Positions 1 to 64,000 of a DNA stretch of 64,000 nt are shown piece after piece; position 1 is the stretch's first letter, and every line of letters starts with the position of its first letter. The stretch spans positions 474-64,473 of the forward strand of contig DATDXC010000002.1 in assembly GCA_035289425.1 (NCBI GenBank). Direction: 5' to 3'. Both the position numbers and the translations under genes were made by a program. The notes below the pieces were generated by a model. That model made no database searches, was not told where the DNA came from, and saw only the letters and a program-made list of their open reading frames with translations. The DNA comes from Candidatus Nanoarchaeia archaeon. GTDB lineage: Archaea; Nanobdellota; Nanobdellia; Woesearchaeales; DATDXC01.

Positions 1-154
1 AGCAATCCAAAGAGTTGGAATTCTTAGGAATTTATTTTAGCGAGGGTATATGTCTCCGCAAGGAGTCCGAAATTTCTGGGTGCGAAGAGGTTATTGCGCA
101 GCGGGAAAAATTGTGAAATTAGTTTAAGGCAAGAATTGTTTGATAAGTAAGTTC

Positions 155-454
155 TTATTGTTCGAACTCTTCATCACTAGGTCTATTATATGGGAAGTTA
201 TACTCTGCTAATACCGCCCTAACAAGAACATTTGGAGAGACATTCGCATAATATCTTCTTTGTGTATTATCTACCCTACCAGATCTAACATCTTTCATAA
301 ATTCATCAATACAATTAACAACTTCAGCACGAATTGGAGTAGGTGCTGTATCCATTGCAAGACCTTTTGCATCTTCTAAATTTGAAAGAGCTTTTTGGCT
401 AACATTATCTAATTGTGGTGCAGTACTCTTTTCCATTGTAGCTGTAGGACCCAT
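155..454 (-). CDS. hypothetical protein (start uncertain; the called ORF extends to 553)
   Basis: ORF 155..553 on the minus strand. The N-terminal 33 aa are hydrophobic and low-complexity, so an internal Met at 454 or 436 is the more likely start. No recognisable motif. Confidence 0.3.
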   Translation of the reverse strand: MGPTATMEKSTAPQLDNVSQKALSNLEDAKGLAMDTAPTPIRAEVVNCIDEFMKDVRSGRVDNTQRRYYANVSPNVLVRAVLAEYNFPYNRPSDEEFEQ

Positions 455-648
455 GATTATAATGAAATGATGGCTAGTATTTAAATGAGAGCTTGTACTT
501 AAAATATTGAACCAGAAATCTCCGTACTCAAGTGAGTGAAATGAATGAATCAAGAGTTGTTAACTTATTATTGGAAGGGGATATGGGTGTCTGATGAAAT
601 AAATACAAACATTTAAATATAACCTATATCTATGTTATTATAACCTAA

Positions 649-1251
649 ATGGTGATTATATTGTCATTAAGAAATTTGCTAAAAAACAACAAGGAGGCAC
701 GTAGGATCTTTGGGGAGAAAGAGCTAAAGATAGTGATAAAACAATTAGAAGGCATTACCTTGACCCAGTCAGAAAAGAACAGGCTAAGCAGGGATATAAG
801 GCCTAAGCTTCAATTCATCAAGGAACTGATACCCTTTGACAAAGAATTTGAGCTGAAAAAAGGCCAGCACTATCAAGGATATATAGGCATGGCTGTATCT
901 GCTATCCTTCAGGATGAACTTGCAAAAAACGTGCTGGCAATCCTGTTATTTGGATCCAGAGCTGGAGGTATCGTTTCTATCAGGTCTGATGTGGATGTAT
1001 GTGTGGTTCTCAATAAAGAGATATCTTCCCAGGAAACAACCAAGTTCAGGCTCAGAATCTTAAGAGACCTGCCAGATAAGTTTGATGTGCAGATTTTTAA
1101 TGTGATGCCTCAGAAGATCAAGAGAGCAATTGCAGCAAACCATCGGATATTATACCGGTCATCTGAGTTTGACAATCTTGATTTTTCAATAAGGTATTTA
1201 AAGGATGATGATTATTTGATCAGAAGAAGGATGATGCAGGCCTCTCCATGA
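649..1251 (+). CDS. nucleotidyltransferase-domain protein (MntA-like antitoxin of a HEPN/MNT pair) with an ~80 aa N-terminal extension
   Basis: Carries the minimal nucleotidyltransferase signature 'LLFGSRAGG...SDVDVCVV' (GS-x9-DxD). Its end overlaps the start of the downstream HEPN gene by 4 bp (ATGA). A typical MNT-only start would be at Met81, near 889. Confidence 0.6.
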   Translation: MVIILSLRNLLKNNKEARRIFGEKELKIVIKQLEGITLTQSEKNRLSRDIRPKLQFIKELIPFDKEFELKKGQHYQGYIGMAVSAILQDELAKNVLAILLFGSRAGGIVSIRSDVDVCVVLNKEISSQETTKFRLRILRDLPDKFDVQIFNVMPQKIKRAIAANHRILYRSSEFDNLDFSIRYLKDDDYLIRRRMMQASP

Positions 1252-1655
1252 GCAAAATCTCAGACAAACTGGATTTGATACTGAAATATTCTTCCCAATT
1301 GCAGGAATTGTTGCCTTCTTCATTGAAACAATACGCATCAGACATCAGGACAAAGGCTGCCTGTGAGCACTTCTTTGAAAAAACAATCCAAGCAATTATC
1401 GATGCATCCTATCTGATCTTGCAGGTAAAGAAAATGGAAGTTTCAGAGGATGAGGATTCTGTTTTCAGTGTGCTTGAGCAACATAAGCTCCTCCCCAAGC
1501 CATTAGCAGTAAGATTAACTGATGCCAAGAAAATGAGGAATATCTTAACCCACCAATATGCAGATATCAATGATGAAGTCGTGTTCAATTCCCTAAATGA
1601 CGAATTAGCTCAGGATGCTGAAGCATTCATCAAGGAGGTAAGAAAATGTCTTTGA
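1248..1655 (+). CDS. HEPN-domain protein (HepT/DUF86-like toxin)
   Basis: Contains 'MRNILTHQYADIND', which matches the R-x4-6-H HEPN motif. Its size (135 aa) and its translational coupling to the upstream nucleotidyltransferase gene also fit. Confidence 0.65.
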   Translation: MSKISDKLDLILKYSSQLQELLPSSLKQYASDIRTKAACEHFFEKTIQAIIDASYLILQVKKMEVSEDEDSVFSVLEQHKLLPKPLAVRLTDAKKMRNILTHQYADINDEVVFNSLNDELAQDAEAFIKEVRKCL

Positions 1656-2359
1656 TCAAGCTTAAGAGATCCATCATTCCTGCATTAGATGTGGATACCA
1701 TGGAGAGAGCCAAGCAGATCGTAAAGCAGACAACCGGTCTTGAAGGCATCGGCGCCTACAAAGTCGGCTTTGAATTAGTCATCAGATATGGTTTAACAAA
1801 CGTTGTTTCAGAACTGAAGAAACTTACTAAACTTCCGATCATATATGACCATCAGAAGGCTGGGACCGATATTCCGGATACCGGAGATAAGTTCATGAAA
1901 GCTTGCAAAGAAGCAGATGTAGATGCAGTTATCATCTTTCCACAGGCAGGTCCAATAACAGAAGAAGCCTGGATTGGGGCAGCTAAAAAATATAAGATCC
2001 ATCTTATTGTTGGCGGTGAAATGACACATAAAGGCTACCTTGAATCAGACAACGGGTTCCTGAAAAGCAATACCCCCAAACGGATTTATCAGATCGCAGC
2101 ATCACAGGGGGTGACTGATTATGTTGTTCCTGGCAATAAACCAGATAAAATCAAGGAATACAGAGAATTCTTCGAGAATAAGGGCATCAAACCTATCTTC
2201 TATTCCCCTGGATTGATTTCGCAGGGAGGCTCAGTCAAAGAGAGCGCTGAAGCTGCAGGAGACCATTGGCATGCGATTGTGGGAAGAGCGATTTACGATG
2301 CATCTGATATTAGAAAGAAGGCAGAAGAATTAATAGGCCTAATTAAGCCAGAAGGATAA
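1646..2359 (+). CDS. pyrF: orotidine 5'-phosphate decarboxylase
   Basis: Matches archaeal ODCase motifs: 'IIPALDV', 'IIYDHQKAGTDIPDTG' (cf. M. thermautotrophicus 'IIADFKVADIPETN'), 'YSPGLISQGG' and 'AIVGRAIY'. Confidence 0.8.
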   Translation: MSLIKLKRSIIPALDVDTMERAKQIVKQTTGLEGIGAYKVGFELVIRYGLTNVVSELKKLTKLPIIYDHQKAGTDIPDTGDKFMKACKEADVDAVIIFPQAGPITEEAWIGAAKKYKIHLIVGGEMTHKGYLESDNGFLKSNTPKRIYQIAASQGVTDYVVPGNKPDKIKEYREFFENKGIKPIFYSPGLISQGGSVKESAEAAGDHWHAIVGRAIYDASDIRKKAEELIGLIKPEG

Positions 2360-2865
2360 TGATGAAAATAGTAGTGTGTGGTTCAGGTACTGGCTCAGCT
2401 CCGGAAATTCTGGAAGCAGCTAAATCCTTAGGAAAGGAGATTGCGCAGCACCACTATACATTATTGACCGGAGGCTGTAAAGGGTATCCTTATGCAGCTG
2501 CAAGAGGCGCTTTGCTTGCACACGGCCACGTAGTTGCGTATTCTCCTGCGAAGGATGAGGAAGAGCACTCCTCAAAGTATGGTTTTCCTCTTGACGAGGG
2601 TGTAGAATTCATCTTCACCGGTCTGGGCATACCCGATAGGAATCTTCCCCTGATAAATGCCGCTGATGTGGTGGTCATACTTGATGGCCAGATTGGCACT
2701 TTGAATGAGTTTACCATCGCATTTCATAAAAAGAAACGGATTGCCATTTATGAAAAAGGAAAATTAGCGCCGCACCTCAACGCCTTGATAGAGATTTGCA
2801 ACAAGGCTGGTGAGAGGAGCAATGTCTCATTCTTCAGCAAGGATCTTCTGAAAAGCCTTAAATAA
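2359..2865 (+). CDS. LOG/TIGR00725-family Rossmann-fold nucleotide-binding protein
   Basis: A glycine-rich 'VVCGSGTGS' N-terminus, 'LLTGGCKGYPYAAARGALLAHGHVVAYSP' and 'VVVILDGQIGTLNEF' are typical of COG1611/LOG-like proteins. Confidence 0.55.
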   Translation: MMKIVVCGSGTGSAPEILEAAKSLGKEIAQHHYTLLTGGCKGYPYAAARGALLAHGHVVAYSPAKDEEEHSSKYGFPLDEGVEFIFTGLGIPDRNLPLINAADVVVILDGQIGTLNEFTIAFHKKKRIAIYEKGKLAPHLNALIEICNKAGERSNVSFFSKDLLKSLK

Positions 2866-2886
2866 TAGGTAATCAAATATAACTCC

Positions 2887-3441
2887 ATGTACGAGCCACG
2901 GGAAGACTCATTCTTGCTTCAGAAGTACGTTGCACAGTATTCCCGAGGGATAGTTCTTGACATGGGGACAGGCTCAGGCATCCAGGCTGTGGAAGCTTCC
3001 CATTCTAAGAAAGTAGTGAAAGTGTATGCAGTGGATGTGAATCGCTTTGTGATACGGCACTGCAGGGAGTCTATTATAAACAAGAAGATTGTATTCCTTA
3101 AATCAAATCTTTTCTCTGTTTTCAAGGGAGATAAGCGGTACCGGGGCATGAAGTTTGACACTATCATCTTCAACCCGCCCTATCTTCCCAATGATCCCAA
3201 AGCGCCTGATGTTGCCCTGGATGGCGGGAAGCATGGATATGAACTGGTCGTAAAATTCCTCCATGATGCTAAGTTTTACATCAAGCCAAAAACAAGGATT
3301 TTGTTGGTTTTCTCTTCTTTAACAGGCAAGGATACCTTGGATAAATATTTATATAAACAGCATTATAAGTTCAGGGAATTGGAGAAAGAAAATAGTTTTT
3401 TTGAGGGGATATATATCTACCTGATTGAAAATGAAGATTAA
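2887..3441 (+). CDS. HemK-related class I SAM methyltransferase (archaeal Mtq2-like protein N5-glutamine methyltransferase)
   Basis: Shows the 'EPREDSFLL' N-terminus, the SAM-binding motif 'VLDMGTGSGIQA', and the substrate motif 'FNPPY' (NPPY). Confidence 0.65.
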   Translation: MYEPREDSFLLQKYVAQYSRGIVLDMGTGSGIQAVEASHSKKVVKVYAVDVNRFVIRHCRESIINKKIVFLKSNLFSVFKGDKRYRGMKFDTIIFNPPYLPNDPKAPDVALDGGKHGYELVVKFLHDAKFYIKPKTRILLVFSSLTGKDTLDKYLYKQHYKFRELEKENSFFEGIYIYLIENED

Positions 3442-4057
3442 GGATGTCGATCACATAGAATATCTGGCGAAGGGCCATAGAGGCATGCTCTTTACCGGCC
3501 TGAAAGGAAAGAAGAAAGTAGTGATCAAAATAAAAAATCCGCAGAGCGAGGCTTTTGGCAGGATGCAGAATGAGGCTGAATACCTGAAGATACTGAATAA
3601 AAAGGGGATCGGTCCTGCATTGTTGTTCTATGACAAGAAAGATGACTACTTTGTCTATGATTATGTTGATGGAGAATTCTTCCCGCTCTTCATTGAGCAC
3701 TGTTCCCGGAAGAACAAGAACCTGATAAAAAGGATAATCAGGCAGGTCTTCATCCAGTGTTTTCGGATGGACCGATTACATATAAACAAGGAAGAGATGC
3801 ACCATCCCTATAAGCATATACTGATTTCTGCTGAAACAAAAAAGCCGGTATTGATAGATTTTGAGAGATGCCACAAGTCTCCAGAGCCGGTTAATGTGAC
3901 CCAATTCAGTTCTTACCTGATCTCCAATTCGATGACTAGACGTTTAGCAGAGAAGGGCATCAAAGTCAACATGGAAAAATCCATTGCAGCGGCAAAAAAA
4001 TACAAAAAGGATGTTTCCCAGAAAAATTTAAATAAGATCATATCCTTATTAAAGTAA
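3425..4057 (+). CDS. small atypical Ser/Thr protein kinase-like protein (COG2112-like)
   Basis: Contains 'YLAKGHRGMLF' (P-loop-like), 'VYDYVDGE', 'HPYKHILIS' and 'KPVLIDFE' (catalytic and DFG-like elements), which fit a minimal RIO/Bud32-like kinase fold. Confidence 0.45.
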   Translation: MKMKIKDVDHIEYLAKGHRGMLFTGLKGKKKVVIKIKNPQSEAFGRMQNEAEYLKILNKKGIGPALLFYDKKDDYFVYDYVDGEFFPLFIEHCSRKNKNLIKRIIRQVFIQCFRMDRLHINKEEMHHPYKHILISAETKKPVLIDFERCHKSPEPVNVTQFSSYLISNSMTRRLAEKGIKVNMEKSIAAAKKYKKDVSQKNLNKIISLLK

Positions 4058-4091
4058 ACATTTTTATATTCTAACGTTATAATCAATTGTC

Positions 4092-4331
4092 GTGATAAGC
4101 AAAATAATCAGGAGACTAATTGGAAAAAGGAGCTTTAAGAATCGATTTGAGAAATTCTACTACCTGAATAAAGCGCATGTCAGCAGGTATCGCAAGAAGC
4201 GATACTATGAAAAGATACAGAAGGGCATCTGCATCAAATGCAAGAAAAAAGCCATTAAAGGAATAAATTTTTGCGCTTATCACCGTGCGCAGACAAAGAA
4301 GTATAATAACCGTGCAAGGAGGAAGAGATGA
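4092..4331 (+). CDS. small basic putative zinc-binding protein
   Basis: A 79 aa Lys/Arg-rich protein with 'CIKCKKKAIKGINFCAYH' (C-x2-C...C-x2-H). Coding is plausible because it sits in an operon-like run, but it has only ORF-level support. Confidence 0.3.
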   Translation: MISKIIRRLIGKRSFKNRFEKFYYLNKAHVSRYRKKRYYEKIQKGICIKCKKKAIKGINFCAYHRAQTKKYNNRARRKR

Positions 4332-4627
4332 ACTTCAACCAAAAAGTCTGGAATCTCTGTAAGAAAATACCGGTCGGCAGGGTATCGACATACAAAATTC
4401 TTGCTAAATCCCTAAGGACAAAAGCATACCGAGCTGTTGGAAATGCCCTACGAGATAATCCGCACGCTCCTCTGGTGCCGTGCCACAGGATTATTAACAG
4501 TGATGGAACAATCGGCGGTTACAAAGGAAAAAAGAATTCAAAAGAAAAGAGTAGATTGTTGAAAAAAGAAGGTATAAAAATAGTGAATAAAAAGGTCGAT
4601 CCAAGGTTTATTTTTTCCTTTTCTTGA
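4328..4627 (+). CDS. methylated-DNA-protein-cysteine methyltransferase (Ogt DNA-binding/active-site domain only)
   Basis: Contains 'VPCHRIINSDGTIGGY', the PCHR active-site motif of the MGMT family. At 99 aa it is a single-domain version. Confidence 0.65.
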   Translation: MNFNQKVWNLCKKIPVGRVSTYKILAKSLRTKAYRAVGNALRDNPHAPLVPCHRIINSDGTIGGYKGKKNSKEKSRLLKKEGIKIVNKKVDPRFIFSFS

Positions 4628-5534
4628 CTTTCTTAATGTCTTTCTCTAACTTAAGCTCTTCAAGAAGCTCTTTGTACCTATTTCTGATTGTGACCTCAGT
4701 GACACCTGCAACATCAGCAACTTCCCTCTGAGTCCGTTTTTCGCCATGCATCAGTGCAGCCACATAGAGTGCTGCGGCAGCAATACCAGTAGGACCTCTG
4801 CCCGATGTCAGTTCTTTCTTCTGGGCCTTTTCAAGAATCTCAATGCTCTTGCTCTGGGTTTCAGCAGTGAGCTTCAATGCCGATGCAAATCGGGCAATAT
4901 AATCTGCAGGATTTGAAGGCAAGATAGTGATTCCCAGTTCCCTGGTGACAAAGCGGTATGTTCTTCCGATCTCTTTTTTTTCGATGCCAGACGCTTCAGA
5001 CAGCTCATCCAGCGTTCTAGGGACATCATGCCTTCTGCATGCAGCATACAATGCTCCAGCCACGACCGATTCCATGGATCTGCCTCTGACAAGGCCTCTT
5101 TGGACAGCCAGGGTATAGATTCGAGCAGCTTCTTCCTCAACTGACTTAGGCAGCTTAAGATAAGAGCTTACTCTTTTCAATTCTGCCAATGCCAATTTCA
5201 GATTCCTTTCAATTGCAGTAGAGATTCTATACTGCCATTTCCTGAGCCTAAAAAACTTGCTTCTTCCCTTATCTCCAAGCTTAAAAAGGTCAGATTTCTG
5301 GCCAACTTCTGTCCCCAAACCCTGATCAAACTGGGTATAGGTCATCGGAGCGCCAGTTCTTCGCTTTGATTCACCTTCCTCAGAATCAAACTCACGCCAT
5401 TCCTGCGTGAAGTCCACCATCTTATCTTCGATAACAAGACCGCAATCCTTACAGGAGATCTCTCCTTTCTCCCTATTCCAAGAAAGATTTATGCCCCCGC
5501 ATTCGGGACACTTTTTGACCATATCACGAACCAT
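4608..5534 (-). CDS. tfb: transcription initiation factor IIB (TFB)
   Basis: An N-terminal zinc ribbon 'CPECGG...CKDCGLV' followed by two cyclin-like repeats. A C-terminal Lys-rich tail is also present. Confidence 0.9.
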   Translation of the reverse strand: MVRDMVKKCPECGGINLSWNREKGEISCKDCGLVIEDKMVDFTQEWREFDSEEGESKRRTGAPMTYTQFDQGLGTEVGQKSDLFKLGDKGRSKFFRLRKWQYRISTAIERNLKLALAELKRVSSYLKLPKSVEEEAARIYTLAVQRGLVRGRSMESVVAGALYAACRRHDVPRTLDELSEASGIEKKEIGRTYRFVTRELGITILPSNPADYIARFASALKLTAETQSKSIEILEKAQKKELTSGRGPTGIAAAALYVAALMHGEKRTQREVADVAGVTEVTIRNRYKELLEELKLEKDIKKVKKRKK

Positions 5535-5649
5535 TTTCTATCACCCTCACGTAAATATGTCTACTCCACCCCGAGTTATTTACAATAAACTTTATAAAGA
5601 AAACACACAACTTATATATAAACTTTTCTATTCTCTCAGTCGAAAAAGC

Positions 5650-5913
5650 CTATTTTCTTACATGCCGGGCAAAAAATGACTTGATTTCATCTGAGAACAT
5701 AAGGGATACAAAGAGCACATATCCTACGGTAAACACCAGGAGCGCTATGAGCAGGGTATCGCTTTGTGGGCTGAGAAAAATTCCTTCCAATCGGGCAGTT
5801 TGCTTAGAATATTGGATATAACCTATCAAGCTAAGGCTCAAGACTATCGGAAGGCCAAGAAGGACTTTGGTAAAAAATCCTGTTTTTCTCGGTTTAAGCT
5901 TAATTGCAGGCAT
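5650..5913 (-). CDS. small membrane protein (2 predicted TM helices)
   Basis: An 87 aa protein with two hydrophobic stretches. It overlaps the upstream ORF by 14 nt, which suggests they are co-transcribed. Confidence 0.4.
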   Translation of the reverse strand: MPAIKLKPRKTGFFTKVLLGLPIVLSLSLIGYIQYSKQTARLEGIFLSPQSDTLLIALLVFTVGYVLFVSLMFSDEIKSFFARHVRK

Positions 5914-6319
5914 TTAAATCATCTACTCCGACGCTCTTTTGGGAACAGAGCTCATTTCCAACTTTAGGCATCAATATGACCTTTTTTATCCCCGAAACCG
6001 GGGTATTGGCAGACACATGAGCTGCATCTCCTGCTGCAATGCTTTGTTGCACTTCAAGCTGTTGCAGCTCTTCTCCGACAAATATAACTTTCACTCCATC
6101 TATATTAATATTTCCATTGTTGAGTAGGTTAATCTCAATAGAATCTGTGGTAAAGCAGGCATCATCCTGCCCATGTATCTGTATGACCGAAATGCTGGTA
6201 TCCTGACAGCTCGCAATTTGGACCTGGCTGCTTCCCCAGCTGATGACTACCAGGCCCAGCAAGCCCGCAAATACTATCAGGATGATTGTAGATGTCAACG
6301 GAGAAACAGCATTCTTCAT
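5900..6319 (-). CDS. secreted/membrane-anchored protein with an N-terminal hydrophobic signal anchor
   Basis: The N-terminus 'MKNAVSPLTSTIILIVFAGLLGLVVISW' is followed by a Cys-containing domain. It is the middle gene of three overlapping small membrane genes. Confidence 0.4.
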   Translation of the reverse strand: MKNAVSPLTSTIILIVFAGLLGLVVISWGSSQVQIASCQDTSISVIQIHGQDDACFTTDSIEINLLNNGNINIDGVKVIFVGEELQQLEVQQSIAAGDAAHVSANTPVSGIKKVILMPKVGNELCSQKSVGVDDLNACN

Positions 6320-6594
6320 TTATATTCCTCAATTTTTTGTTTAAGAAACTGATCTTCCCGATGGCTTATCAATACATAGGGCAAGGTGCCAACCACCAGT
6401 ATGAATATCCCAATCCAGACAACGATGGCAAGCATCTGGGTATCAAGGTAACCCGAGATGAATCCGACAATGCCAACCACTAAAAAAGCGAAGTACAGCA
6501 TGAAACTCTTATCGAGCACGGTCTTTGCCTTTTCCCTATTAATTCGAGAGCGCTCTATTTCAAGATATATCAATTCCTTTGCGTCCTTAGGCAC
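6316..6594 (-). CDS. small membrane protein (2 predicted TM helices)
   Basis: A 92 aa protein with a charged N-terminus followed by two hydrophobic helices. Its stop overlaps the start of the downstream gene. Confidence 0.4.
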   Translation of the reverse strand: MPKDAKELIYLEIERSRINREKAKTVLDKSFMLYFAFLVVGIVGFISGYLDTQMLAIVVWIGIFILVVGTLPYVLISHREDQFLKQKIEEYK

Positions 6595-6750
6595 GTAAGA
6601 CTCATTAGATTAAAAGTATTTAAAGTTTATTGTTTAGGCGCTCGTACATGCAATCCATCTAGGTGAGCATGGCGGAGGTTTACCTGATCAGGGATAGTTG
6701 GTAAGATAACCATCAGAAGATTTAAATAACCTGTTTCACACTTAAACCAT

Positions 6751-7311
6751 ATGATAATCGGCGTTACCGGCATTTTCGGTTCTGGCAAATCAACCGTAGC
6801 CTGCCTATTGAAAAAGAAGGGATTTATGCATATAAATGCAGATACCATCGGGCATGCCCTTCTGCAGAAACCAGGCATGCGCAAAAAAGTAGTGCATGAG
6901 TTTGGCAAGGGCATTATTTCAGGGAACAGGATTGATCGGTCAAAGCTCAAGCAAATTGTCTTCCATGACCCCTCCCAGCTTAAGAGACTGAACAGGATCA
7001 TGCATCCTGCAATAATCCGAGAAATTGAAAATATTATTGGAAAGAATAAGGACAAGGACATTGTCTTGGATGCCCCATTGCTGATAGAACTGAAAGCGCA
7101 TCATCTTGTTGACAAGATTCTGGTCGTCAAAATAAAAAAATCAGTCCAGCTCCAGCGTCTCGGCAAAAAAAAGAAATATACTCAATCCGAGATCAAAAAT
7201 ATCATGAAGTCCCAGCTGTCTCAAAAAGAAAAACTTAAATACGCTGATATAGTTATCGACAATTCAGGGACTATGATTCAGACTCAGAAACAGATGGAGG
7301 CTATGCGGTGA
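6751..7311 (+). CDS. coaE: dephospho-CoA kinase, bacterial type
   Basis: Starts with 'IIGVTGIFGSGKSTVA' (P-loop) and is ~186 aa, typical of CoaE. It overlaps the start of coaD. Confidence 0.75.
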   Translation: MIIGVTGIFGSGKSTVACLLKKKGFMHINADTIGHALLQKPGMRKKVVHEFGKGIISGNRIDRSKLKQIVFHDPSQLKRLNRIMHPAIIREIENIIGKNKDKDIVLDAPLLIELKAHHLVDKILVVKIKKSVQLQRLGKKKKYTQSEIKNIMKSQLSQKEKLKYADIVIDNSGTMIQTQKQMEAMR

Positions 7312-7790
7312 GCAAGATTGCAATATATGCCGGAAGCTTTGATCCGGTGACCAATGGGCACTTGGATATTGTACAGAGAGCGCTCAAGATATTTGATAAG
7401 GTGATCATAGCAGTGGGGGAAAACAAGGAAAAGAAGTATTTATTCTCAGTGCAGGAAAGGGCGGAGATGATCAAGGAATGTACTAAAAAATTCAATGTGG
7501 AAGTCGAGTATTTCTCCGGTCTATTGGTTGACTTTGCCCGGAAGAAGAAGGCAAATGCATTAGTGAGAGGCCTGCGCGCTGTTTCAGATTTTGATTTTGA
7601 ATTCCAGACAGCCCTGATGAACCGTAAGTTGTGTCCTGAGATTGAGACAGTTTGCATTATGACAAGAGGCATGTACTCCTATCTGAGCGCTTCCATTGTA
7701 AGAGAAGTAGCTTCTTTGAATGGCAATCTCAGTGATATGGTGCCGGACTCTGTTGCGCAAAAACTGAGAGATAAGTTCCATAAAACCTGA
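7308..7790 (+). CDS. coaD: phosphopantetheine adenylyltransferase, bacterial type
   Basis: Contains 'IYAGSFDPVTNGHLDIV' (the T/HxGH nucleotidyltransferase motif) and 'ISSSLVRE'-like 'SASIVREV'. At 160 aa it matches CoaD length. Confidence 0.85.
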   Translation: MSKIAIYAGSFDPVTNGHLDIVQRALKIFDKVIIAVGENKEKKYLFSVQERAEMIKECTKKFNVEVEYFSGLLVDFARKKKANALVRGLRAVSDFDFEFQTALMNRKLCPEIETVCIMTRGMYSYLSASIVREVASLNGNLSDMVPDSVAQKLRDKFHKT

Positions 7791-7795
7791 TATGC

Positions 7796-8521
7796 ATGGA
7801 CCTGACGAAGAGTATAGCGATTAGTGATCTGGCCCTTGTTCTTAAGAAGGAGAATATCCTGATTATTGCTGATTCTCACATTGGGTACGAAGAGGCTCTC
7901 AACAAACAAGGCATCCTGATACCCCGATTACAGTTCAAAGAGACCATGAAGCGGCTTGAGAACATCATAGGAACCAGGACTTTCAGCAAAATCATCATCA
8001 ATGGGGATATCAAGCATGAGTTTGGAGTTATTTCTGACCAGGAATGGAGGCACACCTTAAGATTGTTGGATTATCTGAAGAAGCACTGTGATGAAGTCAT
8101 CCTTATAAAAGGCAACCATGACAACATCTTGGGTCCCATCGCTAGAAAAAGGGATGTTACAGTCAAAGAGTATGAATCCATTGGAAAAACGCTCATTATC
8201 CATGGCGATAATCTGGATAAAAACGTTGAAAATATCTTAAAAAAAAGTACAACCATCATCATCGGGCATGAGCATCCTGCAGTAACCCTCTACGAAAATA
8301 GGCGTGCGGAGACATTCAAATGCTTTCTGAAAGGTAAGTTCAAGGGAAAGACCTTGATAGTCCAGCCAAGCTTTAATCTCGTAACTGAAGGGACCGATGT
8401 ATTGAAAGAAAGACTGCTGAGCCCTTTCCTCAAAGGTGATCTTTCAAACTTTGAGGCGTATATAGTGTCTGATAAAATATACCCTTTTGGAAAGTTGAAG
8501 AACATTACGCATACAGCTTAG
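7796..8521 (+). CDS. calcineurin-like metallophosphoesterase
   Basis: Metallophosphoesterase motifs are present: 'IIADSHIG' (D-x-H), 'INGDIKHE' (GD), 'IKGNHD' (GNH[DE]) and 'IIGHEH'. Confidence 0.65.
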   Translation: MDLTKSIAISDLALVLKKENILIIADSHIGYEEALNKQGILIPRLQFKETMKRLENIIGTRTFSKIIINGDIKHEFGVISDQEWRHTLRLLDYLKKHCDEVILIKGNHDNILGPIARKRDVTVKEYESIGKTLIIHGDNLDKNVENILKKSTTIIIGHEHPAVTLYENRRAETFKCFLKGKFKGKTLIVQPSFNLVTEGTDVLKERLLSPFLKGDLSNFEAYIVSDKIYPFGKLKNITHTA

Positions 8522-9047
8522 CTAATAAGTCTGCCTTAGTGACCAAGCCAGTCAGCTTGCCTGCATCAGAAACCAATACCAAGGGGAAATACTTCAACAA
8601 CTCGGTGATGACGGCAAGCGAGGTTTTTCCGGATATGACCGGGGGCGCTTCGCTCATGACATCCCTAACTTTGGCAGCCTTGCCATGCAGCAATGCTTCC
8701 AAGATGCTCGATTCTGACACCAGGCCTATGCTCTTGTGGTCCTCAATGACTGGCATCTGGGAGATATTGAACTTCTTCATCATCTTGATAGCATCTTTTA
8801 TATTCTCAGAAGGTGTAACCGAAATTATCTTGCTATTCATGATATCGCTGGCTTTCGCTTCCTGCCTATCCCTCAACTCATCTAGTGCCTCAAAAATCTT
8901 TTGAGCGTTAGAGTAGGTAGGATCAAGCTGTCCTGCCTCAACCTTTGCGATAAGGCTTTGAGAGACACGGGCTCTGTCCGCCAACTGCTTCTGGGTAAGC
9001 TCCAGCTGCTTCCTCACTTTTTTGATATCACTTATTTCAAGCGCCAT
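8505..9047 (-). CDS. XRE-family HTH plus CBS-domain transcriptional regulator
   Basis: The N-terminus 'LTQKQLADRARVSQSLIAKVE' is an HTH_3/XRE motif. It is followed by a tandem CBS pair ('IMNSKIISVTP...', 'VMSEAPPVISG...'). Confidence 0.7.
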   Translation of the reverse strand: MALEISDIKKVRKQLELTQKQLADRARVSQSLIAKVEAGQLDPTYSNAQKIFEALDELRDRQEAKASDIMNSKIISVTPSENIKDAIKMMKKFNISQMPVIEDHKSIGLVSESSILEALLHGKAAKVRDVMSEAPPVISGKTSLAVITELLKYFPLVLVSDAGKLTGLVTKADLLAKLYA

Positions 9048-9173
9048 TTTTAGTGGAATATTAATAACTTATATTTATTACTTTTGGAATTATACTTATT
9101 CCCATCAGAATATTGTTGTCACAAACCTATTTAAATCATATCTTTAAATGTCTTATTCTAGGGAGGTTGGACT

Positions 9174-10325
9174 ATGGCATATAAGATAACCAGCGAAAGT
9201 GTGACCGAAGGGCATCCTGATAAGATTTGCGACCAGATAAGTGATGCAATCCTTGATGCGCTGATACGGGAAGACCCTGAGAGCAGGGTTGCTGTAGAGT
9301 GCCTTACCACGACAGGCACCGTGCACGTAGCCGGAGAAATAACCACCAAAGCCTATGCTGATGTACAGCTTATAGTCAGGAATACACTAAAAGAAATCGG
9401 ATATACTGATCCTGAATTTGGCATTGACTATGAAGATGCGGGTGTCTGGGTAAGCGTGCATGGCCAGAGCCCTGACATTGCCCAGGGTGTTGATGAAAAA
9501 GAGGATAAGGATCAGGGTGCAGGAGACCAGGGAATGATGTATGGGTATGCCACTGATGAAACACCTGAACTGATGCCCCTGCCGATTATAATTGCGCACA
9601 AGCTGACCATGCGCATGGCATATGTGAGAAAAATGGGCATCATCAAAGACATAGGTCCTGACGGAAAATCACAGGTTACTGTTTTGTATGAGGGTGGCAA
9701 GCCGGTAAAGATAACTGACATCGTCATTGCCCAGCAGCATACCGATGGCACTAAAGAAGAAGAGCTGAAGAAGCAAATTATTAAGCAGGTCATACATCCT
9801 ATTTGCAAAGGCCTCATTGATGATGACACAAATATACACATCAATGCGACTGGAAAATTCGTTATTGGAGGACCGGAAGGGGATACTGGCGTTACCGGTC
9901 GGAAGATAATTGTGGATACCTATGGGGGCGTCGGCAGGCATGGCGGCGGCGCTTTCTCTGGAAAGGATCCCACCAAGGTGGACCGTTCAGGAGCATACAT
10001 GGCCCGGTATGTAGCCAAAAACATTGTCGCTGCAGGGCTGGCAAAGAAATGTGAAGTGCAGATAAGCTATGCGATAGGGGTTGCAAAGCCGACCAACATC
10101 AATGTTGACACATTCGGAACTGCAACAGTGCCTGAAGAGAAGATTGAGCAGGCTATTCTCAAAGTCTTTGACCTAAGGCCGAAGGCGATCATTGAAGCGT
10201 TGGACCTGAAGCGTCCGATCTACAAGAAAACAGCTGCCTACGGCCATTTCGGGAGGAATGATCCCGACTTTACCTGGGAGAAGACGGACAAAGCAGACAT
10301 ATTAAGAAAGGAAGCGGGAATTTAA
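9174..10325 (+). CDS. metK: S-adenosylmethionine synthetase (bacterial/eukaryal MetK type)
   Basis: Has '[23 protein letters not shown]', '[12 protein letters not shown]' and '[16 protein letters not shown]', the classical MetK signature motifs. A GGAGG Shine-Dalgarno sequence lies 7 nt upstream. Confidence 0.9.
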
Positions 10326-10409
10326 CTCTTTATTTTTCATTTAATTTTTTAAAAATTAGACGCACCCAGACAGAATAGTTTTTATAGTAGTTTTATTATT
10401 TTAGCATGG

Positions 10410-11537
10410 ATGAATAAAACCATTATTGTAATACTATTTATCCTTTCGATAAGTCTTGTTTCTGCGCAGGAAATTTGCGAGTATAACGGCGTTAAAACAA
10501 CATTTGGCACCCTTTATTATGGATCTGGGGTAAAATCAGAATATGCTGATGAAAAATTTGTGCATATTGTTGACCCAAAAGCTATTACTGATTTAAGGCA
10601 GTTAAAAGGATTAATATGCTTAGAGCATGCTGATTTTTATAATCAGGGCATCTCCGGAAATCTTGAAAATTTGAATGATTTAGCCAATCTAAAAGTTTTA
10701 AGCCTGCATACAAATCCCGACGTTGAGGGAGATGTATGCGATTTTAGCAAAGCAATTAAATTAAAAAGCCTGAAATTAGCCTTTGACCCTAAAGTGCACG
10801 GCGATGTTTCCTGCCTCAAAAACATTAATTTAGAAACTTTTGCTATGACTTACACAAACATTTCAGGAAATCTTTCTGGCCTGAGCCACATGACTAACTT
10901 AAAAGCACTTTATTTGAGCGGAGCGGGCATTAGTGGTGATGTCTCTGCCTTAAGCGTATTAACTAACCTAGAAGAATTGTCTTTATCTAATGCAGAAATG
11001 GATGGTTCTAAATTTTATGGAGATTTGGCTTCCCTTGACAACCTAAAAAAATTGAGAAAGGTTGCTCTGTATAACCTAAATTCGATTAATTGCGAACATT
11101 TCCATGAAATGCACCCTAACATTGAAGGCGGCTGCTCTGAAGAGTCAAAGTATACGTTAACAGACCCTAATATGGAGTCTGAAAAGATGATTGAAAAAGA
11201 AAGTATACCCGCAGATATTGCAAAAGACGGGGAGCCAAGAGTTGGTGATGAGCCTCCAAAAGAATGCATGATAGATGGAAAGTTTATTGGAGAAGATAAG
11301 TGCCCGGCTTTGGTTGATAAAGGACTGATTGAAGGGCAGAATAATGGACCTCCTGAAAAATGCATAATAGATGGAGATTTTATCGGTAGAGAAAGATGCG
11401 AAGCATTGATGCAGGGAAAGATTAAAGATGCTGAGCAGGAAGTGGAAGAAAAAATTACCGAAACAGAGACTAATGAAAATGTAAAAAGAAGTTTTTTGGA
11501 AAGATTTGTTGATTGGTTTGTCAGTTTATTTAAATAA
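10410..11537 (+). CDS. secreted leucine-rich-repeat protein with C-terminal tandem Cys-containing repeats
   Basis: Starts with the signal peptide 'MNKTIIVILFILSISLVSAQE'. Internalin-like LRRs follow ('LSHMTNLKALYLSGAGISGDVSALSVLTNLEELSLS'). Two ~28 aa repeats are present ('KECMIDGKFIGEDKCPALV' and 'EKCIIDGDFIGRERCEALM'). Confidence 0.6.
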   Translation: MNKTIIVILFILSISLVSAQEICEYNGVKTTFGTLYYGSGVKSEYADEKFVHIVDPKAITDLRQLKGLICLEHADFYNQGISGNLENLNDLANLKVLSLHTNPDVEGDVCDFSKAIKLKSLKLAFDPKVHGDVSCLKNINLETFAMTYTNISGNLSGLSHMTNLKALYLSGAGISGDVSALSVLTNLEELSLSNAEMDGSKFYGDLASLDNLKKLRKVALYNLNSINCEHFHEMHPNIEGGCSEESKYTLTDPNMESEKMIEKESIPADIAKDGEPRVGDEPPKECMIDGKFIGEDKCPALVDKGLIEGQNNGPPEKCIIDGDFIGRERCEALMQGKIKDAEQEVEEKITETETNENVKRSFLERFVDWFVSLFK

Positions 11538-11747
11538 TTTTTATTATTTTCGGCTTATAGACTAGATTTTAGATTATTTAACTTTTGAGTTTGTAGAAAA
11601 ATTCCCCTCCTCTTGATATCCGCTTCAAAAGCTTTAAATATTTCTGTTAGTCTTTAATCTTCGACGAAAAGAGACTTGTCCATTCCAGACTTTATGTGAA
11701 GAGAACGGATAAGGCTGCACAATTAAAAAAAGAAATTAAATGATAAT

Positions 11748-12749
11748 CTAAGCTTCTGCATCAAGATACACCTTGACATCGGCTTTTGACAGCAACTCAG
11801 CAACATATTCAGATAATGCCTGCTTTCTTTTCTGAGACAGCAATGCCTCTTCAATCTGGTCTCTCACTTCATCAAAATTTAATTTTCTCGCTTCTTCTTT
11901 TGCAGTAAGCTGGATTATGTGATACCCATATTGTGTCTGGATTGGTTCGGAGGTATAATCTCCAACTTCAGCAAGAGCAAAAGCAGCAGTCTCAAACTCC
12001 GGAACCATCATGCCCTTGCCAATAAAACCGAGGTCTCCACCACTGGCTGCACTGCCATCTATGGAATATTTCTGGGTAAGCTGTGAGAAGTTCTCTCCTA
12101 CATCCAGGGCGTCTATGATCTCTTCAGCAAAACTTAGATTACTTACCAGGATATGGCTTGCCCGTATTTGGTCCTCAACCCTGAACGAATCAATATTTTG
12201 GTTGTAGTATTCAAGGGCTTCCTCAGACCACAGTGTGACTTTGCTATACACGGTCTGATTAACAAATCCGGAAATGACACCCTGTTCTGCGTTGAACTGG
12301 ATGAAATATTCATAATCAAAGCTTTCATTCTCGAACCTTTTTTTGAATGTATCCACATCGCTGCCAGTAGCAGTGATCAGGCTTTCGAAATAGCCTTTTG
12401 TTTGAGCGGTGTTCACTTGCTGGCCTGCATTTAAGGCCTCTTCCAGCACCAATTCACGTATGATAGTCTGATTCAAAAGATCTTTCTTGGAGACGGACGC
12501 AGCATAGGATTTTGGGACACCCTGCTGAAATAACACAAAATCAATATTACGGTTGAGTTCAGAGTCAGTTATAGTATGCCCATTTACCTCGGCAACCACG
12601 GGTGAGGCTTGTCGAGCAAAATCTAAACCGTTCGTTGCAAGAATGAGGAGAATGATTGCAATAATGCCTCCCCCCATCAACAGATGTTTTTTCTGAAGTG
12701 TTATATCTCCAGCATCGTCTTTCTTCTGTTCTTTTTTTCCTTCCATCAT
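11748..12749 (-). CDS. parvulin-type peptidyl-prolyl isomerase (PrsA/SurA-like) with an N-terminal membrane anchor
   Basis: Has an N-terminal TM segment 'LLMGGGIIAIILLILATNG'. The C-terminal PpiC domain shows 'RASHILV', 'GGDLGFIGKGMMVPEFETAAFAL' and 'GYHIIQL'. Confidence 0.7.
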   Translation of the reverse strand: MMEGKKEQKKDDAGDITLQKKHLLMGGGIIAIILLILATNGLDFARQASPVVAEVNGHTITDSELNRNIDFVLFQQGVPKSYAASVSKKDLLNQTIIRELVLEEALNAGQQVNTAQTKGYFESLITATGSDVDTFKKRFENESFDYEYFIQFNAEQGVISGFVNQTVYSKVTLWSEEALEYYNQNIDSFRVEDQIRASHILVSNLSFAEEIIDALDVGENFSQLTQKYSIDGSAASGGDLGFIGKGMMVPEFETAAFALAEVGDYTSEPIQTQYGYHIIQLTAKEEARKLNFDEVRDQIEEALLSQKRKQALSEYVAELLSKADVKVYLDAEA

Positions 12750-12864
12750 AAAACCCCCTGTTTACCGGAAAGACTGACTAATACTTTAAAAAACTTATGG
12801 ATGATGCAACACGATTATCGCTTGATTTACTCATGGATCACGGCAGTTAAGAATATCTGCCTTA

Positions 12865-13248
12865 TTATATAACCTTATTTTGAATCAGATACGGCAAAAT
12901 CTTGTTTTTTATTGCAGGAGAAAGTATCGAAGTGTCATCTTTTTGCCCAAACCATCTGAACTCAACAATCTCTGACAGAGCCTGGACATCTCCCACAAGT
13001 TTTCCAGAATATAATTTTATCCTTACTGTCGTGTCAGTTCCCACCGCCTTATCTTCAAAATAGCCGATACATGAGATTTCATCAACCTTGCACCCATGTT
13101 CTTCCTTAATCTCCCTTTTGATACAGTCTATATCGCTTTCATTAGGCAGTGGCTTGCCGCCTGGCATTAGAAAAAGCGGCGCTGATTTCTTTTTGTTTAT
13201 GAGAAACTTTTTGTCTTGTATAGCCAGTAACCCAATCTTGTAAATCAT
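12865..13248 (-). CDS. Nudix hydrolase
   Basis: The Nudix box 'GGKPLPNESDIDCIKREIKEEHGCKV' fits the GX5EX7REUXEEXGU pattern. Confidence 0.7.
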   Translation of the reverse strand: MIYKIGLLAIQDKKFLINKKKSAPLFLMPGGKPLPNESDIDCIKREIKEEHGCKVDEISCIGYFEDKAVGTDTTVRIKLYSGKLVGDVQALSEIVEFRWFGQKDDTSILSPAIKNKILPYLIQNKVI

Positions 13249-15443
13249 GCGACTCCCCTGTCAAAATTTCCCTGGGTTGTCCCTTTTTTTAACATCGAAA
13301 TGTCCTGTTGCTTCTCCTCAATAATATTCTGGTACGCAGTAATTAAAGTGCTCGTATCCTTGGATAAGTCAAGGAGGAAATAACGGATCCCACCCTGCAG
13401 CAATTCCCGGACACCTTCAAAAGTGGCGATCGGCCTGGAATAGAGCATCTCAGTGTTCTTGCCGACAAGCCGCAGTGGAAAAGAATAGCCTTTCTCATCT
13501 TTAAGATCAGGATAGTTAAACCTGCCTTTGAAATGCATAACCGGGATTTGCCCATGTGCATAATAGATGATGTTCTTATTTTTTAGAGCAAGAACATCTT
13601 TGCACGAAAGCTCCGGAGATATTATGGGTAGGATACCTTTATTCAGCAAAGCAGAAATGCTCGCATCATTGAATGTGTTGAGGGAATATTTGCCATGTTT
13701 CTCCCCTTTAAAGGGCACGGAAAGCATTCCCCAATTCCCGATGCAGATACCCTCTGGCATAAGTTCATGGATTACATGCCCTGCTCTGATGACCTCTGCG
13801 TCACTCATTACAACAGGGGTATCCAGGAAAAATTTTGTGCCTATGCATAATTTCCGGGCCATCTTCACGTCAGGCGCAAATATATCATAGTATACAGCAT
13901 ACGGACCGAGTGCAGATGCTTCTTCAACCTGATCTAATGAATACACCTTGACAATCAACTTAGGTTCTCCATGGCATTCAATGCTCTCAAACTGTATTTC
14001 TTCTAGCTTAGATTGCCTCTGAGGGTTTATATGCTGTATGACTGCTTCATCGAGAGACAATCGCATCTGGTTGATTTCGCTGAATGGCATGAATGCTGCT
14101 GGATCAACCGAGAAAGACAGGAGCTTCCATTGTATCCCCACCTTTTTTGATTTTGCGAGGTAATTGAGCAGATCCTCCTTGGTGAATGGATTATTTTTTG
14201 CTTTTTCCAGATTGCATTTGGATGAAACAGATATATTTCCGCACCGCAATACAAGCGGCTTTCCCATCTCCCCTTCAGCTATAACCTCATATTCAGCAAG
14301 TGGAACGTCGAATGTTTGCTTCTCATGCTTCCGAGAGGTAATAAATACGGATGCACCTTCCCTGAAATGCCGTGATGGTATGCTAATCAAGCTCCCCCTC
14401 GGTGCATAATCATTTAAAACGCCATTAACCTGCATCTTGCTTACTACAAATCCTTCCATGCGGTTGCTGCCCTGATTCCAGAATCCGACACCATCTCCCT
14501 TCTTAAGAAGCTCGTAAATGCGGAGCTTGCCGTTTAGTACCTTTCCTAATAAAATTCCCCTATTCATGGGCATATCAGATCCTATGACTGATTTATTATT
14601 TGCAAAAAAGCCAGAGGTAAAATCCCGGTTGAAGTTAATTTTGACTCTATCTAGGTCTGCCTGGTTTGCCTTGGAAGCAGAAGGCAGGCTGTCAATCTGC
14701 TTTCGGTATAGCTTTGTGGCTGCAGCAACATACTCCGCACTCTTCATTCTGCCCTCTATTTTTACCGCATCTACACCAATCTCGGCTATCTTATCGACCC
14801 AGTTCGCCAGCATAAGGTCTTTAGGGCTGATCAGGTATCCTGCGTTGTTATACTGCTTCCGGCAGCTGCTGGCGCAAATCCCCCTATTGCCGCTTCGTTT
14901 CCCGATGAACGAAGAGATAAGGCATTGGCCTGAATATGAGATGCACAGATGGCCATGCACAAAAATCTCTAGTTTTACCTTAGTCCTGTTTCGTATCTCC
15001 CTAATATCATCCAGAGTTAATTCCCGTGCCAGCACAACCTGGTCTAAATCCCGGAATGCGTTGATACCATGGTAATTCATGAGGCTTGCCTGCGTAGATG
15101 CATGTATCCGGAGCCCTGGAAAGAACTTTCTGATGTAGGGAACGAAAAAGAGCTCCTGGATGATTACTGCATCTATTCCTGCAAGATATGCATCCTCCAA
15201 AGTCTTAAACCAATTCCCAATTTCCCTGTTATAAACCAGAGTATTCAAAGCAAAGTAGACCTTTACCTTGTTGTTGTGGGCAAGAGCTATTACTTCTTTT
15301 ATCTGGTCTTTAGTGAAGTTACCGGCTAGCTTCCGGGCATTGAACAGATGTCCTGATAAGTAGATTGCATCAGCCCCCGAGCAGATTGCCGCCTTGGTTG
15401 ATTCAAGGTCTCCTGCAGGAGCATTGAGTTCAATTTGGTGCAT
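13245..15443 (-). CDS. peptidase U32 family protein (RlhA/TrhP-like) with a long C-terminal extension
   Basis: The N-terminal region shows 'ELNAPAGDLESTKAAICSGADAIYLSG', 'KVYFALN' and 'GIDAVIIQ', the characteristic U32 motifs. The Cys cluster 'CISYSGQCL...CASSC' is present. Total length is 732 aa. Confidence 0.8.
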   Translation of the reverse strand: MHQIELNAPAGDLESTKAAICSGADAIYLSGHLFNARKLAGNFTKDQIKEVIALAHNNKVKVYFALNTLVYNREIGNWFKTLEDAYLAGIDAVIIQELFFVPYIRKFFPGLRIHASTQASLMNYHGINAFRDLDQVVLARELTLDDIREIRNRTKVKLEIFVHGHLCISYSGQCLISSFIGKRSGNRGICASSCRKQYNNAGYLISPKDLMLANWVDKIAEIGVDAVKIEGRMKSAEYVAAATKLYRKQIDSLPSASKANQADLDRVKINFNRDFTSGFFANNKSVIGSDMPMNRGILLGKVLNGKLRIYELLKKGDGVGFWNQGSNRMEGFVVSKMQVNGVLNDYAPRGSLISIPSRHFREGASVFITSRKHEKQTFDVPLAEYEVIAEGEMGKPLVLRCGNISVSSKCNLEKAKNNPFTKEDLLNYLAKSKKVGIQWKLLSFSVDPAAFMPFSEINQMRLSLDEAVIQHINPQRQSKLEEIQFESIECHGEPKLIVKVYSLDQVEEASALGPYAVYYDIFAPDVKMARKLCIGTKFFLDTPVVMSDAEVIRAGHVIHELMPEGICIGNWGMLSVPFKGEKHGKYSLNTFNDASISALLNKGILPIISPELSCKDVLALKNKNIIYYAHGQIPVMHFKGRFNYPDLKDEKGYSFPLRLVGKNTEMLYSRPIATFEGVRELLQGGIRYFLLDLSKDTSTLITAYQNIIEEKQQDISMLKKGTTQGNFDRGVA

Positions 15444-15553
15444 ACCCTAGGAAGAAATATTCATATATTTAAGTCTACGCATTCTTAATGGTTGCCCAGA
15501 AATAATCTTTTTTCGGCAATTTGTCAGTACAATGATTGGAAATTTTTCAGAAA

Positions 15554-16126
15554 TCAGGTAAATCCGTTCTTTTTTATATACGTGATCAGATCGTCTGAGA
15601 CGCATATCTTTCCCTGCTCCACCATATAGCGGAATGGCAGTATGATTGATTCTCCCTTATCAATCTCTATTTCGATCTCATCCACAAAATCAAGTTTCTG
15701 GAAAGGTGTGCCCCCCGTTATCCGATAAGCTGCCAGGACCGCATTGTCAGTCGGCATCTGTTTGTCCCCTAAATTTCTGGTTTGGAGCCCAAGCGATCCA
15801 AGCTCCTTCATTGTCCTGTTCTGGGGAGGATTATCGCCTAAAATGCCGCCAAAGACAAGGACATCAAACGTATCTGCAGGGGAAAGTTTTTTTCCTGCTC
15901 CCGCATCCATCAGGCATATTCTTTTTCCTTTCAGCTCTGTCTTGATCAACTCTGACAGTCGCTCTGCATACACTTTACCAAAAGAAGATAATTTTGATCT
16001 TTCATGCTTCTCTCGCACATTGGTGAAAATCAGATTATTTTTTCCCACCATTTTTGATAGGTGTTTATATTCGATAAGGCTCCACGGAAAAAGTTTCGGA
16101 TCCAGGTGTTCGATGAGGTATTTCAC
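15554..16126 (-). CDS. SPOUT-class methyltransferase, Sfm1/DUF431 family
   Basis: Closely resembles yeast Sfm1: 'MKYLIEHLDPKLFPWSLIEY', 'VLVFGGILGDNPPQNRT', 'LGDKQMPTDNAV' and 'ILPFRYM'. Confidence 0.65.
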   Translation of the reverse strand: MKYLIEHLDPKLFPWSLIEYKHLSKMVGKNNLIFTNVREKHERSKLSSFGKVYAERLSELIKTELKGKRICLMDAGAGKKLSPADTFDVLVFGGILGDNPPQNRTMKELGSLGLQTRNLGDKQMPTDNAVLAAYRITGGTPFQKLDFVDEIEIEIDKGESIILPFRYMVEQGKICVSDDLITYIKKNGFT

Positions 16127-17154
16127 AGTGCCAGCTCCACCATGGTTTCTATATGGGGCGTCTGCGGGAAAAGATCAAACAGGGCAACGCTTTTCATTTT
16201 GTATTCTTTGAATTTTGTCAGGTCCTTCTTCAGCTGAACTATGTTGCACGAGATATATATAATAACTTTTGGCTTTACTTCTTTTAACGCTTGGATTACT
16301 TTCTGGTCCATGCCAGAACGGGGAGGGTCTAGTATCACGATTGAACCATGTTGCATCTTTTTTATCTGGCGTGCGTCAGCTTCTATTACACTTCCATTGG
16401 AAATATGCTTTATATTGAGGAACGCTGCCTTCACACTCAGGGGAGCATTCTCAACAATTATTACACTTTTGAAAAGATCCGCATTCAAAATGCCAAAGCA
16501 TCCGACTCCCCCATAGACATCAAGCAGGCATGGCTGTGGCGCATACTTCTTGAGGATGGTATGGCAGTGTTGGTGCATCATTGTGGCAACTTCTGAATTG
16601 TTCTGGAAAAAGGATTGGCTATGGTAATAAAATGGAATGCCATTAAACTCTTCTAGCAGGTAAGGGCTTCCCTTTAAGACAACATAATCATCAGATATGC
16701 TTTCAGAACCATATGCGATCAGCACATTGTCTGCTGTTGATATCTTGGCAAAATCCTGTATGATGGACATCGCCGAAGCATCTTTGCATACAAAAGAGAT
16801 ACTACAGGTCTTCGTTGCCCGTATGACTACAAACCGCATTGAATCAGGGAAATTATCTTTAAAAAAATTCCTTGCTTCCTGCAATAGATCATTGATCCTT
16901 TTATCTGAAATCACGCATTCATCAGTCTGCACAAAGCCATTAATCCCCCTTAGCCCAAGCTGGCCCTTGCTGACTATGAAGTCCATGCGGTTACGATAAT
17001 AGTATTCATGGCCTGCATATACCTTGATATCCTTGGAGCCGGTAGCATGCTCCACTCTGTTGCGCTTGTTCTCAAGCTGAAGTGAGTAGGGTATATGCTG
17101 TGCAGTGCACCCATTGCATTTTTTAAAATATTTACACAATGGCTTAATTATCAT
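16123..17154 (-). CDS. TrmA/RlmD-family (uracil-C5) RNA methyltransferase
   Basis: Has an N-terminal Cys cluster 'CKYFKKCNGCTAQH' for an [4Fe-4S]. C-terminal SAM motifs follow ('LLDVYGGVGCFGI', 'ILDPPRSG'), and the C-terminus 'FDLFPQTPHIE' is typical of RumA/TrmA-like enzymes. Confidence 0.75.
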   Translation of the reverse strand: MIIKPLCKYFKKCNGCTAQHIPYSLQLENKRNRVEHATGSKDIKVYAGHEYYYRNRMDFIVSKGQLGLRGINGFVQTDECVISDKRINDLLQEARNFFKDNFPDSMRFVVIRATKTCSISFVCKDASAMSIIQDFAKISTADNVLIAYGSESISDDYVVLKGSPYLLEEFNGIPFYYHSQSFFQNNSEVATMMHQHCHTILKKYAPQPCLLDVYGGVGCFGILNADLFKSVIIVENAPLSVKAAFLNIKHISNGSVIEADARQIKKMQHGSIVILDPPRSGMDQKVIQALKEVKPKVIIYISCNIVQLKKDLTKFKEYKMKSVALFDLFPQTPHIETMVELAL

Positions 17155-17205
17155 AGAATCTAGTTTTCCGGTACTAATTTAAATATGTTCCGTGTGTAAT
17201 GCCCT

Positions 17206-17348
17206 ATCGAAAAGGTTGCCATCCTATGTGAAGTGCCTCAGATAACAATACCAACTGACAATGGGGAGGCTCCAGTCGGGAAATGTCAGTATTTGTCTGG
17301 AAGATACAAGCACTGAGCCTGATGGCAACCTGCGAAGCACTTTTCAAT
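17206..17348. ncRNA. candidate structured ncRNA (copy B of a repeated element; strand undetermined)
   Basis: Nested helices are present. The 10-bp helix GGTTGCCATC/GATGGCAACC (17214-17223 with 17321-17330) is perfect. An outer helix ATCGAAAAG/CTTTTCAAT and a core hairpin AACTGACA...TGTCAGT enclose 'ATGGGGAGGCTCCAGTCGGGAAA'. The core is ~80% identical to the element at 23277-23443. Confidence 0.35.
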
Positions 17349-17418
17349 GTCACCTTATACAGAGTAGCATTTTAGCTATTATGCAACAATTTCATATATA
17401 AAAAGAAAAAATTATTGA

Positions 17419-18066
17419 TTAAGCACAAGAGCCTTCTTCGTACCAGCTGGTGTTCCTATCTTCACAAGCAAAACACCCATTGATATAGGTCATATTTCTA
17501 TTGTTGCACACTGGTTGGCTTTCATTACTGCAATCATTAGGTCTGGGTCTTGGGCAGTGAGTTTTTTCAATCGATACATTTCCCGATGTGAAATTTGAAG
17601 CGATTGCAGTACACTCCTGCTTACATGATAACGAATCCTCAATTGCCGCTTTCTTGCAATTCAATTTATCATCCTGGCAAGTTCTGGTGCAATTTCTGTA
17701 ATCAGCATAGGATTCCTGTCTGTCAATGCCTTTCGCAGCAGAACAATTTCTTCTGCATTCCTGAATAAGATTATTTTTTTCCTGTTTGGTTAAATTTGAG
17801 GATAGATTAAGTTCACAGCCTGCTGTACAGCTATTAAAGGTATCCCGGTTGATTTGAGATAGATTCTTCCAATCTCCTCTGCATTCATTTCTGCATTCAA
17901 ATGAGACATCATTGCATGCTCTCATATCGAGCATCTTGTTTGTTGAGCAGTTTTTCTTGCATTCATTAAATATTTCTCTTTGTTCAGGGCTCAAACCATT
18001 TAAGGCTACTACAATTACAGATGCTAATGCTAATCCTAAGATGACCAATGATAGTTTTTTATTCAT
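17419..18066 (-). CDS. secreted cysteine-rich protein with many N-glycosylation sequons and a C-terminal Kazal-like domain
   Basis: The start is taken at the internal Met ('MNKKLSLVILGLALASVIVVA' signal peptide, preceded by GGGGGA). There are 10 N-x-S/T sequons and repeated 'ECxxNC' units. The C-terminus 'QPVCNNRNMTYINGCFAC' fits the Kazal core (PVC..DG.TY.N.C...AC). The called ORF extends to 18162. Confidence 0.55.
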   Translation of the reverse strand: MNKKLSLVILGLALASVIVVALNGLSPEQREIFNECKKNCSTNKMLDMRACNDVSFECRNECRGDWKNLSQINRDTFNSCTAGCELNLSSNLTKQEKNNLIQECRRNCSAAKGIDRQESYADYRNCTRTCQDDKLNCKKAAIEDSLSCKQECTAIASNFTSGNVSIEKTHCPRPRPNDCSNESQPVCNNRNMTYINGCFACEDRNTSWYEEGSCA

Positions 18067-18276
18067 ATAGATTCCCCCAAAGTTATGACTGGGAAGTGTA
18101 GAATCTTTATAAACATTCTCGAGTTTGGATATGTATATCAGACGAGAAATATTTTTAGTCACGTTTTAACGACAAACATCAGTTATTCTTTCATCTGCTT
18201 ATTGTATCTCCACTGCCCGAACAATACCCAATACAATGCAAATAAACCAATAACTAAAAGTATGAGGAGGAGACCA

Positions 18277-19323
18277 TTACTTGCCATTTTTCAATGCATC
18301 AACCAACTGCTTCATCTGATTCTTGGTGCCGATAGTTATCCTGATATAGCCATCCAGCATGGGATCAGAGCTTCGGTCCCTGACCAAAACCGCCTTCTCC
18401 CGCAGCAGAGCAACCACCTCCTTAGTTTTGCTGCCAAACTTTGCCAGAAAGAAATTTGCATCTGATGGTACAGTCTTAATTTTCATTTTTTTGAATTCTT
18501 CCAGCACATATCGCTTTCCATTCTCTATCTCTTTAGTATACCAGGTGATGTAATCCTTATCTCCCAATGCTGCAATGCCTGCAGCAACAGCAGCGCAGTT
18601 GACGCTATAAGGAGAAAGCGCCTTTCCGATAGATGCTATGTTTGCGCTATTTGACACTACATACCCTAACCGCAAGCCGCCCATGCCAAAAGCCTTGGAG
18701 AATGTTTGAGTGACGATCAGGTTATCATAGGTATCAATGAGATCCAAGCAGCTGTTGCCGCTGAATTGGTTGTAAGCCTCATCAATCATCACGATGCTAT
18801 TCCGCGCTTTCTCAAGGATGGCAATAATGTCTTTCCGTGTAATAGATGTTCCGGTGGGATTGTTTGGATTGCACAATATCACCAACTTCGTCTTAGGTGA
18901 GATCTTTTTCAAGACTTTCTGAGTAGGGAAAGAAAATGATTGGGTGTATAACACCTCAATAATCTTGGCAGCCGCAACCTGTGCGTAGAACTTGAACATC
19001 GCAAAGGTAGGCATCGGAATAATGACCTCATCCCCTTTGCCCACATAGGTCTGCATTATGACTGAGATAGCTTCATCAGTTGCATTGGTAGTCAAAACCT
19101 GTTCAACCGGCTTACCAAGATATCCAGCCAGGGTAGCACGTAATTTAGAATATTCTGGATATGATGCAATATCCTCATCCCTGAGATTTCTCAAAGCTTC
19201 CAGAACTTTTGGGCTTGGTCCTACCGTATTCTCATTGAAATCAAGCCTCAGCAGGCCTTTCCTGCCGCTTGTAGGCGGCTTGTATTCGTCCATCTCGGTA
19301 ACATTCTTCTTTGGTTCTATCAT
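18277..19323 (-). CDS. hisC: histidinol-phosphate aminotransferase
   Basis: Has 'LRLDFNENTVGPSP', 'LCNPNNPTG' and a PLP-lysine region 'TFSKAFGMGGLRLGY'. It is adjacent to hisD. Confidence 0.85.
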   Translation of the reverse strand: MIEPKKNVTEMDEYKPPTSGRKGLLRLDFNENTVGPSPKVLEALRNLRDEDIASYPEYSKLRATLAGYLGKPVEQVLTTNATDEAISVIMQTYVGKGDEVIIPMPTFAMFKFYAQVAAAKIIEVLYTQSFSFPTQKVLKKISPKTKLVILCNPNNPTGTSITRKDIIAILEKARNSIVMIDEAYNQFSGNSCLDLIDTYDNLIVTQTFSKAFGMGGLRLGYVVSNSANIASIGKALSPYSVNCAAVAAGIAALGDKDYITWYTKEIENGKRYVLEEFKKMKIKTVPSDANFFLAKFGSKTKEVVALLREKAVLVRDRSSDPMLDGYIRITIGTKNQMKQLVDALKNGK

Positions 19324-20555
19324 CTTGATTCTACAGACCTCGCGTGGGCTTCGAGCCCTTCAGCTCGTGCGATAACACAGATAGTTTTCTTCAATCCAGC
19401 CAATCCTCCCTTAGTGAGTTTCTGCACAGAGGGCATCTTGACAAAATCAAGAACCGATAATCCAGCTCTATAACGAGCTGCTCCTAAGGTGGGAAGCACA
19501 TGGCTCGGTCCTGCTGCATAGTCTCCTGCTGCCTCACAGCTGTATCTCCCTACAAAGATGGCACCGGCATTCTTTACTTTGCTCAGATATCTCTCTTCCA
19601 TCAGTTCAAGATGCTCGGGAGCTCTTTCATTTATGAAATCAAAGGCTTCGTCAACATTCTGCGCAATAACGATAGCGCTATTTTTCCGTATAGATTCAGC
19701 CGCAATATCCTTGGTAGGTAGTTTCCTAAGTTGTTTCTGCAATTCGGCTTCAACAGAAGAAGCTAGTTTTCTGTTGGTCGTTACTAAAATTGCTGATGCC
19801 ATTCTATCGTGTTCAGCTTGTGCCAGCATATCAGCTGCAATCATTGCCGGATCCCCCCTCCCTGCAAATATCATGATTTCAGTTGGTCCTGCAATGAAAT
19901 CCACACCAACATCTCCATATACTAATTTTTTTGCTGCGGTAACATATATGTTGCCTGGACCAACAATTTTATCCACCTTAGGTATGGTCTGTGTCCCATA
20001 CGCCATTGCAGCAATAGCCTGAGCTCCGCCAACTTTGTAGATTGCTGATGCTCCGGCGATATCAGCTGCAACGAGAATTGCGTAGTTGCCTGGCTTAGGA
20101 GGGCTGCAGAGGACGATCTCTCTGACTCCTGCAACTTTGGCCGGAATGACTGTCATCAGGACAGTAGAAGGTAATGGATATGCTCCGGCAGGCACATAAC
20201 AGCCGACCCTATCCAGCGGAATGACCTGCTGTCCAACCGTAACCCCTTTCCGGATTGTGGTCATCCATGATTTAGGCATTTGCTTTTGCGCATAACTTCG
20301 GATATTCTTTGCAGCATCTAAGAGAGCCCGTACCACCTTAGCATCAGTCTTGGCATACGCTTCCTTGATCTCCTTCGGCGAGACTTTCATAGTATTTTTT
20401 GATAGGTTAAAACCATCATACAATTTAGTGTACTTGATCACTGCCGAATCGCCAAAGGTCTTTACTTCAGAAACAACCGGTTTTATCCTTACGAGTATGT
20501 CGTTGAGGGCAATGCCTTTGTTTTTAACAGAAAAATCTTTGCAGGTTGTTATCAT
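19320..20555 (-). CDS. hisD: histidinol dehydrogenase
   Basis: Has '[16 protein letters not shown]', '[29 protein letters not shown]' and 'AQAEHD', the signature HisD motifs. Length is 411 aa. Confidence 0.9.
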
Positions 20556-21418
20556 GGTATTACCTTGTTAAGGGGATATTCAACAATACCAGAAGCTCCT
20601 GCATCCTTGAGCTGAGGAATCAAGTCTCTCACAACCTTCTCATCTATAATAGTGTTCACATCAACCCAGCTCGGATCAGAAAGCTCGGAAATGGTTGGCT
20701 TCTGCAGGGCAGGAAGTGCCTTAAGGACTTTATCAAGATCCTTCTTCCGCACATTCATCATAAGGCCGACTTTTTCTTCTGCATTGATAGCTCCTTGCAA
20801 CAGCATGGCAATATTTTTTATTTTCTTCTGCTTTGCAGCATCCTTCCATGACCCCTTGTTTGCGATGAGCCTGGTAGTTGATTCCAACAGTGTATCGATT
20901 ATCTTCAGATTATTGGCACGCAAACTTGAGCCGGTTTCAGTGATCTCCACAATAGCGTCAGCAAGTGTCGGAGGCTTTACTTCAGTGGCTCCCCATGAGA
21001 ATTCAACCTTTGCATCCACCTTATTCTTTTTCAAATACTTCTTGGTCAGGTTGACTGCCTCAGTCGCTATCCGTTTTCCCTGCAGATCCTTCACTGACCG
21101 AATGTTGCTGTTTTCAGGCGCAGCTAAAACCCACTTCACCTTCCCTAAACCCCTTTTAGCGTACACCAGATCTGCAACTTCAATGACATCAGAGCTGTTT
21201 TCCTCAATCCAGTCCTTGCCTGTTAGTCCACAATCAAGGACTCCTTCTTCAACATATCGGGACATTTCCTGGGCCCTGATGAGCATGCATGCTATCTGAG
21301 GATCATCTATCTCAGGAAAATAGCTTCGTCCATTGATGTCTATGCTGAATCCTGCTTTCTTGAACAGCTTGACCGTACTATCCTGTAAACTGCCCTTGGG
21401 TATGCCTAGTTTTATCAT
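20552..21418 (-). CDS. hisG: ATP phosphoribosyltransferase (long form)
   Basis: Starts with '[12 protein letters not shown]' and contains '[12 protein letters not shown]' and '[14 protein letters not shown]', with a C-terminal regulatory domain. Length is 288 aa. Confidence 0.85.
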
Positions 21419-21774
21419 TTGTACACCTTCTGCGGATCAAATACCTTTCTGCCCACAATCTTTATATTTTTTCCATCCACTTTCCTAAAAAAGCATGACT
21501 GGAATCCTTCATGGCATGCTGCGCCGCCTACTTGTTCAATTTTTATCAGTACTGCATCCTCATCACAATCGATGTATATCTCTTTTACTTTTTGGACATT
21601 TCCCGAGGTCTCTCCTTTTAGCCAGAGCTTGTTCCTCGACCTGCTGTAATACCACACCTTGCCAGTTTCCAATGTCTTTTTCCAGGCTTCCTCATTCATA
21701 TAAGCAAGCATGAGTACCTTCCCAGTCTTATAATCCTGAGCTATTGCAGGTATTAACCCGTTCTTGAAGTTCAT
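21415..21774 (-). CDS. hisI: phosphoribosyl-AMP cyclohydrolase
   Basis: Has '[25 protein letters not shown]', '[19 protein letters not shown]' and 'IDCDEDAVL'. The start is taken at the internal Met; the called ORF extends to 21852. Confidence 0.8.
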
Positions 21775-21954
21775 TTTAACCACTGAGTCAGGCTGGTATA
21801 TAACTTTTTTGTACCGCAATAATGCGGGTATATGTGTATTGCAACCAATCAAAGCAGCAAAAGAAAGCTAAACCATACCCTTCTGAGACAGAGGCACTTA
21901 AAATTTTTTCCTTACCAAAACCTTTATAAACCAAATACAAATTCTGCAAAGGTA

Positions 21955-22545
21955 ATGGTAGAGGATAAGACTAAGATAAAGAAAAAGAAGTGGGTAGATA
22001 TAATTGCGCCTAAGGCGTTCAATAATGCTTCTGTAGGACAGGTTACGGTTGAGGAATCCGGGACAGTTGTTGGAAGGACCGTAACTGCCAATTTGATGAG
22101 CCTGACCGGAGATTTTAAGCGGCAGAACACAGAAATAATCCTTAAGATTACCAGTCTTGCCGACGGAAAAGCTATAACCGAATTTCAGGGTTATAAGGTT
22201 GTGCCGTCTTCCATGAGGCGATTGGTGAGGAGGGGCAAAGAGAAGATCGAAAGCACCTTTTCTGTAGTATCTTTGGAAGGCCAAACCCTCATCATTAAGC
22301 TGTTTATCATCACCCGTTTTGCTACCAAACGATCTGTATTAGCATCATTGCGAAAAACAACTGAGCTAGCTCTCAGAAGAGAGGTTGCAAAATGTTCATT
22401 GGAGAAGCTAATCGAAGAGCTGCTTTCACGCAACCTCCAGAAGACGCTTTCCAAGGAAATTACCAAGATATATCCCTGCAAGATTCTTGAAATCAAGGAG
22501 CTTAGGGTGAAAGGCGCAGCAGCACCCGTAAAAGAAAGTATTTAA
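21955..22545 (+). CDS. rps3ae: 30S ribosomal protein S3Ae (S1e)
   Basis: Contains 'KKKKWVDIIAPKAFNNASVGQTV', which is typical of S3Ae. The start is taken at the internal Met (ATG at 21955); the called ORF begins at 21832. Confidence 0.8.
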   Translation: MVEDKTKIKKKKWVDIIAPKAFNNASVGQVTVEESGTVVGRTVTANLMSLTGDFKRQNTEIILKITSLADGKAITEFQGYKVVPSSMRRLVRRGKEKIESTFSVVSLEGQTLIIKLFIITRFATKRSVLASLRKTTELALRREVAKCSLEKLIEELLSRNLQKTLSKEITKIYPCKILEIKELRVKGAAAPVKESI

Positions 22546-22605
22546 TACTTAAATAATAATTTTAAAAAGAATGTTAATGGTTATTTTCTTATCAGAGGTG
22601 GAAAA

Positions 22606-23208
22606 ATGACACATGAAGTACCTAAGTTGCCATATGCATATAATGCCTTAGAGCCATACATAGATGAGAAAACCATGATGATACATCATGATAAGCACCA
22701 TGCTGCCTATGTGGCTAAACTTAATGCAGCGCTGGAAAAGCACTCAAATCTCCAGAACAGGCCAGCAGAAGACCTGCTTAAGGATCTTTCTGCAATACCT
22801 GAAGATATCAGGACCGCTATAAAGAATCATGGCGGCGGCCATGCGAACCATTCGTTTTTCTGGGCTTTGCTGAAGAAGGATGTGAAGTGCAGCGGTGAGA
22901 TTGAAAAAGCCATAACTAAGACATTTGGCGGTTTTGATAAGTTCAAGGAGCAGTTTTCAGCTGCTGCAGCAAACCAGTTCGGCTCTGGCTGGGCATGGCT
23001 TGTTGCCAATAAGGGAAAGCTTGAAATAATTTCCACACCAAACCAAGACTCGCCATTGAGTCAGGGAAAAACGCCTATTGTAGGCATTGATGTATGGGAG
23101 CATGCGTACTATCTGAAATATCAGAACAGAAGGCCCGAGTACATCGAAGCATTCTTCAACGTAATCAATTGGGATAAGGTCAATGAGAACCTGAAGAAAG
23201 CAAAATAA
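22606..23208 (+). CDS. sod: Fe/Mn superoxide dismutase
   Basis: Has '[32 protein letters not shown]' and '[15 protein letters not shown]', the canonical SOD motifs. Confidence 0.9.
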
Positions 23209-23276
23209 GCATCTTTTTCTTTTTTTTGCAAAATTTTTTTCGCTTACGTAAAATCCTTTCTTGCATTAGCAATAAG

Positions 23277-23443
23277 AGGCTCTGTAGAAAATATAGGTTA
23301 GCAGCCTTAAGTCAAACCTAATCCAATCAAATAGCGAACTGACAAGAGGGATGGCTCCTTCGGAGAATGTCAGTTATGGTACTTCAGAATGAGGGGTTTG
23401 AAGCTGCTAACCCGAATGATAATGAGACTTTCTACAGAGCCGC
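23277..23443. ncRNA. candidate structured ncRNA (copy A of a repeated element; strand undetermined, + favoured by a UUCG-type loop)
   Basis: There is a perfect 13-bp outer helix GGCTCTGTAGAAA/TTTCTACAGAGCC (23278-23290 with 23429-23441) and a perfect 10-bp helix GGTTAGCAGC/GCTGCTAACC. A 7-bp helix TCAAACC/GGTTTGA and a core hairpin AACTGACA-[AGAGGGATGGCTCCTTCGGAGAA]-TGTCAGTT are also present. Confidence 0.4.
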
Positions 23444-23499
23444 AATAAGAATAAAATTTAAATACTGGAGCTAATTTTCCATCAGTTGAAAAACACGTT

Positions 23500-24789
23500 A
23501 TGGAACCTAAAAAATTCTTGTTTATTTCTTGGGATGGATTAATAGGCGACATAGCTTGGCAGATCGCTAAGGAAGGCCATGCAGTCAAATATTATATAAA
23601 GAGTGCTGAGGAAAAAGATGTGGCTGACGGTTTTGTACCAAAAGTTGATTCTTGGGAGCCTGAAGTTGACTGGGCAGATGTCATTGTCTTTGATGATGTG
23701 CTTGGTCAGGGCAAGATAGCAGCAGAGCTCAGAAAAAAAGGCAAAAAAGTGATTGGAGGGACTCCCTACACCGATAAGCTCGAGGATGACCGTGCTTTCG
23801 GCCAGGAAGAGCTGAAAAAAGTGGGAATTTCTATCATCCCCTATTCTGATTTCACTTCTTTTGATGAGGCTATAGAATTCGTCGAGAAGAATCCTGGTAG
23901 GTATGTCATCAAGCCATCAGGCCAGGCGCAGAACCTTAAGGGCCTGTTGTTTGTCGGAGAAGATGAGGTAGGCAAGGACGTGCTCCAGGTATTGCATGAC
24001 TACCAGAAAGCATGGGCAAAAAAAATTCCCCAGTTCCAGCTTCAGAAGAAAATTTCAGGCGTTGAAGTGGCAGTAGGAGCTTTCTTCAACGGCAAAGAGT
24101 TCGTGTATCCCATCAATGTAAATTTTGAGCACAAAAAGCTATTTCCCGGAAACTTAGGACCATCAACCGGAGAGATGGGAACTACCATGTATTGGTCAGG
24201 TTCCAACAAGATTTTCAGCAACACCCTGAAAAAGTTCGAAGCAAAGCTAGCAGAAGAGGGATATGTGGGCTATATAGACCTCAATTGCATAGTGAACAGC
24301 AACGGCATCTATCCGCTTGAGTTCACTGCCCGTTTCGGATATCCAACTATAAGCATACAGCAGGAAGGCATGATAAATGGCATCGGCACTTTCTTCTATG
24401 AACTTGCAAATGGAATCGCAACCTCATTAAAAGTCAAGAGCGGATTCCAGATTGGTATACGGATTGTAGTGCCTCCATTTCCGTTTACTGACAAGGAAAC
24501 ATTCAAAGTCAAGTCTAAAGACTCAGTGATATACTTTACGAAACCGACTGATGGGGTGCATATCGAGGACGTCAAGCTGGTCAATGATGAATGGGTGGTT
24601 ACCGGTACTGCCGGTGTTGTATTGATTGTTTGCGGGACAGGATCAACGATGAAGCAAGCCCAGGCCCATGCTTATAATCGCATCAAGAATATCATCATTC
24701 CCCATATGTACTATCGGACGGATATTGGAGACAGATGGTATGAGGATTCTGATAAGCTCCATTCATGGGGTTATTTAAGAGAACTCTAA
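23500..24789 (+). CDS. purD: phosphoribosylamine-glycine ligase (divergent PurD, ATP-grasp)
   Basis: 'GPSTGEMG' corresponds to PurD 'GPNTGGMG'. 'LEFTARFGYPT' corresponds to 'EFNCRFGDPE', and the C-terminus 'VVTGTAGVVLIVCGTGSTMKQAQAHAY' matches the PurD C-domain. The N-domain is divergent. Confidence 0.7.
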   Translation: MEPKKFLFISWDGLIGDIAWQIAKEGHAVKYYIKSAEEKDVADGFVPKVDSWEPEVDWADVIVFDDVLGQGKIAAELRKKGKKVIGGTPYTDKLEDDRAFGQEELKKVGISIIPYSDFTSFDEAIEFVEKNPGRYVIKPSGQAQNLKGLLFVGEDEVGKDVLQVLHDYQKAWAKKIPQFQLQKKISGVEVAVGAFFNGKEFVYPINVNFEHKKLFPGNLGPSTGEMGTTMYWSGSNKIFSNTLKKFEAKLAEEGYVGYIDLNCIVNSNGIYPLEFTARFGYPTISIQQEGMINGIGTFFYELANGIATSLKVKSGFQIGIRIVVPPFPFTDKETFKVKSKDSVIYFTKPTDGVHIEDVKLVNDEWVVTGTAGVVLIVCGTGSTMKQAQAHAYNRIKNIIIPHMYYRTDIGDRWYEDSDKLHSWGYLREL

Positions 24790-25158
24790 CTAATCTCCGG
24801 GATGGCAAACTCATTTTTAGAAGGTCCTATAATGATTTATGAAAAGTCTCATGCAGTTTCTTATGGTACTTTTCTGCCTGTTCAACACTCATAGCTTCTA
24901 ATTCTTCTCTTGTAGATAGTTTCATGTATATCACCAGTTGATATGGAATGGTGTCCTCCTTATTAGCTTTTGGAACTGAGTGCGGGTGAAAATGGGGTAA
25001 AATAGGTTATAATAACTATTTTCAAACAACAGTTTAGTGCAAATATTTTATTAAGAAAAGCCAGAACACATACGCTCCTAACAAGAGAATCGCCAGCTTG
25101 ATGAGCCAAAATAATAGCCAGAATCTGGTTTGCGGCTTCTTAAGCCACTTGACGAACT

Positions 25159-25779
25159 TCATTTTTTCTTTTTCTTGATGCGTTTCATCCTGAACGTGTT
25201 TTCCCTTTCAACCTCCTGAAGACGCATCTGGATGAATGCCTTGGTATGATCCATACGGGGGATAACCTCAAATTCAAGTGCATTTACCCTCCTTTTTGTC
25301 TTTTCGATTTCCCGCAGAAGTTTCCGCATGCTTGCCTCGACTTCCGCTGCCCTGATAATTTTTTCGACGACCTTTTCGTATCCTTCAGCAGCTTCATCAA
25401 CCGCAGCTGATGTGTATACCCCATATCCCCTCTCTAATCCGGACTTCTGCAGCTGTATCTCGCCGATTGAAGGAACAACAACTCCCATGATATTTTTTCG
25501 GCCAACCTCAATTTCAGGTATCTGTGCCACAGCCAGGGCTATTGACTTTATCTTTAGATCAGATTCTATGATGCGCGCCATGTTCATCTTTTCGATTGCC
25601 TGCTTGTAATCTTCAGTGATCTCACTGCGAAGATTCTTTACCTTCTTAAGGATCTCAAAAAAGTCAAGGATAAGGCCGTCGCGCTTTTTCTTGAGAAGAT
25701 TATACCCATCTTTAGCTAGCTTGATGCGCTTCTTAAGCTCCATCAATTCGCTTCGGGTGGGTTTAATATTTTCTGCCAT
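25159..25779 (-). CDS. atpD: A-type ATP synthase subunit D
   Basis: Starts with 'IKPTRSELMELKKRIKLAKDGYNLLKKKRDGLI', typical of V/A-ATPase subunit D. It is the last gene of the operon. Confidence 0.85.
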   Translation of the reverse strand: MAENIKPTRSELMELKKRIKLAKDGYNLLKKKRDGLILDFFEILKKVKNLRSEITEDYKQAIEKMNMARIIESDLKIKSIALAVAQIPEIEVGRKNIMGVVVPSIGEIQLQKSGLERGYGVYTSAAVDEAAEGYEKVVEKIIRAAEVEASMRKLLREIEKTKRRVNALEFEVIPRMDHTKAFIQMRLQEVERENTFRMKRIKKKKK

Positions 25780-25833
25780 TTGACGAGCTAAGCTAATTTA
25801 ACAATAATTTCTTTTTCAGTGTACTTGATGAGC

Positions 25834-27207
25834 TCATGCAGGAGCACTTTTGTAATATTTCTTCTTTAACTCAGGAGACAGCCGACCAAGCTCTTCAGGA
25901 GGTATTGACGAGAACAAATTCCACCCTATTTGAAGCGTGTCCAGGATGCCTCTGTCTTCATCCCTTCCCTGGGTGACGAATTTCTCCTCAAATGCTTTTG
26001 CAAAATGTAGCAGTCTTTTATCGCGGGTGGATAACGCTTCTTCTCCAACAATTGCCACCAGCCCACGAAGATCCCTGCCTTCTGCATATCCTGCATACAA
26101 CTGATCGCTGACTGCCTTGTGATCTTCCCTTGTCTTTGTTGCTCCAATGCCTAAGTTCATAAGTCTTGAGAGGCTGGGTAGCACATCAATAGGCGGATAA
26201 ATGCCATTGCGGTGCAGTTCTCTGGACAAAACTATCTGTCCTTCGGTGATGTATCCGGTGAGATCCGGTATCGGATGGGTTATATCATCACCCATCATCG
26301 TAAGGATGGGTATCTGGGTGATTGAACCTTTCTTGCCTTTGATGACGCCTGCCCGTTCATAAATTTGCGCAAGATCAGTGTACATATATCCTGGGTATCC
26401 TCTTCTTCCAGGAACTTCCTCTCTTGCAGCGCCAATTTCTCGGAGACTTTCACAATAGTTAGTCATGTCAGTCAAGATAACTAAAACATGGTAGTCTTTC
26501 TCAAATGCAAGATATTCTGCTGCAGTTAAGGCCATACGCGGCGTCACGATCCTCTCCACAGCAGGATCATCTGCCAGATTAAGGAACACTATGGCTCTCG
26601 ACAGAGCTCCTGTCTTTTCGAAGTCCTTGATGAAGTATTGTGCTTCTTCATTGGTAATGCCCATGGCGGCAAATACAACAACGAAGTTTTCTCCTTTTCC
26701 CAAGACCCTGGCTTGTCTGGCCATCTGGAGCGCAATCTCGTTATGAGGCAGGCCTGATCCTGAAAATATGGGCAGTTTCTGTCCCCTGACGAGGGTATTG
26801 GTAGCATCTATGGTCGAAATTCCTGATTGGATGAAATCAGATGGCGAAGCTCTGGAACAAGGGTTGATGGCAGCACCAATAATGTCCATCCTTTTTTCTG
26901 GAATAAGCTCTGCTTTGCCGTCAATGGGTTTTCCTGCCCCATTAAAAATCCTGCCAAGCATGCTTGCAGAAACACCTAACTTCAGCGTGTCTCCCATAAA
27001 CTTTACTTTGGCATCCTTGCCTATACCTGCTGTTCCTTCAAATATCTGGACAACGACCAAATCTTCTGAAGTATCGAGAACCTGGCCATTCTTGATTTCA
27101 CCAGAATCAAGCCTGATTTGAACGATGTCTGCATATCCAACAGGTTCAGTCTTCTCAAGAAATATCAAAGGTCCTGCTATCCGCGTGATTGTTTTGTATT
27201 CTTTCAT
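25834..27207 (-). CDS. atpB: A-type ATP synthase subunit B
   Basis: A 457 aa protein with '[12 protein letters not shown]' and a P-loop-like 'GSGLPHNE'. It sits immediately downstream of atpA. Confidence 0.95.
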
Positions 27208-28955
27208 GGTGATACCCCTGCAAATTCTTTTTTCATGCTTTCTTCAACACCTTTGAGCAATGTTTCATAATCCTTCTCATATTTGGAGTTTGCAATCTCA
27301 TTCTTTGCCTTTATGCTGAGTATCTTCTGCACCCTGACGCCTTTTTCCAATGCCTCTTCTCCCAGGCTCTTGAACAGCAGGATTGTTTTCATGATATGCC
27401 TAGTTTTAGGGAGCTGGCAGAAACTATCAACTTCATGGAAGGCATTCTGCTGCAGGAAAAATTCCCGTATCAATCTAGCAACTTCAATAGTCAATTGCTG
27501 TTTTTCCGGAAGTGCATCAGAACCAACCAGTTGCACAATCTGCAAAAGTTTCTCCTCTTCCTGCAAAATGCTCATGCATTGCCCGATCAGGCCACGATAA
27601 TCCTTGCCGACTTCTTTTTCGAACCAGGGTGACAGCGTATTCATATACAGGCTGTAGCTCGTAAGCCAATTGATGCTGGGGAAATGCCTCCGCTGAGCAA
27701 GCTTAGCATCCAGTGCCCAGAATGTTTTAGTAACTCTCAATGTATTTTGTGTAACAGGTTCAGAAAAATCTCCACCCGGAGGAGAGACAGCTCCTATGAT
27801 GGTGACAGATCCCTCACCAGCCTTATTGAGGGGAACGACCCTGCCTGCACGCTCATAAAACTGTGCTAATCTTGTAGCCAGGTACGCTGGATAGCCTTCT
27901 TCGCCAGGCATCTCTTCAAGACGTGAAGAAATCTCCCTCATCGCTTCAGCCCAGCGGGATGTCGAATCAGCCATCATTGCAACATTATACCCCATATCCC
28001 GGTAGTATTCTGCCAAGGTAACTCCAGTATAGACAGACGCTTCACGCGCAGCAACTGGCATGTTGGATGTATTTGCGATAAGTATAGTCCGATTCATGAG
28101 CGGTCTTCCACTTCTAGGGTCCTTCAATCCAGGAAACTCAGTCAGCACTTCTGTCATTTCATTTCCTCGCTCGCCACAACCGACATATACGATGACATCT
28201 GCATCGCAGAATTTTGCAAGAGTCTGCTGCGTTACGGTTTTTCCTGCGCCGAATGGCCCGGGAATAGCAGCAACACCACCCTTGGCTAATGGAAACAAAG
28301 CATCAAATATCCTTTGGCCAGTAATAAGGGGGATTGTGGGATCCAGTTTCTTGGCAACCGGCCTTGGAATTCTGACAGGCCATACCTGTTTGAGAGTCAG
28401 CAGCGTGCCATTGTCAAGTTCGCCAATAGAATCATTAATGGTAAAACTTCCAGATGAAATCTTGGAAATGGTTCCCGAAACTCCTGGAGGCACCATTATG
28501 CGATGCACAAAACCAGGCGTCTCTGCAACTTCTCCAATCACAGTCCCTCCATGGACTGTATCTCCTTTCTTTGTCAATGCCTTGAATTCCCATTTCTTTG
28601 TTTGATTTAGTCCTGGAGCTTCAAGTCCTCTGAATATGTAATCACCCTGTTCCTTCCTGAGAATCTCCAGCGGCCTTTGGATGCCATCATAAATGCTGGT
28701 GAGCAGCCCTGGTCCGAGTTCCACAGACAAGGGCTTTCCGGTATTGATCACAGGCTCCCCCGGCTTTATCCCCGAAGTATCCTCATAAACCTGGATTATG
28801 ACATTCTCGCCATCTATCTGGATCACTTCACCCATTAGATTTTCTTTTCCGACCCTCATGACGTCATACATGTTGGCTTTTATGCCCCGCGCTATGACCA
28901 CCGGTCCTGCTATCCGATATAATGTTCCATTTTCCATTTTGCTCAACCCTTCCAT
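27204..28955 (-). CDS. atpA: A-type ATP synthase catalytic subunit A
   Basis: A 583 aa protein with the Walker A motif 'GPFGAGKTV' and the non-homologous region typical of A/V-type A subunits. Confidence 0.95.
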
Positions 28956-29245
28956 AAGTCAACACCTATAGATTTCATTATCAATTTCCGGATGTCTTCG
29001 CCGGATGCTTCTGTTGAAAGCGTGATAAAGACCGGACTTACGCAATCCTCAATCTCACTTCTATCATGGCTGTCTATGCTTGCTAGCACCTTGTCTTCTG
29101 CTATGATCAATCCAATTGAAGCATCTTTCCGCAGCACATGAATGGTATCCAAAACATCATCATGCGCATGCACGGTCTTTCTGATTCCGGCGAGCTGAAA
29201 ACCGAGCGTAAATGCTTCGCTTCCCAACACAGCTACTTGTTTCAA
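28943..29245 (-). CDS. atpF: A-type ATP synthase subunit F
   Basis: A 100 aa protein, 'MKQVAVLGSEAFTLGFQLAGI', in the position expected within the operon. Confidence 0.8.
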   Translation of the reverse strand: MKQVAVLGSEAFTLGFQLAGIRKTVHAHDDVLDTIHVLRKDASIGLIIAEDKVLASIDSHDRSEIEDCVSPVFITLSTEASGEDIRKLIMKSIGVDLWKG

Positions 29246-30270
29246 ATGATCACCAATTGCGGTTCAACTTTTTCCATGGCAACTCCCAAATGCTTTGCTT
29301 GGACGATTTTTCGTATGTTGGCTATCTCCATTTCTTTAGCAAACAAAAAACTGAGTATGGAATAGACGCTCAATGGATTCTGGTGCTGGAATCTTAATGC
29401 TTTCTTCATGAGATGGTTGTATAATTGGATCTCGAGAGGGATCAAGGACTTCATAGTAGGTAGGTTCTTAAAAATATGACGATAGTGTGATGTAGCCAGA
29501 ATTTCAGGAATAGCTTCATCAGAAGCGCGTAAAAGCCTCCGATACAGCATGTTCTCTATGTCATCTTTTGTGAAGAAAAGTCGTTCCTGTATCTGACTGC
29601 TGCTCATGCCTGCTTTTTTGAGGCGGAAAAAGGTGAGCAGATTGCTGATATGGATGGACGTGAGCAGAAATTGCTTGTAATGCTCTCCTTGGATAGGTAC
29701 ACAAGAAGTGAATGAAAGCAATTCATCATAGCAGAATCGGTCAAGGCTGTTCTCAATCTCAAATAATGACTTGTTCTTGAGTGAGGCATAGTATTTCCCA
29801 TATCTTTTTAGGGTATCTGGAAGCGACTTTATGATTTCATCCACATCGCCCATGCCTAACAATGACTTAGCCATGTCTTCCCGTATGATGCCAGCTGGCT
29901 GCAGGATTCTCATGGTCTCCTCAGTAGGGATATGCGCCATTTTTGCTCTGATGATTGTCTTTAGATTAAGGATGTCGTATTTGAGGAGATAGTGGTCAAT
30001 GAAAGGAGTGAAGCTTTCTGGGGAAATTCTCTTGAGCTTCATGATGGTGTGTATAAAGTTTTGGAGTAATGCTTTTTCGATGAGCGCAATGCCTGAGTAC
30101 GTGAGGCCCATCTCTGTAACCTCCTTGCGATATTGGGTCTCCCCGAGATAATGGGATATCTCCGAAAGTCCCATCTTCATCAGTTTTGGGTATTGAGCTG
30201 AAGGTATGAGCAGGCTCCGCATGACTGTGATGCGGACATAGGCATAGGGTGATTCGACCATCTGGATCAT
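29242..30270 (-). CDS. atpC: A-type ATP synthase subunit C
   Basis: A 342 aa helical protein located between atpE and atpF, as in archaeal ahaC. Confidence 0.8.
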   Translation of the reverse strand: MIQMVESPYAYVRITVMRSLLIPSAQYPKLMKMGLSEISHYLGETQYRKEVTEMGLTYSGIALIEKALLQNFIHTIMKLKRISPESFTPFIDHYLLKYDILNLKTIIRAKMAHIPTEETMRILQPAGIIREDMAKSLLGMGDVDEIIKSLPDTLKRYGKYYASLKNKSLFEIENSLDRFCYDELLSFTSCVPIQGEHYKQFLLTSIHISNLLTFFRLKKAGMSSSQIQERLFFTKDDIENMLYRRLLRASDEAIPEILATSHYRHIFKNLPTMKSLIPLEIQLYNHLMKKALRFQHQNPLSVYSILSFLFAKEMEIANIRKIVQAKHLGVAMEKVEPQLVII

Positions 30271-30794
30271 CAGAACAGCACCTCTGCAATCTCTGCAAGA
30301 TATTTACCCTTGAGTACATCAAGCAAGGTTGTATAGCTGTAGTCAACGCTGACAGTGCCATCCTTATTTTCCGCAATGATGCCCCCGTCAAGGTCCCTAG
30401 TTACAACCTCAATGCCCTTTATGTGCTTTGCATCATGGGGATTGCAGTATACCCTGGCAACATCAAGTTCAGCCTGAGCTTTCTGCAGCAGCTTTACCGG
30501 ATAATCAGTGGCTCGCAGTTGGTGTTTGGCTTTCTCAACTGCCTCATGGATAAGCTTTTGCTTTGCGGCAAGCAGTATCTGCTCAGTTGTACTGGTTGCT
30601 TCTGCAGTCTTAATTCTGGTCAGCCTATCTGCTTCCTTTTTGAAGTGTATCTTAGCCTTCTCTTTCTCTGCTTTGATATGATCCGCAGCAGCCTTTCCAA
30701 TAGTCTGTACCTGTTTTTCAGTTTCCGAATTAATTCGCATTACTTCCTTAACTGCTTTCTCAATGATGTCCTTCTTTACTTCTTCCAGTCCCAT
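30270..30794 (-). CDS. atpE: A-type ATP synthase subunit E
   Basis: A 174 aa coiled-coil protein, 'MGLEEVKKDIIEKAVKEV', in the subunit E position of the operon. Confidence 0.75.
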   Translation of the reverse strand: MGLEEVKKDIIEKAVKEVMRINSETEKQVQTIGKAAADHIKAEKEKAKIHFKKEADRLTRIKTAEATSTTEQILLAAKQKLIHEAVEKAKHQLRATDYPVKLLQKAQAELDVARVYCNPHDAKHIKGIEVVTRDLDGGIIAENKDGTVSVDYSYTTLLDVLKGKYLAEIAEVLF

Positions 30795-30796
30795 GC

Positions 30797-31024
30797 TTAT
30801 CCAGCCATTCCAATTATAAGGATTGCAATGACAAGTCCGAATATGACCAATGTTTCAGGTATGACTGTCAAAATCAATCCCTTACCAAACAATTCTTCTT
30901 TTTCTGCCATGGCACCTATTGCGGCTGTGCCTATACCTTTCTCAGCTATTCCTGCTGCAATTGCACTTAACCCAACTGCCAGTGCAGCTCCTAGAGCCAT
31001 AAGGCCTGCGCTTTCTACTACCAT
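30797..31024 (-). CDS. atpK: A-type ATP synthase proteolipid subunit K (c)
   Basis: A 75 aa two-helix proteolipid with 'GIGTAAIGAMAEKEELFGKGLILTVIPETLVIFGLV'. Confidence 0.85.
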   Translation of the reverse strand: MVVESAGLMALGAALAVGLSAIAAGIAEKGIGTAAIGAMAEKEELFGKGLILTVIPETLVIFGLVIAILIIGMAG

Positions 31025-31042
31025 TTTATTTCCCTCCGTGTT

Positions 31043-32833
31043 TTAAATCTCGTTTTTCATACCAAATGGCTTGAATGGGATTCCCCCGCCATGGTAGAAT
31101 TTTGTAAACAGCTCCACATAATGAAGTCTGAGTGAGTGTAAGAAGCTGCCTAGGCAGCCAAGGGTTATGTTGATAGCATGGCCTAGTACCAGTATAATGA
31201 TTCCAACTATTGCCAGGTCAGAGTGAAAGAAACCCTCAGCAAGATCATTGACAACCAACGCAAGGCCCACAGAAGACAGCCCGATTGCCATCAATCTCAC
31301 GTAGGATAAGATATTTCCGAATATCCCCGGAATCTCAACCAATGAGGTTGCTCCTTCACCTTTATACAAAAATGTTATTGCCAGTGCCAAGACAAGGTAA
31401 CCAACTATGGGGGCCAAGCTAATAACATGGGTGTAACTTGCTGCCAGAAGTGCAATTCCTACTTCAAGGAGCATCCATCCTCCTTTTCTAAAGATAGCAG
31501 CCTTCAGTCCATGCCCTTTAAACTCATTGATAAATCCAGCGATAAGACCCGCATTCACATGTAGAATTCCTATGATGATAGCAACTATCATTAGCGGCAT
31601 GAGCGAAAATTCGGGATTCCTGCTGATCAGAGGATGATAGAACTCAATTCCAAAAAATTCACCGAAAATAAGGCCAAAGAAGACAGTGGCCCAGGATGAG
31701 AATATAAGTATATTAAAGAACGACTTCATCTGAGGCATCTTTTTCTTTAGCAGCCAGAATATCAAAAGCGTAGTAATCCCATATCCCCAGTCTCCAAGCA
31801 TGAATCCAAAAAGGAGCGGGAATGTTAGGAATAAGAACCAGCTCGGATCAATTTCCTTGTATTTAGGCAGGGAATAAAGGTCCAGGAAAAACTTGAAATT
31901 CCTGACTGGCGGTATGTTTGTTAATTCTACCGGCACTTTTTCATGATGGCCAGTCTTGATGGACTCAATATATATGCGGCCTCTAAAGGCTTTTTGTAAT
32001 TTCTCGGTAATTTGTGATACACTTAAAGCAGGGATAAACCCATACACTATGGAGGCAGCGCTTGTTTCCCTGAATTGGAGGGGGATCTCGGCTTTTTCAA
32101 GGGCATCCGAAAGGGTATTTTCGTATATAGGCAAAAGATTTTTGTATTTCGGTGCGATCTGAGCAAGTCTTTTCTCTGCTGCCTCTTTCTTATGCTTTGA
32201 ATCGGCATATGCTGCCTGTAAATCTATATCAGGAAGATCATCAAACAAAAGAGGCGAGAATCCATGGTTCGCAAGAACTGATTTGACATCAGCATTCTTT
32301 TCCGCAAAAAGGGCAATATGACTCCTCTTATTGTATACGCAATGCGTGAGCTTGAACTTCCTAGTTATATGTTCAATGTCTGCATGGCATGCTTCAACAT
32401 TGTCCACAGTACCTATATAGCAGGATATGCTTTCATAGTTATATAAGTCTTGTTTCTTGAGTGAGAGTGAATGCAGCATACGCTCCTTTTCTATAAACTG
32501 GCTAAGCTCCTTTAATTTGGCATCTGATTGCTTGATGGTGTCTGTATTTTTTTGTACTAAAGGAATAAGGACAGACAATTCCTTAAGGATAAGCTTAAGA
32601 TCATTATATTGGGTAGTCGGTGTGAGCGGGATGCGCAGCTGTGCAGCGATGGCCCTGAGCTTTACAAGGGCATCAGATATTTCTTCAGATGCAGCAAGGG
32701 GCTGCCCTGGCCCCGATATAGTGTCTTCCACAATATGCATTGCTTTGGCAGCATGAAGTTCTTCAATAAGCCTGTCCACAAGACGTTTAGGCACAATGAT
32801 CCTCACTTTACTCATGTCTGCTAGCATCTTCAA
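31043..32833 (-). CDS. atpI: A-type ATP synthase subunit I (a)
   Basis: A 596 aa protein with a soluble N-terminal half and a C-terminal polytopic membrane domain. Confidence 0.85.
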   Translation of the reverse strand: MKMLADMSKVRIIVPKRLVDRLIEELHAAKAMHIVEDTISGPGQPLAASEEISDALVKLRAIAAQLRIPLTPTTQYNDLKLILKELSVLIPLVQKNTDTIKQSDAKLKELSQFIEKERMLHSLSLKKQDLYNYESISCYIGTVDNVEACHADIEHITRKFKLTHCVYNKRSHIALFAEKNADVKSVLANHGFSPLLFDDLPDIDLQAAYADSKHKKEAAEKRLAQIAPKYKNLLPIYENTLSDALEKAEIPLQFRETSAASIVYGFIPALSVSQITEKLQKAFRGRIYIESIKTGHHEKVPVELTNIPPVRNFKFFLDLYSLPKYKEIDPSWFLFLTFPLLFGFMLGDWGYGITTLLIFWLLKKKMPQMKSFFNILIFSSWATVFFGLIFGEFFGIEFYHPLISRNPEFSLMPLMIVAIIIGILHVNAGLIAGFINEFKGHGLKAAIFRKGGWMLLEVGIALLAASYTHVISLAPIVGYLVLALAITFLYKGEGATSLVEIPGIFGNILSYVRLMAIGLSSVGLALVVNDLAEGFFHSDLAIVGIIILVLGHAINITLGCLGSFLHSLRLHYVELFTKFYHGGGIPFKPFGMKNEI

Positions 32834-33140
32834 AATACCTCAGGATAGCGTCAACTGCTTTGTCCATATTGCCTGCAGCCTTTTTCTCAAGAGCTTCAGC
32901 CTGCAGATGGGCTTTCTTAAGAATAACCTGCTTATCTTTCTCCAATGATTCCAGGATAGTATGCAATTGTTCTGATGATTCATTGGTTATTGCATCCATG
33001 GAAACTTGGGTGTCATGCACAGCTTTCTCACGGGCTTTCCTCAATTCTGATTCTGCCTTCTGGTGCGCATCTGCAATGTGCTTTCTGGCAGCCTCCTCAG
33101 CTTTCTGGATTTCTGTAAGAATGGGGTCCATATCTATCAT
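32808..33140 (-). CDS. atpH: A-type ATP synthase subunit H
   Basis: A 110 aa charged coiled-coil protein and the first gene of the operon, as for archaeal ahaH. Confidence 0.7.
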   Translation of the reverse strand: MIDMDPILTEIQKAEEAARKHIADAHQKAESELRKAREKAVHDTQVSMDAITNESSEQLHTILESLEKDKQVILKKAHLQAEALEKKAAGNMDKAVDAILRYFEDASRHE

Positions 33141-33467
33141 CTTTGTTGGTTGTTTTATAACGTTTTGCTCCTTATTCTATGGAAAATACTTGGTAATCAG
33201 CTAATTTTTAATACTTTCGAAAGTAGTGGCTTTGGAAGTTGGCAGCCTTAGTTCAGGCTTCCGGGTGGAATTTAACTTCCTTTTCAAATCGCCGATTTCG
33301 TAAAGTTAATAAATCAACCTGTAGTGTACATGCGCATGCAAAAAAAGACCGGTTTTTTAGGCTCTGAGTCATTTAGTGTTCTATCACTTTACAAAATGAG
33401 TGCAGTGACAATCTTCAGACACACAGCTAAACTATCAACCAATTCTGAAAATGATGTGGTGTAACTA

Positions 33468-35216
33468 ATGAATTTCCTGGAAACGTTTGGAATCCTGCTC
33501 CTATTTGTAGTTACCATTTCGTTTATTATAAAATTGCTTAGGCAACCCATCATATTGGGTTACATACTTTCTGGTTTTTTATTTTCACTTTTTCTGATCA
33601 GCGACTCCATAAATACCGAGTATATCCTGGCGTTGTCAGAGGTAGGAGTTACGTTGCTTCTTTTTCTTATGGGCCTCGAATTTAATCTGAAGAGCCTGAA
33701 TGAGCTCGGAAAGGATGTGATAGTGAGCTCTATCATACAATCTATTGTTTATTTCTTGGTGGCTTTCGGGTTATCGCTTCTGTTTGGTTTCACTGTTTTT
33801 GAAAGCGTCTACTTAGGAATATTCTTCATGTTTGCCAGCACATTAGTTGCCACAAAATGGCTGGAAGACAAAAAGGATTTGCTGACTTTGCATGGGAAGA
33901 TCGTACTGGGAACATTAATCTTCCAGGACATCATTGCTATACTATCCCTCACCGCATTAAACGCTTTTAAGCATAATTCCTTATCAGGTTTTCTAACGCT
34001 GCCGCTCTTTGGGATAATTCTATTCTTAATTGCTTTTATTCTATCCAAATACGGACTTAATCCGCTATTGAAATTTTCAAGCAAATACCCCGAACTGCTG
34101 TTTATAGTCGGTTTAGGAGTCTGCTTTCTTTTTGTTATTATCTCGCCTATGCTGGGGTACTCAGCAGCAATCGGTGCTTTCATAGCAGGAGTTACCCTGG
34201 CAAATACATCTTATCGAATTGAAATAAGTACAAAGCTTAAATCTTTGATAATTTTTTTCAATATGCTGTTTTTTGTGGGATTAGGTTTCAAGATTAATGT
34301 AGGAATACCCCACTACCAATGGTGGTATGTATTCATAATTTTGGTTTTAAGTATATTCTTTAAACCAGTGGTCACCTATATGACCTTACGATGGAGAGGG
34401 TTTGACATTAAGACATCCTATACGTCAAGCATGTACCTTGGGCATCTAAGCGAATTTGGCATAATCATCATAGCTGCTGGAGTATCATTGGATCTCATTA
34501 ACCCTACTCTGAACACAGTCATCATACTTGCAGTCATAGGGACAATAATTGCCTCATCCTATTTCATTAAATACAATCAAAATATTTATGCAAGGATTGG
34601 CAAGATAATCCAGAGATTAGATACCCGGATAATAACGAGAAAAGTTTCGGTAGACAAGAGTGATATAGAATGCAACATCTTGCTAATCGGTTATAATGAT
34701 ATAAATGCAGGGATATTCTCCAAGCTAAGCTCCTTGGGCAAGACTATTCTGGTCATTGAGAATGACCCTGAAAAAATATCTCTCTTGAAGAATGCAGATA
34801 TCCCCTTTGTATACTGCTCAATGAGCGACGCCAGTTTCTTTGAGAATCATAAGATTGTCAACCTTGAAATTCTAATTTCTTCAATTACAGACGAGGACGT
34901 AAACAAATTGATATTACGCGAAATAAAGAAAAAATATCCCTCGGTTACCGTTATTATGGCAGCGAAATCCTTAAAATCATCTATGGAGTTGTATGACTGT
35001 AAGGCAGATTATGTGATATATCAAACACAGATACATGACCAGGTGGTATCTGCCATAATCGAAGACTATACCATCAATATACAAAGAATTCTGACCAAAA
35101 AGATAAATGACATAATAGAATTAAAGAAAAGAGAGGAAAAGATGAGCAGGTTGGGCAAAAGCGAAGTGTTCGAGATCGGCGATTTTCTTAAAAAAATGCT
35201 GAGAAAGACGAATTAA
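33468..35216 (+). CDS. CPA2-family cation/proton antiporter with a C-terminal RCK/TrkA-N domain
   Basis: A 582 aa protein with a KefB-like N-terminal membrane domain and the Rossmann motif 'ILLIGYNDINAG' in the C-terminal domain. Confidence 0.75.
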   Translation: MNFLETFGILLLFVVTISFIIKLLRQPIILGYILSGFLFSLFLISDSINTEYILALSEVGVTLLLFLMGLEFNLKSLNELGKDVIVSSIIQSIVYFLVAFGLSLLFGFTVFESVYLGIFFMFASTLVATKWLEDKKDLLTLHGKIVLGTLIFQDIIAILSLTALNAFKHNSLSGFLTLPLFGIILFLIAFILSKYGLNPLLKFSSKYPELLFIVGLGVCFLFVIISPMLGYSAAIGAFIAGVTLANTSYRIEISTKLKSLIIFFNMLFFVGLGFKINVGIPHYQWWYVFIILVLSIFFKPVVTYMTLRWRGFDIKTSYTSSMYLGHLSEFGIIIIAAGVSLDLINPTLNTVIILAVIGTIIASSYFIKYNQNIYARIGKIIQRLDTRIITRKVSVDKSDIECNILLIGYNDINAGIFSKLSSLGKTILVIENDPEKISLLKNADIPFVYCSMSDASFFENHKIVNLEILISSITDEDVNKLILREIKKKYPSVTVIMAAKSLKSSMELYDCKADYVIYQTQIHDQVVSAIIEDYTINIQRILTKKINDIIELKKREEKMSRLGKSEVFEIGDFLKKMLRKTN

Positions 35217-35228
35217 TAAAGAAACAAT

Positions 35229-35333
35229 AGCCCCGGGCAGATTCGAACTGCCGTCAGAGCCTGTCTGCAGCAGCTGAATATCATTTTCACTGCCTCCAGA
35301 GGGCCCTATCCTTGACCACTAGACTACGGGGCT
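35229..35333 (-). tRNA. tRNA-Gln(CUG) with an intron of about 33 nt
   Basis: The minus-strand sequence has acceptor stem AGCCCCG/CGGGGCT, a D-arm TAGTCTAGTGGTCAAGGAT, the anticodon loop CTCTGGA (anticodon CUG), a variable region TGAC, and a T-arm GGCAG-TTCGAAT-CTGCC. An extra ~33 nt lies 3' of the anticodon at or near the canonical 37/38 position. No CCA is encoded. Confidence 0.8.
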
Positions 35334-35416
35334 GGATGCCATGGGAAAACTATTTTTGTTTTATAAAGGTATTTATTTTTGAAAGGTTTAAATACCCTCT
35401 CTTATTTTTACAATCT

Positions 35417-36019
35417 ATGGAAAGAATAATCGGTTCTGGTGCAGAAGCAGTAATTCTATTAGATAAAAATGTGGTTAAAGACAGAATTAAGAAGAATTAC
35501 CGCATCAGTGAAATTGACGATAAGCTTCGGAAGTCGAGAACAAAGAGAGAAGCCAAGATCCTGAAAAAGCTAGAACAGATTGAATTTCCCTCTCCCAGAT
35601 TAATCAAGACTGACGATTTAGAAAAGATTGAGATGGAATTCATTGGAGGAAAAAAGCTCAGGGATATCTTGAATGTTAAGAATTACAGAAAATTGATGAA
35701 TAAGCTGGGGGAAAAGATTGCTGTCCTGCACAACAATGGAATAATACATGGGGATCTGACGACCTCTAATTTCCTAGTTAAGGGCAATGTCACTTATTTC
35801 ATAGACTTTGGCCTGAGCTTCTTTGACGTCAATGCCGAGCATAAGGCAGTAGACCTCCACCTGCTCAAACAAGCCCTTGAAAGCAAGCATTTTGCCTTGA
35901 AAGATGCTTTCCAGGAAGTGCTGAAAGGATATCAGAAAGCAAAAGATTACGCCAAAGTCATGGAACGGTTTGAAAAGGTTGAATCAAGAGGACGATACAA
36001 AACAAGAAAGAAGTCCTAG
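35417..36019 (+). CDS. bud32: KEOPS complex kinase Bud32
   Basis: Has 'IGSGAEAVI' (Gly-loop), 'IIHGDLTTSNFL' and 'IDFGLS'. The start is taken at the internal Met because the called ORF start (35312) overlaps the tRNA. Confidence 0.8.
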   Translation: MERIIGSGAEAVILLDKNVVKDRIKKNYRISEIDDKLRKSRTKREAKILKKLEQIEFPSPRLIKTDDLEKIEMEFIGGKKLRDILNVKNYRKLMNKLGEKIAVLHNNGIIHGDLTTSNFLVKGNVTYFIDFGLSFFDVNAEHKAVDLHLLKQALESKHFALKDAFQEVLKGYQKAKDYAKVMERFEKVESRGRYKTRKKS

Positions 36020-36510
36020 GCTTTGTAGAGTAGCCTATAGACTAGTTCAGCAATCTCTATCCCTGATTTAAGGTCGAATTCAAGCTCAGGCGGATACAAC
36101 TCTTCTAAATCATCTCCTGCTTCAATAGAAGCAGATTCTGCTTCCGTCTCAGTCGTATGTTCACTTGAGTATGAAACTCCAGGAGCCTCATTATCCAAAT
36201 CAGGCATGTAATCCTGAGTTTCAATGCCAGTATCATAGCTAGCGTAGCTATCATCTTCATCAACCAGATCATGCAGAAAAGGAATCTCAAAATTCCAGAA
36301 GTCATTGCTGGTGAAATATATCCCCCAGTTCATGTGGGCTATCATATGCGCTGAATCAAGCATCTCTTCAAGCCTGTGCATCGGATTCCGGTCATTGAAT
36401 AACGCTGCAGCTGTCTTGACTGGCTCAGGAGGGTCTTCTGCCTCTACCATAAGCTGTACAGCGATATTACTCATATACGGAGAATCCATAAGGTATGGTA
36501 AGCCAAACAT
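36016..36510 (-). CDS. acidic hypothetical protein
   Basis: A 164 aa ORF with a highly acidic C-terminal half. It has no recognised motif. Confidence 0.35.
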   Translation of the reverse strand: MFGLPYLMDSPYMSNIAVQLMVEAEDPPEPVKTAAALFNDRNPMHRLEEMLDSAHMIAHMNWGIYFTSNDFWNFEIPFLHDLVDEDDSYASYDTGIETQDYMPDLDNEAPGVSYSSEHTTETEAESASIEAGDDLEELYPPELEFDLKSGIEIAELVYRLLYKA

Positions 36511-36622
36511 CTATATAAATATTTCGTTAAACTAGGATAGGACATCCAACCAATGTAGCTGTTCTTAAAACAGGAACACCTCATTCAAAACATTTTTATA
36601 CCTATAACTCCCAGGAAGAATT

Positions 36623-37294
36623 ATGTGGGTTGCAAAGCTGAGAATAAAACATGATGACTGTGTAGTCGGAAGCAGATGCAAGAAATTCAATGTGGTGAGC
36701 ATAGGGGTACCATTTAACAAGTCTTCAGATGATTCTTTTAATTATTTCTCCCATTTTGAGACATTAAGCGGAAGAGAGGAGGATATCAAGAGATATATTA
36801 CCGATATCAGGAAAGACCCCAGAGTAACGAGCTTGGAGATTGAGGGCAATGTTCTCTTCTTTCTGGTTAAGATTCCCCTGGAGCATAGGATTCCCTCAAC
36901 TCACTATAATCCCCGTACATTCTTCATCAAGCCGGTCATTGTGGATACGCAGGGTTATGAACTGTGGGAGATTGGCAGCTGGAAAAAAGAGCTGCTGAGC
37001 GAATTCATAGACAATCTCCAGAAGGAGAAATTCTACGTCAAGATTCTGCGGATGGAAAACACCAAGTTGAATGAAGTGTATTTCCCGCAGGTCATGCCTC
37101 AGTTGACTAAGAATCAAAAGCGTGCGATCGAATTAGCCTACCAGCATGGGTATTATGAATTCCCCCGGAATATAGAGCTGAATGATCTGGCAAAGTTTGC
37201 AGGCTTGTCCCTTTCGACATTCAGGGAGCACCTACGAAAAGCAGAAAAGAAGATCATGCCTGATTTAGTCAAGAATGTGATGGATGAATTCTAG
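36623..37294 (+). CDS. HTH_10 (bacterio-opsin activator-type) DNA-binding protein
   Basis: The C-terminus 'LTKNQKRAIELAYQHGYYEFPRNIELNDLAKFAGLSLSTFREHLRKAEKK' matches the HTH_10 signature. Confidence 0.55.
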   Translation: MWVAKLRIKHDDCVVGSRCKKFNVVSIGVPFNKSSDDSFNYFSHFETLSGREEDIKRYITDIRKDPRVTSLEIEGNVLFFLVKIPLEHRIPSTHYNPRTFFIKPVIVDTQGYELWEIGSWKKELLSEFIDNLQKEKFYVKILRMENTKLNEVYFPQVMPQLTKNQKRAIELAYQHGYYEFPRNIELNDLAKFAGLSLSTFREHLRKAEKKIMPDLVKNVMDEF

Positions 37295-37812
37295 ACCTTT
37301 AATTTATCCTTCTTAGCCTTGTCAGAGATGATAGCAGAATTGCCGGATGGATCTTCAATGATGATTTTGCATTTTTCAGTGCCCCACAATATCCGGTTGA
37401 CTTTCTTCGATAATTTCCAGGCAGCCTTTTTCTCATCAGCATCTTCTGCAGCTTCCTTGGCTGACTCAATCTGGGTTTTGACCCTCTTCAAAACCCCTTC
37501 TACATTGGACACATAACCTACTGATCCGGTGCCAGGCGTAATTTCAGTGATATAGGGAATCTTGACAGTAGCTTCAGCGCTCTTAATGATTCGTATCTTG
37601 AGGTCATCGGTGGATGAAACCTCTAAGGTCCATTTGCATGGCTCCTGCTGTTCCAATGCTTCGACATCAGCTTTGTGGAACTTGCAGTTAGAACAGGTCA
37701 TAGAAAATGCTGACATCCTTCCAAAGTAAGGAACCTCGATCTCCCTCTCTATGAGAGTGAGTGCCTTCTGAGAGCAGATAGGGCATATTTCGCCACTCAA
37801 TGAATCAGACAT
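37291..37812 (-). CDS. ZPR1-type zinc finger protein
   Basis: Has 'CPICSQ...PYFGRM...SMTCSNCKF' (a C4 zinc ribbon) followed by a ZPR1 A-domain-like 'IPYITEITPGTGSVGYVSNVEGVL'. Confidence 0.7.
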   Translation of the reverse strand: MSDSLSGEICPICSQKALTLIEREIEVPYFGRMSAFSMTCSNCKFHKADVEALEQQEPCKWTLEVSSTDDLKIRIIKSAEATVKIPYITEITPGTGSVGYVSNVEGVLKRVKTQIESAKEAAEDADEKKAAWKLSKKVNRILWGTEKCKIIIEDPSGNSAIISDKAKKDKLKV

Positions 37813-37973
37813 GGCAGAGAGGTTTGTATTTCTCTATTTATAGTTTTTGTTTTAATGGGATCTGTTCAAAATAGAGGTTTGCAGCACTGGCCAATACATC
37901 ATTGAAGAGTTGATATGGATCTTCTAGGAAAACAGATTATTATAAAACAATTAAACCTGCTAATAGAAAAAAC

Positions 37974-38396
37974 CTATGCTTCGTCGTCGCTATACTCAGT
38001 TACTTGGGACACAGTCTGCTGCTTTGCTTGTTTTGGTTTTTCCCGGTGTATCTTGGCAAAACTTGGCGTCGCTGCAATCCAGTCATCACCGAAACCAGCA
38101 ATATCACCATCAATGGCATCGCAGGTTTTTTTGATCTTGTTGATAGCCCGCTTCAGCTCAACCAAATCTTTGTCTTTCAGCGGTTTTATGTTGATCAAAG
38201 CAATGGTATGGCCTTCACGCAATGCATCAAGAATTGGCTTTATCTGTTCAAAATCAGTGATGGCAAAGGGCCTCACAACAACCTTTGCGTGCTCTTCTCC
38301 ATCCCCTGTTCCTAACTCAACATAACCTTCTTCCCCCTCGCCATGCGATTCTGGGGAATTGAACTTCTCCCGTAGTTTGGAAAAAAAACCTGCCAT
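37974..38396 (-). CDS. sepF: SepF-like cell-division protein (DUF552)
   Basis: 'VVRPFAITDFEQIKPILDALREGHTIALINI' and 'DAIDGDIAGFGDDWIAATP' match the archaeal SepF core. Confidence 0.65.
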   Translation of the reverse strand: MAGFFSKLREKFNSPESHGEGEEGYVELGTGDGEEHAKVVVRPFAITDFEQIKPILDALREGHTIALINIKPLKDKDLVELKRAINKIKKTCDAIDGDIAGFGDDWIAATPSFAKIHREKPKQAKQQTVSQVTEYSDDEA

Positions 38397-38538
38397 TCAA
38401 AATGCCTCCATTATTAACAGCTTTTCAAGCACCACATCTATATAAGCTTTTCTATTGTAAAGTTACTATAAAAATTCCCTGATGACCAGGTGACAGAAAT
38501 GGCAAAGTTTTTAAATAGCAATTAAATTCTTCAGACTC

Positions 38539-38829
38539 ATGGCGCAAAAAATAGGGGGATACAGAAGAAAGACCCGGTACAAATTTAGGAAAGAGGCTCG
38601 GCAGCGGGGGAAGATCAGCCTAACAAGGTATTTGCAGACTTTCAATGTGGGTGATAAGGTGGCGCTGACAGTAGAATCCGCCGTGCAGAAAGGTATGTAT
38701 AATCCACGATTCATGGGAAAGACCGCTACAGTAAAGCAAAAGCGGGGACAGTGTTATGAAGTACTGGTCAGGGATGGGGACAAAATGAAAATGGTCATTG
38801 TGCACCCAGTCCACCTTAAGAGGTTATAA
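38539..38829 (+). CDS. rpl21e: 50S ribosomal protein L21e
   Basis: 'GYRRKTRYKFRKEARQRG', 'FNVGDKVALTVESAVQKGM' and 'YNPRFMGKTATV' are the canonical L21e sequences. Confidence 0.9.
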   Translation: MAQKIGGYRRKTRYKFRKEARQRGKISLTRYLQTFNVGDKVALTVESAVQKGMYNPRFMGKTATVKQKRGQCYEVLVRDGDKMKMVIVHPVHLKRL

Positions 38830-38830
38830 A

Positions 38831-39160
38831 ATGTCAGGAATCCTAAATGAGAACCCCATAAGCAGTGCTGAATTAAAGGAGCATCTCGAACGAATAAAGA
38901 AGCGGGACGGGGAGCTTAATTTCAGGGCTAACAAAACACTGGAATACCTAAATCATTTTGACATCCCCAAAGATTATAAGGAACTTTCTGAGGCAATAAC
39001 CCAACTTAAGGTGCCTCGCTTGAAAGATAGTCATATAAAAAAGATAGTCGACCTAAGACCAAATTCTGTTGATGATCTTAAGGTCATTCTGCAGGGATAC
39101 CCCATCAGTGTAAACAACGAGAATCTTAAAAAGATTGTCGATGTCGTAACCAAAGCATAA
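38831..39160 (+). CDS. rpoF: DNA-directed RNA polymerase subunit Rpo4/F (probable)
   Basis: A 109 aa protein immediately after rpl21e, as in the conserved archaeal L21e-rpoF-DUF655 cluster. 'AELKEHLERIKKRDGELNFRANKTLEYL' resembles the Rpb4/RpoF HRDC-like region. Confidence 0.55.
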   Translation: MSGILNENPISSAELKEHLERIKKRDGELNFRANKTLEYLNHFDIPKDYKELSEAITQLKVPRLKDSHIKKIVDLRPNSVDDLKVILQGYPISVNNENLKKIVDVVTKA

Positions 39161-39212
39161 CTTCTTACAAAATGAATATATTTATAAATGTAAGAGTTTT
39201 TATTCCATACTT

Positions 39213-40106
39213 ATGGTGGGGAAAAAAGGTGATGTTTTAGCTAGTATTGCGAGCGAGGTGAATGGCGCAATCAAATCCTTCACCGTCAAGGGCTACCGGC
39301 TCAATGCAGTGGCTTTTGAGAAACAGATCAAAGACGTTAACAGCTCTGTTGATCGGAAAAAAAACAAGCTCGTAAATGGCCTGTGCAGTGCGCTGGTCAA
39401 GACTGTGGGTGTAAACCTGGGACGGATTCCCAAAGAAAAGTTAGTAGAGTCCCTCAGGTTCAACATCGGTATCATACGCAAGGTAGTGCATAAGCTTGTC
39501 AGCATAAATCACTATTATGCCACCTCATTTTTGGATGAGATGGGATACGCGAAGAAACAAAAGCATACTGAAGCGAGGAAGCTGGCAGAAGCAAGGATCA
39601 CGGTCCCTGAGTTTAATAGGTTAGAGCGGAATGTATACCTGCTCATAGACAAGATTATACACTTGGATAATAAGCTGTTGTCGCAATTCAAGCAACGGGA
39701 GGAACAGGTCGAGGAAGATCAGATAACAGGCGCTGCAAATCTGGAATCAATAATCCAGAAACAAACAGAGTTGTTGTATCATCTGGATGCAAAGCTTCCC
39801 CCACCGCAGAAATTAAGCATATCCCTTATCCAGAGACCCCATTTCGATTACTGGATAGCGACGGTGTTGGCATTGCTGGTTGAGATTAAGAAATCATACC
39901 AAACAGAGCAGCAGATCATGCAAAGCCTGCGCAAAGAAAGCTTGCTGCGCCATAAGATTGATGTAAAGATAAAGCATTTGATGAAGGAAAAGAGCGGCAT
40001 CCTATCCATCAAGGAGGGCCGCATCCTGATGCAGGAAAAAGTCAGCAGGATGGATAATAACTGGAGGAAATGCATACACGATTGGTTAGCTGTTGCAGAA
40101 CTGTAA
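39213..40106 (+). CDS. hypothetical coiled-coil protein
   Basis: A 297 aa ORF with no known motif. It is inserted between rpoF and the DUF655 gene on the same strand. Confidence 0.4.
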   Translation: MVGKKGDVLASIASEVNGAIKSFTVKGYRLNAVAFEKQIKDVNSSVDRKKNKLVNGLCSALVKTVGVNLGRIPKEKLVESLRFNIGIIRKVVHKLVSINHYYATSFLDEMGYAKKQKHTEARKLAEARITVPEFNRLERNVYLLIDKIIHLDNKLLSQFKQREEQVEEDQITGAANLESIIQKQTELLYHLDAKLPPPQKLSISLIQRPHFDYWIATVLALLVEIKKSYQTEQQIMQSLRKESLLRHKIDVKIKHLMKEKSGILSIKEGRILMQEKVSRMDNNWRKCIHDWLAVAEL

Positions 40107-40107
40107 A

Positions 40108-40665
40108 ATGGAACACGCAAAAGAAGAGACCGTCATTGTATTGGACTTTCTGCAGCATGGCTATGCCTTTGACACGAGGCCAAGCCATCTGAAGACTGCA
40201 ATAGCGCAAGCTGTAGGTAAGGAGCATTTCGTCCTTCTCGAACTCGTCCCTAAAAAAGGAATCCATCTGCAACCCTATGAGGAAGTCTATATCGGGGAAG
40301 GCAAGCGTGATAAAATACACCATATAATGGGGAAACTGGAATATGAAAAGCTCAGTGAAACGGGTAAGAAAGAGCTTGAGTATGTGGTAAAGGACTTGGT
40401 CGAAAAAAACGAACCTCGATTTGTTTCTTTCTTCAACAAGGCGCAGCCGCTTAGTACCCGAATGCACCAGCTTGAGCTCTTGCCTGGGTTGGGCAAGAAA
40501 CATATGTGGGAACTGCTCGAAGTCAGGAAGGAGAAGGATTTTGAGAATTTTGCTGATATAAAGAAAAGGGTCAAGCTCATGCCGGATCCTGAAAAGGCCA
40601 TAATAAAGCGAATCTTGTTAGAGCTGCAAGGAAAGGAAAAGCATAGGGTCTTTGTTGATATTTAA
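40108..40665 (+). CDS. DUF655-family protein (conserved archaeal partner of L21e/RpoF)
   Basis: 'VIVLDFLQHGY', 'FVLLELVPKKGIHLQPYEEVYIG', 'FVSFFNKAQPLSTRMHQLELLPGLGKK' and 'FENFADIKKR' match DUF655. The start is at ATG 40108. Confidence 0.65.
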   Translation: MEHAKEETVIVLDFLQHGYAFDTRPSHLKTAIAQAVGKEHFVLLELVPKKGIHLQPYEEVYIGEGKRDKIHHIMGKLEYEKLSETGKKELEYVVKDLVEKNEPRFVSFFNKAQPLSTRMHQLELLPGLGKKHMWELLEVRKEKDFENFADIKKRVKLMPDPEKAIIKRILLELQGKEKHRVFVDI

Positions 40666-40719
40666 TTTATTCATTCTATAAAAGATAACCTTTTATACTT
40701 TCATTTTCTCTTTTATTCC

Positions 40720-41313
40720 TTGATGTACAAAAAAATAAATCAAGCTTTATTCTCTGAAAAGGAGCTGACTGACCTACTTAAAGCATGGATTGCGATAAGT
40801 ATAGCCTTTGCATTTGTCCTGCCGAGATCTTTTGGTGAGAATTTTCTTCTTAGCATCATTACCGTAGGTACTGGTTTTGTACTGCACGAGCTTGCGCATA
40901 GGTTTGTTGCAAAGCACTATGGATGCTACGCAGAATTCAGGAGTTTTGACAATATGCTTATGCTTGCCATCGTGATGGCATATTTCTTAAAGATGGTGAT
41001 TGCGGCACCTGGCGCGGTAATGATCTCAGGACCAGTGGGTAGAACTAGAAACGGTAAAATCAGCGCTGCCGGGCCTGCAACAAATATAATATTAGCCTTA
41101 ATTTTTCTTGCAGTAGGAAAACTTACCGCACTCTCTGGTTTAACTGCTGACATCGTACAGTATGGTTTTATTATAAACACCTGGCTCGCCTTATTCAATA
41201 TGATTCCGTTTGGCCTCTTTGATGGCAAGAAAATTCTTAACTGGAACAAATTTGTCTATATTGGTATGGTAGTTGTTTCCTTGTTGCTGATTCTTTTTGT
41301 TAAAGTGAATTAA
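40720..41313 (+). CDS. site-2 protease-like M50 family zinc metalloprotease
   Basis: A polytopic membrane protein carrying 'HELAH' (HExxH) in a TM helix, with 'NMIPFGLFDG' downstream. Confidence 0.7.
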   Translation: MMYKKINQALFSEKELTDLLKAWIAISIAFAFVLPRSFGENFLLSIITVGTGFVLHELAHRFVAKHYGCYAEFRSFDNMLMLAIVMAYFLKMVIAAPGAVMISGPVGRTRNGKISAAGPATNIILALIFLAVGKLTALSGLTADIVQYGFIINTWLALFNMIPFGLFDGKKILNWNKFVYIGMVVVSLLLILFVKVN

Positions 41314-41376
41314 AGATCAGAAACATAGTCCTAATTAAAGAAAACTTAATAAATGCCAAGTTCCAGTCATTGATTT

Positions 41377-41715
41377 ATGACCAAATGCCATTACTGCGGC
41401 AGAACTTTAACAAAGCATGAGCGTTATTGCTACCACTGTGAACAGGATCTCAGCAAGGTAGTGGATGCTGAAGAGAAGATTTCCATGCCTACTCCTCATC
41501 GCTATAATCTTAAGAAAGATATCAATGAGTTCACTTCTTTGTTGAGAAGGATATTCGGAAAAAAAGAGGTAACTGCGTTCTGCGTCAAGTGCAAGAAAAA
41601 AGTGATAGTGCCCAAACCAACTCCCTATTCTATGAAGAATGGAAAGAAGGCAGTGAGGGGCATATGCCCCCACTGCAAAAGGAAGGTTTTCCGGATACTA
41701 CCTACTTCTCGCTGA
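41377..41715 (+). CDS. zinc-ribbon protein
   Basis: Has 'CHYCGRT...CYHCEQ' and 'CVKCKKKV...CPHCKRKV', i.e. two C-x2-C pairs at each end. Confidence 0.4.
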   Translation: MTKCHYCGRTLTKHERYCYHCEQDLSKVVDAEEKISMPTPHRYNLKKDINEFTSLLRRIFGKKEVTAFCVKCKKKVIVPKPTPYSMKNGKKAVRGICPHCKRKVFRILPTSR

Positions 41716-41756
41716 ATTCTCCCATCCGGTCAGTTAAATCGATGTATATCTCCATC

Positions 41757-41882
41757 CTATCCACCGTCCAGGTAGAGGTAGTTCCTTTCCCCTAAGTAGC
41801 CACATTCCCTGCATAAGTATGGGTCAAATCGTGCGCTCTTCGTGATCTGATCCCCACACATTATGCATCTATTATGCTTCAT
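41757..41882 (-). CDS. small zinc-ribbon protein (41 aa)
   Basis: 'MKHNRCIMCGDQITKSARFDPYLCRECGY'. Its start overlaps the stop of the upstream small ORF (ATGA). Confidence 0.3.
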   Translation of the reverse strand: MKHNRCIMCGDQITKSARFDPYLCRECGYLGERNYLYLDGG

Positions 41883-42037
41883 GGCATCACCTCCCTCCTT
41901 TGAGCATAGGCGAAGTGGCAGAAGGGGCAATGATAGCCTGATGCATCTTTTGCAAGTCTGCATCCGCAGCTTCCACAATAGCACTCAGGCATGAAGTCGT
42001 GCATTATTATCATCTCGGCTCCACCCATTTCCATCAT
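41879..42037 (-). CDS. small Cys/His-rich protein (52 aa)
   Basis: 'MMEMGGAEMIIMHDFMPECYCGSCGCRLAKDASGYHCPFCHF'. A strong Shine-Dalgarno-like 'GAGGTGAGGGGG' lies immediately upstream. Confidence 0.3.
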   Translation of the reverse strand: MMEMGGAEMIIMHDFMPECYCGSCGCRLAKDASGYHCPFCHFAYAQRREVMP

Positions 42038-42162
42038 CCCCCTCACCTCTTCAATATATTTAGAAACATTTAAATATATATACTTATTGTATATGAGGTA
42101 TAAAGCATATATAACATATATGTCACCTTAAATATTAAATAAATTATAAGGGGGGGAGAAAC

Positions 42163-43173
42163 ATGGATTACAGAAAGCTGATTGGATTCGGAAAGGGCTC
42201 ATTTGTAGTTTCAGTTCCAAAGTCATGGGTAGACAGGAATAATCTCGCCAAGGGAAACATGATAGGTATTGAAGAAACAGATGAGGGGATAATGCTCTAT
42301 CCTCCAACCCAAGACATAGAAAGTAAAGAGAAGCGGATTACCATCACTGCAGATGGCAAGGATATAGCTAGGATTAAGGCAGAGATCATTTCAGCCTATT
42401 TGAATTGTTTTGATGTCCTTGAAGTTGTTTCCACTGACCTCAAGACGCAAGGGCCAGAAATCAAGAGAATCCTACATGATTTGGCTGGGCTTGAGATACT
42501 TGAGCAAACCTCAGGTAGGCTTCTGGCGAAGGATTTGATAAACATTCGGGAAGTTTCTCTCCCAACCTTGATACGCAGGATGGATATAATTACGAGAAGC
42601 ATGATTGAGGATTCGATGAAGTGCATGACAAAGGAATGTGAACCATTGAGCATAGCACAAAGAGACCAGGATGTGAATCGGCTTCATTTTTTGGCACATC
42701 GTGTAATTAGGAAAGGATTTTCCAATCCGAGCTACGCTAAGGCAATTCAAAGAACACCATTGCAGTTGCAGGCAGACCAGCTCGTAGTACTCAGACTTGA
42801 AAAGGTTGCTGACCGACAGAAGAGGATTGCGCGCATGCTTGGATCCACCGGCTTAAGTGATATTGAGATAGGAAATCTCAAGAAGATTTACCAACACCTA
42901 TATCAGGCATATCTTGATGTCATGAAAGCATACTACACCAATGATGTAGAGCTTGCCTACAAGATTGAGCAGGACGGCAGGATTCGCATGAATATGTGCA
43001 GTACCTTCTTTACTGACCATAATCATCACCACGTCGAACTCAAGAAAAGCAAAGAACAGAAGTGCATTCACCGTCATGAATGTGGATCAACTGCATTGAT
43101 TCTGGAAAACCTGAAAGCGATGTCCACATCCATAAAATACCTGGCACAGACAATTATGGGTGGCGGAGGCTAA
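42163..43173 (+). CDS. PhoU-domain regulator with an N-terminal AbrB/SpoVT swapped-hairpin domain
   Basis: The N-terminus 'LIGFGKGSFVVSVPKSWVDRNNLAKGNMIGIE' is AbrB/MazE-like. Two PhoU-like helical repeats follow, ahead of a Cys/His-rich C-terminus. Confidence 0.7.
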   Translation: MDYRKLIGFGKGSFVVSVPKSWVDRNNLAKGNMIGIEETDEGIMLYPPTQDIESKEKRITITADGKDIARIKAEIISAYLNCFDVLEVVSTDLKTQGPEIKRILHDLAGLEILEQTSGRLLAKDLINIREVSLPTLIRRMDIITRSMIEDSMKCMTKECEPLSIAQRDQDVNRLHFLAHRVIRKGFSNPSYAKAIQRTPLQLQADQLVVLRLEKVADRQKRIARMLGSTGLSDIEIGNLKKIYQHLYQAYLDVMKAYYTNDVELAYKIEQDGRIRMNMCSTFFTDHNHHHVELKKSKEQKCIHRHECGSTALILENLKAMSTSIKYLAQTIMGGGG

Positions 43174-44261
43174 TACCCTTCAAACAAGATATCATTTCTG
43201 CCTTTTTTCAGCACAGTGCCAGAGCCATTCGAGACTTTGCCTACTGTTTTGGCTTCGCAGCCATATTTCTCTGCAATGGAGATAGCTGTATCAGCATCAG
43301 GTGTAATTATAAAGAACCCCATACCCATATTAAATTTTTGGTACATCTCCTTTTCGGAAAAGTTTGAATCCTCTTGCATGAGCCCGAATATCGGCTGTGG
43401 CTCCAGTGGATTGTCAATGATAAATCTAAAGCCTTTTACCCTGTTGAGATTCTTGAGCCCATAACCGGTATTATTCACTCCAATCATCTTGACTTTATTT
43501 GCAATGGCTGCAACAGCTTTGGTATATATCGCCGTAGGCTCCAACAATCTCTTTCCGATTGTTGACCCATCAAATTTTTCATCAAGTTTGTGTTTTCCTT
43601 TGTACATTCCTTTAAACTCTTTTCTTGTTTCAAATTCTCCTTTCAAAAGATTCAGTCGTAGATCGGTATACCCATTTGAATGAGGTCCCGAACTCCGTAA
43701 AGCCACAATCTTATCTTCAACCGAAATAGCAGCAGGTACATCACTTTTCTTGATAAAACCGATCATGCCGCCGGCAATATCAAACCCGTATCCGGGCTTG
43801 GCGCTCGAGATGAGTTCATCGACTGATGCGGTCTCTCCCTTACCGATATTGATATGGATAGAACTCCGTAATACATCTCCAGCATCGCATGCTTCAAGGC
43901 CTTTGACAATTCCCTTCATGAGCTCTCCGGTCAGTCCTCTTTCCTGGAGTTTGGATTGCACGGCAAAATAATCTATGAACAAGAATGGGCTTACTTTGCC
44001 CAAAGTCGCAAGATCGTTGGCAGACATCGCCACCAAATCAACACCTACAGTATCATACACATTCATTGCCTCGGCTAGTATGAGTTTTGTGCCAACACCA
44101 TCGATGGCGCATGCCAGATAATGCTTTGGAAACACTTCATCATTCTGAAATAATTCAGCAAATTTGCCTTCGGACAGCGGATGCATGTCTTTCTTTAGTT
44201 TCTGAGGGATAGCTTTTTTGATTGCTGCTACTGCATTGCTCTCTTTTTCTTGGTAATCCAT
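43170..44261 (-). CDS. purM: phosphoribosylformylglycinamidine cyclo-ligase (AIR synthase)
   Basis: Has 'AIDGVGTKLILAEA' and 'VGVDLVAMSANDLATLG', the PurM family motifs. The start is taken at Met22; the called ORF extends to 44324. Confidence 0.8.
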   Translation of the reverse strand: MDYQEKESNAVAAIKKAIPQKLKKDMHPLSEGKFAELFQNDEVFPKHYLACAIDGVGTKLILAEAMNVYDTVGVDLVAMSANDLATLGKVSPFLFIDYFAVQSKLQERGLTGELMKGIVKGLEACDAGDVLRSSIHINIGKGETASVDELISSAKPGYGFDIAGGMIGFIKKSDVPAAISVEDKIVALRSSGPHSNGYTDLRLNLLKGEFETRKEFKGMYKGKHKLDEKFDGSTIGKRLLEPTAIYTKAVAAIANKVKMIGVNNTGYGLKNLNRVKGFRFIIDNPLEPQPIFGLMQEDSNFSEKEMYQKFNMGMGFFIITPDADTAISIAEKYGCEAKTVGKVSNGSGTVLKKGRNDILFEGY

Positions 44262-44436
44262 AACACGTTTGTAATATATGTTGTTTATAAATATTCCGAT
44301 AACCAGAAAGTCAGTTTTGAACATCTCTAAGAAACTTAAAACTCGAAATTCGGATGGCTAACCTATTTGTTACACAAACCTTTTTCTTTGCCGCGGGGGG
44401 TATTAAGCATCCATCTGGCCCTATTTAATTCTGCTA

Positions 44437-46143
44437 CTAGGTAATCTTTAGTTCTTTCTTCCAAAAACTGCAGATCTTTTCAGCCTTTTTTGACGCAATG
44501 CCGGCATAGTTTTCAGGACTCTTGAGTATTTCAATCTGCTTTTTGCTGAACCGGGCAATATAAGGTTTTAATGAAGCATCCTTGAACAGCAATTCCCCAA
44601 AATGCTTTCCGGTTTGTTGGGACTTCAATGTCAATTCCCTCACAGCCTCATGTGCATCAGGATGATTGTGGGCTGCTAATAAGATATAGGCCGGTTCGGC
44701 AGTTATCATGTCTTTGTTCAGGTCAAAGTTTTTCTTCAGGTTGATTTTGTCAACAACCAACTTCGACATTGTCTTGTCAATTCGTATGATTGAGACAAAT
44801 AATCCGGCTAGTATTTCAGGTACAAATCTGGAAGTTGCCGAGTTTGTAAGATCTCTCTGATGTTCGCATATCTGATCCATGTACAAGGTTGACATCCTTG
44901 GCATGAATTCCTTCCACATCGATTTGACATTTTCAAAGTTTATGGGATTTCTCTTGTGCGGCATGGTGGATGATCCTACCTGCTGAGCCCCAAACGCCTC
45001 CGCAATCTCAGCTATCTCAGATCTTTGCAGATGCCTCATGTCATCAGCCAGATTTGCAATGACGCCAAAACAGGATGTTATTGCATGCATGAAGTCAGCC
45101 ATGTACTCTGCTTCCACAACCTGCGTTGAGATTGGAGAAGGTTTCAGCTTCAGTTCAGACAACACGAGCTTTTCAAATTCTTCGGGATCATCAAAAAATA
45201 AAGACGAAGCATTATAAGCGCCCACAGCGCCTGCCATCTTCCCTCTGAGGTCGTTAGCTGTTTTCTGGATAGCCTTGATCCTTGCTCCCAACCTTGATAC
45301 ATACTGTGCTATAGCAAACCCGAAAGTTATCGGCTCTGCATGCTGGCCGTGGGTCCTGCCTATCTGGAGAGTATCCTTTTCTCTCAGTGCCAGCCTGATC
45401 AGGGTATGCTCAAGCGCTGTTAATGCAGGAATCAACACAGTATTTGAGAAATCCTTGAATCGTGCCGCATCTGCAGTGCAGATGATGTCATGGGAGGTAG
45501 AAGTGAAATGCACATAGGGCTTTGCAGTATCTGAGACTTTCTTTCTGATGATGTTTGCCAACGCCCTGATATTATGTTTAATCCTGTCTTCCTCCAGGTA
45601 CACTTCCTGTGCAGAAACCTGTTTTGCCGCTGCAGCTACTTCATCAGCCGTGGACTTCCCACATATCTTTTTCTTGGCTAACGCAGATGTCAGGGCAGCT
45701 TCTGTCTTTGCCAAATATCTGATGAATCCTTCTTCTGATAAGTAGGGCCTTATCTTTGATCTAATTGCTTCATCCCTGCCGTAATACCTAAAGTCAAGCG
45801 GAGAAATTGTATCAAATAAGGGGATGGATTCAAAGATATCTGATTCTCCCATAGAAATCAGGGTTTCGATGTTGCGGAGCAATGCATTGCTTTTGTTCAG
45901 CTTGATTATCTTCCTGTTCTTATCCTGGGTTTCATGCACTAAATCATGCTTCTTGAACAATTGGATTGTTTGGTGAACCTTGGCAGGGCTTATCCTCAGT
46001 TTTTCTGCAATCTCCCGTAAGTGCAAAGATTCTCTTTCCAATAATCGCAGGATTTCAATATTTTTCTTGGTAAAAATTAATGATAGCTCCATCCGATGCA
46101 CCTCTCCAGGATAGATATGTTCATTATTTATAAACCTTTCCAT
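44437..46143 (-). CDS. purB: adenylosuccinate lyase with an N-terminal winged-HTH domain (in-frame fusion)
   Basis: Residues ~17-95 read 'NIEILRLLERESLHLREIAEKLRISPAKVHQTIQLFKKHDLVHETQDKNRKIIKLN', an ArsR/MarR-like wHTH. A PurB domain follows: 'ISPLDFRYYGRDEAIRSKIRPYLSEEGFIRYLAKTEAAL' (cf. E. coli 'VSPVDGRYGDK...'), 'GRTHGQHAEP' and 'GSSTMPHKRNPINFEN'. There is no stop between the two domains. Confidence 0.8.
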   Translation of the reverse strand: MERFINNEHIYPGEVHRMELSLIFTKKNIEILRLLERESLHLREIAEKLRISPAKVHQTIQLFKKHDLVHETQDKNRKIIKLNKSNALLRNIETLISMGESDIFESIPLFDTISPLDFRYYGRDEAIRSKIRPYLSEEGFIRYLAKTEAALTSALAKKKICGKSTADEVAAAAKQVSAQEVYLEEDRIKHNIRALANIIRKKVSDTAKPYVHFTSTSHDIICTADAARFKDFSNTVLIPALTALEHTLIRLALREKDTLQIGRTHGQHAEPITFGFAIAQYVSRLGARIKAIQKTANDLRGKMAGAVGAYNASSLFFDDPEEFEKLVLSELKLKPSPISTQVVEAEYMADFMHAITSCFGVIANLADDMRHLQRSEIAEIAEAFGAQQVGSSTMPHKRNPINFENVKSMWKEFMPRMSTLYMDQICEHQRDLTNSATSRFVPEILAGLFVSIIRIDKTMSKLVVDKINLKKNFDLNKDMITAEPAYILLAAHNHPDAHEAVRELTLKSQQTGKHFGELLFKDASLKPYIARFSKKQIEILKSPENYAGIASKKAEKICSFWKKELKIT

Positions 46144-46164
46144 AAAAATAAGAATAAATGTTCA

Positions 46165-46929
46165 TCATTTAATAACATTTAAGGCTTCGGCATGCACCCT
46201 TCCGTTAGACGCCATAAAATCTTTGGTGCCGGGCTTCCAGGGATTCCCTAAAAGATCAGTCACTATTCCGCCAGATTCAAGTAATATGAGGTACACAGCA
46301 GCATAATCCCAAACATTAACATCAAAGTCAATGTGCATCTCTGTCCTTCCTTCAGCAACAAGAAGCGTATCATATACCGCAACCCCAAAGACCCTATAAC
46401 GCCAGGCTTTGTGCGCCAGCTTTCCCATGATCCGAAGCTTTTTGTCTGTGTCATGACGAAACCGTGCGTCAAAAGTGAACATAGACTTATCAAGCCTATC
46501 GTTTTTATTTACATTGATTCTCTTCCCATTTCTAAAAGCTCCCTTTCCCTTCTCAGCTATGTACATCCTATCCAGACAGGGCAGGTACACCACACCAAGT
46601 ATAATCTCATCTTTGTGCTGCAGAGCAATCGAAACCCCAAACAGCGGGTTTTCAATGAGAAAATTATGAGTTCCATCCAAAGGATCTATAATCCAGGTAT
46701 ACTCTGAATTATTTTTGATTTGAGCTAATTCCTCATCAAGCATGTTATGGGTGGGAAACTTGCTAAGGATAATCTGGCGTATCTTTTTGATGCTTTCGAT
46801 GTCTGCCTGGGAAACATAACTGTCACCATCCTTGAGCCTCTTCGTAATCTTTCTTCCATAATACTTAAGAAGAATTCCACCAGCAGCCTTGGCTGCCCGG
46901 ATTGCCGTTTGTTTAAAGGTACCCTGCAT
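46165..46929 (-). CDS. suhB: inositol monophosphatase / archaeal FBPase-IMPase family protein
   Basis: Has 'WIIDPLDGTHNF' and 'WDYAAVYLILLESGG', the IMPase family motifs. Confidence 0.75.
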   Translation of the reverse strand: MQGTFKQTAIRAAKAAGGILLKYYGRKITKRLKDGDSYVSQADIESIKKIRQIILSKFPTHNMLDEELAQIKNNSEYTWIIDPLDGTHNFLIENPLFGVSIALQHKDEIILGVVYLPCLDRMYIAEKGKGAFRNGKRINVNKNDRLDKSMFTFDARFRHDTDKKLRIMGKLAHKAWRYRVFGVAVYDTLLVAEGRTEMHIDFDVNVWDYAAVYLILLESGGIVTDLLGNPWKPGTKDFMASNGRVHAEALNVIK

Positions 46930-47878
46930 CTTTTAGATTCCTCTGTATTCGCTGATGCACATCTCTTACCTCAGCTTCAAAAGTATTGCCGGTTATCATC
47001 TCATACATCTGGATATATCGCTTGCTCAATTCGGTTACTAGCTCTTGAGGGGCTTCCGGAAGTTTCTTATCTTTATAGGGATCGCAATGCTCCATGAACC
47101 AAAGACGGAGAAACTCTTTGTCGATATTCTCAGGCTCATTGCCTTTTGCAATCCTTTCTTGATAGCTATCTTTTATCCAGAATCTGGATGAATCAGGAGT
47201 ATGAATTTCATCTATCAGGTATATGTTGCCATCCTCATCATAACCAAATTCATATTTTGTGTCAACCAAAATGAGCCCATTTTCAGACGCAATCCGCGTT
47301 CCCCTTTCAAAAAGCCGCAATACCTTGTCTGACACAAAATCCCATTGCTCCTGCGTCATTAATCCTTTCTTTACAATCTCTTCGGCCGATATCTTTTCAT
47401 CATGGATCTCTGACTTGGTGGTAGGGGTGATGATGGGCTTTTCAAACCGCTGATTTTTCTTGAGGCCTTCAGGAAGCACATTGCCGCAGAATATCCGTTC
47501 ACCTTTCTCATAGGCGGTCCAGGCTGAAGTTGAAGTTACGCCAGTAATGTAGCCTCTGACCACAAATTCAACAGGGAACACTTTTAATCTCTTGCAGACT
47601 ACTACATTGGGATCTGGCACATCTATGACATGATTTTGGATAATATCCTGGGTGTTTTCAAACCAAAAGGCTGAAGTTTGGGTCAGAACCTGGCCCTTGA
47701 AAGGTATGGTAGCCAAATTCCTGTCAAAAGCAGACTGCCTGTCTGTTGAGATCAAGAACACCTTATCATCAGTTATGTAGACATCCCGCACTTTTCCTTT
47801 GTATTTCTTTCCGAGCTTGAAATCTGTTGATTTAAGGGTATGACTCATCTGTTTCTTGATATCCTCATCGGACATCAT
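46913..47878 (-). CDS. purC: phosphoribosylaminoimidazole-succinocarboxamide synthase (long form)
   Basis: Has 'GKVRDVY', 'LISTDRQSAFD' and 'LILVDTKYEFG', the SAICAR synthetase motifs. Length is 321 aa. Confidence 0.85.
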   Translation of the reverse strand: MMSDEDIKKQMSHTLKSTDFKLGKKYKGKVRDVYITDDKVFLISTDRQSAFDRNLATIPFKGQVLTQTSAFWFENTQDIIQNHVIDVPDPNVVVCKRLKVFPVEFVVRGYITGVTSTSAWTAYEKGERIFCGNVLPEGLKKNQRFEKPIITPTTKSEIHDEKISAEEIVKKGLMTQEQWDFVSDKVLRLFERGTRIASENGLILVDTKYEFGYDEDGNIYLIDEIHTPDSSRFWIKDSYQERIAKGNEPENIDKEFLRLWFMEHCDPYKDKKLPEAPQELVTELSKRYIQMYEMITGNTFEAEVRDVHQRIQRNLKDAGYL

Positions 47879-48648
47879 TTTTGAGCCTCCTTATCAGCTG
47901 CTAGCACTTCTTTCTTGCTTTCCTGTCTTAATTCCCAGAGTTTGTCAGTACAATCACCCAAAATTTCAGCAGCAGCTATCGCCGCATTCTCTCCTCGATT
48001 CAGTCCCACCCATAATCCATGGCTTGAATGCTCCAATATGTTCAATGCAGCTTCAGCAGTATCATCTTTTTTAGGCAGCAAGGGACAATAGATGACAAGC
48101 TCTTCTTTGGGGGCAAGAGGCTCATCAAAATAGGTGAATACTATGTTTATCGCATCATCAGCTGGTGCATCAGCATAGGTAAATTCAACGCCCAGTCTTT
48201 CCAATGTTGCAGCTGCTTTTTCAACTGCTTTTTCTCTCTTATCTCCAATGAGAATAATCCTAGACAGGCCTTTTCCCATGGCACTAGCTTGTTGTGCCGC
48301 AATCTCCGCCTGGTTGACGCCAACAGTCAGGACCGGAATTCCCGGAGGCATCTGCATGCAGCTCAACAATGCATCTAATCCAGAATAATTGTTATGGACC
48401 GGAACCCCAATGACTGGCTTAAGGGTCTTTGCAGCTATTACTCCAGGCAATGCTGCACTCAAACCTGCTCCTGCAATAACCACATCGAAATCATCTTTCT
48501 GGATTGCTTTATCCACTTCATCGGGAGTTCTATGGGCCGATAGCACTCTTAAATCAACCTGAACTTTGTGTCTTTTAAGTTCAGAAGCTATCTTTTTGTA
48601 CACGTCTGCATCTGATTTTGAACCAAACATGACTAATGCTTTCATCAT
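47875..48648 (-). CDS. purE: N5-carboxyaminoimidazole ribonucleotide mutase / AIR carboxylase with an internal ~95 aa insertion
   Basis: Has 'VMFGSKSD', 'SAHRTP', 'VVIAGAGLSAALPGVIAA' and 'PVIGVPV'. The C-terminal 'NAAIAAAEILG' is separated from the rest by a PurE-like partial repeat ('ILIGDKREKAVEKAAATLERLGVEF'). Confidence 0.75.
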   Translation of the reverse strand: MMKALVMFGSKSDADVYKKIASELKRHKVQVDLRVLSAHRTPDEVDKAIQKDDFDVVIAGAGLSAALPGVIAAKTLKPVIGVPVHNNYSGLDALLSCMQMPPGIPVLTVGVNQAEIAAQQASAMGKGLSRIILIGDKREKAVEKAAATLERLGVEFTYADAPADDAINIVFTYFDEPLAPKEELVIYCPLLPKKDDTAEAALNILEHSSHGLWVGLNRGENAAIAAAEILGDCTDKLWELRQESKKEVLAADKEAQK

Positions 48649-49079
48649 ATCACCTTCATTTCCTGATAATGCTCATTGTATAATAATTTTTTTGCTATTT
48701 CTTCAGCTTGTTGCCTATCGATGCCAAACAAAGCCCATACAATGCCTTTCTGCATTGATTTAATCTCCCTAAAACAAAGTCTGTTTTGCAGTATGGACAA
48801 CAGGCTTTGGCAGGTATCTCCTGAATCAGTGATAAGGAGGTATGCTGCAAACCGTTTTTTAAGCTCATTGGATGCTGTGTTCTTGTTCACATTTACCAAA
48901 ATATCAGTCTTATTGATTTTTTCTGCAAACTTTTTACCATCCCCTTCTATATCAAACCGGTAATAGATCAACCGCTCTAATCTGGTTACTTTATAACCAA
49001 TCTTCTCGATAGTATGCAAGGTGGTAATGGCTGTCGTATCAGGTATCTTCAGCCCCACAAACAATTCTACTATGCTCAT
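48645..49079 (-). CDS. purS: FGAM synthase PurS subunit (extended, 144 aa)
   Basis: The N-terminal ~75 aa 'VELFVGLKIPDTTAITTLHTIEKIGY' match PurS. A second half of similar size follows. Confidence 0.65.
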   Translation of the reverse strand: MSIVELFVGLKIPDTTAITTLHTIEKIGYKVTRLERLIYYRFDIEGDGKKFAEKINKTDILVNVNKNTASNELKKRFAAYLLITDSGDTCQSLLSILQNRLCFREIKSMQKGIVWALFGIDRQQAEEIAKKLLYNEHYQEMKVI

Positions 49080-49834
49080 TTTAGGTACTCCTTTATGCTC
49101 TCAAAAATCTTGATTCCTGGTCCTGGACCATCTCCCTCTTCATGATAGGTCGGAACCTGGCGCTGCCAGGTAGCCCTCTCAGGATGGGGCATCATGGCCA
49201 GCACATTCCCCTGTTTGTTGCAGATGCCTGCAATATTGATCATAGAGCCATTCGGGTTCACCGGAAATTTATCGATAATCTTTCCTGCAGCATCACAGTA
49301 CCTGAATAACAGTTGATCATGATCTATCAGTTCATTGACAAGGGCAGTATCTTTTGTTGTAAATCTTCCTTCACCATGCGCTACTGGTATCGAAAGCACT
49401 TCATCATCTTCCATGACTGAGTTGAAGGCAGTCTCTTTTTTAGAAGAATTCTTGATTTTAACCCAGGTGCAATAATATCCAGAGATGAATGGGTTGATGT
49501 TGGGGGCTAATGCCATCTGTGCCTGCTCAGCAAGAAGAGGGATGATGCCTGATTCCACCAATATCTGGCATCCATTGCATATACCCAGGACAACTTTGCC
49601 CTGCTCTGCACCTTCCCTTATAGCATCCAGTATCCTGTCCTTCGATGCTATGACGCCTGCGCGTATCCTATCTTCGTAACTCCATCCTCCGGGAAGTATA
49701 TAGCCTGCATAGGACTCAAGCTCCTTAGCATTCCACCTGATAACATCTGCTTTCAGGCCCGCTGCTTCGCAAGCCCTCTTTGTTTCCTGTTCGCAATTCG
49801 TTCCGGGGAAATAGATAACAGCAATTTTTGTCAT
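49076..49834 (-). CDS. purQ: FGAM synthase glutaminase subunit
   Basis: Has 'KIAVIYFPGTNCE', 'GICNGCQIL' and 'MMPHPER', the class I glutamine amidotransferase triad context. Confidence 0.9.
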   Translation of the reverse strand: MTKIAVIYFPGTNCEQETKRACEAAGLKADVIRWNAKELESYAGYILPGGWSYEDRIRAGVIASKDRILDAIREGAEQGKVVLGICNGCQILVESGIIPLLAEQAQMALAPNINPFISGYYCTWVKIKNSSKKETAFNSVMEDDEVLSIPVAHGEGRFTTKDTALVNELIDHDQLLFRYCDAAGKIIDKFPVNPNGSMINIAGICNKQGNVLAMMPHPERATWQRQVPTYHEEGDGPGPGIKIFESIKEYLK

Positions 49835-52168
49835 TTATTTCATTGCCTCAGGTATTCCCGATGTCCAAGCTTGTTTCAGCTCTTCTATTTTCAATTCAAT
49901 AAACTCCTTCCCATTCTTCTTTATTTTTAATTTTTTATCTTGAACTGTTTTCCCTAATTCAATAACCTTTAGATTATACTTATCACATAATTTCTGGACT
50001 GCATCTATATTCTTAGTCTCGAAGACAAATCCCGGAGATTCAGAGAATATCACTTTATCCGGACTTAATTTTGAGAAATCCAGGCTAATTTCAGCTCCAA
50101 TGGCTCCATCTGCTTCGCCGCCCAAAATCATTTCAGAGACGGTAGTTATCAATCCTCCATCTGAGATGTCATGGCAGCTCAATAATAATCCTTTTCCGAT
50201 CGAATCAATGATAGCATAGATTGCATTTTTTTCTTTTTCGAAGTCAATCTTCGGAACATTAGCCCCCAATTCGCCATGTACCTCATAGTAGACGCTTCCT
50301 CCTAATTCATCCTTTCGTTCTCCAATAAGGAACAAGGAGGAATCAGCTTTCTTGATCTGCATGGTGATGGCTTTAGTATAATCATCCATATATCCCAGAC
50401 AGGCAATGATGGGGCTTGGGTCAACCTGCTTTCCTTTGGCACTCTCGTTGTAGAAGCTGACATTGCCTGACACAAAAGGGACAGGGCTTTTCTTGTCACC
50501 CTTCCAGCAGAGCTTTCTAGCAGCATCTGAAATGCCTTTGACAGACTCCACAAAATCATTGAAAGCTTCAGGTACCTCGGGATTGCCGAAGTTTAGGCAG
50601 TCTGTCATGCCATAAGGCACTGCACCAACTGCTGCCACATTCCTCATCGCTTCTGCTACTGCATTGGCAGCTCCCCAATAAGGGTCAATCCGTGAATATT
50701 TTGGATTATGGTCAACAGACAATGCCAATGCTGCATTGCTTTCTGGAATAGGTGCTTGTATTCCGGCATCCGCCTCTCCTGGTCTGAACACAGCTAAGCC
50801 TTCAACTTCAGTATCATAATGTTTATAGACAAGAGCCTTTGAAGCCACATTAGGATGGCTTAGTATCTTCAATATTGTTTTTTTGTAATCAGGCTCTTTC
50901 AGATTCGGTTCTGTATACGTTCGTATCACTGCCTTGGCTTCTCTTGCATACCGTATGCCCTGAGTGAGGACATGGACAGGCACATTGCATACCCTTTTTC
51001 CCCTCTCTCGAATTATATAGTCAGTAGATTTGGTGACCGTGCCGATTACCGAAGCTCTTGCACCTTCTGCAACCATAGGGAGCTCAAAATCCTCATTATA
51101 GATCTTCAGAATTGTCGGCGTAAACTCTTCGGGGCTTATCCAGGTAAACCTCTCCTGAGTCTCTCCACAAGCTATGATATAAGGCGGGAGGCCCTGCATC
51201 GATACATGGATATTCTTTATCTCAATCTCAGCTCCGAATCCTCCAGAATCACACAGCTCTGAAGAAGCGCACATGATGCCTCCTGCCCCCATATCCTTAA
51301 ATCCTAAAGTTATACCCCTTTTTCTCGATTCTTCGAATACCGCATAAGTAGCCCTTAGCAAAACATTCTTTAGAAATGGGTCCGGAACCTGCACCGCTCC
51401 TTTATTGTACTCTTCCTCTTCTTCATTCAATACCAAAGAAGCGAAAGCAGCTCCTCCAAAACCTGAATTGTCAGTGGCTTTTCCCACAATCACAATATCA
51501 TATCCTTCTGCTGGTGCAGCTGAGTGGATTATGTCCTTTTCCTTGATAAGTCCTAAGCTTACTACATTTACCAGGCAATTTTCATCAAAGCTGTCATTAA
51601 AGTAGATATCTCCGGCAATGTTGGGTATGCCTAATGGGTTGCCATATCCTGCAATGCCTTCGACAACAGAATTGGCGATGTACTTGACATAATTCTTATT
51701 CTTTCCATGGGGGTTTCCAAACCGCAATGGATCTGCAGTGGCGATAACCTTGGCTCCCATGCAGGCAACATCTCTTATGATGCCTCCAATGCCAGTGGCA
51801 GCGCCCTCATATGGAACTACTTGGCTTGGGTGGTTGTGGGATTCATGACCGATAACAATGCCATACTGCTCCCCATTTACTTTGGCAAACTTGATGATAC
51901 CGGCATCTTCCTGCGGTCCCTGCATAACCGTAGGGCCAGTGGTAGGCAGTAATTTAAGAATTTCCTTGCTTGACTTATAGCTGCAATGCTCGCTCCATTG
52001 TATGTTGAACATATGCAGTTCAGTGAGTGTCGGATTTCTTCCTATAAGCTCAGCTATCTTCCTGCATTCAGACACCTTCAGCGCCAAAGAATTCTTTTTT
52101 ATGAAATCAGCTATATCTGCATCTGACTTAGAAGTAATCGGAATTGTCTCTATATCAACTTCCCCCAT
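49835..52168 (-). CDS. purL: FGAM synthase II (PurL)
   Basis: A 777 aa protein with the duplicated PurM-like domains of small PurL. It sits immediately upstream of purQ/purS. Confidence 0.9.
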   Translation of the reverse strand: MGEVDIETIPITSKSDADIADFIKKNSLALKVSECRKIAELIGRNPTLTELHMFNIQWSEHCSYKSSKEILKLLPTTGPTVMQGPQEDAGIIKFAKVNGEQYGIVIGHESHNHPSQVVPYEGAATGIGGIIRDVACMGAKVIATADPLRFGNPHGKNKNYVKYIANSVVEGIAGYGNPLGIPNIAGDIYFNDSFDENCLVNVVSLGLIKEKDIIHSAAPAEGYDIVIVGKATDNSGFGGAAFASLVLNEEEEEYNKGAVQVPDPFLKNVLLRATYAVFEESRKRGITLGFKDMGAGGIMCASSELCDSGGFGAEIEIKNIHVSMQGLPPYIIACGETQERFTWISPEEFTPTILKIYNEDFELPMVAEGARASVIGTVTKSTDYIIRERGKRVCNVPVHVLTQGIRYAREAKAVIRTYTEPNLKEPDYKKTILKILSHPNVASKALVYKHYDTEVEGLAVFRPGEADAGIQAPIPESNAALALSVDHNPKYSRIDPYWGAANAVAEAMRNVAAVGAVPYGMTDCLNFGNPEVPEAFNDFVESVKGISDAARKLCWKGDKKSPVPFVSGNVSFYNESAKGKQVDPSPIIACLGYMDDYTKAITMQIKKADSSLFLIGERKDELGGSVYYEVHGELGANVPKIDFEKEKNAIYAIIDSIGKGLLLSCHDISDGGLITTVSEMILGGEADGAIGAEISLDFSKLSPDKVIFSESPGFVFETKNIDAVQKLCDKYNLKVIELGKTVQDKKLKIKKNGKEFIELKIEELKQAWTSGIPEAMK

Positions 52169-52361
52169 TTTTCCCGCTTAAAATGGAATAGAGTATGTAT
52201 ATAAAGTTTTTGGATAGGATAACCACTTATCACTTTATACAAGAAATTTGGTCATGGAAATCAAAATTTTAGGCATATAATCCTTTTACACTCAAAATTT
52301 GACAGTTTTCGTATAAAAAGAGTTCTCGGTTTCGTTTAACGATACAACGAAAAAGTGACCT

Positions 52362-52394
52362 CCCCCCCACCCTAAAGGGTGGGGGTTTAAACCC
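52362..52394 (-). terminator. GC-rich hairpin with a downstream T-tract (putative terminator of the CaCA gene) overlapping a perfect GGGTTTAAACCC palindrome
   Basis: The hairpin is CCCCCACCC-TAAA-GGGTGGGGG (52364-52385). On the minus strand it is followed by TTTTTCGTTG. The palindrome GGGTTTAAACCC is adjacent. The surrounding region is strongly AT-rich. Confidence 0.35.
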
Positions 52395-52541
52395 TTATAA
52401 CACTAAAAGGAAGTTTGAAAAAATAATCTTTTGGGTATTTCTTTAGATAGTTGCTGAAATGTCTGTAAATAAAAACTTCTTCGTAAAATCTTTGATTTTG
52501 CTATAATTATACTACATATTAACATCCCATTATATTCTTCC

Positions 52542-53498
52542 TTATCCCCGGTAGATAACTAATGTAGTGTAGGCTGCATATAATAATAAGAAAATAGCTG
52601 CTTCCCATCTGTCTAATGTGTGCCGTTTGCCGCTGTACATGAAAAGGTACAGCAAAAGCGTGGTAATACCGAGTACCAAGAAATCCATATTGATCCCTAA
52701 CGGAGCAGGCAATGGAGCTATGACTACACTTATCCCCATAATAAAGAATATGTTAAAGATATTTGATCCGACAATATTCCCTACTGAAATATCCATCTCT
52801 TTTCTTATGGCAGCTACTATTGAAGTGACTAATTCAGGCAGGGAAGTTCCCCCAGCAATGATGGTTGCAGATATCAAAAGTTCACTTACGCCTAATTGTC
52901 TTGCGATAGACACAGCACCATCCACCGTAAATTTCCCTCCAATAAATAGTGCGATTAAACCTCCGGTGATAAGAAAGAAGAGTTTTAAGCTTGAATATTT
53001 TTTGATATCTAAGGTTTCATTTTTAGCTGAATGCTTCAGCAAATTAAAAATATATAGCAGGAAAAGCGCGAAGAACAAGAGTAATATAATCCCATCAGTT
53101 TTGGTCAGAGTATTTTGAAAGTTGCTGTTAAATAATGCCTTATTCGACATGATGAACAAAACTATAACGGCAACCATACCCAAAGGAATTTCTTTCCTTA
53201 CTGTGGATTTTTGCACCGTGAGGGGAGTAAGTAAGCCCGCTATCCCCAAAATAAAGAGTATGTTGAATATATTGCTGCCAATAATGTTCCCAAATGACAC
53301 ATCTGCCTTGCCCTGGATGGATGCGAAGATATTCACGATAAGCTCAGGCATCGAAGTGCCAAAGGCCACAATAGTGAGTCCGATCACTAAGGCAGAAATT
53401 CCCAGCCGCTTAGCCAGCGCTGATGCGCCTTCCACCAGCCAGTCAGCGCCCTTGTACAAGAGCGCAAGGCCGATGATGAGTGACAGGTATTCAATCAT
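52542..53498 (-). CDS. Ca2+/cation antiporter (CaCA family, YrbG-like)
   Basis: Two alpha-repeat motifs are present: 'GTSMPELIVNI' and 'GTSLPELVTSI'. A 10-TM topology is implied. Confidence 0.8.
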   Translation of the reverse strand: MIEYLSLIIGLALLYKGADWLVEGASALAKRLGISALVIGLTIVAFGTSMPELIVNIFASIQGKADVSFGNIIGSNIFNILFILGIAGLLTPLTVQKSTVRKEIPLGMVAVIVLFIMSNKALFNSNFQNTLTKTDGIILLLFFALFLLYIFNLLKHSAKNETLDIKKYSSLKLFFLITGGLIALFIGGKFTVDGAVSIARQLGVSELLISATIIAGGTSLPELVTSIVAAIRKEMDISVGNIVGSNIFNIFFIMGISVVIAPLPAPLGINMDFLVLGITTLLLYLFMYSGKRHTLDRWEAAIFLLLYAAYTTLVIYRG

Positions 53499-53579
53499 TG
53501 CTTTTATGTAATCTGGTTTCTTTATTAAAGTTTCCTAAAATCAAAACATTTATAAATAAGTTCGTAGGTACGAACTTTT

Positions 53580-53969
53580 ATGAATCCTACCAGAGAGGAC
53601 TATGTCAGGGCTATCTATATCTTGGGCAGCCGGCTGGACCGTGCAGTGCGGGAAGTGGACATAGCGCATCATTTGTCTCTGGCGAAATCTACGGTCTCAG
53701 AGAGAATTCACAAGCTGGAGATGCAGTCGATAGTTACTAAGAAATATGGCATAGGCCTCACCAAGAAAGGCAGGCTAATAGCTCAAAACCTGACAGAAAA
53801 ACACAGGCTTATTGAAGTGTTCCTCCATGATGTTTTAGGCTTGAGGCAATTCGAGATTCATAGTGAGGCTGACAAGCTCGAACATGCCTTCTCAGACAAA
53901 AGCATCAAGAAATTAAGAAGTTTTCTCAAAAATCCAAAATATTGTCCGCATGGTGAAAAGATAAGATGA
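53580..53969 (+). CDS. mntR: DtxR/MntR-family metal-dependent transcriptional repressor
   Basis: Has 'TREDYVRAIYIL', an HTH 'LSLAKSTVSERIHKLE' and 'HRLIEVFL'. It is followed by an Nramp transporter gene. Confidence 0.8.
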   Translation: MNPTREDYVRAIYILGSRLDRAVREVDIAHHLSLAKSTVSERIHKLEMQSIVTKKYGIGLTKKGRLIAQNLTEKHRLIEVFLHDVLGLRQFEIHSEADKLEHAFSDKSIKKLRSFLKNPKYCPHGEKIR

Positions 53970-55192
53970 AGCAATTTCTGAAGAGGCATGCAAAGCTATT
54001 GTCCTTTATGGGCTCAGGCCTGATAGTGAGTGTTGCTTACATAGATCCAGGAAACTGGGGAACAAACATAGGCGGTGGCTCAACCTTCAACTACGACCTT
54101 TTATGGGTTATTTGGATGGCATCTGGCATGGCCATGCTCTTTCAATATCTGTCAGGCAAGCTGGGGTTGGCAGGTCATTCACTCCCCGAACTGATCAAGG
54201 AAAAAGTAAGGAATAAAGCCTTAGTCATCGGTTATTGGCTACTGTCCGAGATAGCCATCTTAGCAACAGACCTTGCTGAATTCTTAGGCATAGTCGTCGC
54301 ATTACAATTGTTGTTTGGCATACCTCTCTTATGGGGAACTTACATAGCAATGGCAGATGTCCTCGTGATACTTTTCCTCATCAGAAAGCGATTTAGGGTA
54401 TTAGAACAGGCTTTTATTGGTTTTGTTGGTATTATAGGCCTTGGGTTCGTGTATGAAGTGTTTATATCAAAGCCTGATTTTACATCCATAGTTATACATT
54501 CAGTAACTCCCATACTTACACCTCAGAGCGCCCTGATAGCAGTGGGTATCATTGGTGCAACAGTCATGCCCCACGCATTGTTTATCCATTCATGGCTTAT
54601 AAAAAATAAGATGAAAGACCACACAGAACTGACAAAAAGCCAAGCCCTGCATTATCATAGGATCGATAATACCATTGCGCTTACTGTTGCAGGATGTATC
54701 AATGCTGCCATGTTGATAATGGCCGCAGCTGCTTTCTACAACGTAGGTGCAGTTGCGACTCTGGAAGGCGCCCATGCGACTTTAATACCTCTCTTTGGTA
54801 AGTTTGCTGCCTTAGTTTTTGCTCTTGCGCTGCTCTCTGCAGGTATCTCTTCATCAGTTACTGGTACCCTTGCGGGGCAGGCTGTTATGGATGGCCTTAC
54901 CGGATTCAGGATAAATATATGGGTTAGAAGGCTGATTACCCGGATCATAAACGTTATTCCTTTAACAATTGCAATATTGATGGGCATTGAACCTCTGCAA
55001 ATTCTGATCTGGAGCCAGACCGCCTTGAGTTTCCTTATTCCGCTTCCATTGATACCCATCATAATCTTTACTGCTAACAAAAACATAATGAAGGAACTGG
55101 TCAATAAGAAATTTACTACAATACTTGCTATACTCTTTGGAATGGTTATTCTTGGATTCAATGTATATCTGATATACTCCATGTTTGGATAG
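53966..55192 (+). CDS. mntH: Nramp-family divalent metal (Mn2+/Fe2+) transporter
   Basis: 'VAYIDPGNWGTNIGGGS' is the Nramp DPGN motif. A polytopic membrane topology is implied. Confidence 0.85.
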   Translation: MKQFLKRHAKLLSFMGSGLIVSVAYIDPGNWGTNIGGGSTFNYDLLWVIWMASGMAMLFQYLSGKLGLAGHSLPELIKEKVRNKALVIGYWLLSEIAILATDLAEFLGIVVALQLLFGIPLLWGTYIAMADVLVILFLIRKRFRVLEQAFIGFVGIIGLGFVYEVFISKPDFTSIVIHSVTPILTPQSALIAVGIIGATVMPHALFIHSWLIKNKMKDHTELTKSQALHYHRIDNTIALTVAGCINAAMLIMAAAAFYNVGAVATLEGAHATLIPLFGKFAALVFALALLSAGISSSVTGTLAGQAVMDGLTGFRINIWVRRLITRIINVIPLTIAILMGIEPLQILIWSQTALSFLIPLPLIPIIIFTANKNIMKELVNKKFTTILAILFGMVILGFNVYLIYSMFG

Positions 55193-55469
55193 GGTTACCC
55201 TTCTTCTTGACAACGGACAAAACAAAGCAATACCTTTACCACCCATGTCGATCAGCAGATGTATTGCCAAATAAATAGACCGAGTACGGCAAGTAGAGCA
55301 GGTCGAATTACCATCCAAAAGTGGCATATGTAGTAGGTCAGCCTTAAAAAAACACAACCTATAGTTTCAAAAAACGAAAAGTATAAATAGGGGTGTTCTG
55401 TATATATTTTTAGAAATTGTGGCGGCGTTTCTCCCTGCCATTTCTGTATATAACTAAAAAGAGGCACAA

Positions 55470-58187
55470 ATGCAAGAGATGTATGTAATCAAACGAACAG
55501 GCGAATTGGTTCTTTTTGATGAATCTAGGATATCAAATGCCATACAAAAAGCAATTCGGGCAATCGGCACCAAGATCCCATCAGAAACTGTTGACAATAT
55601 AGTAAGCAACATAGTAGCTGAAATCAATGATCGATTTGTTGACTTCTATCCAAATGTCGAAAATATCCAGGACCTTGTTGAGAAGCACTTGGTGAAAAAT
55701 GGACTCTATGAGGTTTCCAAAGAGTATATCTTATATAGGGCTGAGAGGAAAAAAGCCCGCGACGAAAAAAGGAAGCAGGACATCGAGAAATCTTTATTGG
55801 GCAAGCTCAAGCTAAAGAAACGCGATGGAAGTACAGTCATCTTTGATCCGGCAAAACTTGAAAGGACCTTGCTGAGGGCTTCATCAGGCCTTGATATATC
55901 TGTCAGTCTGATTACTGCTGAAGTCATTAATAATATTTTTGATGGGATTTCTACTAAAGAACTTGAACAAGCGCTCATATTGGCTGCGACCGCATTTATC
56001 GAGAAAGATCCGGCATACAACTCTGTTGCAGGCAGGTTATTCTTGCAGCGTGTGTATAAAGAGGTTTTTGGTTTGTCTACCCAAGATCCAGAGTTACAGG
56101 GTGCATACACCACAGCCTTCAAAAAAACCATAAGAGAGGGCATCGCACAAAATCGTCTTGACCCCAAGATGAATGAATTTAATCTTGATACTCTTGCAAA
56201 GGCAATTGTCATAGACCGAGATAATCTGTTGCAGTATATAGGGATTCAGACCTTGTACGAACGCTACTTCCTCAGATGGGATAATCAAAGAAGGGAAACT
56301 CCCCAGATATTCTGGATGAGAGTTGCGATGGGATTGGCACTAAATGAGAAAGCGAAGGAAGAGAAAGCCATAGAGTTCTATAATGTGCTGTCAACACTCC
56401 GTTTTGTGTCTTCAACGCCAACCTTATTCCATTCGGGTACTACACACCCGCAGCTGAGCTCATGCTATCTAACTACAGTCATGGATGACCTGAAACATAT
56501 TTTCAAATGTTTGGGAGATAATGCCCAGCTGTCAAAATGGTCAGGCGGTTTAGGCAATGACTGGACAAACATACGGGCAACCGGCTCGTGGATCAAAGCC
56601 ACTAATGTAGAAAGCCAAGGTGTCGTGCCATTCCTTAAGATCGCCAATGATGTAACTGCGGCAATTAACCGAAGCGGCAAGCGAAGAGGCGCAACATGCG
56701 CCTATCTCGAGGCATGGCATATGGATATTGAGGATTTCCTTGATCTCAGGAAGAATACTGGAGATGAAAGGCGCCGCACCCACGACATGAATACTGCCCA
56801 TTGGATTCCTGATCTTTTCATGAAGAGGGTACTGGCAAATGAGGATTGGACTTTGTTTTCTCCTGATGACGTACCTGATCTGCACCACATCTATGGAAAG
56901 AAATTTGAGGAAAGATATACCGAGTATGAGCAAAAAGCAAAACAGGGAGTGATACGCCACTTCAAAGTTATACCCGCTATAAAATTGTGGAGGAAAATGC
57001 TTTCTATGCTATTTGAGACCGGGCACCCCTGGATAACATTCAAGGACCCATGCAACATCCGATCTCCCCAGGATCATGTTGGTGTGATCCACAGCTCAAA
57101 TCTATGTACTGAGATAACCTTGAACACTTCAGCTGATGAGACTGCAGTTTGCAATCTGGGGTCAATAAACCTTGAGAAGCACGTTACTGAAAAGGGAATT
57201 GATGAGGCTCTGTTAGCTTCTACAGTACATACTGCCATCACGATGCTGGATAATGTGATTGACATCAATTTTTATCCCACTGTTGAGGCGGAAAATTCCA
57301 ATAAGAAGCATAGGCCGATTGGTTTGGGGATTATGGGGGTGCAGGATGCGCTGTTCAGGCTAAATCTTCCCTTTGATGCTGAAGAGGCATTTGAGTTCTC
57401 TGATCGCATCATGGAGCTTATATCCTATCATGCTATAGCCGCATCATCTAACTTAGCTAAGGAGAAAGGTTCCTATGAATCATTCAAAGGTTCAAAATGG
57501 GACAGGGGAATATTCCCCCTGGATACATTGGATATCTTGGAGCAAGAAAGAGGCATGGAGATCCCTATCTCAAGGAAATCAACCTTGGATTGGGCTTCAC
57601 TGAAGAAAAAAGTCAGGATGCAGGGCATGCGCAACTCAAACACCATGGCTGTTGCGCCTACCGCAACCATCTCAACAATTGCAGGATGCTATCCATGCAT
57701 TGAGCCGATGTACAAAAACATCTATGTGAAATCAAACATGAGCGGAGAATTCACCATAATCAATTCCTATCTCATTGATGACCTGAGTAAGATGGGATTA
57801 TGGAATGATGAGATGCTTGAACAGCTGAAATATTATGACGGCAATATCTCCATGATAGCTGCCATACCTGATGAGCTGAAGGCAAAGTACAAGGAAAGTT
57901 TTGATATAGACCCATTAGCCTTGATCAAGCATACTGCGCTCCGGGGAAAATGGATCGACCAAAGCCAAAGCCACAACGTATTCATCAAAGGAACATCCGG
58001 TAGAGTATTAAGCGACGCATACCAGTATGCATGGCAGCTTGGCATGAAAACTACCTATTACATGAGAGCATTGGCGGCTACGCAGATTGAAAAGTCCACA
58101 CTGGACGCCAACAAATATGGGTATACCCAAAAAAGAGAGTACAAGCAAGGCCTTGAAGAATCCAAGGTGTGTGAAGCATGCCAATAA
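55470..58187 (+). CDS. nrdA: ribonucleoside-diphosphate reductase alpha subunit (class Ia) with an ATP-cone
   Basis: The N-terminal ATP-cone is 'VIKRTGELVLFDESRISNAIQKA'. The active-site region is 'NLCTEI', and the C-terminus is 'VCEACQ'. Length is 905 aa. Confidence 0.9.
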   Translation: MQEMYVIKRTGELVLFDESRISNAIQKAIRAIGTKIPSETVDNIVSNIVAEINDRFVDFYPNVENIQDLVEKHLVKNGLYEVSKEYILYRAERKKARDEKRKQDIEKSLLGKLKLKKRDGSTVIFDPAKLERTLLRASSGLDISVSLITAEVINNIFDGISTKELEQALILAATAFIEKDPAYNSVAGRLFLQRVYKEVFGLSTQDPELQGAYTTAFKKTIREGIAQNRLDPKMNEFNLDTLAKAIVIDRDNLLQYIGIQTLYERYFLRWDNQRRETPQIFWMRVAMGLALNEKAKEEKAIEFYNVLSTLRFVSSTPTLFHSGTTHPQLSSCYLTTVMDDLKHIFKCLGDNAQLSKWSGGLGNDWTNIRATGSWIKATNVESQGVVPFLKIANDVTAAINRSGKRRGATCAYLEAWHMDIEDFLDLRKNTGDERRRTHDMNTAHWIPDLFMKRVLANEDWTLFSPDDVPDLHHIYGKKFEERYTEYEQKAKQGVIRHFKVIPAIKLWRKMLSMLFETGHPWITFKDPCNIRSPQDHVGVIHSSNLCTEITLNTSADETAVCNLGSINLEKHVTEKGIDEALLASTVHTAITMLDNVIDINFYPTVEAENSNKKHRPIGLGIMGVQDALFRLNLPFDAEEAFEFSDRIMELISYHAIAASSNLAKEKGSYESFKGSKWDRGIFPLDTLDILEQERGMEIPISRKSTLDWASLKKKVRMQGMRNSNTMAVAPTATISTIAGCYPCIEPMYKNIYVKSNMSGEFTIINSYLIDDLSKMGLWNDEMLEQLKYYDGNISMIAAIPDELKAKYKESFDIDPLALIKHTALRGKWIDQSQSHNVFIKGTSGRVLSDAYQYAWQLGMKTTYYMRALAATQIEKSTLDANKYGYTQKREYKQGLEESKVCEACQ

Positions 58188-59173
58188 TTAACAGTTCAAA
58201 AACTGATCCGAACAAGATACTGCCCCTGACATATAAATGGGCACGCCAGCATTATAAGGATGGAGTGGCAAACAACTGGGTGCCGGAAGAAGTGGGGATG
58301 CAGAAAGATGTTGAGCAATGGAAATCAGATTCAGTCCTCTCTGAAACTGAACGCCGCCTTATAGTATGGAACTTAGGTTTTTTCTCAACTGCAGAATCAC
58401 TCACCGCCAACAATATTGTATTGGCAGTGTACTCCCATATAACCAATCCTGAGTGCAGGCAATATCTGCTCAGGCAGGCATTTGAGGAAGCAGTGCATAC
58501 AGACACATTCATCTATTGCTGTGACAGCCTGATGCTTGATCCTGAGGAAATCTACAACATGTATAAAACTATACCTTCCATCAAAGAAAAAGACGATTTT
58601 GTGGTAGAGCTGACCAAGTCAGTGTTCGACCGCAGTTTTACGACAGAGGGCCTTGAAAACGTCAGGAAATTCGTTCACGATCTGGTCGGCTACTATGTCA
58701 TTATGGAAGGGATCTTTTTCTATGCTGGCTTTGCCATGATGCTTGCCTTAAAGCGGCAGAACAAGATGGTAGGTGTCGGTGAACAATTTGAGTTTATCAT
58801 GCGGGATGAAAGCGTCCATCTTGCCTTTGGCTGTGATGTCATCAATACCGTAAAGAATGAAAATCCCGAGATCTGGACAGAAGCTTTCCAGCAGGAGCTG
58901 GTAGAGCTGATAAAGAAATCTGTCGACCTTGAGAAGACGTATGCTCACGATGCATGTCCCCAGGGCCTGCTCGGCATTAACGCTGACCAGTTTGCCAAAT
59001 ATGTGGAATACATTGCTGACCGACGCTTGGAACGCATAGGGCTGCCTAAGCTGTTTGGAACACCTAACCCGCTGCCCTGGATGTCCCAATCCACTGACCT
59101 CAGCAAAGAGAAGAACTTCTTCGAGACAAGAGTGACTGAATATCAGACATCAGGCAATCTCGACTGGGGTTAA
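58178..59173 (+). CDS. nrdB: ribonucleoside-diphosphate reductase beta subunit (R2)
   Basis: Has the di-iron ligand motifs 'EEAVHTDTF' and 'MRDESVHLAF'. Its start overlaps the end of nrdA. Confidence 0.85.
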   Translation: MPIINSSKTDPNKILPLTYKWARQHYKDGVANNWVPEEVGMQKDVEQWKSDSVLSETERRLIVWNLGFFSTAESLTANNIVLAVYSHITNPECRQYLLRQAFEEAVHTDTFIYCCDSLMLDPEEIYNMYKTIPSIKEKDDFVVELTKSVFDRSFTTEGLENVRKFVHDLVGYYVIMEGIFFYAGFAMMLALKRQNKMVGVGEQFEFIMRDESVHLAFGCDVINTVKNENPEIWTEAFQQELVELIKKSVDLEKTYAHDACPQGLLGINADQFAKYVEYIADRRLERIGLPKLFGTPNPLPWMSQSTDLSKEKNFFETRVTEYQTSGNLDWG

Positions 59174-59212
59174 AGGGATACCTTTTTATAGAAATAACAA
59201 ATTACTTTTCAT

Positions 59213-60247
59213 ATGATAATTGGTTTGACAGGGACCGTTGGAAGCGGAAAAAGCATCCTAGCAGGATTTCTTAGGGAAAAGGGATTTGTGTATCTTTCAT
59301 TGTCTGATGAGCTCAGGCAGATAGCCCATGAGATGAAAGTTGAGCCAAGCAGGAAAAGCCTTCAGGACCTTGGCAATAGTCTGAGGAAGAAGCGCGGCAA
59401 TGGATTTCTGGCAGAGATGGTACTCCGGAAAATAGTCGGGCAGGACTTGAAAAAGGCAGTGGTGGATGGCATACGGAATCCTGCGGAGATAGATATTCTG
59501 AAGGGGAATAAGGGTTTTGTGCTGGTGGGCATAGATGCATCCCAAAAAATACGGTTTGAGAGGGTGCGCAAGCGAAAGCGGCAGAGTGATCCTTCTTCTT
59601 GGAAAGATTTTCTGGCAATGGACGCCAGGGACAAAGGCAAGGGAGAGGGGAGGAGCGGCCAGCAGGTTTTAGCCTGCATCAGGAGAGCTGACTGTACTAT
59701 TTTTAACGAAGGATCCATAACACAACTTCAATCCAGGATTGAAAAACTCTATGACGATATTGACCGAAAAATGCCTCGGCCGAGCTGGGATGAATATTTT
59801 ATAGAAATCAGCAATGCAGTTTCCCGGAGGGCAACCTGCAATCGCGGTAGATCAGGATGCGTAGTTGTTAAGAATAAGCATATCCTAGTAACTGGTTATG
59901 TCGGAAGCCCGCTTGGATTGCCGCATTGTGATGAAGTAGGCCACCAGATGAAGACAGTTGTTCATGAAGATGGAACTAAGACGCAACATTGCCTGCGCAC
60001 AACCCACGCTGAACAAAATGCTATCTGCCAGGCAGCCAAGCTGGGAGTGAGCCTGGATGGGGCAACACTGTATTGTAAGATGACTCCCTGCGCAACCTGT
60101 GCCAAGCTGATCATCAATGCAGGGATAAAACGCGTTGTTGCGCAGCACCGTTATCATGCAGGTTCTGAAACCGAAAAGATGTTTAAGCAGGCAGGCATTA
60201 AGCTAGATATGCTGAATAATGAAGTGTTGGAATACGGTCAGCAATAA
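59213..60247 (+). CDS. bifunctional P-loop nucleotide kinase-like domain / dCMP deaminase fusion protein
   Basis: The N-terminal Walker A is 'IIGLTGTVGSGKS' (a CoaE/dNMP-kinase-like fold, with 'GIRNPAEIDIL'). The C-terminal CMP/dCMP deaminase zinc-binding motifs are 'HAEQNAI' and 'PCATCAKLIINAGIKRVV'. Confidence 0.7.
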   Translation: MIIGLTGTVGSGKSILAGFLREKGFVYLSLSDELRQIAHEMKVEPSRKSLQDLGNSLRKKRGNGFLAEMVLRKIVGQDLKKAVVDGIRNPAEIDILKGNKGFVLVGIDASQKIRFERVRKRKRQSDPSSWKDFLAMDARDKGKGEGRSGQQVLACIRRADCTIFNEGSITQLQSRIEKLYDDIDRKMPRPSWDEYFIEISNAVSRRATCNRGRSGCVVVKNKHILVTGYVGSPLGLPHCDEVGHQMKTVVHEDGTKTQHCLRTTHAEQNAICQAAKLGVSLDGATLYCKMTPCATCAKLIINAGIKRVVAQHRYHAGSETEKMFKQAGIKLDMLNNEVLEYGQQ

Positions 60248-60271
60248 TTAAAGCATATCTTTAAAAATTCT

Positions 60272-60751
60272 ATGTTCTCTATAACCTCTATGGATAAAGC
60301 CATTTTTGCAGCAGGCTGTTTCTGGCATGTAGAACACACATTTAACACAACTCCCGGTGTCATAGAAGCGATTTCCGGATACACTGGTGGAAAATTCAAG
60401 AACCCATCTTATGAAGATGTATGCACTGGAAGTACTGGTCATGCAGAAGCTGTCCAGGTTACCTTTGATTCTAAAAAAATATCCTTTGAGAAATTGCTGG
60501 ATATCTTCTGGAAACTCCATGACCCTACCACCCTAGATAGACAGGGCCCGGACATAGGTTCCCAGTACAGGTCTGCCATCTTCTTTGTTTCAGAAAAGCA
60601 GAAAGCACTGGCAGAGAAATCAAAGCAGGAATATCAAAAGAGATTGCAGAAGCCCATCGTTACTGAAATTACCAAAGCATCAACGTTTTACCCTGCAGAA
60701 GAATACCATCAAAGGTATTATGAAAAGCATAAGGTATTCAAGTGCGGTTAG
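60272..60751 (+). CDS. msrA: peptide methionine sulfoxide reductase MsrA
   Basis: 'AIFAAGCFWHVEHTF' (GCFWG-type active site) and 'YHQRYYEK' are present. Confidence 0.9.
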   Translation: MFSITSMDKAIFAAGCFWHVEHTFNTTPGVIEAISGYTGGKFKNPSYEDVCTGSTGHAEAVQVTFDSKKISFEKLLDIFWKLHDPTTLDRQGPDIGSQYRSAIFFVSEKQKALAEKSKQEYQKRLQKPIVTEITKASTFYPAEEYHQRYYEKHKVFKCG

Positions 60752-60788
60752 CGGTAATTTTATAAATAAATAAAATTTCTAGATAGGC

Positions 60789-61070
60789 ATGAAGGAAATT
60801 ACCGATGAGAAGCTGAAAAAATATTTCAGTGTCACCGAGAAGGCACTAGGACTTGCCCTAAAATCAGGCAACAGAACAGGCATGAAGGCGGAGCGTGATG
60901 ACTGCCTTGACATGATACAAAGATATTGTTCTGATGCAGAGCACTTCTACAAGAAGGGTGATTTTATCAATGCTTTCGCAGCACTTAATTATGCTCATGG
61001 CTGGCTTGATTGCGGGGCTCGGATAGGACTTTTTGATGTGCATGACAGCAGCTTGTTTACCGTTGATTAA
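60789..61070 (+). CDS. DUF357-family archaeal protein
   Basis: A 93 aa protein with 'FAALNYAHGWLDCGARIGLFDV', typical of DUF357. Confidence 0.5.
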   Translation: MKEITDEKLKKYFSVTEKALGLALKSGNRTGMKAERDDCLDMIQRYCSDAEHFYKKGDFINAFAALNYAHGWLDCGARIGLFDVHDSSLFTVD

Positions 61071-61117
61071 CATACACATTTAAATAGTAGAAATGAATTG
61101 TAAGTATCAGAGGAACT

Positions 61118-61399
61118 ATGATAAAGGATGTACATGAAGCAAGAAAGCATATCAACAGGATTGATATGCTGATCATTACTGCATTGGCTGAAAGGATGTC
61201 CTTAATGCCCCATATAGGCCTGTATAAGCAGGAGAGAAAGATTCCTATATTTGATGAAAAGAGGGAAGTTGAGATCATGGGGAAATTGAAGAAGGTCGCT
61301 AAGGAGCACAACTTAGACGAAGGATTTGTGGAAGAGATTTTCTTAAGTATCTTTAATGAAGCCAAAAGAATACAGAATGAAGTCGTCAGTAAATCTTAA
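61118..61399 (+). CDS. chorismate mutase (AroQ class)
   Basis: 'ARKHINRIDMLIITALAERMSL' and 'IFDEKREVEIMGKL' match the AroQ helical fold. Confidence 0.65.
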   Translation: MIKDVHEARKHINRIDMLIITALAERMSLMPHIGLYKQERKIPIFDEKREVEIMGKLKKVAKEHNLDEGFVEEIFLSIFNEAKRIQNEVVSKS

Positions 61400-62349
61400 G
61401 TTTGCATAAACACCTTATGGATGTTTACCGCAACTCCGTTTTCTTGATCCATTATCTCCTTAGAACTCATGCGTGCTGTTCCGATAGCAACCAATTCTTC
61501 CTTAAGCGTCTTGACTGCTACAGTCATCTCTTTGCAAATGCCATCATGTAATTTGGATATGCCGGGGACTTTAAGGTCTATGCCATGCAAGAGGCTTCCG
61601 ACACAATTGTCAAGCACCCAAATACAAAGCATGTGCTGCAGTGCATTCTCGACAGGCTGGATTATCTTCCGTAAGAACGTATCTTGCTGTTTATTGGTAT
61701 AATACCAGAATGCATCCGTGATATCTTGGAGGGAGTATGTAGTAGATTCATCAAATGGACCTGCTTTAGTCCTTCGCAGTTCCTGCATGTGAGCTCCAAT
61801 ACCAAGCTTTTTGCCGATATCATGGCACAGTTTCCGTATATAGGTCCCAGCCTGGCAGCCAACCCTGAAAAGTATATCTTGCTCCTGTATCTCAAGAATC
61901 TCAAGATAGTATATTGTTCTGGTTCGTTCAACCCTCCGAACAGCGCTTTTGAGCGGTGGTTTTTGTCGTATGGCACCGGTAAAATCAGCCAACACTTTCA
62001 TAAGCTGTTTTTCTTCGACAGGCTGGTGCAGATGCATCAGGGCAATATATTCCTTTCCTGCAGGCAGCACTATCTGCACAATGCGGGTTGCCCTTCCCAA
62101 AGCGACAGGCAAAACTCCGGTTACATTAGGGTCCAAGGTCCCAGAATGGCCAGCTTTGCTTAATTTGAAAATGTTCTTCACATACTCACATGCCTGGTGC
62201 GATGTCGGGCCTGCAGGCTTATCGAGATTGATAATGCCATAGTGGATTATCTCTTCCGTAGATCTTTCCGATACATGCTTTCCTAAATGGCCGACAGAAT
62301 CCTTCTTTATGAGAATTTTCCTCTGCACTGATTCGAATGGTAATGGCAT
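61396..62349 (-). CDS. cbf5: H/ACA RNP pseudouridine synthase Cbf5
   Basis: The TruB catalytic motif is 'GHSGTLDPNVTGVLPV'. A C-terminal PUA-like domain is present. Length is 317 aa. Confidence 0.85.
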   Translation of the reverse strand: MPLPFESVQRKILIKKDSVGHLGKHVSERSTEEIIHYGIINLDKPAGPTSHQACEYVKNIFKLSKAGHSGTLDPNVTGVLPVALGRATRIVQIVLPAGKEYIALMHLHQPVEEKQLMKVLADFTGAIRQKPPLKSAVRRVERTRTIYYLEILEIQEQDILFRVGCQAGTYIRKLCHDIGKKLGIGAHMQELRRTKAGPFDESTTYSLQDITDAFWYYTNKQQDTFLRKIIQPVENALQHMLCIWVLDNCVGSLLHGIDLKVPGISKLHDGICKEMTVAVKTLKEELVAIGTARMSSKEIMDQENGVAVNIHKVFMQT

Positions 62350-62383
62350 AAACTTTAGAAATCAGATTTGCTTATTAAAGTTT

Positions 62384-62938
62384 TTATTTCTGCTGTGGAG
62401 CTAACACAAGTTTAGGAAACTTCTTGGCGATAGTTGGATCCTTTGGTGGGTGATGTGTCTTTGGCTTCGCATCCTTAAGTTCCTTAATCTCCTCTTTTTG
62501 AATCTCCTTGGCAATCTCTTGTTTCTCTTCCTTGTGCTCTTCGATCTCTGCTTCCAATCCTGTTTCCTTCTTTATCTTAGGAGCTTTCTTAGCTGCTTTT
62601 TCTTCCTTCAGCTTTTTCTTCGAGAACCTTTTCTTTTGGGGTTCATCAGTATGAATTGCAGGAGCGCCTGCCAGCTCAACAAAAACAGTGCCTTCTTGGT
62701 CTCTAATCGCTGTTACTTTGATATGGTGAGGAGGATTCTTGATGCCATGCTTCCATAACTCCCAGTTGGCAAATTTGCCTATCCGCACATCCTCAGATTT
62801 CATGTGCTTGGCAATAAAGCTTCGCAAGGCTCTTACCGCCTTAGGAGTCCGGTTCCATCGAGGAGCCTTGTTAAACTCTTTTCTCAGAGGAACATTGTAA
62901 GTCCGTTCGAGTTTTTTATCTTCCTGTTTCTTTGCCAT
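62384..62938 (-). CDS. rpl31e: 50S ribosomal protein L31e with a Lys/Glu-rich C-terminal extension
   Basis: Has 'ERTYNVPLRKEFNKAPRWNRTPKAVRALRSFIAKHMK' and 'KFANWELWKHGIKNPPHHIKV'. Confidence 0.85.
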   Translation of the reverse strand: MAKKQEDKKLERTYNVPLRKEFNKAPRWNRTPKAVRALRSFIAKHMKSEDVRIGKFANWELWKHGIKNPPHHIKVTAIRDQEGTVFVELAGAPAIHTDEPQKKRFSKKKLKEEKAAKKAPKIKKETGLEAEIEEHKEEKQEIAKEIQKEEIKELKDAKPKTHHPPKDPTIAKKFPKLVLAPQQK

Positions 62939-62940
62939 AG

Positions 62941-63114
62941 TTATGCTTTTGACTTAGTTCGCTTCCAGCTTCTCTTTACCGCTGTATGCCTTCCTGGATG
63001 CACCCTCTTGCCCTTACCATACTTCTTGAATACAGTCCAAAAAGGTGCCCATCTGGTTTGAGTATTCAACTTAACCAAACGCTGCTTTCTGCTGGGGTGC
63101 TTATTTCGTGCCAT
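62941..63114 (-). CDS. rpl39e: 50S ribosomal protein L39e
   Basis: A 57 aa minus-strand ORF, 'MARNKHPSRKQRLVKLNTQTRWAPFWTVFKKYGKGKRVHPGRHTAVKRSWKRTKSKA'. It falls below the 60 aa cut-off of the ORF track. Confidence 0.75.
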   Translation of the reverse strand: MARNKHPSRKQRLVKLNTQTRWAPFWTVFKKYGKGKRVHPGRHTAVKRSWKRTKSKA

Positions 63115-63115
63115 G

Positions 63116-63436
63116 TTATCTCCTTTGGATTTTAATGTTGGTATTCGATGCCATCTGTTTCAATATTTCCTTCAATTGATCATCAGTTATTTGCTGCACT
63201 TTGCCGCTTTGCAACAGCTGGCCGATCACGATCAAAAGCTGTATCGCCTTTTCTGGATGTGCTGTCTTGACATTGCCATATCTTGCAAGCGCATCCTTGG
63301 TGAAAATCTGTTTCACCACAGCCTCAAGCTGATCGACTTGCTGTTGGATTTGCGCCTGCTCCTGCATATTTTGTTGCAGGCTTTGCCTCTGAAGCTCCTC
63401 TATTTTCCTTCGTTTGATGGCTTCGAGCTCATCCAT
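63116..63436 (-). CDS. PDCD5/TFAR19-like DNA-binding protein
   Basis: A 106 aa protein with 'LEAIKRRKIEELQRQ' and 'ALARYGNVKTAHPEKA'. It sits in the conserved archaeal position between L39e and S19e. Confidence 0.7.
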   Translation of the reverse strand: MDELEAIKRRKIEELQRQSLQQNMQEQAQIQQQVDQLEAVVKQIFTKDALARYGNVKTAHPEKAIQLLIVIGQLLQSGKVQQITDDQLKEILKQMASNTNIKIQRR

Positions 63437-63839
63437 TTTTCAATACGCTGTTCATCAATGCGATGCCTTTGGGCGTGATAATCCTTCCTTTATGGACTCC
63501 TGCAGCTCCCTGTTTTATCAATTCAGCTTTTTCAAGCTGCTGAAGTATCTTGCGAATATGATTTCCTGCTGATTTGTATGTATGCTCAGCAGCCATACCT
63601 CGGTTCTTTCGAGATCCATATTTGATTCTGAGCTTTTCAACGCCAATAGGCCCTTTGAGCATGACCCACCTAAGGATTGAAGCAGCTCTGACATACCACC
63701 AATCGCTGTCCATCGGAGGCCGTTCTCTGCTTATTCCTGTTTTTACGAATGGCGCCCACGCTGGAGCCTTTATGATTTTCTTTAGCTCTGGAGCTATCTT
63801 TTGCACTAACTCTGATGCATCCATGTCATATATTGTCAT
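63429..63839 (-). CDS. rps19e: 30S ribosomal protein S19e
   Basis: Has 'WWYVRAASILRWVMLKGPIGVEKLRIKYG' and 'HKGRIITPKG'. Confidence 0.85.
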   Translation of the reverse strand: MTIYDMDASELVQKIAPELKKIIKAPAWAPFVKTGISRERPPMDSDWWYVRAASILRWVMLKGPIGVEKLRIKYGSRKNRGMAAEHTYKSAGNHIRKILQQLEKAELIKQGAAGVHKGRIITPKGIALMNSVLKNG

Positions 63840-64000
63840 TTTACCTCATGCCTTGCGGCATTAGAAACGCTATCGTAATAGCGTAATACTGAGAAACAGG
63901 ACGTTGTTTATAAAGTTTACTATATCCTTTCCTAGAAATGCGTGTGCTGCTGCAGCTCAGGCAACACCCTATAAGGGAGCAAGATACGGCTTAGTAGAAA

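Follow-up and report, generated by a model that had tools for sequence, protein, structure and literature searches.

A MITE family with a covarying fold, inserted next to promoters in Woesearchaeota-like DPANN archaea

Two intergenic segments of a 64,000-nucleotide stretch of DNA from a Candidatus Nanoarchaeia archaeon (GCA_035289425.1, DATDXC010000002.1:474-64473; the window) share a conserved core and fold alike, with compensatory changes in their helices. Is such a pair the trace of an RNA gene or of mobile DNA? A sequence-only reading had taken the elements for a functional structured RNA rather than a DNA repeat or MITE. Both core-bearing sequences are present on the + strand, the core plus a leading A lying at 17253-17290 and 23337-23374 (two matches in the window vs 0.00 expected from shuffles). 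The sequences given for the two copies are real, with the names swapped: "copy A" is the one at 23.3 kb and "copy B" the one at 17.2 kb. The 10-bp helix is perfect in both, as described, and each of the three positions that differ between them is compensated; the surrounding outer helix is a perfect 13 bp at 23.3 kb and poor at 17.2 kb, where about 9 bp had been proposed. The features of the two copies are as follows.

17178-17189, - strand: BRE/TATA-like motif AA-CA-TATTTAAA, belonging to the ORF at 16123-17154
17201-17354, + strand: decayed copy, ends approximate (nhmmer match 17201-17335, E = 3.6e-21)
17254-17290, + strand: 37-nt core of the decayed copy
23269-23277, no strand: left copy of the 9-bp target-site duplication GCAATAAGA; the identical 9-mer flanks both sides of the element
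23278-23441, + strand: intact MITE copy of 164 bp, folding as a rod with helices P1-P5; ends set by a search for inverted repeats and duplication
23278-23290, + strand: left terminal inverted repeat GGCTCTGTAGAAA, the P1 5′ arm, pairing perfectly with 23429-23441
23296-23305, + strand: P2 5′ arm GGTTAGCAGC, partner 23403-23412
23338-23374, + strand: conserved 37-nt core of the intact copy, in which helix P4 is ACTGACA/TGTCAGT
23403-23412, + strand: P2 3′ arm GCTGCTAACC, partner 23296-23305
23414-23425, + strand: mini-hairpin GA-AT-GATA-AT-GA, on the 3′ side only, from alignment A2
23429-23441, + strand: right terminal inverted repeat TTTCTACAGAGCC, the P1 3′ arm
23442-23450, no strand: right copy of the duplication GCAATAAGA, a perfect match to the left copy
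23453-23464, + strand: BRE/TATA-like promoter motif (AA..TTTAAATA); a purD-like gene lies downstream, with its ATG at 23500

At 23.3 kb, an intact insertion separates the SOD terminator from the purD-like promoter. It is bounded by inverted repeats that are perfect over 13 bp (14/16 matching in a longer comparison) and by a duplication that agrees at 9/9 positions, and a family profile built with nhmmer from alignment A2 matches 23278-23441 at E = 3.6e-37. Within the core, P4 surrounds an asymmetric, G-rich loop together with mini-hairpin P5 (CTCC-TTC-GGAG). The 3′-side mini-hairpin, which reads GAGCGAAAGCGA in canonical copies, consists of two G.A juxtapositions, a 2-bp stem and a GNNA/GNRA-type loop. 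The promoter motif at 23453 begins 2 nt past the right duplication. The 17.2-kb copy is an older insertion adjoining the promoter of a methyltransferase gene, with eroded ends: its terminal repeats are degenerate, and a search of this copy found neither a recognisable P1 nor a duplication. It retains P2, P3 (with tandem G.A), P4, P5 and a GCGAAGC mini-hairpin; P2-P5 are perfectly kept, and the 10-bp helix is formed by GGTTGCCATC (17214-17223) and GATGGCAACC (17321-17330). The motif at 17178-17189, which agrees with the family target motif at 8/10 positions, adjoins its left end at the usual family spacing.

Around 100 relatives with the same ends, 156-168 bp in size, were found in DPANN genomes and metagenomes. 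The genome set holds 29 copies with P1 paired at ≥12/14 positions and a duplication of ≥8/9 (18 perfect, 11 at 8/9), and an independent metagenome set, recruited by inverted repeat plus P2, holds 46 elements with a partner repeat of ≥12/14, in which 22 duplications are perfect and 7 match at 8/9. Perfect 9-bp duplications of unrelated sequence thus flank 40 copies (18 genome and 22 metagenome), and in at least 58 copies the closing helix lies between locus-specific 9-bp direct repeats, all differing in sequence. Several genomes carry the element at 4-5 loci, with identical copies at different loci of one genome; three copies (L011, L016 and L031) are 100% identical over 165-168 bp between different flanks, and their identity ends at the inverted repeats. 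Truncated, nested and hybrid copies occur, and contig ends carry several copies. The ORF listing of the window places no transposase-size ORF inside the element; a 35-aa gene called in a public assembly over its right half, running into the flank, is probably spurious. Because the elements have terminal inverted repeats, 9-bp duplications, no coding capacity and dispersed copies, some of them identical, they are MITEs, and the family is widespread in Woesearchaeota-like DPANN archaea. DPANN and Woesearchaeal genomes are reported to be MITE-rich, with one Woesearchaeal genome, at 105 MITEs per Mb, ranking with the densest archaea (PMC11602168).

These results leave the first half of the sequence-only reading standing and overturn the second. 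Conservation of structure by compensatory change extends to about 100 more copies and to helices that had gone unnoticed. Every operational hallmark of a MITE is also present, including the near-identical copies with intact terminal repeats that had been named as grounds for abandoning the RNA reading; these occur within genomes. Since copies are near-identical within genomes and covary between subfamilies, the choice between a structured element and a MITE is a false dichotomy.

Some members (L025) have the same inverted repeats and P2 around a different interior, and the interior module is also found with another terminal repeat (GTAATAC...) or with no recognisable inverted repeat; the latter copies have strongly covarying closing stems, and those in a GC-rich Nanoarchaeota genome have closing stems that differ and are compensated. 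No copy was found in viral contigs or in phage and plasmid collections. An empty site for the window loci, sought through relatives of the purD-like gene (the nearest 81% identical), was not found; their neighbours differ and synteny is lost. The element is present in every contig from the same population. A cross-phylum spread over Methanosarcinales and DPANN was considered and rejected: the named relatives of the PEP carboxylase encoded at one locus (L044) are all DPANN (Woesearchaeota, Nanoarchaeota, Pacearchaeota, Aenigmarchaeota), contradicting the "Methanosarcinales" label of the binchicken genomes.

We consider it very likely that the elements are MITEs in the full sense of non-coding derivatives of a DDE-type insertion sequence, most probably of the IS5 family and IS903 type. 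In this model, a transposase acting in trans would bind the terminal inverted repeats (13-16 bp, GGCTCTGT.GAAA...) and cut the target with a 9-bp stagger, and repair would leave the 9-bp duplication. We infer the transposase type from likeness to IS903/IS903B, which shares a 9-bp duplication and a repeat starting GGCT.TGT.GAA.A. We confirmed that the IS903 sequence GGCTTTGTTGAATAAATC does form the end of a gene for an IS5-family transposase, and the MITE repeats agree with it at 11-13 of 14-15 bases, differing by subfamily, a similarity too short to assign a family alone. ISL3-type ends likewise start with GGCTCT, but ISL3 duplications are 8 bp. IS903B, for its part, yields 9-bp direct repeats (PMC10513040).

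A parent element was sought at the same loci. With the IS903 transposase as tblastn query, the best match in all loci (~8 kb each) and the window had E = 0.14; two weak transposase matches (L059 and 46.3 kb in the window) fall within other ORFs or antisense to them and were discarded. Pairs of inverted repeats 120-3000 bp apart yielded only MITEs at all loci, and no autonomous insertion sequence with these repeats occurs among the 136 fetched loci (~1 Mb). Scanning metagenomes for the inverted repeat plus P2 yielded MITEs, truncated copies and one chance match in GC-rich coding DNA (L109, L142, L146). The family shares the cut-and-paste logic of IS903 and IS903-derived MITEs, with transposase acting in trans; it differs from IS903 in having no transposase inside, nearby or in the fetched loci, and in its DPANN host, its long covarying rod-like body and its one-sided BRE/TATA target.

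The insertion site shows a strict preference: the 9-bp target ends 2 nt upstream of a BRE/TATA promoter motif. The motif AAnnTTTAWAWA lies 2 nt beyond the duplication (±1 nt) in 48/53 independent sites, against a background of 1.85%, and at the exact offset in 44/56 independent insertion sites. The peak is sharp, with 44 of 112 flanks carrying the motif at offset 11 vs ~2 at other offsets. Start codons follow 21-27 nt past the motif in 26 of 42 cases. The insertion lies 2 nt upstream of the BRE-like AA and ~38-47 nt upstream of leaderless start codons. A palindromic target site was rejected because the motif is one-sided in 46/53 sites (28 right, 18 left) and present on both sides in 2. The flanking TATA motif faces outward; the element's own orientation relative to the promoter is mixed (28:18), as are the orientations of the flanking genes. 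Such placement beside promoters was unexpected.

If the elements are MITEs, what is the fold for? The 23.3-kb copy folds more stably than its shuffles (RNA z = -5.4 on the + strand and -7.2 on the - strand; DNA z = -4.85), and the 17.2-kb copy gives z = -1.3 to -1.4, which alone is not significant. Across 30 family members, 90.6% of cells are paired vs 76% in shuffles, 28/43 pairs show double-sided changes, and the covariation score of 0.404 was reached in 0/500 shuffles (0.146), with slid controls at 0.06-0.09. Every helix covaries strongly: P1 varies in sequence and is compensated in 10/13 pairs, P2 has double changes in 8/10 pairs, and the stem pair of the 3′-side mini-hairpin covaries (GC in 13 vs AU in 8). 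All 33 of the 33 elements recovered solely by their ends contain the core, P4 and P5 covary in them, and P4 variants are compensated. Because covariation persists in these copies, the fold is under selection, which probably acts on how the element propagates or is tolerated, whether as single-stranded DNA, a cruciform or a read-through transcript, rather than on a host RNA gene. Strand asymmetry is only weak, with folding energies of -60.8 vs -60.1 kcal/mol for the two strands, and G.U outnumbers A.C by 48 to 15 cells, 21 of the G.U cells falling in two doubtful pairs. Together, the covariation of interior helices (P3, P4, P5 and the mini-hairpin), which a transposase is not expected to read, the variable ends and these mild strand-specific features suggest that the fold does something beyond providing two sites for a transposase.

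One way to read this is that the MITE carries a functional single-stranded module, RNA or single-stranded DNA, whose active part is the P2-P5 fold with its tandem G.A, GNRA-type mini-hairpin and G-rich core; such a module might tether integration to promoter-bound TBP/TFB, insulate or terminate upstream, or be a small RNA. We regard this as possible but rather unlikely. It accounts for the covariation of all interior helices, which extends to the copies recovered by their ends, for the presence of the core in all of these, for the module's occurrence with a second type of terminal repeat or with covarying closing stems and no inverted repeat, and for the decayed 17.2-kb copy, which lost its ends and kept P2-P5 perfectly. 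The G.U excess and the tandem G.A kept in 16/30 members also fit, as does a mirror symmetry within the core, where positions 8, 9 and 10 mirror 29, 28 and 27 in 56/56, 50/56 and 56/56 distinct cores. Yet no internal BRE/TATA promoter is evident in the element sequence, and copies sit upstream of promoters and not inside transcripts, in mixed orientation relative both to the promoter and to flanking genes. Both strands fold equally, the pairs are nearly all Watson-Crick, as in a DNA palindrome, and L025 combines the same inverted repeats and P2 with another interior. More specifically, the fold could be an active single-stranded module that directs or licenses integration exactly upstream of BRE/TATA, its core possibly a three-triple purine- or pyrimidine-motif triplex, which we hold to be improbable. 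In a weaker version, the transposase itself may bring about promoter homing, by recognising sequence or by tethering to TBP/TFB, and the fold may have another purpose.

That the family is a free-standing structured ncRNA gene, with the end repeats as the closing helix of the RNA, now seems very improbable. The strong covariation and the RNA-like GNRA-type loop and tandem G.A would suit it, as would the inverted-repeat-free Nanoarchaeota copies with their different compensated closing stems. The locus-specific direct repeats around the closing helix nevertheless refute the claim that this is not mobile DNA, and identical dispersed copies in one genome, together with truncated, nested and hybrid ones, weigh the same way. 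No conserved promoter at a fixed distance is aimed into the element, the flanking TATA pointing away. Rfam matched nothing in the whole window at gathering thresholds and gave only chance-level matches in both regions at E ≤10. The core and junctions were also inspected by eye for hammerhead, K-turn, H/ACA, BHB and attC features, and these readings were dropped because the defining motifs are absent. A site for another kind of single-strand recombination or transposition, either an integron attC or an IS200/IS605-type palindrome, can be dismissed almost entirely. Integron attC sites are likewise imperfect palindromes with conserved structure and variable sequence, and mini-hairpins such as GCGAAAGC and GCGAAGC, both found here, are very stable as single-stranded DNA. 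In attC, however, the motif order is RYYYAAC...GTTRRRY, the reverse of the GTT...AAC (GGTTAGC...GCTAACC) seen here, and our copies are solitary next to housekeeping promoters and genes rather than in cassette arrays; IS200/IS605 elements have neither target duplication nor inverted repeats, whereas a fixed 9-bp duplication is found here.

The MITE reading also has parallels among known systems. Bacterial structured MITEs form long hairpins whose pairing is kept between subfamilies. Correia/NEMIS, ERIC/IRU, RUP, BOX and RPE elements resemble the DPANN family in size (100-200 bp), inverted repeats, short duplications, intergenic position and many copies per genome, but act mostly when co-transcribed in operons, whereas the DPANN family is archaeal and sits upstream of promoters, and its fold includes an asymmetric core that is conserved and a side hairpin of GNRA type. 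Archaeal MITEs (SM1-4 of Sulfolobus, haloarchaeal MITEs and those of a DPANN census, PMC11602168) are likewise non-autonomous and intergenic; in the literature that we searched, with the main text of the census in the comparison, we found no description of this family, its fold or its promoter-proximal target. Ty3, Ty1, Tf1 and the P element also use a fixed or narrow site upstream of transcription starts and leave the core promoter intact, but they are retrotransposons or P elements tethered by transcription factors, whereas the evidence for the DPANN MITE is positional.

For the annotation of such elements, compensatory changes alone cannot tell an RNA gene from a palindromic mobile element, and inverted repeats and duplications should be checked first. 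The mobile elements of Woesearchaeota-like DPANN archaea are barely characterised, and a MITE family is now defined there. Its insertions keep to a single fixed place with respect to archaeal core promoters, a clear and testable pattern that could be used to mark promoters computationally in uncultured archaea; if the targeting is intrinsic, it would be a natural "safe-haven" strategy in very compact genomes. The deep covariation in non-terminal helices raises the question of what a MITE needs a fold for. If fold-directed integration were true, the family would be a promoter-homing transposon that depends on a structured nucleic acid, a mode not described in archaea.

Taken with its leading A, the core has two + strand matches in the window, 17253-17290 and 23337-23374, against none expected by chance. 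The two look-alike sequences are present where the sequence-only reading had placed them, with its labels A and B interchanged, and the three compensated differences that it noted in the 10-bp helix are real. We found no further family copies in the window, and of the two present one is intact and the other decayed, as listed here with their surroundings.

23278-23441: intact element (the 23.3-kb copy), ends set at GGCT...AGCC
23269-23277 and 23442-23450: 9-bp repeat GCAATAAGA flanking the 23.3-kb copy
23457-23464: TTTAAATA, downstream of the 23.3-kb copy, with an ATG at 23500
about 17201-17354: decayed element (the 17.2-kb copy)
17178-17189, minus strand: BRE/TATA-like motif of ORF 16123-17154, adjoining the 17.2-kb copy on its left

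The 23.3-kb copy folds as a rod whose helices measure 13 bp (the outer one), 10 bp and 7-8 bp, with a hairpin at the center (z of −5.4 as + strand RNA, −7.2 as − strand RNA and −4.85 as DNA). Of these helices the 17.2-kb copy retains only the inner ones; its stability alone is not significant (z ~ −1.3), its ends are degenerate and no 9-bp duplication is recognizable around it. A public 35-aa gene call at 23367-23474 (2868-2975 of the fetched locus L001) reaches from the right half of the 23.3-kb copy across the duplication and the TATA box and is probably a spurious ORF.

No Rfam family matches the element. A scan with the core pattern, using one genome per species, returned 71 loci, ~66 of them archaeal. 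Between copies, homology reaches ~60-70 nt leftward and 65-90 nt rightward of the core before it ends, which sets the unit at ~165 bp. The architecture is the same in all copies and has the following parts.

P1: outer helix, 13-16 bp
P2: helix, 10-12 bp
P3: helix with frequent tandem G.A
loop after P3: variable, partly paired
P4: helix, 7-9 bp
G-rich asymmetric loop after P4: contains the mini-hairpin P5
small hairpin GA-NN-GNRA-NN-GA: 3' side only

With GGCT...AGCC taken as the ends, the element is flanked on both sides by nine bases that form a direct repeat. Among the genome copies, 29 have this repeat at 8/9 or better, 18 of them perfectly, and its sequence differs at every locus. In one genome, copies with 100 % identity across 165-168 bp sit at loci whose flanks are unrelated, several copies lie at contig ends, and nested, hybrid and truncated copies occur among the relatives. 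A second, independent sample was drawn from metagenomes by the inverted repeat and P2 only. Here 46 of 66 loci have the partner inverted repeat, with nine-base repeats that are perfect in 22 and 8/9 in 7. Because it combines inverted repeats, a fixed-length duplication, small size, lack of coding capacity and dispersal, the family is a non-autonomous transposon of a known kind, a MITE, and one that appears not to have been described before. The sequence-only reading had argued for a functional structured RNA as opposed to a DNA repeat or MITE; the pattern it described is real and statistically solid, but the category it drew from that pattern is wrong.

For the target site, with the window and the flanks of loci L006-L149 as material, we reconstructed 53 independent pre-insertion sites and scored the BRE/TATA motif AAnnTTTAWAWA at 8 or more of its 10 specified positions. 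The motif begins 2 nt (±1 nt) past the 9-bp duplication in 48 sites, on one side only in 46 (right 28, left 18, both 2, neither 5), as compared with 1.85 % at random positions in the same loci. The offset profile has a single sharp peak at offset 11 (44/112 flanks, vs ~2 elsewhere), and an ORF start codon follows the motif by 21-27 nt in 26/42 cases, the spacing expected for archaeal promoters with leaderless mRNAs. Both window copies conform to this rule (23442-23464 and 17178-17200). Selection for harmless sites cannot account for a precision of ~1 nt, and targeting is probably intrinsic.

The fold itself is under selection. In an alignment of 30 members, to which RNAalifold was also applied, 90.6 % of pairing cells are paired vs 76 % in shuffles, 28/43 pairs have changes on both sides, and the covariation score is 0.404 vs 0.146 when shuffled (reached in 0/500 shuffles; slid controls, 0.06-0.09). 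P4 is invariant in this set because it served as the search pattern. Elements found through their ends have the core in 33/33 cases and contain P4 as ACTGACA, GCTGACA, ACCGACA, ACTGCCA, GCAGACA, GTCGAC, AGTGACA or AGCGG, each compensated by the opposite arm.

The core also has a mirror pattern. Among 56 distinct cores, bases 10 and 27 are identical in 56/56, 9 and 28 in 50/56, and 8 and 29 in 56/56; positions 18:28 and 19:27 form Watson-Crick pairs. The core positions concerned fall in the 23.3-kb copy as follows.

23345-23348: core positions 8-11
23355-23357: core positions 18-20
23363-23366: core positions 26-29

Base triples would fit the pattern, either G.G-C and A.A-T on the + strand or C+.G-C and U.A-U on the − strand, and so would an alternative helix 10:19; few independent events lie behind the pattern.

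Whether the fold acts as RNA or as DNA is indicated only weakly in either direction. Action of one particular strand would be consistent with the excess of G.U over A.C cells (48 vs 15, though two doubtful pairs account for 21 of the G.U cells), the tandem G.A of P3 in 16/30 members and the GNRA type of the side hairpin. A reading as a functional module is kept alive by the copies in L028 and L062, whose terminal repeat is of a second kind (GTAATAC...), and by others, in a GC-rich Nanoarchaeota genome, that lack recognizable inverted repeats and have differing, compensated closing stems. Several observations speak against an RNA of its own: folding energies of the two strands are alike (−60.8 vs −60.1 kcal/mol), the pairs are nearly all Watson-Crick, the element contains no internal BRE/TATA, and it lies upstream of promoters with flanking genes in every orientation combination. 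GCGAAAGC and GCGAAGC are also known DNA mini-hairpins of very high stability.

Returning to the MITE, its inverted repeats (GGCTCTGTAGAAAA, GGCTCTGTTGAAAA, GGCTGCGTTGAAAA and others) are similar to the IS903 end GGCTTTGTTGAATAAATC, which we confirmed to be the terminus of a gene for an IS5-family transposase carried by enterobacterial plasmids. IS903B likewise makes 9-bp direct repeats (PMC10513040). The fetched DNA yielded neither an IS903-type transposase nor a full-length IS, so an IS5/IS903 parent is one that we infer from these likenesses.

Several variants were observed. A hybrid element occurs in L087 (from 2031 on the minus strand) and in L093; its left half resembles the 23.3-kb copy (GGCTCTGTAGAAAATATAGGTTAGCAGC...) and its right half the 17.2-kb copy (...GATGGCAACCTGCGAAGCA...TTTTCAATGACACCC), which suggests recombination between subfamilies inside the conserved core. 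Longer variants (217-310 bp) represent this same element enlarged by hairpin-forming inserts in P2', the P5 loop or the P5-P4' interval, and these inserts may be nested small palindromic elements.

L027 2684-2921: long variant (compare L040 5136-5299)
L088, L101, L104, L110, L117, L121, L136, L145, L147: further long variants

The copies of the GC-rich Nanoarchaeota genome (L022, L045 and L049, the last with three copies in 8 kb) consist of the inner module only, ~115-125 nt without GGCT inverted repeat or side hairpin, each closed by a different compensated stem of 10-13 bp. A subfamily with the same core and another terminal sequence (GTAATACTTCAGCTTT...) occurs in L028 and L062, and also in L010, L014, L017, L021, L046 and L069; L062 has a ~9-bp repeat and the promoter spacing of the main family, and several members have no right end that matches. 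Finally, a 205-bp element at L025 7489-7693 shares the type of inverted repeat (GGCTTCCATGAAAAT) and P2 (GGGTTAGCAGC) with the family and is flanked by a 9-bp duplication without mismatch (TCAAAATCA), but its interior is unrelated and GC-rich.

The window copies lie in the gene context of a DPANN archaeon that has biosynthetic genes.

13245-27207: U32 peptidase; SFM1-like and tRNA U5-like methyltransferases; ribosomal protein S3Ae; Fe/Mn SOD
13245-27207: purD-like ligase; A-type ATPase subunits; hisC-hisD-hisG-hisI cluster, minus strand

ORF 17419-18162 has no Pfam match. A T-rich run, CATCTTTTTCTTTTTTTTGC, at 23209-23240 follows immediately on the stop codon of SOD and resembles an archaeal oligo-T terminator, which would put a terminator on one side of the 23.3-kb MITE and the next promoter on the other. 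The purD-like protein is identical to one from a Nanoarchaeota-labeled genome, with relatives at 75-81 % identity in Woesearchaeota, Nanoarchaeota and other DPANN archaea. Many loci are labeled 'uncultured Methanosarcinales archaeon' (ENA 'binchicken'; L007, L011-L013, L016, L018, L020, L024, L025, L029, L031 and others). The PEP carboxylase of L044, which carries the Methanosarcinales label, has named matches only in DPANN-labeled archaea, mostly Woesearchaeota and Nanoarchaeota, at 64-70 % identity; we therefore treat the family as DPANN-restricted and doubt the label, which looks wrong for the binchicken records. In a published census, a Woesearchaeal genome ranks among the most MITE-dense of archaea (PMC11602168). 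Two properties make this family more interesting than an ordinary repeat: its homing near promoters and the unusual depth of its structural covariation.

Follow-up and report, generated by a model that had tools for sequence, protein, structure and literature searches.

A Kazal-type domain behind an apparent disulfide-laddered hairpin in a predicted secreted protein from an archaeon

A gene on the minus strand of the window, the whole stretch of 64,000 nucleotides analysed here, encodes a protein of 215 residues (about 21.7 kDa without glycans) that consists of two modules joined by a linker (Table 1). The N-terminal module is a predicted antiparallel helical hairpin that is apparently stapled by seven disulfides, and the C-terminal module is a genuine Kazal domain at the level of its family. 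We hypothesize that the protein is secreted and glycosylated and that it inhibits a serine protease, its inhibitory domain being held by a rigid stalk. We consider this reading reasonably probable, inhibition included. The gene itself, the boundaries of the two modules, the cysteine framework and the restricted P1 position of the Kazal domains were all observed, and the evidence is presented below.

Table 1. Features of the Kazal-hairpin gene and its product, in positions of the window.
Feature	Position	Strand	Description	Basis
Corrected coding sequence	17419..18066	(-)	215 aa; TAA stop 17419-17421; ATG start 18064-18066	ORF list, homologues, P0001, promoter/SD-like position
Leader, residues 1-24	17995..18066	(-)	MNKKLSLVILGLALASVIVVALNG; predicted Sec-type signal peptide or uncleaved signal anchor	Alignment conservation
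Antiparallel helical hairpin (predicted), residues 25-160	17587..17994	(-)		Cys symmetry, helix face, covariation, AlphaFold2
Linker, residues 158-170	17557..17595	(-)	NFTSGNVSIEKTH; short, sequon-bearing	Homologue alignment
Kazal-type domain, residues 171-214	17425..17556	(-)	Cys 171, 179, 187, 198, 201, 214	
Predicted reactive-site loop P3-P3'	17515..17532	(-)	C179-S-N181-E-S-Q184	Alignment to ovomucoid third domain, CTLEYRPLC
Putative TATA-box-like element (archaeal)	18106..18113	(-)	TTTATAAA; ~40 nt upstream of ATG	Read in sequence
Putative Shine-Dalgarno-like run	18074..18078	(-)	GGGGG; 7 nt upstream of ATG	Read in sequence
Putative oligo-T terminator-like signal (archaeal)	17400..17411	(-)	Run TTTTTTCTTTTT; begins 8 nt past stop codon	

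The gene, its family and its surroundings

The minus-strand open reading frame ending at 17419, reported in the initial annotation, is present in the ORF list. Its 5' end had been placed at 18162, where a GTG stands, and had to be moved. Translation almost certainly begins at an ATG at 18064-18066, because the TATA-like box and the GGGGG run fall between both codons, because every homologue begins with an equivalent M-[NK]-K-K, and because the gene call of the identical fragment P0001 uses the same ATG. Spacers of 210 and 264 bp flank the gene. The TATA-like box implies that the gene has its own promoter within the 210-bp spacer after hisC, and this element, the Shine-Dalgarno-like run, the oligo-T signal and the two spacers together suggest that the gene forms its own transcription unit.

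A word-index search of 5.8 billion proteins returned two homologues only, the identical fragment P0001 and one protein with 43% identity, and four matches were obtained when the N-domain alignment was used. An exhaustive profile search extended the family to about 20 cluster representatives that contain this domain and share an invariant Cys framework. Conservation and a coding signal, whose joint absence had been named beforehand as telling against the finding, were both found. At least 10 diverged full-length homologues (32-45% identity, with the Cys framework invariant) support coding, and the gene is real. Scans with the full-length-pair alignment yielded no relative in the GTDB species genomes, nor did a scan of JGI metagenome contigs. 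In some other family members the same hairpin is joined to quite different Cys-rich C-terminal modules that have no Pfam match, and some carry no C-terminal module; P0056 is such a hairpin-only member, and P0009 and P0010 possibly are. For P0014, and possibly for further "hairpin-only" records, the gene calls lie on short contigs and may be truncated.

The histidine genes of the host were closest to Woesearchaeota genomes, of the DPANN lineage, and one homologue lies on a clearly archaeal contig with eIF2-alpha, Nop10 and Nre. The closest Woesearchaeota genome has the hisG-hisD-hisC order too, but there the gene after hisC encodes a HAD-type phosphatase and is not the Kazal-hairpin gene. The contigs of P0002, P0003, P0005, P0151, P0006 and P0074 have no neighbour in common with the window, and paralogues or Cys-rich neighbours were absent within the window. 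The family is small, modular and without a conserved gene neighbourhood. The LRR protein at 10410-11537 had also been proposed as a functional partner, and this was not borne out: the two genes are separated by about 6 kb and five unrelated housekeeping genes and lie on different strands, and the check in relatives revealed no homologue contig with a conserved neighbourhood. No serine protease was detected among the 31 window genes scanned. A U32 protein, the only peptidase-family match in the window, was dismissed as a target since it is no serine protease and presumably resides in the cytoplasm.

Cysteine symmetry and the hairpin module

The initial annotation described a signal peptide and a single domain of ~190 aa with over 30 cysteines in repeated ECxxNC units and ten N-x-S/T sequons. 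A hydrophobic Sec-type leader is indeed present at the N-terminus and the mature part is very rich in cysteines and in sequons, but the protein contains 20 Cys and 11 sequons, the supposed units amount to six CxxxC motifs and two single Cys of one long, apparently disulfide-laddered hairpin, and the single domain resolves into two modules and a linker. Shuffles of the mature sequence gave an expectation of 3.5 +/- 1.6 sequons, with 0 of 20,000 shuffles reaching 11, and of 1.3 CxxxC motifs (P=0.0005). In alignments of homologues, A21 and G24 of the leader are conserved and followed by [LMI]-[TSN]-x-[ED]-Q, and cleavage is predicted after G24. From the sequence, a lipobox leader was rejected for want of the lipobox Cys and a class-III (pilin-like) leader for want of a [KR]-[GA] motif. 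Secretion and glycosylation of the protein are plausible, the sequon excess being statistical support for the latter, and an Fe/Mn superoxide dismutase encoded within the window makes an oxidising setting plausible.

All 14 hairpin Cys obey i+j=188, yielding seven mirror-symmetric pairs where the maximum in 5,000 shuffles was five. This pairing implies a seven-rung disulfide ladder, for which the predicted disulfides are 36-152, 40-148, 51-137, 58-130, 62-126, 80-108 and 84-104. The same cysteines share a single helix face, with a resultant of 0.96 at 3.67 residues/turn (random 99.9th percentile 0.90). Further support for the ladder comes from the homologues, because they gain and lose Cys in pairs. 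Cys 69 and 119 were gained together in P0002, P0004, P0005 and P0008, and coupled losses affected 58/130 in P0002 and 51/137 in P0033; P0151 also has eight symmetric Cys pairs. Perfect symmetry was found in 12 of 20 family members, the rest having 5+3 pairs with a register shift of 1-2 residues, and the Cys count was even in every one of the 20 hairpin members analysed.

An AlphaFold2 model based on a 12-sequence alignment consists of helix 1 (about residues 27-82), a tip loop (83-93) with the conserved sequon N91-L-T93, and helix 2 (about 94-157), with pLDDT values of 80-96 in both helices. The lowest-pLDDT segment of the model, residues 161-165, lies inside the linker, and in homologues the linker is made of 20-45 residues of N-x-S/T repeats. 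An arrangement of three short CxxxC hairpins (36-62, 80-108, 126-152) was rejected: the joint 58/130 loss would orphan C40 and C148, P0135 retains exactly the five basal rungs around an 8-residue loop, and the AlphaFold2 helices are uninterrupted. The protein displays the features of the "Cys-ladder hairpin" domain family as defined in the present analysis, namely a Sec leader, the [ED]-[QE]-[RK] motif, mirror-symmetric CxxxC motifs and single Cys along two long helices, and an even Cys count. With a profile from the hairpin-family alignment, hmmsearch recovered 22 cluster representatives and scored the window protein at E=2.9e-40.

Pfam contained no match to the hairpin of the window protein or of ten other family members, Foldseek comparison of the whole model, in which the hairpin dominates, with solved structures returned generic helical hairpins only, none of them significant, and a literature search retrieved no described disulfide-ladder hairpin in archaea or DPANN. 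We regard the hairpin as a previously undescribed rod-like module without a Pfam family or significant PDB fold match. The top Foldseek matches (colicin receptor-binding domains, LXG/Lap helical partners and ISG75 of trypanosomes) have two long antiparallel helices in common with it, at non-significant E-values of 0.1 or worse and identities of 7-18%, and to our knowledge none of them has been described with such a disulfide ladder.

Twin-CX3C small Tim and twin-CX9C CHCH proteins follow the same principle of a stapled antiparallel helix-loop-helix. So do the alpha-hairpinins, which are defined by the motif CX3CX4-20CX3C and a helix-loop-helix stapled by CxxxC-CxxxC disulfides (PMC11591084); buckwheat and Veronica trypsin inhibitors with a helical-hairpin fold appear in the reference list of that paper. 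All three groups have 2-3 disulfides and helices of ~10-20 residues, whereas the window family has 7-8 rungs and helices of ~56-64 residues, and the hairpin described here is archaeal, predicted to be extracellular, probably glycosylated and an N-terminal module of larger proteins. Alpha-hairpinins are short 4C/6C peptides of the form CX3C-X(4-20)-CX3C with at most 1-2 extra Cys (PMC11591084). The stretch C80xxxC84-x19-C104xxxC108 fits the 4C spacing, but membership was rejected as the hairpin, although it works like a hairpinin staple, contains 14 Cys in 136 residues and does not come from a plant. Membership in the small Tim (PF02953) or CHCH families was likewise rejected, there being no match to such a Pfam model at E<=10 for the window protein or at E<=0.01 for ten other family members.

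The Kazal domain and its predicted reactive site

The Kazal-like C-terminus proposed in the initial annotation was confirmed at the level of the family, and the sequence quoted for it, QPVCNNRNMTYINGCFAC, falls inside an exact match, CSNESQPVCNNRNMTYINGCFAC (residues 179-201), to the PROSITE Kazal pattern PS00282, C-x(4)-{C}-x(2)-C-x-{A}-x(4)-Y-x(3)-C-x(2,3)-C. The six Kazal Cys are invariant across 8 homologous domains, and the family also conserves the T-Y and P-V-C motifs and the Asn at P15'. Taken alone, the window copy is sub-threshold in Pfam (E=4e-4 to 2e-3). The whole protein scored 18.5 bits with Kazal_1 (PF00050, cut-off 21) and 18.4 bits with Kazal_2 (PF07648, cut-off 22.8), and the isolated domain scored 20.3 and 20.8 bits (E ~5e-4), just under the same gathering thresholds. 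Kazal_1 was matched by 8/8 family domains (best E=1.4e-8), and precomputed Kazal_1 matches exist for P0005 and P0151. A profile of the eight orthologous C-terminal domains matched 44 Kazal chains in the PDB at E<=0.01, the best being the Kazal-type chain 6kbr_C (2.1e-6) and ovomucoid (3.4e-6); its matches to solved Kazal inhibitors (ovomucoid, SPINK1/2/5, LDTI and 6kbr_C) ranged from E=2e-6 to 1e-3. The full-length-pair profile retrieved 256 proteins at E<=0.001, mainly prokaryotic multi-Kazal proteins matched through the C-terminal part, and an NCBIfam search of the protein gave no meaningful match. In the AlphaFold2 model this part has short strands at 168-170, 186-188 and 208-211 and a helix at 197-202, at moderate confidence (pLDDT 55-74). 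The alpha+beta Kazal fold has the disulfide connectivity 1-5/2-4/3-6, which would predict the bonds 171-201, 179-198 and 187-214. The literature retrieved is in line with the earlier remark that archaea rarely have Kazal domains: the ECOD groups confined to DPANN within archaea, mostly as singletons, include Kazal (PMC13607799), and arCOG10350 contains a Kazal entry in one thaumarchaeon (PMC6697440).

The domain and Kazal inhibitors (PF00050/PF07648, MEROPS I1), represented by the turkey ovomucoid third domain and by secreted bacterial single- and multi-Kazal proteins and lipoproteins, have in common the six-Cys framework C-x7-C-x7-C-x6-Y-x3-C-x2-C-x12-C, the P-V-C, T-Y and N-x-C motifs, and the P15' Asn. 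A C-x-x-P-R-P-x-x-C lead-in and a W-Y-x-x-G-x-C ending are shared with the prokaryotic Kazal proteins P0020, P0026, P0027 and P0043. Compared with other Kazal matches, the window protein differs in its archaeal host and in the fusion behind a 136-residue, apparently disulfide-laddered hairpin, which is absent there. The C5-C6 segment has 12 residues compared with 17 in ovomucoid, and P1, usually Met, Arg, Leu, Lys or Gln, is here Asp, Glu or Asn.

By definition, P3 of a Kazal domain is the second Cys and P15' the conserved Asn (PMC1236909). In the window protein P3 is C179 and P15' is N196, which is invariant in the family, and P1 is predicted to be Asn181, also the Asn of an N-E-S sequon. A sequon at the P1 Asn was found both in this copy and in P0007. 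P1 is Asp, Glu or Asn in 9/9 family members and in just 19/173 other prokaryotic Kazal domains, in which Met, Arg, Gln, Ala, Leu and Lys dominate. This family-wide P1 makes it most likely that the target is a serine protease which is secreted and tolerates acidic or amide side chains at S1. In the Laskowski ovomucoid P1 series, Asn and Asp reportedly perform poorly at P1 against the classical test proteases. As functional precedents for an acidic P1, the best are EPI1 and EPI10 of Phytophthora infestans, which are secreted Kazal proteins with P1=Asp that inhibit subtilisin-family proteases (PMC7382257, PMC1236909), the Asp-specific subtilase P69B being inhibited by both (PMC7382257). The EPI proteins come from an oomycete, have two or three Kazal domains and no helical stalk, and EPI1a has only two disulfides. 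By this analogy, our best guess for the target would be a subtilisin-like (S8) enzyme. Glycosylation of Asn181, if it occurs, would keep the loop from inserting into a protease in the canonical way.

Proposed mechanism and alternative readings

We hypothesized that the gene, with a promoter and a terminator of its own, produces a stand-alone exported protein. Once exported by Sec, the protein would be released by signal peptidase past Gly24 or remain tethered through an uncleaved leader. The two helices of the stalk (~56-64 residues) would run antiparallel, and seven disulfides joining mirror-related CxxxC motifs and single Cys of the two helices would lock them from end to end, over roughly 8-9 nm. 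The sequon Asn are predicted at the tip loop and ~100-115 degrees away from the disulfide seam, so that N-glycans would cover the exposed flanks, and the outcome would be a rigid stalk resistant to protease and heat. The N-x-S/T linker would then lead to a six-Cys Kazal domain acting as a canonical (Laskowski-type) substrate-like inhibitor, with the loop C179-S-N181-E-S entering the active site of a serine protease. Several observations count against this reading: the sub-threshold Pfam scores of the window copy, the sequon at its P1 Asn, the poor record of Asn and Asp at P1, the moderate confidence of the Kazal part of the model, and the lack, among the genes scanned, of a serine protease or of a conserved neighbour that would indicate the target.

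A possible account, although one we find fairly improbable, is that the Kazal-like domain is non-inhibitory and serves as a small disulfide-rich binding module like the Kazal/follistatin modules of agrin, SPARC and RECK. An episymbiotic DPANN archaeon would then use the protein at its surface for adhesion or recognition, and the hairpin would be a display stalk for interchangeable Cys-rich "heads". Many DPANN live attached to hosts, and the Woesearchaeota affinity of the his genes is consistent with this account, as are the joining of the same hairpin to differing C-terminal modules or to none, the position of the P1 Asn within a sequon in two members, and a neighbourhood devoid of a protease partner. 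Yet the canonical inhibitory loop framework is present (P3 Cys, a C-T-x-E-Y-like loop, P15' Asn and T-Y), the nearest relatives, which are prokaryotic Kazal domains, show the hypervariable P1 typical of true inhibitors, and the family-wide limit to Asp, Glu or Asn resembles selection for S1-pocket specificity.

That the hairpin is instead the functional part, with the Kazal domain accessory or protective against proteolysis, seems unlikely. The hairpin would in that case be a giant relative of the alpha-hairpinin antimicrobial peptides or trypsin inhibitors of plants, or a structural envelope glycoprotein. Its CxxxC...CxxxC helix-loop-helix is what defines alpha-hairpinins (PMC11591084), and hairpin-only members do exist (P0056, and possibly P0009 and P0010). 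However, the plant peptides have ~30-50 residues and 2-3 disulfides and show no sequence similarity or Pfam match to the hairpin, some of the hairpin-only records (P0014 and possibly others) may be truncated calls, and the hairpin is near-neutral (pI 7.5, 21 basic and 20 acidic residues), probably glycosylated, and neither cationic nor amphipathic. A chance ORF or pseudogene with a fortuitous Kazal-like motif is extremely improbable. The two word-index homologues, the empty GTDB and JGI scans, and a GC content slightly below that of the neighbouring genes could be read that way, but the pattern of conservation across ~20 cluster representatives effectively refutes it, and the homologue on an archaeal contig and the promoter-, SD- and terminator-like signals around the ORF also speak against it.

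Beyond the inhibitor reading, we offer a wider proposal that is tentative and on balance doubtful. The seven-to-eight-rung hairpin, so far found only on archaeal (DPANN-like) contigs, may be a new extracellular scaffold, a rigid glycan-coated stalk for interchangeable Cys-rich "warheads" (Kazal and at least 3 unrelated uncharacterised modules in paralogous families), and the version with an acidic or amide P1 may be used by an episymbiotic archaeon to neutralise a specific subtilase of its host or community at the cell-cell interface. If true, archaea would have an equivalent of the EPI effectors known from oomycetes. Protein protease inhibitors are poorly documented in archaea, where Kazal domains have so far been rare catalogue entries. 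A hairpin of ~8-9 nm with an apparent ladder of 7-8 disulfides, reused with several C-terminal heads, is an unusual module, and a small, modular and potentially hyper-stable hairpin may appeal to structural biology and as a protein-engineering scaffold. The family is tiny, and the functions proposed for it are inferred. With Asp, Glu or Asn at P1, this conserved small family is a concrete candidate through which DPANN-type archaea might control proteases outside the cell or interact with a host.

Gene start and genomic setting

The frame reported in the initial annotation (in the ORF list on the minus strand, 247 aa from a GTG) holds a real, conserved and non-random gene, encoding a leader and two modules, a cysteine-rich hairpin (residues 25-160) and a Kazal domain (171-214). 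The upstream limit did not hold. On sequence grounds the true start is almost certainly an ATG, giving MNKKLSL... and 215 aa, because all homologues begin with a corresponding M-[NK]-K-K, because gene calling in a second assembly placed the start of an identical fragment (P0001) at the same ATG, and because both a TTTATAAA box and a GGGGG run sit downstream of the GTG. The gene has hisC on one side and a TrmA-like methyltransferase gene on the other, with spacers of 210 bp and 264 bp, and its GC content is 0.38 vs. 0.42-0.46 in the neighbours (GC3 0.35 vs. 0.40-0.50). The flanking signals, the spacers and the lower GC give it the look of an accessory unit, transcribed independently, that was inserted between these two genes.

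Features and coordinates
Feature	Sequence	Position	Strand	Remark
Frame from GTG	window	17419-18162	minus	ORF list
ATG, almost certainly the true start	window	18064-18066	minus
TTTATAAA box	window	18106-18113	minus	read in sequence, between GTG and ATG
GGGGG run	window	18074-18078	minus	read in sequence, 7 nt ahead of ATG
TTTTTTCTTTTT run	window	after TAA stop	minus	read in sequence
S-adenosylmethionine synthetase	window	9174-10325	plus	S-AdoMet_synt N, M, C
LRR protein	window	10410-11537	plus	LRR_4 repeats
SurA-like parvulin peptidyl-prolyl isomerase	window	11748-12749	minus	SurA_N, Rotamase
U32 peptidase-family protein	window	13245-15443	minus	732 aa; DUF3656
hisG-hisD-hisC	window	18277-21418	minus
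hisG-hisD-hisC	L003, Candidatus Woesearchaeota	5066-8216		46-71% protein identity to window
Fe/Mn superoxide dismutase	window	22606-23208	plus
Contig partly identical to window	L002, ENA ERZ28563825 scaffold_86685	~380-1122		compared with window 17300-18200
P0074, member with non-Kazal head	L088	2766-3710

The window is archaeal, encoding ribosomal protein S3Ae, TFIIB and A-type ATP synthase subunits; ARAGORN found no tRNA gene in the whole 64 kb (1-64000). Its his genes were closest to Candidatus Woesearchaeota (hisG 72% and 71%, hisD 59%, hisC 46% identity), the next-closest for hisD being Iainarchaeum (55%). The hisG-hisD-hisC order is common to the window and the closest Woesearchaeota genome, and there a HAD-type phosphatase takes the place of the Kazal gene after hisC, consistent with a lineage-specific insertion. 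Inspection of relatives, as the initial annotation proposed, revealed no conserved neighbourhood: the contigs of six homologues had nothing in common with the window.

The suggested association with the LRR protein found no support. The two genes lie ~6 kb apart on opposite strands, separated by unrelated genes for the SurA-like isomerase, the U32 peptidase-family protein and SFM1-like and TrmA-like methyltransferases; we found neither sequence relationship nor linkage, and export is all that the products have in common. The LRR protein has a Sec leader, MNKTIIVILFILSISLVSAQ, and its C-terminal part holds two tandem copies of PP[KE][EK]C[MI]IDG[KD]FIG[ER][DE][KR]C[PE]AL. The SurA-like isomerase, with an N-terminal transmembrane segment, belongs to a type of extracytoplasmic folding helper better known from bacteria, and the S-adenosylmethionine synthetase is of the bacterial/eukaryotic MetK type, not the classical archaeal one. 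The U32 protein was the sole "peptidase" match near the Kazal gene; it is implausible as a Kazal target, not being a serine protease.

The predicted disulfide-laddered hairpin

Counting gave 20 cysteines and 11 N-x-S/T sequons in the window protein, in place of the more than 30 and ten claimed earlier, and the supposed repeated ECxxNC units resolved into six CxxxC motifs and two single cysteines. Sequons are enriched (3.5 ± 1.6 expected by chance; 0 of 20,000 shuffles of the mature sequence attained 11), and mature-sequence shuffles predicted only 1.3 CxxxC motifs (P = 0.0005).

The cysteine framework is mirror-symmetric and covarying. Fourteen cysteines in residues 36-152 form seven pairs (36/152, 40/148, 51/137, 58/130, 62/126, 80/108 and 84/104), each summing to 188 in position, and 5,000 shuffles produced a maximum of five such pairs. 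The number of cysteines was even in every family member analysed (n = 20); in 12 of these all cysteines fell into perfectly symmetric pairs, and the remaining members showed five basal and three distal pairs with the register shifted by 1-2 residues. Pairs come and go together: Cys 58 and Cys 130 are both absent from homologue P0002, Cys 51 and Cys 137 from P0033, and an additional pair, 69/119 (sum 188), was gained jointly in P0002, P0004, P0005 and P0008. P0151 has eight symmetric pairs, and the short member P0135 has the five basal rungs only, around an 8-residue loop.

Read from this pattern and a structural model, the N-terminal module is a predicted disulfide-laddered helical hairpin. 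The cysteines of each half share one helix face (resultant 0.96 at 3.67 residues per turn; random 99.9th percentile 0.90), and AlphaFold2, given a 12-sequence alignment, returned two unbroken helices (27-82 and 94-157) with pLDDT 80-96 over most of their length (whole model: mean pLDDT 79.6, pTM 0.58). The four helix-borne sequon asparagines measured (N39, N68, N107 and N125) lie 100-116 degrees from the cysteine seam, and the tip loop bears one conserved sequon, N91-L-T93. A model of three short hairpins was rejected, as it leaves two cysteines of P0002, C40 and C148, without partners and clashes with the continuous helices. The module matched no Pfam family in the window protein or in ten other members, and Foldseek of the model against the PDB retrieved only generic long helical hairpins (E 0.1 or worse).

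The Kazal domain and its possible target

The earlier Kazal assignment was correct, and sequence comparison makes the homology clear at the family level. An exact PROSITE Kazal pattern match, CSNESQPVCNNRNMTYINGCFAC, lies in the C-terminal 44 residues, which have six invariant cysteines, P-V-C, T-Y and an invariant P15' Asn (N196). Profile searches, the check originally proposed, left the window copy alone just below the Pfam cut-offs (18.4-20.8 bits vs. 21 and 22.8), and its single-sequence PDB search reached ovomucoid at E about 0.1. Kazal_1 was matched by 8/8 family domains (best E = 1.4e-8), and the profile of these eight domains matched 44 solved Kazal chains (best E = 2.1e-6; ovomucoid 3.4e-6), SPINK1/2/5, LDTI and RECK among them. 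When the full-length pair served as the profile in an exhaustive search, its C-terminal part drew in numerous prokaryotic proteins with single or multiple Kazal domains. The window family shares its lead-in, C-x-x-P-R-P-x-x-C, and its ending, W-Y-x-x-G-x-C, with small Kazal proteins that are presumably bacterial and several of which bear lipobox-like leaders.

Aligned to the ovomucoid third domain (CTLEYRPLC), the loop reads C179-S-N181-E-S-Q-P-V-C, with Asn181 as predicted P1. In the hairpin-Kazal family the aligned P1 is Asp in five, Glu in two and Asn in two (9/9); for 173 prokaryotic Kazal domains outside the family, retrieved in the same search, the tally was Met 43, Arg 37, Gln 19, Ala 15, Glu 15, Leu 15, Lys 13, Asp 3 and Asn 1. 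Because P1 is fixed as acidic or amide in the family and hypervariable among relatives, the pattern points to a target specificity that is conserved and unusual. For an acidic P1, Phytophthora EPI1 and EPI10 offer the best precedent: their Asp at P1 fits the subtilase P69B, which is Asp-specific (PMC7382257), and EPI1 also inhibits subtilisin A tightly (PMC1236909). By this analogy the target would be a subtilisin-like protease, or another protease accepting an acidic P1.

The protein would be exported by Sec and either cleaved after G24 or anchored by its leader; seven hairpin and three Kazal disulfides would form, N-glycans would decorate flanks, tip and linker, and the head would act as a canonical inhibitor of a serine protease whose S1 pocket takes acidic or amide side chains. 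The chief reservation about inhibition is that Asn181 is at the same time the acceptor of an N-E-S sequon in the window copy. Its glycosylation, if it occurs, would favour the rival explanation, in which binding heads on the stalk can be exchanged for one another and the Kazal module is a ligand that does not inhibit. The superoxide dismutase encoded in the window suggests that the organism meets oxygen; it is compatible with an oxygen-exposed habitat, where extracellular disulfides would form readily, which suits a protein needing ten.

Family architectures and distribution

A local hmmsearch with the hairpin profile identified 22 cluster representatives among the retrieved proteins. The hairpin is followed by an N-x-S/T-rich linker and a Kazal domain in the window protein, P0002-P0008 and P0151 (P0034 being a variant), and by a short tail or none in P0056 and possibly P0009 and P0010. 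Elsewhere it precedes other Cys-rich modules without Pfam match: a "GGLYQQLCKGPYFRL..." domain, a C-x-x-G-x-Y-x-x-G-x-x-F-x-x-x-C-N-x-C-x-C module and the 12-Cys tail of P0011. Non-Kazal heads were found in P0028, P0042, P0074, P0085 and P0094, and in P0033 and P0135; one is a conserved GGLYQQLCKGPYFRLxCS...YCxCxG domain and another a small CxxGxYxxGxxFxxxCNxCxCGYDG module, and these look like two more extracellular domains that have yet to be described.

Between the promoter and the Cys171 codon, both included, the 1.1-kb contig L002, which comes from a different sample, shows 100% identity to the window; the match stops exactly at the hairpin/Kazal boundary, unrelated DNA lies beyond, and the ORF ends two codons on. 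Either the assembly is chimeric, or the strain has another C-terminal module or lacks one.

The hairpin family is rare, with no relatives in GTDB species genomes or in a JGI metagenome scan; a distant member was located on a contig that is clearly archaeal, with eIF2-alpha, Nop10, Nre and Kae1/TsaD. That Kazal domains are rare in archaea, as first remarked, agrees with the literature: Kazal-type inhibitors are listed among the ECOD groups that, within archaea, are unique to DPANN and mostly singletons (PMC13607799), and arCOG10350 is mentioned in a sponge thaumarchaeon (PMC6697440). The archaeal Kazal setting is uncommon but already catalogued; the real novelty lies in the scaffold, a predicted disulfide-laddered hairpin, and in its fusion to heads of the Kazal and other types.

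What the first reader, a model, noticed from the sequence alone, without database searches (positions are those of the whole stretch)
44437..46143. In-frame fusion of a winged-HTH domain to adenylosuccinate lyase (PurB) inside the purine operon
The first ~95 codons of the purB ORF encode a convincing ArsR/MarR-like winged HTH ('NIEILRLLERESLHLREIAEKLRISPAKVHQTIQLFKKHDLVHETQDKNRKIIKLN'). The canonical PurB N-terminus ('ISPLDFRYYGRDE...') follows directly, with no stop codon between the two. An AT-rich genome would rarely keep an accidental 97-codon open extension.

A DNA-binding domain fused to a purine enzyme suggests a metabolite-sensing autoregulator of the pur cluster (purL-Q-S-E-C-suhB-purB-purM). 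I am not aware of such an architecture for PurB.
Basis: partly seen in the sequence, partly recalled or inferred. Interest (0 to 1): 0.65.

Follow-up and report, generated by a model that had tools for sequence, protein, structure and literature searches.

The report
PurB enzyme fused to self-repressor domain
In a group of tiny DPANN archaea, the purine enzyme adenylosuccinate lyase carries a built-in DNA-binding domain that probably switches off its own gene by sitting on a conserved palindrome over its promoter, a compact form of gene control not previously described for this enzyme.

Summary
ORF 44437-46143 (-) encodes an ArsR/SmtB-like winged helix, a short acidic linker and a complete adenylosuccinate lyase (PurB), with no stop between them. 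The fusion is conserved in more than 100 proteins and about 62 species-level Woesearchaeota/Nanoarchaeia genomes. The wHTH is under the same purifying selection as the enzyme core (dN/dS 0.054 vs 0.055).

One correction: translation starts at Met18 (46092), giving 551 aa. The first 17 codons ("MERFINNEH") are the gene's promoter read as protein.

New finding: the promoter holds a near-invariant 26-nt element with a dyad, GTTTAT-AAATA-ATGAAC (O1, 46119-46135), overlapping the TATA box. A weaker dyad (O2, 46160-46176) lies 41 bp upstream. All 49 exact dyads in 950 kb of related DNA lie upstream of this gene; none precedes purL, purQ, purE, purC or purM. The dyad also precedes the same wHTH when it is standalone or fused to other enzymes.

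Best explanation: a bifunctional enzyme and autorepressor of its own gene. Regulation of the whole pur cluster is not supported, and metabolite sensing is untested. This is a new variant of a known kind (RbkR, BirA, PutA). No published description was found.

The parts
44437..46092 (-). wHTH::purB coding sequence, 551 aa plus stop.
   Evidence: P0001 (551 aa, 100% identical) and more than 100 homologues start at M-E/D-L/I...IFTKKN.
45853..46092 (-). ArsR/SmtB-like winged helix-turn-helix domain (aa 1-80). Helices at 9-20, 25-32 and 36-48 (recognition helix 'SPAKVHQTIQ'), wing 52-65, C-terminal helix 70-80.
   Evidence: dN/dS 0.054. Mean net charge +6.7.
45808..45852 (-). Variable acidic linker (about aa 81-95). 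Low pLDDT.
   Evidence: 11-18 aa in homologues, mean net charge -2.2.
44437..45807 (-). Adenylosuccinate lyase (PurB) part, with the N-terminal 'SPLDFRYYGR' motif, the catalytic His residues, TSHD and the GSSTMPHKRNP loop.
46115..46140 (-). 26-nt conserved promoter/operator element, GAAAGGTTTATAAATAATGAACATAT.
   Evidence: A PWM scan of 990 kb found 71 hits: 61 within 200 nt upstream of the fusion start, and most of the rest also upstream of it.
46119..46135 (.). Operator O1: dyad GTTTAT-AAATA-ATGAAC overlapping the TATA box (TTTATAAATA, 46125-46134).
   Evidence: 49 of 49 exact dyads in 950 kb lie no more than 400 nt upstream of the wHTH gene; shuffles give 0-5; no other copy in the 64-kb window.
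46160..46176 (.). Operator O2: weaker dyad GTTATT-AAATG-ATGAAC, 41 bp upstream of O1. It overlaps the suhB stop codon (46165-46167).
   Evidence: A second dyad sits at a fixed -40 to -42 bp offset in 51 of 64 distinct loci; 45% score at least 10/12 against 3.6% of AT-matched controls.
46099..46107 (-). Shine-Dalgarno-like GGAGAGGTG, 6 nt before the ATG at 46092.
   Evidence: Sequence. In many orthologues the ATG lies 10-11 nt after the element (TATA centre about 25 nt from the ATG), which predicts leaderless mRNAs.
46093..46143 (-). This is non-coding promoter and 5' leader read as protein.
   Evidence: The same 'FINNEH' artefact appears in the over-extended calls P0033, P0105, P0131 and P0150.
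46144..46148 (-). T5 run between O2 and O1; a possible oligo-T terminator for suhB transcripts (inference only).
   Evidence: Sequence; not tested.

Best explanation
The gene encodes one 551-aa polypeptide that is both an active adenylosuccinate lyase and the repressor of its own promoter. The N-terminal ArsR/SmtB-like winged helix, tethered by an 11-18-residue acidic linker, is predicted to dimerise and bind the 17-bp dyad O1 (GTTyAy-N5-rTrAAC). O1 overlaps the gene's own TATA box and extends to about -10. A weaker dyad, O2, lies 40-42 bp (about four helical turns) upstream.

Occupying O1 would exclude TBP/TFB or RNA polymerase, so transcription of the fusion gene falls as the protein accumulates (negative autoregulation). 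PurB enzymes are homotetramers, so one tetramer would carry four winged helices, enough for two dimers, and could bridge O1 and O2 cooperatively.

Shown here: the fusion, its fold, its conservation and selection, the intact catalytic residues, and the specificity and position of the dyads. Inferred: DNA binding, repression, and tetramer bridging. Speculative: that SAICAR, adenylosuccinate or the products modulate DNA binding. The linker enters PurB only about 8 residues before the invariant substrate-binding 'RY' motif (its role is recalled from E. coli and T. maritima ASL structures), which offers a plausible coupling route.
For: (1) The fusion is real and conserved.

(2) The wHTH has a full ArsR/SmtB fold, including the alpha1/alpha5 helices used for dimerisation in that family. 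It is basic. Its recognition-helix and wing residues are invariant (S35, P36, V39, K58, N59).

(3) dN/dS is 0.054 for the wHTH and 0.055 for the PurB core, with synonymous sites saturated. The upstream 26-nt non-coding element is nevertheless nearly invariant.

(4) The dyad is specific. All 49 exact matches in 950 kb lie upstream of the wHTH gene. With one mismatch, 73 of 91 do. The 64-kb window has only O1 and O2.

(5) O1 overlaps the TATA box. In many loci the TATA-to-ATG distance of about 25 nt predicts leaderless transcripts, so the site acts on DNA and not on RNA.

(6) O2 sits at a fixed 40-42 bp offset.

(7) The dyad follows the wHTH, not PurB. The same or a similar dyad precedes standalone 85-aa wHTH genes (L152, L180), wHTH-nucleotidyltransferase genes (L067-L073), wHTH-NnrD (L195) and wHTH-PEP-utilizer (L196).

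(8) An independent search for the DNA element in metagenomes returned mainly contigs with the fusion directly downstream.

(9) The PurB catalytic residues are invariant in 40 diverse members and align with T. maritima ASL.
Against: There is no binding or expression data; everything is comparative. The window's own wHTH falls just below every Pfam wHTH gathering threshold. Only about 10 kb either side of the gene was scanned in other genomes, and 64 kb here, so further targets cannot be excluded. The tetramer and its geometry relative to a 41-bp operator spacing were not modelled. A different factor could bind the dyad, although that would not explain why the dyad tracks the wHTH across five different architectures. 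About 40 of the 118 metagenome matches to the 19-nt element lie in unrelated AT-rich or GC-rich contigs and look like chance.
Confidence: 0.7

Rival explanations
1. Pathway regulator. The fusion protein senses a purine intermediate and controls the whole pur cluster or purine regulon, not just itself.
For: The gene lies in a conserved purL-purQ-orf144-purE-purC-suhB-[fusion]-purM cluster. Known enzyme-repressors such as RbkR control pathway genes as well as themselves. Genes outside the scanned regions (purF, purD, purN/T, purH/P/O, purA, guaAB, transporters) were not examined.
Against: No dyad occurs upstream of purL in the window or in 12 other loci; these are ordinary BRE/TATA promoters. 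There are no systematic dyads before purQ, purE, purC, suhB or purM. In several genomes the fusion gene is not near any pur gene yet keeps the element (L001, L004, L005, L055). The same wHTH and dyad occur on non-purine enzymes.
Confidence: 0.13
2. The wHTH is not a DNA-binding regulator here. It could be a protein-protein or oligomerisation module, and the conserved upstream element would then be bound by another factor or be an unusual core promoter.
For: Winged helices are sometimes used for protein contacts. The window's domain is sub-threshold for every Pfam wHTH model. There is no direct binding evidence.
Against: The recognition helix and wing are the most conserved and basic part of the domain. 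The element is found only with this wHTH family, whatever the fused enzyme. It is a dyad of the size typical for wHTH dimers. It is not a generic promoter: nothing else scores even 14 of 42.6 bits elsewhere in 990 kb, apart from one weak hit.
Confidence: 0.1
3. The PurB moiety is a catalytically dead ligand-sensor domain of a transcription factor, and the real PurB is encoded elsewhere.
For: The NCBIfam purB equivalog score (279.9) is below its trusted cutoff (326.2), and PF10397 is below its cutoff. Whole genomes were not searched for a second purB.
Against: All the catalytic and signature residues checked are invariant in 40 members and align with T. maritima ASL. dN/dS is as low as expected for an enzyme core. 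The gene occupies the purB position in the pur cluster, and no other purB was seen in any locus. Where a MAG has two copies, both are fusions.
Confidence: 0.05
4. Artefact: two separate genes (a small wHTH and purB) joined by a sequencing, assembly or frameshift error.
For: Standalone 85-aa wHTH genes of this family exist upstream of another enzyme gene (L180). Some annotations call only the short PurB (P0049, P0057).
Against: The same in-frame junction is found in more than 100 independent assemblies from many studies. There is no conserved internal start or Shine-Dalgarno sequence in the linker. The short calls sit in loci where the long ORF is intact (L037).
Confidence: 0.02

Closest known systems
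RbkR, the archaeal riboflavin kinase/regulator (Rodionova et al. 2017, PMC5397151)
   Same: An archaeal wHTH fused to an active biosynthetic enzyme. Operators were predicted by comparative genomics and include its own gene. The enzyme's ligands could modulate DNA binding (CTP stimulates and FMN suppresses in RbkR).
   Different: The enzyme (PurB, a tetrameric lyase, versus riboflavin kinase) and the lineage (DPANN/Woesearchaeota) both differ. [quoted passage not shown] No experimental data exist for the PurB fusion.
ArsR/SmtB-family repressors (NolR, CzrA, SmtB, CadC, HlyU)
   Same: The fold matches (TM 0.79-0.85). They are dimeric wHTH proteins that bind inverted repeats overlapping their own promoters and autoregulate (family knowledge).
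   Different: They are small standalone sensors with metal or thiol sites. Here no conserved Cys or His/Asp sensory cluster is seen, and the domain is tethered to a 456-aa enzyme. The window's domain is below the Pfam HTH_5 cutoff, although relatives pass it.
BirA, NadR and PutA, the bacterial bifunctional enzyme/repressors (from general knowledge)
   Same: One polypeptide combines a metabolic enzyme with a DNA-binding domain that represses its own or pathway genes, and the enzymatic state gates DNA binding.
   Different: The enzymes, DNA-binding folds (PutA uses a ribbon-helix-helix) and domain of life all differ. Ligand gating has not been shown here.
Canonical adenylosuccinate lyase (T. maritima 1C3C, P. 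aerophilum 1DOF, E. coli 2PTR)
   Same: The catalytic domain is homologous (E = 2e-48 to 1C3C) with the conserved catalytic His residues, the GSSxMPxKxNP loop and pur-cluster context.
   Different: None of the solved PurB chains retrieved (380-482 aa) carries an N-terminal DNA-binding domain.

Membership tests
Adenylosuccinate lyase (PurB), fumarase/aspartase superfamily | Pfam Lyase_1 and ASL_C domains above the gathering score | tested here: met
   Lyase_1 138.3 bits (cutoff 27); ASL_C 53.2 bits (cutoff 35).
Adenylosuccinate lyase (PurB), fumarase/aspartase superfamily | NCBIfam purB equivalog (TIGR00928) above its curated cutoff | tested here: not met
   279.9 bits against a 326.2 cutoff. 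It is still the best-scoring family, covering 432 of 436 profile positions. This is a divergent subfamily.
Adenylosuccinate lyase (PurB), fumarase/aspartase superfamily | Catalytic His residues, TS.D motif and the GSSxMPxKxNP signature loop | tested here: met
   Aligned to T. maritima 1C3C. Invariant in 40 homologues: H173, T199-S200-H201-D202, H248/H251, S374-S375, K380, N382, E387.
Adenylosuccinate lyase (PurB), fumarase/aspartase superfamily | Homotetramer with SAICAR and adenylosuccinate lyase activity | not testable with these tools
   Needs protein biochemistry or multimer modelling.
Adenylosuccinate lyase (PurB), fumarase/aspartase superfamily | Genomic association with purine biosynthesis genes | tested here: met
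   purL-purQ-orf144-purE-purC-suhB-[fusion]-purM in the window and many loci.
ArsR/SmtB-type wHTH repressors | Pfam HTH_5 (PF01022) or HTH_20 above the gathering score | tested here: not met
   In the window protein, HTH_5 scores 18.4 (cutoff 22) and HTH_20 scores 19.8 (cutoff 27). Close family members P0125, P0138 and P0190 pass HTH_5 with 25.5-28.2 bits.
ArsR/SmtB-type wHTH repressors | alpha1-alpha2-alpha3-alphaR-beta1-beta2-alpha5 fold | tested here: met
   The model has pLDDT 92.9. Foldseek: NolR 4omz TM 0.85 and rmsd 1.6 A; CzrA 1r1u TM 0.85. Profile against PDB: CzrA 3e-4.
ArsR/SmtB-type wHTH repressors | Metal or thiol sensory site (alpha3N Cys or alpha5 His/Asp/Glu cluster) | tested here: not met
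   No conserved Cys and no His/Asp cluster in alpha5. The invariant residues are T8, N11, H24, R26, I28, A29, S35, P36, V39, K58, N59, I63 and L65. This was judged by inspection only.
ArsR/SmtB-type wHTH repressors | Dimer binds an inverted repeat overlapping its own promoter (autoregulation) | tested here: inconclusive
   A specific dyad over the TATA box was found by comparative genomics. Binding itself cannot be tested here.
Bifunctional enzyme/transcriptional regulators (RbkR, BirA, NadR, PutA type) | A DNA-binding domain fused to a catalytically competent enzyme | tested here: met
   (competence is inferred from residues only).
Bifunctional enzyme/transcriptional regulators (RbkR, BirA, NadR, PutA type) | Operators upstream of its own gene and of other genes in the same pathway | tested here: inconclusive
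   Own gene: yes. Other pur genes within the scanned regions: none. Whole genomes were not scanned.
Bifunctional enzyme/transcriptional regulators (RbkR, BirA, NadR, PutA type) | DNA binding modulated by the enzyme's substrate or product | not testable with these tools
   Needs EMSA with and without SAICAR, adenylosuccinate, AICAR, AMP and fumarate.

The most novel reading that the evidence does not exclude
The wHTH, together with its O2-O1/TATA promoter, may be a portable, self-contained autorepression cassette. DPANN archaea would have grafted it repeatedly onto the 5' ends of unrelated enzyme genes: PurB, NAD(P)H-hydrate dehydratase, nucleotidyltransferases, a PEP-utilizer domain and a RecR-like Toprim. 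Each of these enzymes would then control its own level. In the PurB case, the tetramer would bridge two operators four helical turns apart, and occupancy of the active site by SAICAR or adenylosuccinate would release the DNA. That would make PurB itself the purine-flux sensor in organisms with very few transcription factors.
Probability: 0.3. Interest if true: 0.75.

Novelty: new variant of a known kind. Interest (0 to 1): 0.56.

Why it matters
Transcriptional regulation in DPANN archaea is almost uncharacterised, and no purine-pathway regulator is known for them. This finding provides a defined protein, a defined 17-bp operator pair and a clear, inexpensive experiment: EMSA or footprinting with and without purine intermediates.

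It would add PurB, an enzyme used twice in purine synthesis, to the short list of enzymes that double as transcription factors. It also suggests that genome-reduced archaea economise on regulators by attaching one autorepressor module, with its promoter, to several enzymes.

In practice it corrects annotations. These proteins are variously named 'ArsR family regulator', 'lyase family protein' or truncated 'adenylosuccinate lyase', and some calls, including the NCBI 568-aa call for this locus, translate the promoter.

Tried and rejected
Met98 lies in the variable linker and is not conserved.
- A start at Met1 of the ORF (46143) is rejected. Codons 1-17 are the conserved DNA element. Most orthologues have no in-frame ATG there, and other callers give 551 aa.
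- No operator was found at purL (52169-52300 and orthologous regions); these are ordinary BRE/TATA promoters.
- There is no operator before purM. It has its own TATA box about 30 nt before the ATG at 44261, without the dyad.
- The idea that the 26-nt element is the lineage's generic promoter is rejected by PWM and dyad scans of about 1 Mb.
- MAGs with two loci were considered as possible paralogues. In every case with enough upstream sequence (L019, L027, L029, L049, L074, L009) suhB or pur genes lie upstream; L008, L010, L028 and L036 are too close to a contig end to tell. Mixed strains in one bin therefore seems more likely than paralogy.
- The representative-library search with the wHTH profile returned fragments and other architectures but no full-length fusion, probably an effect of 50% clustering. 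It was used only for the architecture survey.
- Rfam found nothing in the long 5' leaders of some orthologues or anywhere in the window.
- The sigma-70 promoter and terminator scan is not informative for an archaeon.
- Literature searches found no prior description.
Full report
**1. The observation**

The ORF listing confirms a 568-aa ORF at 44437..46143 on the minus strand with no internal stop (DNA read).

Pfam places Lyase_1 (5e-40) and ASL_C (4e-14) in residues 146-519. Residues 19-85 give a pile of sub-threshold winged-helix hits. The best is PF25212, 27.3 bits against a 27.6 cutoff, followed by HTH_20, MarR_2, HTH_5 and HTH_24. NCBIfam's best family is purB TIGR00928 (3e-83, residues 119-557), although it falls below the trusted cutoff.

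GC content is about 42%. By my own estimate from base composition, an accidental 97-codon open stretch has a probability of roughly 0.003. The decisive argument, however, is conservation.

**2. The fusion is conserved and selected**

Of the 120 best database homologues (64-100% identity), 117 are 547-577 aa and cover 96-100% of the query, and 103 of them are 550-559 aa. Sources name them 'adenylosuccinate lyase', 'lyase family protein' or 'ArsR family transcriptional regulator', from Woesearchaeota or Nanoarchaeota MAGs.

The N-terminal block 'IFTKKN.EIL.LL...LHIR.IA..L.ISPAKVH.TIQLFKK..L..E...KN+.II.LNK' is as conserved as the enzyme. Mean column identity is 70% for the N-terminal block and 74% for the full length.

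A scan of one genome per GTDB species with the wHTH alone found 74 archaeal loci. In about 62 of them the wHTH reads in frame into a PurB of 545-561 aa.

Nei-Gojobori estimates on closely related pairs give a median dN/dS of 0.054 for the wHTH and 0.055 for the PurB core. Synonymous sites are saturated (pS 0.6-1.0).

Met98 lies in a variable acidic linker (11-18 aa, mean net charge -2.2) and is not conserved, so the 'true start at Met98' refutation fails.

**3. The fold**

A profile of 33 N-terminal domains hits solved MarR and ArsR winged helices: ZitR/AdcR at 2e-6, CzrA at 3e-4 and AF_1382 at 5e-4.

AlphaFold gives helices at 9-20, 25-32 and 36-48, a beta hairpin at 52-65 and a helix at 70-80, with pLDDT 78-92 in the full-length model. 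The linker has low confidence, and a PurB fold follows.

The isolated domain models at pLDDT 92.9. It superposes on ArsR/SmtB repressors: NolR and CzrA at TM 0.85 and rmsd 1.6-1.7 A, also SmtB, CadC and HlyU, and the MarR proteins AdcR and ZitR. The domain is basic (mean +6.7). It has no conserved Cys or His/Asp cluster of the kind ArsR/SmtB sensors use.

**4. The enzyme part looks active**

Alignment with T. maritima ASL (1C3C, E = 2e-48) shows both catalytic His residues, the TS.D motif, the Q of STQVV, the GSSxMPHKxNP loop and the following Glu. All are invariant in 40 diverse fusions.

**5. The start codon and the promoter**

The 100%-identical database protein P0001 is 551 aa and starts at Met18 of the ORF. 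NCBI's HLC95777.1 uses the 568-aa call.

Aligning the DNA upstream of the fusion in 64 loci revealed a near-invariant element, GAAArGTTTATAAATAAyGAACrwTT. It ends 9-30 nt before the ATG in most loci and 50-160 nt before it in some. In the window it is at 46115-46140.

The same 'FINNEH' artefact appears in other over-extended calls (P0033, P0105, P0131, P0150).

The element contains a BRE/TATA-like AAAGTTTATAAATA. Where it ends 10-11 nt before the ATG, the TATA centre is about 25 nt from the start codon, which is the geometry of leaderless archaeal mRNAs. In the window there is a short leader carrying GGAGAGGTG (46099-46107).

**6. The element is specific and is a dyad**

- In the 64-kb window, the 18-mer with up to 3 mismatches occurs at 46117-46134 and 46158-46175. 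A third, unrelated AT-rich match is at 60759. The expected number is 0.17.
- A PWM scan of 990 kb (76 loci plus the window, both strands, with a permissive threshold of 14 out of 42.6 bits) gives 71 hits. 61 lie within 200 nt upstream of the fusion start. Nearly all the others are also upstream of it, at longer distance. One weaker hit precedes a wHTH-nucleotidyltransferase gene.
- The element has twofold symmetry, GTTyAy-N5-rTrAAC. It is a perfect GTTTAT-AAATA-ATAAAC in several lineages.
- The exact dyad occurs 49 times in 950 kb, every time within 400 nt upstream of the wHTH gene. Shuffles give 0-5. With one mismatch, 73 of 91 hits are there, and the remainder fall below the shuffle expectation.
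- A second, weaker dyad sits at a fixed offset of -40 to -42 bp in 51 of 64 distinct loci. 45% of loci score at least 10 of 12 arm matches, against 3.6% of AT-matched control windows. In the window this is GTTATT-AAATG-ATGAAC at 46160-46176, overlapping the suhB stop codon.

**7. The dyad tracks the wHTH, not PurB**

I searched metagenome contigs for the exact 19-nt DNA element.

- About 62 have the fusion immediately downstream.
- About 11 end at a contig edge just past the element, with suhB or purC upstream.
- Two (L152, L180) have a standalone 85-aa wHTH of the same family.
- Two (L139, L167) have a VIT1/ferritin-like gene directly downstream of the element; in L139 the fusion follows that gene, while the L167 contig ends first.
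- About 40 are unrelated AT-rich or GC-rich contigs, apparently chance matches.

The nearest non-PurB relatives are nucleotidyltransferase fusions of about 180 aa in Micrarchaeota-labelled MAGs. They are preceded by tandem palindromes, GTTTAC-TTTTT-GTAAAC and GTTTAT-AAATT-GTAAAC, 22 bp apart, and the second overlaps the TATA box.

A wHTH-NAD(P)H-hydrate dehydratase fusion (P0137, L195) has a perfect GTTCAT-AATTA-ATGAAC over its start codon and another dyad upstream. A wHTH-PEP-utilizer fusion (P0138, L196) has O1 and an O2 41 bp upstream.

In L180 the standalone wHTH sits directly upstream of a full-length Nnr gene. Separate adjacent genes in one genome and a fused version in another suggests how such fusions arise. 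A RecR-like Toprim fusion also exists (P0125).

**8. What is not regulated**

The purL promoter in the window (TATA CTTTATATAC at about 52199-52209) and those in 12 other loci are ordinary BRE/TATA promoters without the dyad. purM has its own TATA box about 30 nt before an ATG at 44261 and no dyad. No dyads recur before purQ, purE, purC or suhB. In some genomes the fusion gene lies away from other pur genes but keeps its element.

The evidence therefore supports autoregulation of a separate transcription unit. It does not support control of the pur cluster.

**9. Mechanism**

Shown here:
- a single polypeptide with an ArsR-like wHTH and an intact PurB;
- a conserved, specific pair of dyads at its own promoter, one over the TATA box.

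Inferred:
- wHTH dimers bind O1 and O2;
- binding at O1 blocks TBP/TFB or RNAP, the usual logic of archaeal repressors, which gives negative autoregulation;
- the PurB tetramer supplies two wHTH dimers that could bridge sites four helical turns apart.

Speculative:
- substrate or product binding modulates DNA affinity. The linker joins PurB about 8 residues before the invariant 'RY' of SPLDFRYYGR, which as I recall contacts the substrate in E. coli and T. maritima ASL structures.

**10. Comparison and novelty**

The closest functional analogue is archaeal RbkR, a wHTH fused to riboflavin kinase, which is autoregulated and ligand-modulated (PMC5397151). More distantly it resembles BirA, NadR and PutA. 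Structurally the domain is ArsR/SmtB-like, but the window's copy misses the Pfam thresholds and the sensory sites. None of the solved PurB chains retrieved (380-482 aa) carries such a domain.

Five full-text literature searches found no description of a wHTH-PurB. I rate it a new variant of a known kind. It is of moderate-to-good interest because it is immediately testable and hints at a reusable autorepressor cassette in DPANN archaea.

**11. Caveats**

- All regulatory claims are comparative.
- Only about 20 kb per foreign genome was scanned.
- Many MAG records are titled 'uncultured Methanosarcinales' although their loci are Woesearchaeota-like.
- E-values for the wHTH are modest for the single sequence.
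- The oligomer was not modelled.

Noticed in passing
window 44259-44324 (-): The purM ORF as listed (start 44324, 384 aa) seems over-extended in the same way as purB. 'IGIFINNIYY' is a TATA-like sequence (TTTATAAAC) read as protein, and the likely start is the ATG at 44261 (MDYQEKES, 363 aa). TIGR00878 purM matches from residue 5 of the shorter form.
   Followed up: partly
window 48645-49079 (-): A 144-aa ORF between purQ and purE is conserved in that position in more than 25 loci (36-51% identity) but has no Pfam or NCBIfam hit. It sits where purS would be expected but is about twice the size of PurS.
   Followed up: partly
window 47875-48648 (-): purE is 257 aa, but the AIRC/PurE match covers only residues 5-123. 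The C-terminal half of about 130 aa is unassigned.
   Followed up: no
window 46165-46929 (-): An inositol-monophosphatase-family gene ('suhB') is conserved inside the pur cluster, just upstream of the fusion, in most loci. Its best NCBIfam hit, though sub-threshold, is histidinol-phosphatase HisN (192 bits against a 275 cutoff). This is intriguing given the AICAR link between the histidine and purine pathways.
   Followed up: partly
window about 52350-52400 (-): A GC-rich inverted repeat (GGGTTTAAACCCCCACCCTTTAGGGTGGGGGGGAGG) lies in the otherwise AT-rich spacer between the Na/Ca-exchanger gene and purL. There is no Rfam match.
   Followed up: no
window 42163-43173 (+): A 336-aa protein with an N-terminal AbrB/MazE-like domain and a weak PhoU domain is conserved next to purM, convergent with it, in about 10 loci.
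   Followed up: no
L016, L025, L028, L032, L033, L039, L044, L049, L053, L056, L057, L069: In about a dozen orthologous loci the O1 element lies 100-370 nt from the fusion start, instead of 10-30 nt. The intervening sequence is often GC-rich and looks structured. No Rfam family matched in the seven of these loci that were scanned.
   Followed up: partly
L139 (element at 4555-4573, minus strand), L167 (5628-5646): A VIT1/ferritin-like gene of about 288 aa lies directly downstream of the O2-O1 promoter, 11-13 nt after the element. In L139 the wHTH-purB gene follows it; the L167 contig ends within the inserted gene. In L139 at least, the autoregulated promoter appears to drive a two-gene unit.
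   Followed up: partly
L003, L006, L007, L011, L012 and many other CAY*/CAZ* records: Many MAG records titled 'uncultured Methanosarcinales archaeon' carry loci with Woesearchaeota-type synteny and 50-73% wHTH identity. The label looks like a placeholder or misassignment.
   Followed up: no
P0125 (149 aa), P0143 (241 aa): Further architectures carry the same wHTH: one fused to a RecR-like Toprim plus RecR_C fragment, and one fused to a hydrophobic, apparently membrane-associated tail.
   Followed up: partly
L008/L029, L010/L019, L009/L027, L028/L036, L049/L074: Five MAGs each contain two different wHTH-purB loci. In every copy with enough upstream sequence, suhB or pur genes lie upstream; L008, L010, L028 and L036 are too close to a contig end to tell. 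This suggests two strains binned together and not paralogues.
   Followed up: partly
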